In this document: piece by piece, positions 1-20,000 of the stretch
How the letters are laid out: the number at the start of each line of letters is the position of its first letter
Position numbering within the stretch: the first letter of the stretch is position 1
From: an uncultured virus (IMG/VR IMGVR_UViG_3300011008_000093)
Lineage: Duplodnaviria > Heunggongvirae > Uroviricota > Caudoviricetes
Length of the DNA stretch: 20,000 nucleotides
Reading direction: 5' to 3' (one strand)
Virus record (IMG/VR): IMGVR_UViG_3300011008_000093
Program-made: the position numbers and the translations under genes
The notes under the pieces: model-generated
Seen by the model: the letters and a program-made list of their open reading frames with translations, nothing else
What the model was told of the DNA's origin: nothing
Database searches by the model: none

Positions 1-145
1 GGCTTTCGGTAATCGCGGTGATGCCATTCCAGGCAACGCCGGTATCATACCTCTTGGTGGTGCCGTTGAGAGGATACAGCACAGCATGGTCTACACCGGT
101 CTCAAAGAAGCGCTCGCCGTTCTCATCCCATTTGATTTTACTCAT
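1..145 (-). CDS. Major tail (tube) protein, N-terminal part (runs off window)
   Basis: Manual translation from ATG at 145 (AGGAGG RBS upstream): MSKIKWDENGERFFETGVDHAVLYPLNGTTKRYDTGVAWNGITAITES. The 'W D..GER.FETGVD..VLY...GVAWNG.T.ITE' pattern is typical of siphovirus tail tube proteins, and the gene follows the neck genes. Confidence 0.8.
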   Translation of the reverse strand, partial: MSKIKWDENGERFFETGVDHAVLYPLNGTTKRYDTGVAWNGITAITES

Positions 146-164
146 ATCGAAATCCTCCTAATAA

Positions 165-470
165 TTAATAGTATAATGTAAAAACATCATGATGCAGATT
201 GTCCGCTGTATAATGCCTGTCGTGAGAACACATAGGCAAAGCGGCAATCCGCTTGGGTAACTCACTGTCAGGATTCCTGTAAATCAGAATCAACTGATAG
301 CGGTCATGCAGTTGGTAAGAAGTATTATCTGCATGTACGGTATCGATCTTTTTCCGTTCATAACGGATGCAGTCATATTTCATCTGAAAATTCGCAGGAG
401 GCTGAAAATACACATTCTTCGAGCCAAGAATCTCCTCCAGTAGCCGCTGGAGTTCCAGTCTACGATTCAT
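165..470 (-). CDS. Tail completion/terminator-like neck protein
   Basis: ORF 165..485, with the likely start at MNRRL (470) after GGAGG. It has an 'NVYFQPP...Y.CI.Y...HD...ADNLHHDVFTLYY' pattern and lies immediately before the tail tube gene. Confidence 0.65.
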   Translation of the reverse strand: MNRRLELQRLLEEILGSKNVYFQPPANFQMKYDCIRYERKKIDTVHADNTSYQLHDRYQLILIYRNPDSELPKRIAALPMCSHDRHYTADNLHHDVFTLYY

Positions 471-777
471 GATACAACCCTCCAACCGTCAGAATCAGCC
501 GGGGATAGTTCACCTCGACCTTGGAAATTTTCCATTTTGAATTCATAAAGGTCACATACCGCATCTTGTGAAAATTCTGTCTGGCAAAGGGATCGGCAAG
601 AATGCTGATCTCGTTGGTAATGTTGATATCATCGTTCACCGAATCGCCAGTCTGCATCTGGCGTGTATTCCGGGTCAAATCCCCATAATAAGGATGCTCG
701 ATGATTTGTTCCACCCAGACGCCAGGCGCCGTTTCCACCGTTTCCGCATAACCTACCGATCCATAAAACTTTGCCAT
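460..777 (-). CDS. Head-closure / head-tail joining protein
   Basis: 105 aa, beta-rich ('MAKFYGSVGY...ETAPGVW...ISILADPFA...W.I..VEV.YPRLILT'). It sits directly after the capsid gene and has an AAGGAG RBS. Confidence 0.65.
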   Translation of the reverse strand: MAKFYGSVGYAETVETAPGVWVEQIIEHPYYGDLTRNTRQMQTGDSVNDDINITNEISILADPFARQNFHKMRYVTFMNSKWKISKVEVNYPRLILTVGGLYHES

Positions 778-796
778 TCAATTAACTCCTTATCGA

Positions 797-2734
797 TTAG
801 CCATTATCGCTGCTGCCGCTGCCACTGCCACTGGAGGCAGTAACAGGCTCTTCCAGAGCGATCGCAGAATTCACGCGGGTCAGAGCGCCGCTGATCCGGG
901 TTTCAATCAGATACTTCTCCTTGTTGAAGTCAATATCGAACTGATTGAACCGGGTAATCTCGCCGCCCTTGACAGAACCAACGGTATAGTCCGTCAGATT
1001 AACGAACAGACCCAGCAGCCTGTGCTGAGAAGCATCGTCTGCGTCGGTCCGAGTCAGACCTGCGAACTGTTCGGCGGTATACAGATTGCCCACGTTCAAA
1101 GCAGCCGCCAGATCGGCTCTGGTGTTATAGATCCGCCGGCCGTTCATATCCCGAGCCAGAAGCATCACATTGACCAGATGCGGCGTGCAGAAGAAGTCCG
1201 GCGTACCGGTGCCCTTATACTGCTCCCGAGCATACATAGCTGCGGTGATGATCGCCTCGGCATAGATGTAATTCTCACCAAAGTTATTGGCCGTATTTTC
1301 ACCGTTCAGACTCTCGGCCGCCTCGTCAATATCCACATCATAGTGGATGGTATAGGTCTCATCATCGTTCCAGATGGAGCGGACATGATCTTCGGAGATC
1401 TTATAAGGATCGCTGTCGCCGCGGCCGTCGCCAATCATGATGGCAATAGCGATCTCCTCATTCAGAATCTCCCGCATGGCCTGATACTGATACTCCACTA
1501 CGTCAAAGTCAGTGATGTCCAGAATGTCGTCCCGGTTCAGAGCATCCAGCACGTAGATAGTCTGGGGATCGGTGGTGCGGTTAATAGCCTTGGTATTGGC
1601 GGCCAGCTGCTTCTGTGTGGTCTTCTTATAGCCGCGGCCCCGCAGCGCATCTACTCTGGTGTCCACCTGACGGGTACGGATCCGACCAAAGGGGCTCTTG
1701 TTGACCTTCTGCATGACCACGTTCACCCAGCCCTGGTCGCGGGTGACCAGCTCGGGAGCACCGCTGCGGACATCCTTATAATCCGGAAACAGACGATCGA
1801 TATTGTCAATACCATGGGCCAGTTCATTCTGTTCCATATAAATGTCCAGGGCATCCCGCAGACTGCCCACGCTCTTGCTCTTGGCCAGTTCGATGATCTT
1901 GGCCCGATCCTCGGAATGGATCAGAACGTCATTCTTGTTCTCTTCCGCTTCAAACACATTATGCTTCATAGTTTTTTGTCCTCCTTCAGACTTTTCAGAT
2001 TTATTGTCGGAATCTTCTTCCTCTTCTTTCCCTTCATCGGCCGCTTCTTCCAGAGCCGCGCCGATCATGGCATAAACGACCGTCTTCTGCTTTTCCGTCA
2101 GTGTGTCGAATACGTCCTGCAGAGTCTCCCCTTCGGAATCCTCTTCAGAAGTCTGTTCTTCCTTCTCTTTGTCCTCGTCTGCACCTGTTTCTTCCGAGTC
2201 GTCCTTCTCCTCTTCTTCCTTTTCCTTTTTGGGTGGAGAAGCAGGCTTCTCTTCGGCATGATACAGACTGATGGTCTCACCGGTACCCAGGATCATTTCT
2301 TCCTCGGTCCCATCGTCTCCATGAGCCATATCGATAAAATCAATAAAGGCCCCGGGATTTGCTCCCGCGACCACCAGACTCACTTCTTTGATATCCCCGT
2401 GCATTACATCCTTGTTGGGTGTCTGCTTCAGACCATTGGCATAAATGGACAAGGATTCCACGTCCCCGTGCTGAACCAGGGCTTTAGCCGCCTTGCCGCT
2501 TTCCGTGTCATTGAAAAAGCAATAGGCATAAACACCGTCATCCCGGTTTTCCAACAGGGCATGACCAAGAATATTGGTCGGTTCATCATGGCGATGATTC
2601 CAGACCAGCGGTACAGTCTTTCCGTCACAGTGCTTGAATGCGTCTTTTCGGATCGTCCGTCCATCCGCGCATACAAGATCGTTTCGGGTTGCCCAACCGC
2701 TGAAGTCATAAGCATGCTCCATTTTGAACTTCAT
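797..2734 (-). CDS. Prohead protease-scaffold-major capsid fusion protein (HK97-type)
   Basis: 645 aa. The N-terminus resembles the HK97 prohead protease (FSGWA, VPLVWNH.H, LSI, EVSLV..GANPGA). An acidic low-complexity scaffold/linker follows, then a capsid-like C-terminal ~340 aa (FDIDFNKEKYLIETRISGAL). It follows the portal gene. Confidence 0.88.
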   Translation of the reverse strand: MKFKMEHAYDFSGWATRNDLVCADGRTIRKDAFKHCDGKTVPLVWNHRHDEPTNILGHALLENRDDGVYAYCFFNDTESGKAAKALVQHGDVESLSIYANGLKQTPNKDVMHGDIKEVSLVVAGANPGAFIDFIDMAHGDDGTEEEMILGTGETISLYHAEEKPASPPKKEKEEEEKDDSEETGADEDKEKEEQTSEEDSEGETLQDVFDTLTEKQKTVVYAMIGAALEEAADEGKEEEEDSDNKSEKSEGGQKTMKHNVFEAEENKNDVLIHSEDRAKIIELAKSKSVGSLRDALDIYMEQNELAHGIDNIDRLFPDYKDVRSGAPELVTRDQGWVNVVMQKVNKSPFGRIRTRQVDTRVDALRGRGYKKTTQKQLAANTKAINRTTDPQTIYVLDALNRDDILDITDFDVVEYQYQAMREILNEEIAIAIMIGDGRGDSDPYKISEDHVRSIWNDDETYTIHYDVDIDEAAESLNGENTANNFGENYIYAEAIITAAMYAREQYKGTGTPDFFCTPHLVNVMLLARDMNGRRIYNTRADLAAALNVGNLYTAEQFAGLTRTDADDASQHRLLGLFVNLTDYTVGSVKGGEITRFNQFDIDFNKEKYLIETRISGALTRVNSAIALEEPVTASSGSGSGSSDNG

Positions 2735-2742
2735 CCTCCTTT

Positions 2743-3978
2743 TTAATTCTTCTCTTCTTCTGCATCTGCTGCAGGTTGTGTTGTGTTGTCCTCTTTCGGT
2801 GCGCTCAGGTTGCTGTTCCGAAGTTCATCCGCCTTGGGATCACTGGAAGGCTTCATTCCGATCTCCTGCCGGATCTCGTTGGAAGTCATGATCTCGTTGC
2901 GGGTCATCTTGTCCGCGATCTCCGCCAGACTGCTCACAGGAACCAGCCTGAAAGGATCCCGGAAAAACATGATTGATTGCTTCTGCGACCGAGCGGTCTT
3001 CGTGAGGAATTTTCGTTTCATTTCATCAACGATTGCGGAAAGGATCGGCTCCACGGTTCTCGTTTCATAGTTCAGCATCGTTCTCTCATCGGCAGAACCA
3101 TCCAATATGCCCTGAGTTAATCCCAACTGGCTGTAAAGCATACTCGTCAGGTATTCGATCTGGCTCATCAGATTATTCTCAACGGGACGATTCAACTGGA
3201 CTACATGCTCCGTGCCGTCTGTGTACGCGACACCGAACTTTGAACTCGCCAACTGTTCCTCTATATCTTTACGGCGTTTTTCCGCCTGTTCCCGCCTTGC
3301 GTCTGTCTTGATCACATAAGGAAGCTGAATGATCAGATTCAGTTTTCCGGAGCCGCTCTGCTCATCCACGGCATCCAGAATGTTCAGCTTCCGGATCAGT
3401 CTCTGAAGGGTGGAGTTGGATTCATTCATCACCGCATAAAACGGATTCTCAATGATAGCCACTATGGATTTTGGAAGGATCAGCTCCTCTTTCTTTCCTG
3501 TCTTCTGGTTGTAAAGACGGACCTTCACATGTTCCGGATACCACTCCATGATTTTCCCGGTTCGCATAGTCTCGATCTTGTAGGAGCCGGTATTCGGGTC
3601 AATATCTGTATCTACCGGCACAATGGCAACGCACCCTTCATCCAGCATGGAAAGTACCACGTCCTGGATAAATGCCCGTCCTGTCTGATCCAAATTCGCT
3701 TCCAGCTCAAAACAATTATTCAGAGAGCTCTTTTCTATTACATCAATAAAGCGCCCATCATCGTCGAGACGTACATGCTCGATCGATACGGACGCTACAT
3801 CAAGTGCGATCCTATTGAAAACAGCCGTTACGATGGAACGCTCATTTCCCCGGCTCAGTAATGTACGGTCCGGTCGATAAGAATAACTGGAACCAATACT
3901 GTAAGACGGGATAAACTGTTCATTTCCCGTAAAGACATTCCACGCATGCTTCAACCGGGAACCAAATGATAAATCCAT
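2743..3978 (-). CDS. Portal protein (HK97 family)
   Basis: 411 aa with 'V.AVFNRIALDVAS', 'MLDEGCVAIVP' and C-terminal 'IMTSNEIRQEIGMKP' (cf. the T.NE.R...G..P portal motif). It lies between terminase and capsid. Confidence 0.9.
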   Translation of the reverse strand: MDLSFGSRLKHAWNVFTGNEQFIPSYSIGSSYSYRPDRTLLSRGNERSIVTAVFNRIALDVASVSIEHVRLDDDGRFIDVIEKSSLNNCFELEANLDQTGRAFIQDVVLSMLDEGCVAIVPVDTDIDPNTGSYKIETMRTGKIMEWYPEHVKVRLYNQKTGKKEELILPKSIVAIIENPFYAVMNESNSTLQRLIRKLNILDAVDEQSGSGKLNLIIQLPYVIKTDARREQAEKRRKDIEEQLASSKFGVAYTDGTEHVVQLNRPVENNLMSQIEYLTSMLYSQLGLTQGILDGSADERTMLNYETRTVEPILSAIVDEMKRKFLTKTARSQKQSIMFFRDPFRLVPVSSLAEIADKMTRNEIMTSNEIRQEIGMKPSSDPKADELRNSNLSAPKEDNTTQPAADAEEEKN

Positions 3979-4016
3979 ATAAAATCCATCACCTCCTTAA
4001 ATCATAGTCGAACGAT

Positions 4017-4523
4017 TTATACGTTTACCTTGTTTAACTGGGTTTGCCGATATGCCACTCTTCCCGAAGTCCAGACACCCCGACGAAGCTGATTCATGTT
4101 ATAGTTCTCATCCGCAAGCGCCATCATAACGCCAACTTCCCCACGCTTTGCCACGAATCGGACCACACGACCAGAGGGAGCGCGTATATCGGTCACTTTG
4201 CTTGACATCACTTCGGCCATTTTCTGGTTGTAAGCCATAATTGCGGCGGAACTCAACTTTCCATTGGATTTAAAAGCCCCGGGAGTATTTACAATCGCGT
4301 TGGCAGCACCCTTCATTTCTTTGGAAGAAGCTTTTTCTGCGCGGCGAGTAATTTTGTCGTTGTTCTTTCTGGCCCAGTTTTCATCCTTACGTTCCAGCCG
4401 TCTTCGACCGGCTTCCGTCAGTGTTCCATCCGCATTCTGGTATCGCCTGACGCCCCATTTCATTCCGAGTACACCATAATGAATAAGCTCATCAGTCGAC
4501 TTATACGAGTCTTGCCGATTCAA
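4017..4523 (-). CDS. Basic phage protein with N-terminal HYGVLGMKWGVRR motif (putative internal virion protein)
   Basis: Likely TTG start at 4523 after GGGAGG. It carries ELIHYGVLGMKWGVRRYQNADGTLT, paralogous to the N-terminus of 7372..7881. Confidence 0.75.
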   Translation of the reverse strand: MNRQDSYKSTDELIHYGVLGMKWGVRRYQNADGTLTEAGRRRLERKDENWARKNNDKITRRAEKASSKEMKGAANAIVNTPGAFKSNGKLSSAAIMAYNQKMAEVMSSKVTDIRAPSGRVVRFVAKRGEVGVMMALADENYNMNQLRRGVWTSGRVAYRQTQLNKVNV

Positions 4524-4537
4524 GCTGCTCCCTCCCT

Positions 4538-5590
4538 TCAAATATAATAAATCGCCTTGAGACTTCCCGGCAACCATTCAAAGATCATAAATCGTTTATG
4601 ATCTCCCACATATCCTTCGTCTTCAGACCATTGATCAGTCACACCATTTCTGCTCAGTCTTCGGATCATGACTCCATACAGATCCCCTTCCGCCTCGTGA
4701 TGAAGGTGTCCGGCATGAATCTCCCGGACAGTCGACTTGGAGAAAAACTCCGGAAATTCGATTGTGAACTGACCTCTCAGATCGTTCATCTTATTTTTTG
4801 TGTAATAACCATGGGTCAGGCCAATAAAGCACCTGTTCCAATAGATGCATTTTCGCTGCTTCATCCGGTCATCCACCTGAACCTGAGGGTAATGATCCTT
4901 CAACATCTGCACGAAAGCCCATGCCAGACTTTCGTCATGATTACCTACGCTGTAAATCAGATTTACATCCTCGCACTGCCGAAGACAGGCTTCGATCACA
5001 CTGTACCAGATTTCTTTTGCTATCTGCCAGGCAGCGGTAATATCAACTTTCTCAATCTCTCTGCCCGAAGCGGTCCTACCCCGAAAATCATCATTGTGGA
5101 ACATATCCTGTCCGACGACCAGATTGATCTGCTGCCACTTCTGCCGCTCAATGATTCCCAACAGTTGTTGAATACTTTCCGTATGATCTGACAAAGGAAG
5201 ATGCATATCAAATAGAGGAATCTCCAGCATACCGATCCCATCCCCGCTCTTTGCCTCAATTCTGATCGGCTCCGCATTCTTATGGATTGCATTCAGCAAG
5301 TCGTCCCACTGGCAATCATCCAAAGCCTGCTTGATCCACGCCTGAACAATCTCGCCCTGGCTGTTAACCTGAACCGTAGCATTGTGAGCGGTGAACCCTT
5401 CATATGTGCCCCGTTCCAGCGTGGTGGGATCCGGGAACATTTTATGCCGCCATTTTCCCAACATCCGCCGAAATGTCTCATAACTGGTATTGGGATATAC
5501 CTCGTGGTACACATTTCGATAAATTTCTTTCGGCTTCTGACCTGCGTTGTAAGCATCCACACATTGTTTCTTGATTCCGATATCGATCAC
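4538..5590 (-). CDS. Calcineurin-like metallophosphoesterase with N-terminal HTH-like region
   Basis: All five metallophosphoesterase motifs appear in order: DMH, GQDMFH, GNHD, THG, GHLH. An AAGGAGG RBS precedes it. Confidence 0.8.
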   Translation of the reverse strand: MIDIGIKKQCVDAYNAGQKPKEIYRNVYHEVYPNTSYETFRRMLGKWRHKMFPDPTTLERGTYEGFTAHNATVQVNSQGEIVQAWIKQALDDCQWDDLLNAIHKNAEPIRIEAKSGDGIGMLEIPLFDMHLPLSDHTESIQQLLGIIERQKWQQINLVVGQDMFHNDDFRGRTASGREIEKVDITAAWQIAKEIWYSVIEACLRQCEDVNLIYSVGNHDESLAWAFVQMLKDHYPQVQVDDRMKQRKCIYWNRCFIGLTHGYYTKNKMNDLRGQFTIEFPEFFSKSTVREIHAGHLHHEAEGDLYGVMIRRLSRNGVTDQWSEDEGYVGDHKRFMIFEWLPGSLKAIYYI

Positions 5591-5613
5591 TATAGGTCAT
5601 CGCCTCCTTCTCA

Positions 5614-7362
5614 TTAGTCAAATGCTTCATAATTGTGTTTATATGCGATATAGGCGTCCATCATAGCTGCTACCGCGTCAATCTTTTGATCTGATCGTTT
5701 TTTGAACAGTTTTCGGTTTCCGTTGGTGTCTTCTATGGTAATGCAGTTGCCCATGGAAAACGTCATCAACTCCTCATCGAAGATCAGCATCCGCTCTTCC
5801 GAAAGCTTCTTTAATTCTCCCAAAGGAACCGATTCCGTTTTTGCGCCCTGAATCACTTTTTCAATCCCAAACGGGCCGTTTTCCGATTGCCATCGTTCCA
5901 CAAACTCTTTTGCGTTATAAGGGTCATACCCCAAGGTCCGTACATCATATCCGGAATGAATAATATGGTCATCCAGATCGTCGTACACCTGCATCATATC
6001 CAGAACCGTCCCCTCCATAACAATTAAACTCCCTTCCGCCATAAAGTCTTCGTACTTGACTCGCATAGCAGCAGGGAGTTTATGAAGGGTAAGAGACGTA
6101 ATATAGTTTCTGGTTTTCACACCGAATGAACCGTCCCCCAAAGGAAATAAAAATGTAAAAGCACAAAAGTCATCGCCTTGTGAAAGGTCCGCCCCCAGGG
6201 AACAAGGAAGCTGCCAGAACTTTCGCTTCCTGTGAGGAAGCGTCTCTTCATATGTGAAGTAATATGTGTAGCCTTCCATAGGAAGTCCGAATCTCTTGGC
6301 CAGCATATCGTTTCTGGTTGCCGGTGCCGTTTCCGCTCGGTCCACATCCTTCTGATAGGCATCATAACTCACAGTCTTTCCCACATTCGGATTCGCCTTG
6401 ACCCACATATCCGGATAGGCCACCTCGTCCACAGAATCCAGCTTGTACCACCAGATGGAGATCTGAGGCTGAGGCGGGCCGACTCCTTGAAGGATATTCA
6501 TCAACTCCATTTTGATTGTATCGCCCGCGCCGTTTCTTACTGTGCCTTCCGAACTGGTTGCGATAATCAGATAGTCGTCCAATTTTGACGCGCCCTGCTC
6601 AATGGCGCCGATCACGTCTTCTCTGGCGTCTGCTGAAGACAGCCATTCGTCCACCGTTGCGAATTTGCATCGTAATCCCTGCAGCTTGTCCACAGACATG
6701 GGGCGAACCTCAATAATCGATCCGGAGATAAAATTTTCAATTCCCTTTTTGGTGGATGCCAGCTTCACCCGATTGGCAGCGCTCCCGCTGGTGTTCTGAA
6801 TAGACCCCTCGGTCATAAACTGAAACAACGGACCTTTGGCCCTTGTAATTGCGGTCTTGATCGGGTTAATAATTTCTTCCGCCTGTTTCATGGTGGGAGC
6901 CGTTGTGATCTGATGGGTCGTAGCACCGTCTACAACCAGTCCATATGCCTGAATACAGGAACCGTATAAGGATTTTGCCGCACCTCGTCCCACGATCAGA
7001 TATTGTTTGTTGGTCAGCCGCTTCTTGATTTGTTTGGTGACGTATCGTCCGCCATAGCCGTCTTTGTTAGGCACATACACCGACCGGGATTCAAAGTAAT
7101 ACCATCCAAAGACTTCTTCGCCCCACAGCTTAAAGCTGTCCAGCAAATGCAGATCAGATCCGTCCGTCAACGTCAGCTCATTCTCACAAAACGCGATCCA
7201 ACCTTCCACCGCCCGATCGTCGTAATAATACATAGGATCCTCGATCAACGCATCGATCCGTTCCATTTCCAGGGCCACTTCTCTGCAGACCGGTATCTCG
7301 CCCCGGATCACAGAATCCCGAAATATACCATAGTATTTAGGGACTGCGGTGTTCGATAACAT
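5614..7362 (-). CDS. terL: Terminase large subunit
   Basis: 582 aa with Walker A-like GRGAAKS, Walker B 'ATVDEW', coupling motif 'ATSSEG', and RNase H-like nuclease motifs 'GADLSQGDDF', 'YDPYNA' and 'KIDAVAAMMDA'. Confidence 0.93.
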   Translation of the reverse strand: MLSNTAVPKYYGIFRDSVIRGEIPVCREVALEMERIDALIEDPMYYYDDRAVEGWIAFCENELTLTDGSDLHLLDSFKLWGEEVFGWYYFESRSVYVPNKDGYGGRYVTKQIKKRLTNKQYLIVGRGAAKSLYGSCIQAYGLVVDGATTHQITTAPTMKQAEEIINPIKTAITRAKGPLFQFMTEGSIQNTSGSAANRVKLASTKKGIENFISGSIIEVRPMSVDKLQGLRCKFATVDEWLSSADAREDVIGAIEQGASKLDDYLIIATSSEGTVRNGAGDTIKMELMNILQGVGPPQPQISIWWYKLDSVDEVAYPDMWVKANPNVGKTVSYDAYQKDVDRAETAPATRNDMLAKRFGLPMEGYTYYFTYEETLPHRKRKFWQLPCSLGADLSQGDDFCAFTFLFPLGDGSFGVKTRNYITSLTLHKLPAAMRVKYEDFMAEGSLIVMEGTVLDMMQVYDDLDDHIIHSGYDVRTLGYDPYNAKEFVERWQSENGPFGIEKVIQGAKTESVPLGELKKLSEERMLIFDEELMTFSMGNCITIEDTNGNRKLFKKRSDQKIDAVAAMMDAYIAYKHNYEAFD

Positions 7363-7371
7363 TGAGAATAC

Positions 7372-7881
7372 CTACTCTTTCTGCTCATTACTTTTTTTTT
7401 TCTCTGTTTGAGTAAACTGACCTTTTGCCACTGTTAAACCAAGATCTTTCCGATTAACTTTTTCCCCGGAAACAACTGAATATGCCGCATACAAGGCCGC
7501 ACCAGTTAACGCGGTAGTAAGAACAGTCTTTCCGACATTACTGACAATATCGTATGTAAATTTTTTTCCAGGACTGACCTCCTTATCAGTCAGCTCTCTT
7601 AATTCCCTTTCCATTTTCAATCTATTAATCTTTACTCTTAATTCATCATCACTTAATGTTCCGCGATTTTTAGAATCCGAGCGTTTCTGTCGTTCTGAAT
7701 TAACCTGCTCTTCCGATTTGGTCTTTCTCTCAGATTTCTGTTTCTCATTTTTGACTTTATTATCAGACTTCTGATAGCGCTTTGCACCTTCGGATGTCAA
7801 AGAGCCGTCTTTATTCTGGTATCGCCTGATGCCCCATTTCATCCCGAGAACGCCATAGTGATACAGTTCGTCTTGGTTCAT
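7372..7881 (-). CDS. Basic phage protein with N-terminal HYGVLGMKWGIRR motif (putative internal virion protein)
   Basis: MNQDELYHYGVLGMKWGIRRYQNKDGSLT, then 'LSDDELR..INRL.ME' and a hydrophobic helix near the C-terminus. The start overlaps the upstream stop (ATGA). Confidence 0.78.
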   Translation of the reverse strand: MNQDELYHYGVLGMKWGIRRYQNKDGSLTSEGAKRYQKSDNKVKNEKQKSERKTKSEEQVNSERQKRSDSKNRGTLSDDELRVKINRLKMERELRELTDKEVSPGKKFTYDIVSNVGKTVLTTALTGAALYAAYSVVSGEKVNRKDLGLTVAKGQFTQTEKKKSNEQKE

Positions 7882-8261
7882 ACCTCTTCCCCCTCTTCTT
7901 CGGATTTAGCTACGGGATCCGCAGCCACATACAACCGCCATTCCAGTTCACTGATCTGCCGGTTTATGGCGTCCATGGCAGCGGAACTGAGCGGCGGATC
8001 AAATAGAAGCCGAACCTTAAGGTATATGTATGACTTCACCATAGAGAACTTATTAAAACCAACTCCATCTGTTATAAACTGATCCCAGGTTTCGTCTCCG
8101 TCTTCAAGAGAAAAGCCGTTTACCGGTCCGACTCCAAGCTGCCCGAGAATAGAAAACACACTGTTGATGTGCATGATAATATCGGCATCAAAGTGTGTAT
8201 AGTTTTCTTCAATTCCCAATAACTTCTTCACAGAAGTCAGAATATTTTCCGTAATCTCCAT
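7878..8261 (-). CDS. Head-tail connector (gp6-like) protein
   Basis: 127 aa with the pattern 'ILTSVKKLLGI...FD.DII.HIN..FSIL.QLGV...V.SYIYLKVRLLFDPP', typical of helical gp6/gp15-type connectors. Confidence 0.7.
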   Translation of the reverse strand: MEITENILTSVKKLLGIEENYTHFDADIIMHINSVFSILGQLGVGPVNGFSLEDGDETWDQFITDGVGFNKFSMVKSYIYLKVRLLFDPPLSSAAMDAINRQISELEWRLYVAADPVAKSEEEGEEV

Positions 8262-8279
8262 AAACCAGCCCCCTTTTTT

Positions 8280-8531
8280 TTAATGATTGATTGTGATGAA
8301 CTCCTTTAAACAATAACCTTCTGCTCCGGCAGCACTGCAAATCTTATAAAACAGGTCCGTCGAAGCAGCAGGATCAATCAAAACTTCCGAACCCCTCTGC
8401 AAAATTGTAACGATAGACGTTGGATCCTTTGGGTTTTCCAAAACGCTGAGATGACTGCAGTTTGCAACAACACCAAATGGCTTTTCAGCTATGACTGCTT
8501 TGATCAGGTCGTTCTGCTGATTGGTATCCAT
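8280..8531 (-). CDS. Small protein with bacterial SH3-like domain
   Basis: 83 aa; 'GVVANC..L.V.E.P......IV..L.RGSEV.I.......FYKI......EGYC.KEFI' fits an SH3b pattern. AGGAGG RBS. Confidence 0.6.
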   Translation of the reverse strand: MDTNQQNDLIKAVIAEKPFGVVANCSHLSVLENPKDPTSIVTILQRGSEVLIDPAASTDLFYKICSAAGAEGYCLKEFITINH

Positions 8532-8571
8532 ACCTATGTCCTCCTGTTATGTAATAGTCATATAACTGACA

Positions 8572-8645
8572 TGGCCCCTCCAAGGATCGAACTTGGAATC
8601 CCACGATTATAAGTCGTGTGCTCTAACCTGTTGAGCCAAGAGGCC
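8572..8645 (-). tRNA. tRNA-Ile (anticodon UAU), CCA not encoded
   Basis: Minus strand reads GGCCTCT TG GCTC AACAGGTTA GAGC A CACGA CTTATAA TCGTG GGATT CCAAG TTCGATC CTTGG AGGGGCC A. This is a full cloverleaf with anticodon TAT at 8609-8611 and discriminator A. Confidence 0.93.
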
Positions 8646-8649
8646 GCGC

Positions 8650-9265
8650 CCTGGTTTTTAAGGAACCAGGAAACCTCTCTATTTATACCCCGCCTCTGGA
8701 TGGCGGCAAAGATGGCGGTTATAAAAAGGGACCTTCGCAGGCGATGTCCTTGTAACTGACCCGCCGCAGTTTGTGCAAGCCCACAATTTATATGTCGCCG
8801 TGGGCAAGCGGCAATTTTTGTCTGTCAGAACCTTTCCTCCCAGGTGTTTGCGCTCTTTTTCACCCTGCCCCTTTTTACGGGACGTTCTGACAAATTTTGT
8901 GTCGGCCAGTCATCTGCATTGCCGCCGTCGTGCCAACAACAAACGACGCAGAATCCTGGTTGCGAAAAATAGGACGAAATCTTGGCAAAACCCATCCCGC
9001 AAAAACACATCCTATCGGCCTACTGCGCTTTTTTAGTTCGTAAATATGGGGTTCTATCTTTTAGCAGCGTTTGCCCTCATATAACTGGTTTTTCTGTAGC
9101 TATATGAGCCGGGCCTGTTTATTGGAACCCCGTGAAACGTCATTCTCCCCGTCGCTGTGAATGCGGGCGCGACCCGCAGATCCTCGCTTTAACCGGAGGT
9201 GGCATCGGCCTCACAGCTATTCAAACAAGTACGCCGGGAAATGGAATGGCGGACCTGCTTGCGTC
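8650..9265 (-). ncRNA. Putative structured non-coding RNA region (series of hairpin/multibranch domains)
   Basis: About 600 nt with no convincing ORF and many long stems: TGTCAGAAC/GTTCTGACA (8823-8892), GGGGTTC/GAACCCC (9048-9131), CTCATATAGCT/AGTTATATGAG, ATAGGATG/CGTCCTAT, GCTGTGAG/TTCACAGC (9154-9217). Most imperfect pairs are G-U on the minus strand. Confidence 0.6.
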
Positions 9266-9275
9266 TTTTTATGTT

Positions 9276-9695
9276 TCAATGCCTCCAGGGGCAAGTATCC
9301 CCGGGACGGCGTGCAATGGGTTCAGCAATCAGCATATTCTCATCCCCGTAATGAATCGCCAGATGTGTATCATGAATCGTTGTGATCAGATACTCCGGAT
9401 CCAGAATTTTTTCATTTCGGTCCCGAATATCTTCCGGAAAGATCGGGTTCATATGATGAATAATCACTTTACCGTAGATCTCCCGGCCCTCGATTCCAAG
9501 ATCACATCCATTGTCTCTTGCAATCACAAAATCGCGAACTCGCTTCCATTCCGGGGAACGATAAAACGCCTGATTCATATATCGGTCAAAACCAAAAGTC
9601 TCCGCTCCGACAACCCCGTTCAAACGAAGATACTCATAGCGTTCTTTGAACGTCTCAAGACGAACCAGATCAGAATAACACTTAATAGTATTCAT
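9276..9695 (-). CDS. HNH endonuclease (terminase-associated)
   Basis: Likely start MNTIK at 9695, overlapping the upstream stop. Motifs: 'FYRSPEWKRVR..VIARDNGCD', 'IIHHMNP', 'YLITT..DTH.AIH'. It lies next to the packaging genes. Confidence 0.85.
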   Translation of the reverse strand: MNTIKCYSDLVRLETFKERYEYLRLNGVVGAETFGFDRYMNQAFYRSPEWKRVRDFVIARDNGCDLGIEGREIYGKVIIHHMNPIFPEDIRDRNEKILDPEYLITTIHDTHLAIHYGDENMLIAEPIARRPGDTCPWRH

Positions 9696-10056
9696 CGTCT
9701 TCTCCGTCTTCTCCGTCTTCTTCCTCATCATCGCTGCCGGCATATTTTTTCATATATTTCATGGCTTTTTCATACATCTCCTCGATCCGTGCTGCCGACT
9801 TGATGGCTTCCGCTTTTGCTGCAGCCAATTCCGTCTGCCTCTCCAGGAGTTCCTGTTCCAACCTCGCCTTGGTAGACCCTCGTTTGACCAATTCCGTAAT
9901 TAACTGAGAAGAAGCGGTTCCGTCTCGCAGCCTTTGTTCGGCAAGATCCATAGCCAAAGCTATCATGCGGTTCTCCTGAGCCTCGGGTGTCAAGGTAGCC
10001 CGAGCCGATGCTCTACTCTTAGTTGTGGTCTTTGTCGTTTTCGCAGTTTTGGCCAC
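9682..10056 (-). CDS. Probable terminase small subunit / helical DNA-binding protein
   Basis: GTG start at 10056 after AGGAGG. It has a basic N-terminus, a coiled coil and an acidic tail, and is the first gene of the packaging cluster. Function is inferred from position only. Confidence 0.5.
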   Translation of the reverse strand: MAKTAKTTKTTTKSRASARATLTPEAQENRMIALAMDLAEQRLRDGTASSQLITELVKRGSTKARLEQELLERQTELAAAKAEAIKSAARIEEMYEKAMKYMKKYAGSDDEEEDGEDGEDDEYY

Positions 10057-10124
10057 CTTTCTGCCTCCTCTCATTCTGTAATAGATTAGTTTTCATTTCA
10101 AAAATATGTGTTTCAATATAGTTT

Positions 10125-10276
10125 CAGGACGGTATTTGAAAAAGCCCGCATAAGCCGACATAACTGCAAGTGGAGAAAAAGCTTCATGGACAGTTCGTAT
10201 TATGGAGGTATGAACGAAAAAGAGCATCTTGCAACCAACACAGTCAACCTTGCGGGCTTGTTCAAACACCGCCCTG
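10125..10276 (-). ncRNA. Putative ~150-nt long-hairpin RNA element
   Basis: Minus-strand CAGGGCGGTGTTTGAACAAGCCCGCA pairs with TGCGGGCTTTTTCAAATACCGTCCTG. The stem continues through AGGTTGAC/GTCGGCTT and TGGTTGCAAG/CTTGCAGTTA, with many G-U pairs available only on the minus strand. Confidence 0.6.
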
Positions 10277-10296
10277 CCAATCAAAAATATCAATAG

Positions 10297-10390
10297 ACCC
10301 AAAAACCCTCCCCAAAATATCCCTCCGGAGATTTTTCAAAGACCGCCGCGATGCAAGGGGGGTGGGGTTTCTGCGGGACCCCCTATACCC
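10297..10390. other. Candidate DNA packaging (cos/pac) site region
   Basis: A GC-rich island with C- and G-runs (CCCTCCCC, CCCTCCGGAG, CCGCCGCGATGCAAGGGGGGTGGGG, GGGACCCCC) next to a very AT-rich tract. It lies just upstream of the small terminase/HNH genes. Positional inference. Confidence 0.4.
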
Positions 10391-10578
10391 TTATTTATAT
10401 TTCTATAGCCCTGTTATATTATATTTTTATATTTTATAATTGTTCATAGGACACCGAAATACTAATGAAAGGAGTATTCTATTGAGAAGCCCAGGATCAT
10501 AGCCCTAATGAATTAGAAATAAGAGAAAAAATTTAAGCAAAATAACATATTCATACAATTCTATAGATCTTATAAGCT

Positions 10579-10842
10579 CTATGCACTCACAAGAGTTTCA
10601 GACGTTTTATTTAATACGACTTTCTTGTAAATACCAAGAGGATCGTATTTGATAATATCGTCTATTGCCCGCTCCACTTCCTCATCGTTTTCAGCAGGAG
10701 ATAGCTGATCAGAAGTTCGAGCGATTCGAGCCAAATAAGAACAGGAATGATAACCTTTACCTTCATCAAACCGATACCAGGCATCAAACTCATTAAAAGG
10801 GTCATAAGGATTGTCAATTGTGGTTATTGCGCATTGTGCCAT
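10579..10842 (-). CDS. Hypothetical phage protein (TTIDNPYDPF motif)
   Basis: 87 aa ORF with GAAAGGAAG RBS and protein-like composition; function unknown. Confidence 0.75.
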   Translation of the reverse strand: MAQCAITTIDNPYDPFNEFDAWYRFDEGKGYHSCSYLARIARTSDQLSPAENDEEVERAIDDIIKYDPLGIYKKVVLNKTSETLVSA

Positions 10843-10874
10843 AAAACGCTCACTTCCTTTCTGTAAATATGATT

Positions 10875-10895
10875 AAAAAAAGGGCACTGGGCCCT
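10875..10895 (-). terminator. Rho-independent terminator after RNA polymerase gene
   Basis: Minus strand AGGGC-CCAGT-GCCCT followed by TTTTTT, a few nt after the stop codon of 10901..13663. Confidence 0.6.
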
Positions 10896-10900
10896 CAGGG

Positions 10901-13663
10901 TCAGGGGTTCAGGATTCGGGACACAGTAGAAGCAGACAGGTTCAACGCCTCCGCGATCTGGGCGTTGGTGTATCCGGAGTTGGCCATGGAACGAATTCTT
11001 GTTTGACGAGCTTCAGAAACTTCCGTTCTTGTTCTTGGTGTCGCTCGTTCACGAAGCGCGTCTTGATCGGCATAACGAAGAATCTCTTGCAAAGTTGTGT
11101 CGCTGATTGCGCCAGCTTGGATCGCTTTCCATTCGCCATCACTGATTGTGATGCGCGAACCTTTTCCATCAGCTCCGACTTGAACTCTTGCTTCATTGAT
11201 TGCAGCTCTTCGAATCTTTGAAATCTCGTCTTTGTCCGTGATATTGTTGTCTTCGATCTTGGCGCGAACTCGACTGTTTGCAATACGATGCGCTTCCCGT
11301 TCACGAGGTGCATTCATCTGCGCAACTTTAAGAGCACTTGTCAAGCGATCCACTTCAGGCTGATAAGTTTTGGCTGCACTGGCGGAACGAATCAGCCTTG
11401 GAGTTGCCAGATACTCAAGACGTGCTTCATTGGCCATAGCCTTCATCCGGTTGGCATAGTCTGCATATGCTTCTTCCTGAATGGTACCGGAGGACAACTT
11501 GTGAACATCGTCGATGACGGAAATCAGCTTCACTTTTTCGGTGGCTTCCACCGTATTACCCTTCTTATCGGTATAGGTCCGGCCGGACTCCTTATAGATC
11601 ATTTCACCCGTATCAGGGTCTATCCTCCCACTCCCCTGCCGTTCAGGGACATAGGTGTCCTGCTTATGGCGGGACAGCAACGTTGTGGCACCGCCCCGTT
11701 CTTTGCCGTCACCATCGGTATACCCCTGCCACTTCTTCCGGAGGGTGAGGATGTCATTATCCAGCTCCGACTGCTTATAGTCCAGTTTATGTTTAGCTGC
11801 ATCTATGACCACCATACTATGGCGTACGGCCTTTGTGATTTCGTCTTCTCCGGCACCTCGAAGCGTCATATCCGTGATCAGATTTGATATGACACCCATT
11901 TCCTTTTGGGTAGCTTCTTTTGACATCAGTTTTACGCCGGTCCTGCCTTCGGTAGAGTATTGGACCTTTGGATCGAAACCCTCCAAGCCTTTCAGCGCAG
12001 GCGTACTTTTGATGTTGACTTTACCCCCTGTGGGGATGACAACAACCTGATCCCCGTCAAAGTCAGCGCCAGACAGGCGCTCTGCCACATCCGGATGAAT
12101 TCCTACGGCATCCCGAATATTTTTTCCGAGAATCGAAATTGCCGATGGATTCTTGTTGTTTACAGTCAGGATCGGAATCTCAAAGGTACCCCCATGGGGG
12201 TAACGAACCAAAGCAACTTTTTCGCCATCCTTGTAATTGGGGGCATAGATCTCCGTTGGCTTGATTTTGGTAAGAGGAAGGATGACCTGAGTGCTCTGAC
12301 GGGGAAGAGCTGCCGCCTGGAGGTGAACCGCGGCAGAATCACATTCATCGGCGAAGTCCATGAGCAGTTTCTTCTTAATAGTAGGGTTAGTCAGAGATTT
12401 GATTTCATTAAACTCGTCCCTGGCATCGGCATACGTCAAATCCAGCTGACTCTGAATCAGTTTGATCGGCTGCTTGGATAGAAACTGAGAAGAAAGATTT
12501 CTGCTCATCTTATCCCAGTCGCCTTCTTCTTTCAGCTTATTGATAGCAGATAAAGACATCTTTTCACCGGTAATAGGGTCTGTATAGTTTCCCTTGGGAT
12601 CGGGATAGTAGCTCTGTCCGTTGGCTTTGATGTAAGCGCCAAAGGGATTGTCCGGGTCATTTTCCTTAATTGGTTTCAAGACATCCATCTTAGGCGTTTC
12701 AGAAGACTTGTTAGTGTTGAAGATAATGTCGACTCCTTTCGGAAAGTCCTTGTCGTCCCCATACATAGCCATACCTTTGAGATAATGTGTACCATCCACC
12801 ATAATCCGAACCTGCGCATAATTTGAATTACCGAGGTCCAGATCTTTTATGCCGCGACGAATCTCGATGACACCGTCTTTGGCTTTTCCGCCTTCATCGC
12901 CATAAAGGATCTTTACCCGATCCGAGCTGATACTGGCGGGATATTCCCTTTTGTCCCAGCTCTTACCACCATCTACAGAGTGGTAATCTCCAACAGACTT
13001 GATCTCGTCCAAATTTACGCTGCCGCCGGCGATCCCCCGTTCCTTGTCGGGAGGCTGATAAAAATGATTCTGTTCGATTTCCGGAACGGATATCACTTTT
13101 GTAGTGGTCCGCTTAGTCGGGTCGTTGGTATTGGGAACGCCAACGCCGAACCGGTTGTAACCCTGGGTTTCCAGAATAAACAAAGCCTCTTCCAACACAC
13201 CGGAGCTTACGCCAAGCTCCCGTTCCACACCGATGCCTACGTCAAGCGCGCCTTTTTTTTCAAGTTCTTTCTTCAAGATTTCCGCGGTCTGGGCAGCCTG
13301 ATTTTTGTTCGTTGAAGTTGTTTCGTTCAGAAGCGCCCGAACAGAAGAATCATTGTTATAACCCATAATCTGAGCGATTTCATCCAGGGTTTTGCCATCC
13401 TCCCGGAGGGCCTGAGCTCTGGCAGCCAGCAGAGCGCGGCGTTCATGCTTTGCTACCCTGACCTGCATGCGAAGATCGGTGGTGGACATTTTTAATTCTG
13501 CAGCAATTTCTTTTTCACTCTTTCCCTCACCCTGAAGTTCTTCCACCCGGGCAAGAAAATCCTTGCCATGCTGATAAGGGTTTTCACCGGAACCCCATGG
13601 ATAACGTCCAGAACGTCGTTTAACGCCATAATGCATTAAAATGTCTTCCTGTATAGGATTCAC
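10901..13663 (-). CDS. Single-subunit two-barrel (DPBB) RNA polymerase, YonO / eukaryotic RdRP-like, with HTH-like domains at both ends
   Basis: Catalytic loop LSGADFDGD preceded by VRYP. Other motifs: DG..EI, YAQVRI....YLKGM (cf. the RdRP QIR..KG motif), MGVISN, HSMVVIDAAK (cf. RdRP HS.AVD.PK). HTH-like segments: KSEKEIAAELKMS, KTLDEIAQIMGY, GYTNAQIAEALNLSASTVSRIL. GTG start after AAGGAGG. Confidence 0.85.
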   Translation of the reverse strand: MNPIQEDILMHYGVKRRSGRYPWGSGENPYQHGKDFLARVEELQGEGKSEKEIAAELKMSTTDLRMQVRVAKHERRALLAARAQALREDGKTLDEIAQIMGYNNDSSVRALLNETTSTNKNQAAQTAEILKKELEKKGALDVGIGVERELGVSSGVLEEALFILETQGYNRFGVGVPNTNDPTKRTTTKVISVPEIEQNHFYQPPDKERGIAGGSVNLDEIKSVGDYHSVDGGKSWDKREYPASISSDRVKILYGDEGGKAKDGVIEIRRGIKDLDLGNSNYAQVRIMVDGTHYLKGMAMYGDDKDFPKGVDIIFNTNKSSETPKMDVLKPIKENDPDNPFGAYIKANGQSYYPDPKGNYTDPITGEKMSLSAINKLKEEGDWDKMSRNLSSQFLSKQPIKLIQSQLDLTYADARDEFNEIKSLTNPTIKKKLLMDFADECDSAAVHLQAAALPRQSTQVILPLTKIKPTEIYAPNYKDGEKVALVRYPHGGTFEIPILTVNNKNPSAISILGKNIRDAVGIHPDVAERLSGADFDGDQVVVIPTGGKVNIKSTPALKGLEGFDPKVQYSTEGRTGVKLMSKEATQKEMGVISNLITDMTLRGAGEDEITKAVRHSMVVIDAAKHKLDYKQSELDNDILTLRKKWQGYTDGDGKERGGATTLLSRHKQDTYVPERQGSGRIDPDTGEMIYKESGRTYTDKKGNTVEATEKVKLISVIDDVHKLSSGTIQEEAYADYANRMKAMANEARLEYLATPRLIRSASAAKTYQPEVDRLTSALKVAQMNAPREREAHRIANSRVRAKIEDNNITDKDEISKIRRAAINEARVQVGADGKGSRITISDGEWKAIQAGAISDTTLQEILRYADQDALRERATPRTRTEVSEARQTRIRSMANSGYTNAQIAEALNLSASTVSRILNP

Positions 13664-13678
13664 AGTTCTTCCTCCTTA

Positions 13679-14233
13679 TTATTCCTGTTCTTTTAAATTG
13701 TTTATGATTTTGTCAAATGTAATGATTCGATCCATGATGGGAAAAATATCTTCGATGGTCGGGTTGTGGCAAAGAATTTCATCGTTCTGATAGATCCGAA
13801 GTTCCATGTCGATCTCATTGGGCTTTGTATCGTACTCCAGGCAAAACAGAGCGGCATAGATCATGAGCTGCTCCATGTGGGCCGGAGTTTCTCCGGTTTT
13901 CAAATCATGGATTCGAAGCATATTATTCCGGAATGAAATCGTATCCGCGGTTCCGAAACAATTGGGTGAATAATAAAGCACCTGCTCGGGAGTCATCTTG
14001 TACCCGATGGCGTCATTAACATACATATTCAACGTCTTTCCGGAACGAGGAAGCTTCTGGCCCAAAGTGATACACTGTGCCGCGAAGGCATGAAGCTGAG
14101 TTCCCCTCTGAGCGGCTCTCCACTTGGCATAGGTATCCGCCACTTTCTCTTCGTCATAGTTGATCCAATGATAACTGCTGGCACTGAGAAAGGCGTGATG
14201 CCCCTCAAGATTCGAATGCCTGTTCCAATTCAT
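13679..14233 (-). CDS. PD-(D/E)XK exonuclease (Cas4/DUF2800-like)
   Basis: Motifs HAFLSAS, GT.LH, PEQ, GTAD, IHDLKTG and QLMIYA match the Cas4/RecB-like nuclease motif series. Confidence 0.8.
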   Translation of the reverse strand: MNWNRHSNLEGHHAFLSASSYHWINYDEEKVADTYAKWRAAQRGTQLHAFAAQCITLGQKLPRSGKTLNMYVNDAIGYKMTPEQVLYYSPNCFGTADTISFRNNMLRIHDLKTGETPAHMEQLMIYAALFCLEYDTKPNEIDMELRIYQNDEILCHNPTIEDIFPIMDRIITFDKIINNLKEQE

Positions 14234-14504
14234 GCAGAACTTCCTCCTTGTTCTCAGGGCAAATAAAACGGGAAAAAGACATCTCGTTCATTTTGCCGAC
14301 GTAATACTCCTGATTGGGTCGTTTCTTCGCGGCGCTCGATTTTTTGCATTCCAAAGAAGCCCATTTGTTTTCATAAAGGACCAGCAAATCAGGAATTCCC
14401 TGAATCTGATCCATCTTGAACACCATACAGCCCGGAAAACGATTCTTGATCGTCTTGATCAGACGGTCTTGAAACCCGCTTTCCAGGTTTGCACTTCTGC
14501 TCAT
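14205..14504 (-). CDS. VRR-NUC / Holliday-junction-resolvase-like nuclease
   Basis: Likely start MSRSA (14504) after GGAGG. Motifs E..FQ, GIPDL, LECK and PNQ..Y. Confidence 0.8.
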   Translation of the reverse strand: MSRSANLESGFQDRLIKTIKNRFPGCMVFKMDQIQGIPDLLVLYENKWASLECKKSSAAKKRPNQEYYVGKMNEMSFSRFICPENKEEVLHELEQAFES

Positions 14505-14517
14505 ATATGCCTCCAAA

Positions 14518-15303
14518 TTACAGTACATCGATACAAGCGTTGATTGCCGTTTTTAAACGGTTGAAATAGCTTGCCTCAACAACGTCTCCGGTTTTTCTTA
14601 AATCGGCATTGGCATAGTACCAATTACCTGTCTTTGCATAATAAGTTCTGCTGATATTCCAGATAAGCGTGTTGTACATAGCAGCCGTAAAAACATCTCC
14701 GCTGCTGACTCTCATGTTTGCTAAGGGAACATCGACTTCTATCTCTTCATCATAACTGGAAAAATCTGAGGAAGAGTCCCAAACAACTCCGGCGGCAGTC
14801 ATAACTTCCTCTACTTTATCGAGAAAATCGTTCCACTCATTCGCAGTCAGAATTTCAAACGAATCATTATCATCCAAAGCCGCCTGGACTTCAGCGGACC
14901 AGTCCCAAGGATCGATTGGGCTTTCGAGTCTTGGAATTATTGCTACATAAGCATATCTTCCGCCATTTCCCTGGGCTAAAAGCCATGATACATATGTGGT
15001 TGCTGATGGATTACTTGCATGTGTCCACTGATAGTCCGCAAGCTGGTCGTTAAGAGCTTTAACAAATCCGTAGGACGCATCTGCTTCTGCGGTATCTGTT
15101 GTATAAATACCGCAAAAATATTCGCTAAACTCACCGGCACCTGAAGATGGCGTAGTATTTAGCACAAAATATTGTCCAATATCTAACCCCATACTATAAA
15201 AATTTCCGCTTTGTACTGAATATTCAGACACGTCGTCTACTGTTAATTTCACAGTACAATCGGTCGAACTTGTCACACGTATTTGAAGATATAAATCCGC
15301 CAT
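14518..15303 (-). CDS. Acidic hypothetical protein with tail-fibre-like C-terminal repeats
   Basis: ORF 14518..15315; the likely start is MADLY (15303) with GGAG upstream. C-terminal pseudo-repeats: LTANEWN, GDVFTAAMYN, GDVVEASYFN. Confidence 0.6.
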   Translation of the reverse strand: MADLYLQIRVTSSTDCTVKLTVDDVSEYSVQSGNFYSMGLDIGQYFVLNTTPSSGAGEFSEYFCGIYTTDTAEADASYGFVKALNDQLADYQWTHASNPSATTYVSWLLAQGNGGRYAYVAIIPRLESPIDPWDWSAEVQAALDDNDSFEILTANEWNDFLDKVEEVMTAAGVVWDSSSDFSSYDEEIEVDVPLANMRVSSGDVFTAAMYNTLIWNISRTYYAKTGNWYYANADLRKTGDVVEASYFNRLKTAINACIDVL

Positions 15304-15370
15304 GATAAACTCCATTTCTAATCAAAAAAAATAGAAAAAGCAGCAAATATCGTGACATATTTACTATTCT

Positions 15371-15398
15371 CTCCATAAGAGAGGCTGTTTTTTTCGCG
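15371..15398 (-). promoter_or_regulatory. 28-bp conserved motif, copy 1 (candidate phage RNAP promoter)
   Basis: CGCGAAAAAAACAGCCTCTCTTATGGAG. It aligns without gaps to copies 2 and 3 and lies upstream of the nuclease-RNAP operon. Confidence 0.65.
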
Positions 15399-15410
15399 CA
15401 AAGAAAAAAT

Positions 15411-15442
15411 AAAAGAAAGAGGCCGTGAAGCCTCAATCTTTT
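15411..15442. terminator. Rho-independent terminator (probably bidirectional)
   Basis: AAAAGAAAGAGGC-CGTGAA-GCCTCAATCTTTT hairpin flanked by A/T runs, directly after the stop of 15445..15651. Confidence 0.7.
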
Positions 15443-15444
15443 TT

Positions 15445-15651
15445 TTACATTTTATCAACTTTTAATAGTTGTTTTCGAAGACCTTCAACTTCATAATTCA
15501 ATCTGTCGTTTTCCAGCCACAACTGTTTGCAATCTTCACTTTTCACATCATATCCATGACTCCAACCTTTCCAATAACCTCTCTTATAGATAACGTAACT
15601 AAAAATACCAGAGCCAAAGCATCCAACCAAAAATGAAATTACATAAATCAT
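15445..15651 (-). CDS. Small membrane-anchored coiled-coil protein
   Basis: 68 aa with an N-terminal hydrophobic helix, GY..GW..GY and a C-terminal coiled coil. AGGAGG RBS. Confidence 0.75.
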   Translation of the reverse strand: MIYVISFLVGCFGSGIFSYVIYKRGYWKGWSHGYDVKSEDCKQLWLENDRLNYEVEGLRKQLLKVDKM

Positions 15652-15683
15652 AATTATAACCTCCTGGATGAATTATACAGTAT

Positions 15684-15711
15684 CTCCATAAAACAGACTG
15701 CAAAACATGCG
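15684..15711 (-). promoter_or_regulatory. 28-bp conserved motif, copy 2
   Basis: CGCATGTTTTGCAGTCTGTTTTATGGAG, ending 33 nt upstream of the 15651 start codon. Confidence 0.7.
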
Positions 15712-15718
15712 AAAAAAA

Positions 15719-15754
15719 AAAAGAGAAAGAGCCCCGAAAGACTCTTTCTCTTTT
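15719..15754. terminator. Rho-independent terminator (probably bidirectional)
   Basis: AAAAGAGAAAGAG-CCCCGAAAGA-CTCTTTCTCTTTT inverted repeat with a long T run on the minus strand. Confidence 0.75.
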
Positions 15755-15827
15755 AATCGTTACTCATACTCTTACAAATGATCAGTATGCCCAGCACAAT
15801 CAATAGAATTCCAAGTACCATAAACAT
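15753..15827 (-). CDS. 24-aa hydrophobic peptide (not in ORF track)
   Basis: MFMVLGILLIVLGILIICKSMSND* with AAGGGG RBS, bracketed by motif copy 3 and a terminator. Confidence 0.6.
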   Translation of the reverse strand: MFMVLGILLIVLGILIICKSMSND

Positions 15828-15854
15828 CTACCCCTTGTTAAAAATATGAATTTT

Positions 15855-15882
15855 CTCCATAAAACAAGGTGTAAAATGTGCG
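15855..15882 (-). promoter_or_regulatory. 28-bp conserved motif, copy 3
   Basis: CGCACATTTTACACCTTGTTTTATGGAG, ending 28 nt upstream of the 15827 start codon. Confidence 0.7.
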
Positions 15883-15888
15883 GATCAC

Positions 15889-16416
15889 TCACCTTCCTAT
15901 TTTATCGTTGATATAATTTTGGTATCCGATACGTTTCATCATCCAGGAAAAATCCTCATCTTCCGACCAACCATCATCAAGGCGAAGACGATTTGTCATC
16001 ATTAACGCCAAATCATAATCTTCATTTTGTATTGCGTCTTCTATTTCCAGACTAAGTTCATTCAAGTACGCCACTTGCTCATTGTGTGCCTTCAATTTTA
16101 AATAACGGGTTCGTGCAACATACCCCCAGACAACTGTATTAAATAATAGTACCGCAATGATAAGTGCTATGACAGCTTTTTTATTGAATGATTTTTCTTT
16201 TTGTTCATGCGCGTAAGTCATTTTTTTATCTTCAAGACTATATTCATTTTTAAGTTTGACCCGTTGTGTTTTTTCTTTTTCCACAAAGACATCGGCAATA
16301 CCGTCAAAATCTATTGACAGTTTATTTCCGCAGTAAGGACAGTATACCTGCAGCCGATCGAGATTAAGATCCAATTCTGCACCGCAATGATTACAAATCA
16401 TTTCAACAAGCCGCAT
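15889..16416 (-). CDS. Zinc-ribbon membrane protein
   Basis: N-terminal CNHCG...CPYCG zinc ribbon, a coiled region and one transmembrane helix (AVIALIIAVLLFNTVVWGYV). AAGGAG RBS. Confidence 0.75.
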   Translation of the reverse strand: MRLVEMICNHCGAELDLNLDRLQVYCPYCGNKLSIDFDGIADVFVEKEKTQRVKLKNEYSLEDKKMTYAHEQKEKSFNKKAVIALIIAVLLFNTVVWGYVARTRYLKLKAHNEQVAYLNELSLEIEDAIQNEDYDLALMMTNRLRLDDGWSEDEDFSWMMKRIGYQNYINDKIGR

Positions 16417-16430
16417 GTTTTTATACTCCT

Positions 16431-16586
16431 TTATTTCTTGTCAGGAAGAGATTGAAACACTTTAACAATAGAAAGCACAGCAGCTGCTAGAGCTCCAACA
16501 TCGTCCACAACAATCGGAAACGGATCAGGCGCTATGACATATCCGATACATAAAACTGCAACCACAATGAGCAATATCTTTTTCAT
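16431..16586 (-). CDS. Small membrane protein, YkvA/DUF1232-like
   Basis: Likely start MKKILL (16586) after GAGG. 'YVIAPDPFP.VVDD' flanked by two hydrophobic helices resembles the DUF1232 motif Y..SP.D.IP...DD. Confidence 0.6.
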   Translation of the reverse strand: MKKILLIVVAVLCIGYVIAPDPFPIVVDDVGALAAAVLSIVKVFQSLPDKK

Positions 16587-16675
16587 GATCCTCTTTCTCC
16601 CAACAGCATTTATTTTAAAAATATCCACTGACAGTCTACCACATCATAGAAGAAAAAGGAAGCGCAAAAAATCCA

Positions 16676-16945
16676 GCCTGGTCAAAAGCCCACTTTTATT
16701 TGGAAAACTTTTTATATAATATTATTTTTTTATCACAACTAATAAGAAAAATAAGTGGGTTTTTGGCCAGAAACGCCGGAAACCCTTACCGTTTAAGGGT
16801 TTTAGCTGGCCAAAACCGAAAATATTTTTGGCCATTTGCCCACTTTTTTTGGCCATTTTTCGCAGATGGACCCTTGATTTATACCGTCCGCACCCTACTT
16901 TCCAGCTGCTGGCCAGTTTTACTTTTGAATTTTTGGCCAGAAACA
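16676..16945. repeat. Iteron-like repeat region (candidate replication origin)
   Basis: TGGCCA at 16764, 16807, 16829, 16850, 16910 and 16934. TTTTGGCCAGAAAC exact at 16761 and 16931. GCCCACTTTT at 16688 and 16838. Inverted repeat AAACCCTTA-CCGTT-TAAGGGTTT. AT-rich tract at 16700-16753. Confidence 0.6.
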
Positions 16946-16965
16946 TCCATCCGTTTTCACTCTTT

Positions 16966-19413
16966 TCAGGTCGCGGACTCCAGCAAAGTCGGCCTCACAT
17001 TGCACAGATCATGCTCAATCGCCCATCGGCGAATCGCCCCCATGCCGACAATTTTATATTCCTTATTATTAGAAATATCCAGCAATGTCGGGGCCTGTGT
17101 GATCTGATACTTCCGGACCAGATCCTCATGATCCTCTGCAAAAATCTTTTCGTACTTTACTTCGTTTTCATTCAAAAAGCGTTCCGCTGCTTTGCAGTTC
17201 GGACAGGTTTTTGTGGCAAAGAGATAGATTGTTCTTTCCGGAGAATATCCAGATGTTTTGACCAAGGTATCGACCAGAGTTTCCGTATCCAGTTCAATTC
17301 CAAGATCACATCCTTTGATATAATCCGAAGTTGTAGAGTCGAGCGAAATCGGTCTCACGTCATACACCTTTCTGTCCCGAAACTCCTGGGTCTTTCCATC
17401 GTTCCAATTCTGGACCGGACGATAATATCCCGTGATTCGGCTGTAAACTTCCGCAGATTCTCCACAATACGGACAAACCGGCTGCTCTCCTGTCAAATAT
17501 CCATGGTCTTTACAGACGGAATAGGTGGGACTGAGCGTATAGTACGGTAGTTTATAGTTCTCCGCGATGATCCGCACCAATTGAGCAGCGGCCTTCCAAT
17601 TCGGCAGTTTCTCTCCCAGGAAGGCATGGAACACGGTTCCGGACGTATAAAGCGTCTGCAGGTCGTCCTGAATATCCAGGGCGGTAAAAACGTCTTCCGT
17701 GAAGCCAACCGGCAGATGACTGGAATTGGTATAGTAAGGCGTACCATTCATATTGGCTGTCAAAATATCAGGATAGCGTTCTTTGTCATGTTTGGCCAGG
17801 CGATAGGCTGTAGATTCCGCAGGAGTAGCTTCCAGGTTGTACAAATCACCGTATTCTTCCTGATAATCGCTGAGTTTGGTCCGCATATGGTTTAGAACGT
17901 TCTTAGCGAAATTTTGCGCTTCGGGGTGAGTCAAATCTTTACCGAGCCAATTGGCATTCAGAGCAGCTTCATTCATACCTACAAGGCCAATGGTGGAGAA
18001 GTGATTTTCAAAGGTTCCTAAATATCTCTTTGTATAAGGATACAAACCGGCTTCCATCAGCTGTGTTACTACTTTCCTCTTGGTTTTCAGAGACCGAGCA
18101 GAAATATCCATCAGTTTATCCAGACGTTCGTAAAAGTCTGTCTCATTTTCGGACAGGTAAGCAAGTCGTGGAAGATTCAGGGTGACGACGCCGATACTAC
18201 CGGTACTTTCTCCGGAGCCAAAGAATCCACCGCTCTTTTTCCGCAGTTCACGAAGGTCCAGACGCAGTCTGCAGCACATGGAACGAACGTCATTGGGCTC
18301 CATATCCGAATTAATATAGTTGGAGAAATAGGGGGTGCCATACTTGGCGGTCATTTCGAAGAGAAGCTTGTTGTTTTCAGTGTCGCTCCAGTCAAAGTTT
18401 TTGGTGATGGAATAGGTCGGAATCGGATACTGGAATCCGCGTCCATTGGCGTCACCTTCGATCATGACCTCAATGAAGGCTTTGTTTACCATATCCATTT
18501 CTTTCTGACATTCACCATAAGTGAAATCCTGTTCCACACCGGAAACGATAGCTGGAAGATCGGTAAGATCCGCAGGGCAGACCCAATCCAACGTAATGTT
18601 GCTGAACGGCGCCTGGGTTCCCCAGCGGGAAGGTGTGTTCACGCCATAAATAAAAGACTGGACACACTGCTTGACTTCTTTATAGGACAAATTATCTTTC
18701 TTCACAAACGCAGCAAGATAAGTGTCAAAAGAAGAAAACGCCTGAGCGCCGGCCCATTCATTCTGCATGATTCCCAGAAAATTCACCATCTGATTACATA
18801 AAGTGGACAAATGTGCAGCGGGCGAAGAAGTGATCTTCCCGGGAACGCCGCCAAGACCTTCCTGAATCAGCTGTTTCAGGCTCCAACCCGCACAATATCC
18901 GGTGAGCATACTCAGATCATGGATGTGAATGTCTGCGTTTCGATGCGCGTCCGCAATCTCTTTGTCATAGATTTCACTGAGCCAATAGTTTGCCGTAATT
19001 GCTCCCGAATTGGAGAGGATCAGACCGCCCACAGAATATGTTACGGTTGAGTTTTCCTTTACCCGCCAGTCATTGACTCCAAGATAATCATCAACCACAT
19101 GCTTGTAACCCAGAAGAGAAGCGTTGGTTTCCCGAACTTTTCCGTGTTGATACCGGTACCGAATATAATGTTTGGCGGTTTCATAAGCACCAGTCTCCAT
19201 CAGCTTGGTCTCTACCAGATCCTGAATCTCTTCAACAGTCAGAGTCCGTCCTGCAAATAAAGCATATTCAAAAATATCAGAGGAAATTTGGGCGATCTGT
19301 TCTGAATTCAATTCCTCGTTCCACGTGGCAGCATAATTTGCTTTTTCGATGGCCGCTGCTATTTTGTTCTGGTCAAATATCACTTCTGTGCCGTCTCGTT
19401 TGATAATAGTCAA
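16966..19413 (-). CDS. nrdD: Anaerobic (class III) ribonucleoside-triphosphate reductase with N-terminal ATP cone and C-terminal glutaredoxin/NrdH-like domain
   Basis: ATP cone (IIKRDG...FD..KI..AI), HIHDL, SMCCRL, EATPAES, Zn site C..HGY...CPYCG and glycyl-radical motif YSRITGYYRPV. Extra C-terminal 'IYLFATKTCPNC...QAPTL' domain. TTG start after AAGGAGG. Confidence 0.93.
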   Translation of the reverse strand: MTIIKRDGTEVIFDQNKIAAAIEKANYAATWNEELNSEQIAQISSDIFEYALFAGRTLTVEEIQDLVETKLMETGAYETAKHYIRYRYQHGKVRETNASLLGYKHVVDDYLGVNDWRVKENSTVTYSVGGLILSNSGAITANYWLSEIYDKEIADAHRNADIHIHDLSMLTGYCAGWSLKQLIQEGLGGVPGKITSSPAAHLSTLCNQMVNFLGIMQNEWAGAQAFSSFDTYLAAFVKKDNLSYKEVKQCVQSFIYGVNTPSRWGTQAPFSNITLDWVCPADLTDLPAIVSGVEQDFTYGECQKEMDMVNKAFIEVMIEGDANGRGFQYPIPTYSITKNFDWSDTENNKLLFEMTAKYGTPYFSNYINSDMEPNDVRSMCCRLRLDLRELRKKSGGFFGSGESTGSIGVVTLNLPRLAYLSENETDFYERLDKLMDISARSLKTKRKVVTQLMEAGLYPYTKRYLGTFENHFSTIGLVGMNEAALNANWLGKDLTHPEAQNFAKNVLNHMRTKLSDYQEEYGDLYNLEATPAESTAYRLAKHDKERYPDILTANMNGTPYYTNSSHLPVGFTEDVFTALDIQDDLQTLYTSGTVFHAFLGEKLPNWKAAAQLVRIIAENYKLPYYTLSPTYSVCKDHGYLTGEQPVCPYCGESAEVYSRITGYYRPVQNWNDGKTQEFRDRKVYDVRPISLDSTTSDYIKGCDLGIELDTETLVDTLVKTSGYSPERTIYLFATKTCPNCKAAERFLNENEVKYEKIFAEDHEDLVRKYQITQAPTLLDISNNKEYKIVGMGAIRRWAIEHDLCNVRPTLLESAT

Positions 19414-19449
19414 ATGAACTCCTCCTTAAAAATAAAAGTAAATGTATAA

Positions 19450-19498
19450 GTCGGCGCCCCAGCATCGAAAACCGACACCGGGGCGCAACATTATAACA
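19450..19498 (-). promoter_or_regulatory. Extended -10 element and 5'-leader hairpin upstream of nrdD
   Basis: Minus-strand TGTTATAAT (19498-19490), followed by the 14-bp stem GCGCCCCGGTGTCG-GTTTT-CGATGCTGGGGCGC and a T-rich tract. Confidence 0.5.
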
Positions 19499-19508
19499 TT
19501 ATTTGGAT

Positions 19509-19712
19509 TTACTCAGATTTTTCTGAGCCGTTATTTTGTGTGTCGAGTCCGCACACCCTAAGAAACGCTTCGATGTATGCTTCGGTGAGTTTGATCGCCT
19601 CTTCGTTTGTAGCACCGGAGGTTTTCAGCGTGTGATAAAATATCAATGTCATTTCGGCGATTGTGCCGATAGCATTGATCAGATTTTTCAGGTGATCCTT
19701 GTCGTTTTTCAT
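19509..19712 (-). CDS. Small helical hypothetical protein
   Basis: ORF 19509..19721; the likely start is MKNDK (19712) with GGGAG upstream. 'G.T.EEA..LT' helical pattern. Confidence 0.65.
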   Translation of the reverse strand: MKNDKDHLKNLINAIGTIAEMTLIFYHTLKTSGATNEEAIKLTEAYIEAFLRVCGLDTQNNGSEKSE

Positions 19713-19755
19713 AGTGTACATCTCCCTGGTTAGGTTTTTTTACGTAATCCATGAT

Positions 19756-20000
19756 TTATTTTTCCTTTTCTTTCCCTTCATCGGCCGCTTCTTCCAGAGC
19801 CATGCCGATTATGGCATAAACGACCGTCTTCTGCTTTTCCGTCAGTGTGTCGAATACGTTCCGCAGAATCTTCCATTCGGAATCCTCTTCCTTTTCTTTC
19901 CCTTCCAGAGCCGCGCCGATCATGGCATAAACGACCGTCTTCTGCTTTTCCGTCAGTGTGTCGAATACGTCCTGCAGAGTCTCCCCTTCGGAATCCTCTT
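19756..20000 (-). CDS. 3' end of an ORF made of two tandem copies of the capsid scaffold segment (start outside window)
   Basis: The frame is open from the window edge to TAA at 19756-19758: ...EDSEGETLQDVFDTLTEKQKTVVYAMIGAALEGKEKEEDSEWKILRNVFDTLTEKQKTVVYAIIGMALEEAADEGKEKEK*. Confidence 0.6.
   Translation of the reverse strand, partial: EDSEGETLQDVFDTLTEKQKTVVYAMIGAALEGKEKEEDSEWKILRNVFDTLTEKQKTVVYAIIGMALEEAADEGKEKEK
19768..20000. repeat. Two direct-repeat copies of capsid gene segment 2024-2146
   Basis: 19902-20000 equals 2047-2145 exactly (99 bp). 19768-19890 matches 2024-2146 with 8 mismatches over 123 bp. Confidence 0.92.

Follow-up and report, generated by a model that had tools for sequence, protein, structure and literature searches.

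The window (the whole 20,000-nt stretch of viral DNA analysed here) encodes a 920-aa protein that is very probably the phage's own one-chain DNA-dependent RNA polymerase, judging from its modelled fold and catalytic residues. A 25-bp, one-directional motif upstream of its gene, termed class I (CGCR-N6-DCA-N7-TWRTG), is the best candidate promoter in this sequence analysis, and it is likely that the enzyme reads it; on balance, we favour both statements holding together. The gene and its catalytic core are located as follows:

10901..13663, minus strand: single-chain two-barrel RNA polymerase gene, 920 aa, GTG start, PHROG 4291
12509..12946, minus strand: first barrel region (beta-like DPBB), spanning roughly residues 240-385 and containing D263 and Q284-x-R286...K296-G297; boundaries approximate
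12026..12301, minus strand: second barrel region (beta'-like DPBB), spanning roughly residues 455-546 and containing R487-x-P489; boundaries approximate
12050..12064, minus strand: catalytic loop D534-F-D-G-D538, its three Asp invariant in 150/150 homologues

An AGGAGG ribosome-binding site lies immediately 5' of the GTG start. The protein matches the PHROG 4291 profile from residue 3 to 919 (profile positions 6-906 of 909; 1189 bits, E 0), and its homologues include orf75 of phage 1706 (37% identity) and AUV56548.1 of FP_oengus (52% identity). The motifs that the first-pass annotation had picked out in this ORF were read directly as Q284-V-R286...K296-G297, R487-Y-P489 and G532-A-D-F-D-G-D538; a further one, HS.V.D.AK, is present as H615-S-M-V-V-I-D621-A-A-K624, the proposed pattern lacking one residue between V and D. 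Conservation was counted over 150 aligned homologues at 46-87% identity. Because the catalytic-set residues (Q284, R286, K296, G297, R487, P489, D534, D536, D538, D621, K624 and H625) are identical in 150/150 of them, the motifs are not due to chance; D263 is kept in 148/150. With its DxDxD triad, R-x-P and modelled fold, the protein is, on this evidence, a member of the two-barrel nucleotide polymerases.

The two-barrel fold, also proposed earlier, was recovered with Foldseek, where the best matches of the structure model were QDE-1 (E 5e-9), RDR2 and the P23-45/P74-26 non-virion RNAPs; phi14:2 gp66, named beforehand as a comparison, matched weakly (E 4e-3). Whole-model alignment paired polymerase residues 240-752 with QDE-1 680-1186 at Z 15.6-15.8 (for 7y7s, Z 15.6, rmsd 4.5, 371 aligned), and RNAP largest subunits reached Z ~11 with ranges starting at 434-453. 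The first barrel alone (model of residues 33-400) gave a weak Foldseek match to QDE-1 (E 0.018) and no match listed by VIA-align; from their order, D263, R286 and K296 would be the equivalents of QDE-1 D709, R738 and K743. Sequence and profile searches of solved structures returned no polymerase, only HTH-level or designed-repeat matches, and no NCBIfam family scored over its cut-off. The closest folds are those of RNAi RdRPs, and sequence likeness to solved polymerases is undetectable.

As the first-pass annotation had expected, homologues carry the name 'RNA-dependent RNA polymerase' in PHROG and RefSeq. We consider it extremely improbable that the label is literally true. QDE-1 and RDR2 are the closest solved folds, Pfam RdRP (PF05183) aligns weakly with residues 525-631 (13.2 bits, E 0.037; gathering score 23.8 not reached), and PMC2919709 floated an RNA-mediated role. 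However, the polymerase shares only its fold with the eukaryotic RdRP: the similarity to these silencing enzymes (Z 13.6-15.8 over ~340-380 residues, 10-16% identity) covers the core, residues 232-761, with the HTH modules outside. YonO and both P23-45 enzymes, which are phage proteins of this fold, transcribe DNA; the presence of four modules of HTH type, together with a matching motif in the DNA, speaks for dsDNA, and the label was presumably transferred by homology. The gene occurs as a single full-length copy per genome in tailed dsDNA phages (250 INPHARED records, 251 places), and this dsDNA-phage context makes the DNA dependence put forward earlier likely. The experimental precedent is YonO of SPbeta, a phage-encoded single chain of ~100 kDa with two barrels and the Asp triad (PMC5467207). 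In the preferred reading, Mg2+ would be bound at DFDGD by the two double-psi barrels, which would use DNA as the template for NTP polymerisation, as in YonO and P23-45 gp64. If this is true, a widespread label ('RNA-dependent RNA polymerase' or 'HTH protein') would need correcting in at least 250 phage records and in metagenomic proteins numbering thousands.

Outside the core, the protein carries DNA-binding-type modules and a short N-terminal tag:

13571..13639, minus strand: N-terminal tag, residues 9-31 (L-x-H-Y-G...SGRYPWGSG..PYQ); candidate signal for head loading or for a protease
13466..13558, minus strand: HTH 1, residues 36-66; helices in models, generic HTH matches at Z 5.2-6.5
13328..13435, minus strand: HTH 2, residues 77-112; PHROG HTH matches, helices in model, DeoR DNA-binding domain at Z 5.3
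13001..13324, minus strand: winged-helix domain, about residues 114-221; best match TFIIIC tau138 eWH (Z 6.9, rmsd 3.4, 86 aligned), generic level
10910..11014, minus strand: C-terminal HTH, residues 884-918; Pfam HTH_23 at E 5.7e-7, over cut-off

The N- and C-terminal HTH segments noted before thus stand, with three N-terminal modules rather than two, the winged helix having been missed; the conserved tag had likewise been overlooked. Segments 36-66, 77-112, 117-166 and 884-918 are covered in 149-150/150 homologues. The C-terminal HTH passes the Pfam cut-offs of HTH_23, HTH_38, GerE, Sigma70_r4_2, HTH_24 and HTH_7; its Sigma70_r4_2 score is 26.9 against a cut-off of 25.7, and HTH_23, HTH_38 and GerE score higher. 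The N-terminal modules fit HTH and winged-helix folds at a generic level (Z 5-7); among these, sigma region 4 scores no higher than response regulators do. The earlier proposal that the fused HTHs replace a sigma factor therefore finds no specific backing in these matches, which are generic only; the case for sigma independence would rest on the non-sigma-70 class I motif, not on the HTHs.

PHROG 4291 is the signature protein of the lineage of Lactococcus phage 1706, FP_oengus and the actinophages of clusters AM-AU-AW-BI-CC-DJ, and the existence of the polymerase family is not new. The idea of a DNA-dependent polymerase is already published as a prediction (PMC2919709; bioRxiv 10.1101/842583). 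The bioRxiv paper describes the gene order and an 'HTH domain-containing putative RNA polymerase' with DxDGD and N- and C-terminal HTHs; PMC2919709 distinguishes five YonO-like families, of which the 1706 protein is one, and places the 1706 and SPbeta proteins in separate families. The novelty implied in the first-pass annotation was therefore overstated, and its statement that the family lacks biochemical characterisation agrees with the literature searched. In their accessible portions, neither of these two papers models the structure or mentions a winged helix, a promoter, an N-terminal tag or a virion link, and the passages of PMC5513430, PMC5883640, PMC13432834, PMC5759034, PMC8525569 and PMC11385150 make no mention of this polymerase. 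Assignment of the lineage to Ca. Heliusvirales was dropped: the marker list in the accessible part of PMC11283538 has no such gene, and no paper found joined the term with 'RNA polymerase'. The virus record nearest to the window (G001) is a 6.7-kb fragment without the polymerase gene. Close relatives of the polymerase are prophages in bacterial chromosomes, and oengus has an integrase.

The gene neighbourhood is highly conserved in the lineage:

14205..14528, minus strand: VRR-Nuc-like endonuclease gene, upstream neighbour, phrog_93; 73/73 loci with enough flank
13679..14233, minus strand: PD-(D/E)xK exonuclease gene, upstream neighbour, phrog_3953; 75/76 loci
10880..10896, minus strand: terminator-like hairpin and T-run directly 3' of the polymerase stop codon (consensus scan only)
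10579..10842, minus strand: 87-aa gene, phrog_4303, always directly downstream of the polymerase; 66/66 loci with flank
10342..10350, minus strand: predicted cos site CGCGGCGGT, which aligns with the record ends of 1706, Pepy6, Mudcat, Scap1 and Untouchable

The order endonuclease, exonuclease, polymerase and small conserved gene at the right genome end is that of the 1706-type family, which also shares DxDGD and the terminal HTHs; the operon in the window differs from that of published members in that it opens with an inserted 265-aa gene. In Mudcat, the gene at the endonuclease position is annotated VRR-Nuc. The 87-aa gene has a homologue at the equivalent position in 6/6 named genomes, and an ESM Atlas search with its product gave no useful match. 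A 9-nt 3' overhang is annotated at the genome end of Pepy6. By the predicted cos site, the polymerase gene is the last but one of the packaged genome, and the structural arm follows. The fixed linkage to both nucleases and the 87-aa gene next to cos would also suit a primer-making or DNA-entry enzyme, or a mainly DNA-binding virion protein, acting with the neighbouring nucleases. We regard this as highly improbable, given that the lineage carries its own primase/polymerase, that the catalytic set is invariant and that a lineage-specific promoter-like motif needs a reader.

For the DNA-dependent polymerase, that motif would be class I, of which the window holds three copies (0.04 expected):

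15374..15398, minus strand: class I copy heading the operon of the 265-aa gene, VRR-Nuc-like endonuclease, exonuclease and polymerase; follows a terminator-like hairpin at 15419-15434
15687..15711, minus strand: class I copy before a 68-aa gene; follows a terminator-like hairpin at 15719-15754
15858..15882, minus strand: class I copy after a 175-aa gene

The motif occurs within ~2.5 kb upstream of the polymerase gene in 64/64 viral loci from IMG/VR and 61/63 bacterial-genome loci from GTDB, with no antisense matrix match in either set, and its block spacing is identical in phages of Actinomycetota and Bacillota hosts. Downstream of the polymerase gene lie 16/132 GTDB matrix matches, in six loci. 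When loci were fetched by the motif alone, 78/80 held a lineage gene and 52 the polymerase itself. These loci are related and partly redundant, and since motif and enzyme belong to one lineage, finding them together does not identify the polymerase as the reader. Since the three blocks lie about one helical turn apart, tandem HTH and winged-helix modules would be suited to them. Initiation at class I would proceed without a sigma factor and would cover the non-structural genes and the polymerase's own operon, giving a positive feedback loop. For YonO, PMC5467207 left the promoter sequence undetermined and the question of promoter finding without a sigma factor open. Because the enzyme of this family is small, its candidate promoter sharply defined and cultured phages are available on easy hosts (Lactococcus, Arthrobacter, Gordonia), sigma-free promoter finding is directly testable here.

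Most class I copies lack a sigma-70 -10 element. TANNNT stands in register at 27/120 distinct IMG/VR sites and 21/132 GTDB matches, and five of six positions of TTGACA are reached at 2/118 sites. A sigma-70 scan of 8000-17500 gave 22 matches, at chance level (17.2 +/- 4.0). In T4, middle promoters are read by activator-assisted host RNA polymerase. By the same logic, host RNA polymerase could read class I with a phage activator at the upstream blocks, the protein being an active polymerase with other targets whose HTHs bind DNA or genome ends. The motif ends in TATAAT or TATAGT, usable by a host sigma, in actinophages and 1706, with a perfect TATAAT 13 bp 3' of the CGCRNN block in Pepy6, Mudcat and Untouchable. 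In gut members, however, TTTTAT and CTTTAT are the usual hexamers and the -11 A is absent at 93/120 distinct sites, despite a training matrix that favoured A there (0.81), which makes a host reader very unlikely. Two other candidate signals were set aside. A CGCR half-site in the G/C hairpin immediately before cos resembled a class I variant, but it was rejected as a promoter since it is absent in many of the 20 loci where the region was found (29/51 without a match to the search pattern). ATATTT shows a strong one-directional bias in Pepy6, Scap1 and Untouchable that 1706 and Mudcat do not share.

Judged by its distribution, class I goes rather with the non-structural genes, and a second motif, TCAAAATG, the candidate signal for structural-gene transcription, rather with the structural arm. 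No other 8-mer is as enriched as TCAAAATG downstream of the polymerase gene (99 sense, 0 antisense; 30 non-redundant flanks, 229 kb), compared with 29 sense and 13 antisense upstream (281 kb). Copies in the window include:

6508..6515, minus strand: TCAAAATG copy in the terminase gene
2720..2727, minus strand: TCAAAATG copy at the start of the capsid gene
533..540, minus strand: TCAAAATG copy in the DUF7253 gene

At homologous terminase sites, exact ATCAAAATG is found in 36 of 40 distinct cases, and codon usage predicts ~20%. This enrichment, and the position of the polymerase gene before cos and the structural arm, would suit a non-virion late polymerase, made early by host RNAP and transcribing the structural arm from TCAAAATG(G), with class I read otherwise. 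YonO, of a separate family according to the accessible part of PMC2919709, transcribes late genes after induction (PMC5467207). We hold this to be unlikely. TCAAAATG often overlaps start codons with an upstream ribosome-binding site and spans the whole genome in G004 (49 sense vs 2), and could therefore act at the RNA level or as a polarity signal; both motifs could also be read by one enzyme. Moreover, a late polymerase would leave class I without a reader, and the tag and a structural label in 1706 unaccounted for.

Under the class I reading, the N-terminal L-x-H-Y-G peptide could be a head-loading tag common to DUF7211 proteins. The peptide is similar to the tags on head-module proteins and to sites within the capsid precursor. 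H11 is kept in 147/150 and G13 in 150/150 homologues, and the tag is modelled at low confidence (pLDDT under 50). Three head-module genes of the window bear on its role:

7372..7881, minus strand: head-module protein with DUF7211 tag (PF23847), before terminase; the homologue in L027 carries the polymerase-type tag instead
4017..4577, minus strand: head-module protein with DUF7211 tag (PF23847), before portal
797..2734, minus strand: protease-scaffold-capsid fusion (phrog_3270, PF04586)

DUF7211 itself gave no match to the polymerase at E 0.1, and only the L-x-H-Y-G half is common. DUF7211-type tags number 75 downstream of the polymerase (420 kb, structural arm) versus 4 upstream (610 kb), and the replacement in L027 is one case among 67 distinct tagged ORFs. 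In 1706, orf75 is labelled 'structural protein' (EU081845), as is the only other tagged protein, orf7; this label may include contaminants, as orf62 and orf71, untagged and outside the structural module, also bear it. Tag likeness and label suggest that the polymerase may be packaged in the phage head, for which we see the chances as about even, the evidence being circumstantial. Some enzyme in the virion would then start transcription on infection. Because close relatives are prophages, a virion enzyme cannot be the only starter; on induction, host RNA polymerase would seed the loop. A 920-aa enzyme would have to unfold for passage through the siphovirus tail.

The phage phi14:2 is short-tailed. 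Its gp66, a crAss-like virion RNAP, is likewise a virion-packaged two-barrel single chain, but at 2166 residues it is over twice the size of the polymerase. P23-45, a siphovirus, has two single-chain enzymes that use promoter motifs of their own: the non-virion gp64 and the virion enzyme gp96, which is fused to the tape measure protein (bioRxiv 10.1101/2022.12.01.518664); the fold is similar (Z 13.4 to P74-26 gp62, 11.5 to gp64; identity 12-14%). There, one of two enzymes is delivered by tail fusion, whereas here a single full-length enzyme has fused HTHs and a candidate head tag. It is conceivable, if rather doubtful as a whole, that a very large phage lineage over two host phyla relies on one 920-aa sigma-free polymerase, with a His-tipped tag shared with capsid-precursor sites, siphovirus head loading, tail ejection, a three-block promoter recognised through fused HTHs, amplification of its own operon and a later TCAAAATG switch for the structural arm, possibly by the 87-aa neighbour or the uncleaved tag. 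If the favoured reading is right, the family would yield a transcription system that is both compact and orthogonal, and also a tag for head loading.

The tag would probably be trimmed by the prohead protease after His. In T4, cleavage follows Glu. An analogy is the T4 capsid targeting sequence, a short conserved tag by which unrelated proteins are loaded into the prohead, as described in the accessible part of PMC3012670, although it has no sequence likeness to LxHYG. In the linker of the capsid fusion, all five His occupy hydrophobic-x-H sites, and the last of these (LAHGI) falls where the mature capsid protein probably begins. Across capsid-precursor linkers, a hydrophobic residue stands at -2 of 41/48 His, compared with 84/262 in other 1706 proteins.

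On the minus strand of the window, which comes from the genome of a tailed dsDNA phage, genes for NrdD, small proteins, an endonuclease and an exonuclease are followed by the 920-aa polymerase gene (10901-13663) and an 87-aa gene, 3' of which lie HNH, connector, terminase, portal and protease-capsid fusion genes on the same strand. The open reading frame and its motifs were found where the first-pass annotation had placed them, and Q284, R286, K296, G297, R487, P489, D534, D536, D538, D621, K624 and H625 are invariant among 150 aligned homologues (16 rows from the window and 120 listed close matches, 134 from 150 listed representatives). The protein falls into PHROG 4291, labelled 'RNA-dependent RNA polymerase', and its family is large: it has at least 8000 relatives, as every one of the 8000 scored candidates passed, and 894 clusters (50% identity) reach an E-value of 1e-30 against it. 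In INPHARED, 250 records match (249 of them over 80% or more of the protein), chiefly those of Arthrobacter, Gordonia, Streptomyces and Lactococcus phages; the best match is FP_oengus (52%), and the homologue in phage 1706 is orf75 (37%). Relatives are encoded in 308 GTDB stretches, the closest of which (73-78%) belong to Oscillospiraceae and other Clostridia, some within complete chromosomes.

An AlphaFold2 model based on 84 sequences (pLDDT 82.7, pTM 0.73; low confidence at residues 8-34) was compared with known structures using Foldseek. QDE-1 ranked first (E 5e-9), ahead of RDR2 and the non-virion RNA polymerases encoded by P23-45 and P74-26, with further matches to gp96, cellular largest subunits and phi14:2 gp66; a BFVD search was consistent with this ranking. 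VIA-align placed 357-378 residues (Z 15.6-15.8, rmsd 4.3-6.1) within residues of about 240-752, a range covering both QDE-1 barrels, and the predicted two-barrel fold expected from the sequence is thus well supported, although the first barrel by itself matches QDE-1 weakly (E 0.018). It had also been proposed that fused HTH domains could replace a sigma factor. Modelled separately, residues 33-400 (pLDDT 90.4) do show two HTHs and a winged helix; however, 'sigma-like' could not be separated from 'any HTH', because the matches of these modules are generic (Z 5-7, none at Z 8). The BFVD search also returned a 190-aa entry matching the model over 92 columns (38%). A related phage locus (L208 1215-1805) encodes, among non-structural genes, a free-standing 196-aa protein that lacks DFDGD and is similar to the polymerase solely in the region beyond the catalytic loop; it is possibly a regulator or decoy.

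Koert et al. (bioRxiv 10.1101/842583) reported that the family matches RdRP in HHpred and has a DxDGD loop, with HTHs at either end, and PMC2919709 describes five YonO-like families, one of which is the 1706 protein. The architecture is therefore a prediction already in print, to which the window adds one member. A literature search covering few subscription papers and no supplements found no experiments on a PHROG 4291 polymerase, in agreement with the first-pass annotation, and for a related Streptomyces phage a 2026 paper (PMC13587820) still adopts the RdRP label unquestioned. While the gene itself is of low surprise, a candidate promoter motif and an N-terminal tag render an open question testable.

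The candidate promoter, a 25-bp class I motif (CGCR-N6-DCA-N7-TWRTG), was first recognised by reading upstream regions, and its seed pattern was chosen by us. It occurs three times in the window, always co-directionally (expected 0.04), and 15 times in Pepy6, 13 in oengus (first 51 kb, one copy antisense), 9 in Untouchable, 6 in Mudcat, 3 in Scap1 and once in 1706 (expected 0.05-0.3), the last carrying a variant with nine copies by a relaxed pattern. A matrix trained on these six named genomes alone found a site upstream of the polymerase gene, at a distance of at most 2.5 kb, in 64/64 IMG/VR loci (80 fetched, 64 with enough flank) and in 61/63 GTDB loci (out of 80 fetched, the tag located 73, of which 63 had flank), the loci being related and partly redundant. 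Usually the site precedes the endonuclease gene and stands some 900-1000 bp upstream of the polymerase gene. Neither set yielded antisense matches (64 and 63 loci); downstream matches numbered two in the IMG/VR set and 16/132 in the GTDB set, the latter confined to six loci. Five further IMG/VR records, three of them complete, carry 8-14 copies each, nearly all on one strand. The strict form occurs in more than 122 IMG/VR stretches, and among 80 listed matches a lineage gene lies in the flank in 78 and the polymerase itself in 52.

Such co-occurrence within a lineage is no proof that a particular protein reads the motif. Recognition by host sigma-70 would fit the actinophage copies, which carry TATAAT, but the last hexamer in gut members is mostly TTTTAT, and only 27/120 distinct sites have TANNNT and 2/118 a near TTGACA, which argues against this reading. 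On balance, we lean towards a DNA-dependent, sigma-independent polymerase that would read the class I motif and thereby drive its own operon in addition to the non-structural genes. Phage two-barrel enzymes can possess their own motifs, as exemplified by P23-45 (bioRxiv 10.1101/2022.12.01.518664). A sigma-70-like site (TGAACA-17-TATAAT, 10418-10446, minus strand) is directed across the predicted cos into the structural arm; the whole scan was at chance level.

A second motif, TCAAAATG, ranks first among the 8-mers of the structural arm, with 99 sense copies and no antisense copy across 30 non-redundant flanks. Within the terminase gene it is kept at the DNA level (36/40 distinct sites), and the window contains three copies. 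The polymerase may use it as a late promoter, which would make the enzyme YonO-like (PMC5467207), or it may be an RNA-level signal; it frequently overlaps start codons and is spread over both arms in one genome. ATATTT is strongly one-directional in Pepy6 (65 vs 0), Scap1 (15 vs 0) and Untouchable (64 vs 4), but not in 1706 and Mudcat.

Alignment with five phage ends predicts a cos at 10342-10350, which puts the polymerase gene second from last in the packaged DNA; the overhang of BI2 is CGCCGCCCT (PMC11385150). A terminator-like hairpin lies just 3' of the polymerase stop codon, and the 87-aa gene is found downstream in 66/66 loci. Further features of the window are:

4538-5590, phrog_704 nuclease-like gene (350 aa) between terminase and portal
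8572-8645, tRNA gene, anticodon TAT, Ile per ARAGORN, within a gap of 750 bp in the structural arm
10355-10385, G-run/C-run hairpin just before the predicted cos, its form conserved across the lineage
14518-15315, 265-aa gene, an insertion that separates the class I motif from the endonuclease gene
16966-19413, minus strand, NrdD, an anaerobic ribonucleotide reductase with ATP cone and fused C-terminal glutaredoxin-like domain

The hairpin before the cos is probably a terminase-binding element, NrdD fits an anaerobic host, and the anticodon TAT is unusual among bacteria. The 265-aa gene had no Pfam, PHROG or NCBIfam match and no tblastn match in 91 loci.

The polymerase N-terminus, L-x-H-Y-G...SGRYPWGSG, is conserved, and its first half is common to DUF7211 (PF23847), a tag carried by two of the window's head-module proteins; a Pfam search did not score the polymerase itself as DUF7211. 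Full DUF7211-type tags lie mostly downstream of the polymerase gene (75 vs 4 upstream). Among 67 distinct ORFs with the polymerase-type tag, the sole complete non-polymerase ORF is a head-module protein before the terminase of a related locus (L027 17197-17760), which starts with this tag instead of DUF7211 and is homologous to window 7372-7881 (E 5e-5). In seven capsid precursors, a hydrophobic residue stands at -2 of His in 41/48 cases between protease and capsid domain vs 84/262 in other 1706 proteins (Fisher p 5e-12, the precursors not being independent), and in 6/7 precursors such a putative cleavage site lies where the mature capsid protein probably begins. Both orf75 and orf7, the sole other tagged 1706 protein, are labelled 'structural protein', a label reportedly based on virion mass spectrometry by Garneau in 2008. 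These sequence patterns suggest a candidate head tag, analogous to the T4 capsid targeting sequence (PMC3012670), by which the polymerase may also travel in the phage head. We give this about the same chance as its absence from the head: the label of orf75 speaks for packaging, but two untagged 1706 proteins outside the structural module bear it too, and temperate relatives start from a prophage, without a virion enzyme. At 19751-20000, upstream of NrdD, a stretch from the scaffold region of the capsid gene (2047-2145) recurs twice in tandem (92% and 100% over 99 nt), which reflects an assembly artefact or else a genuine duplication of this fragment.
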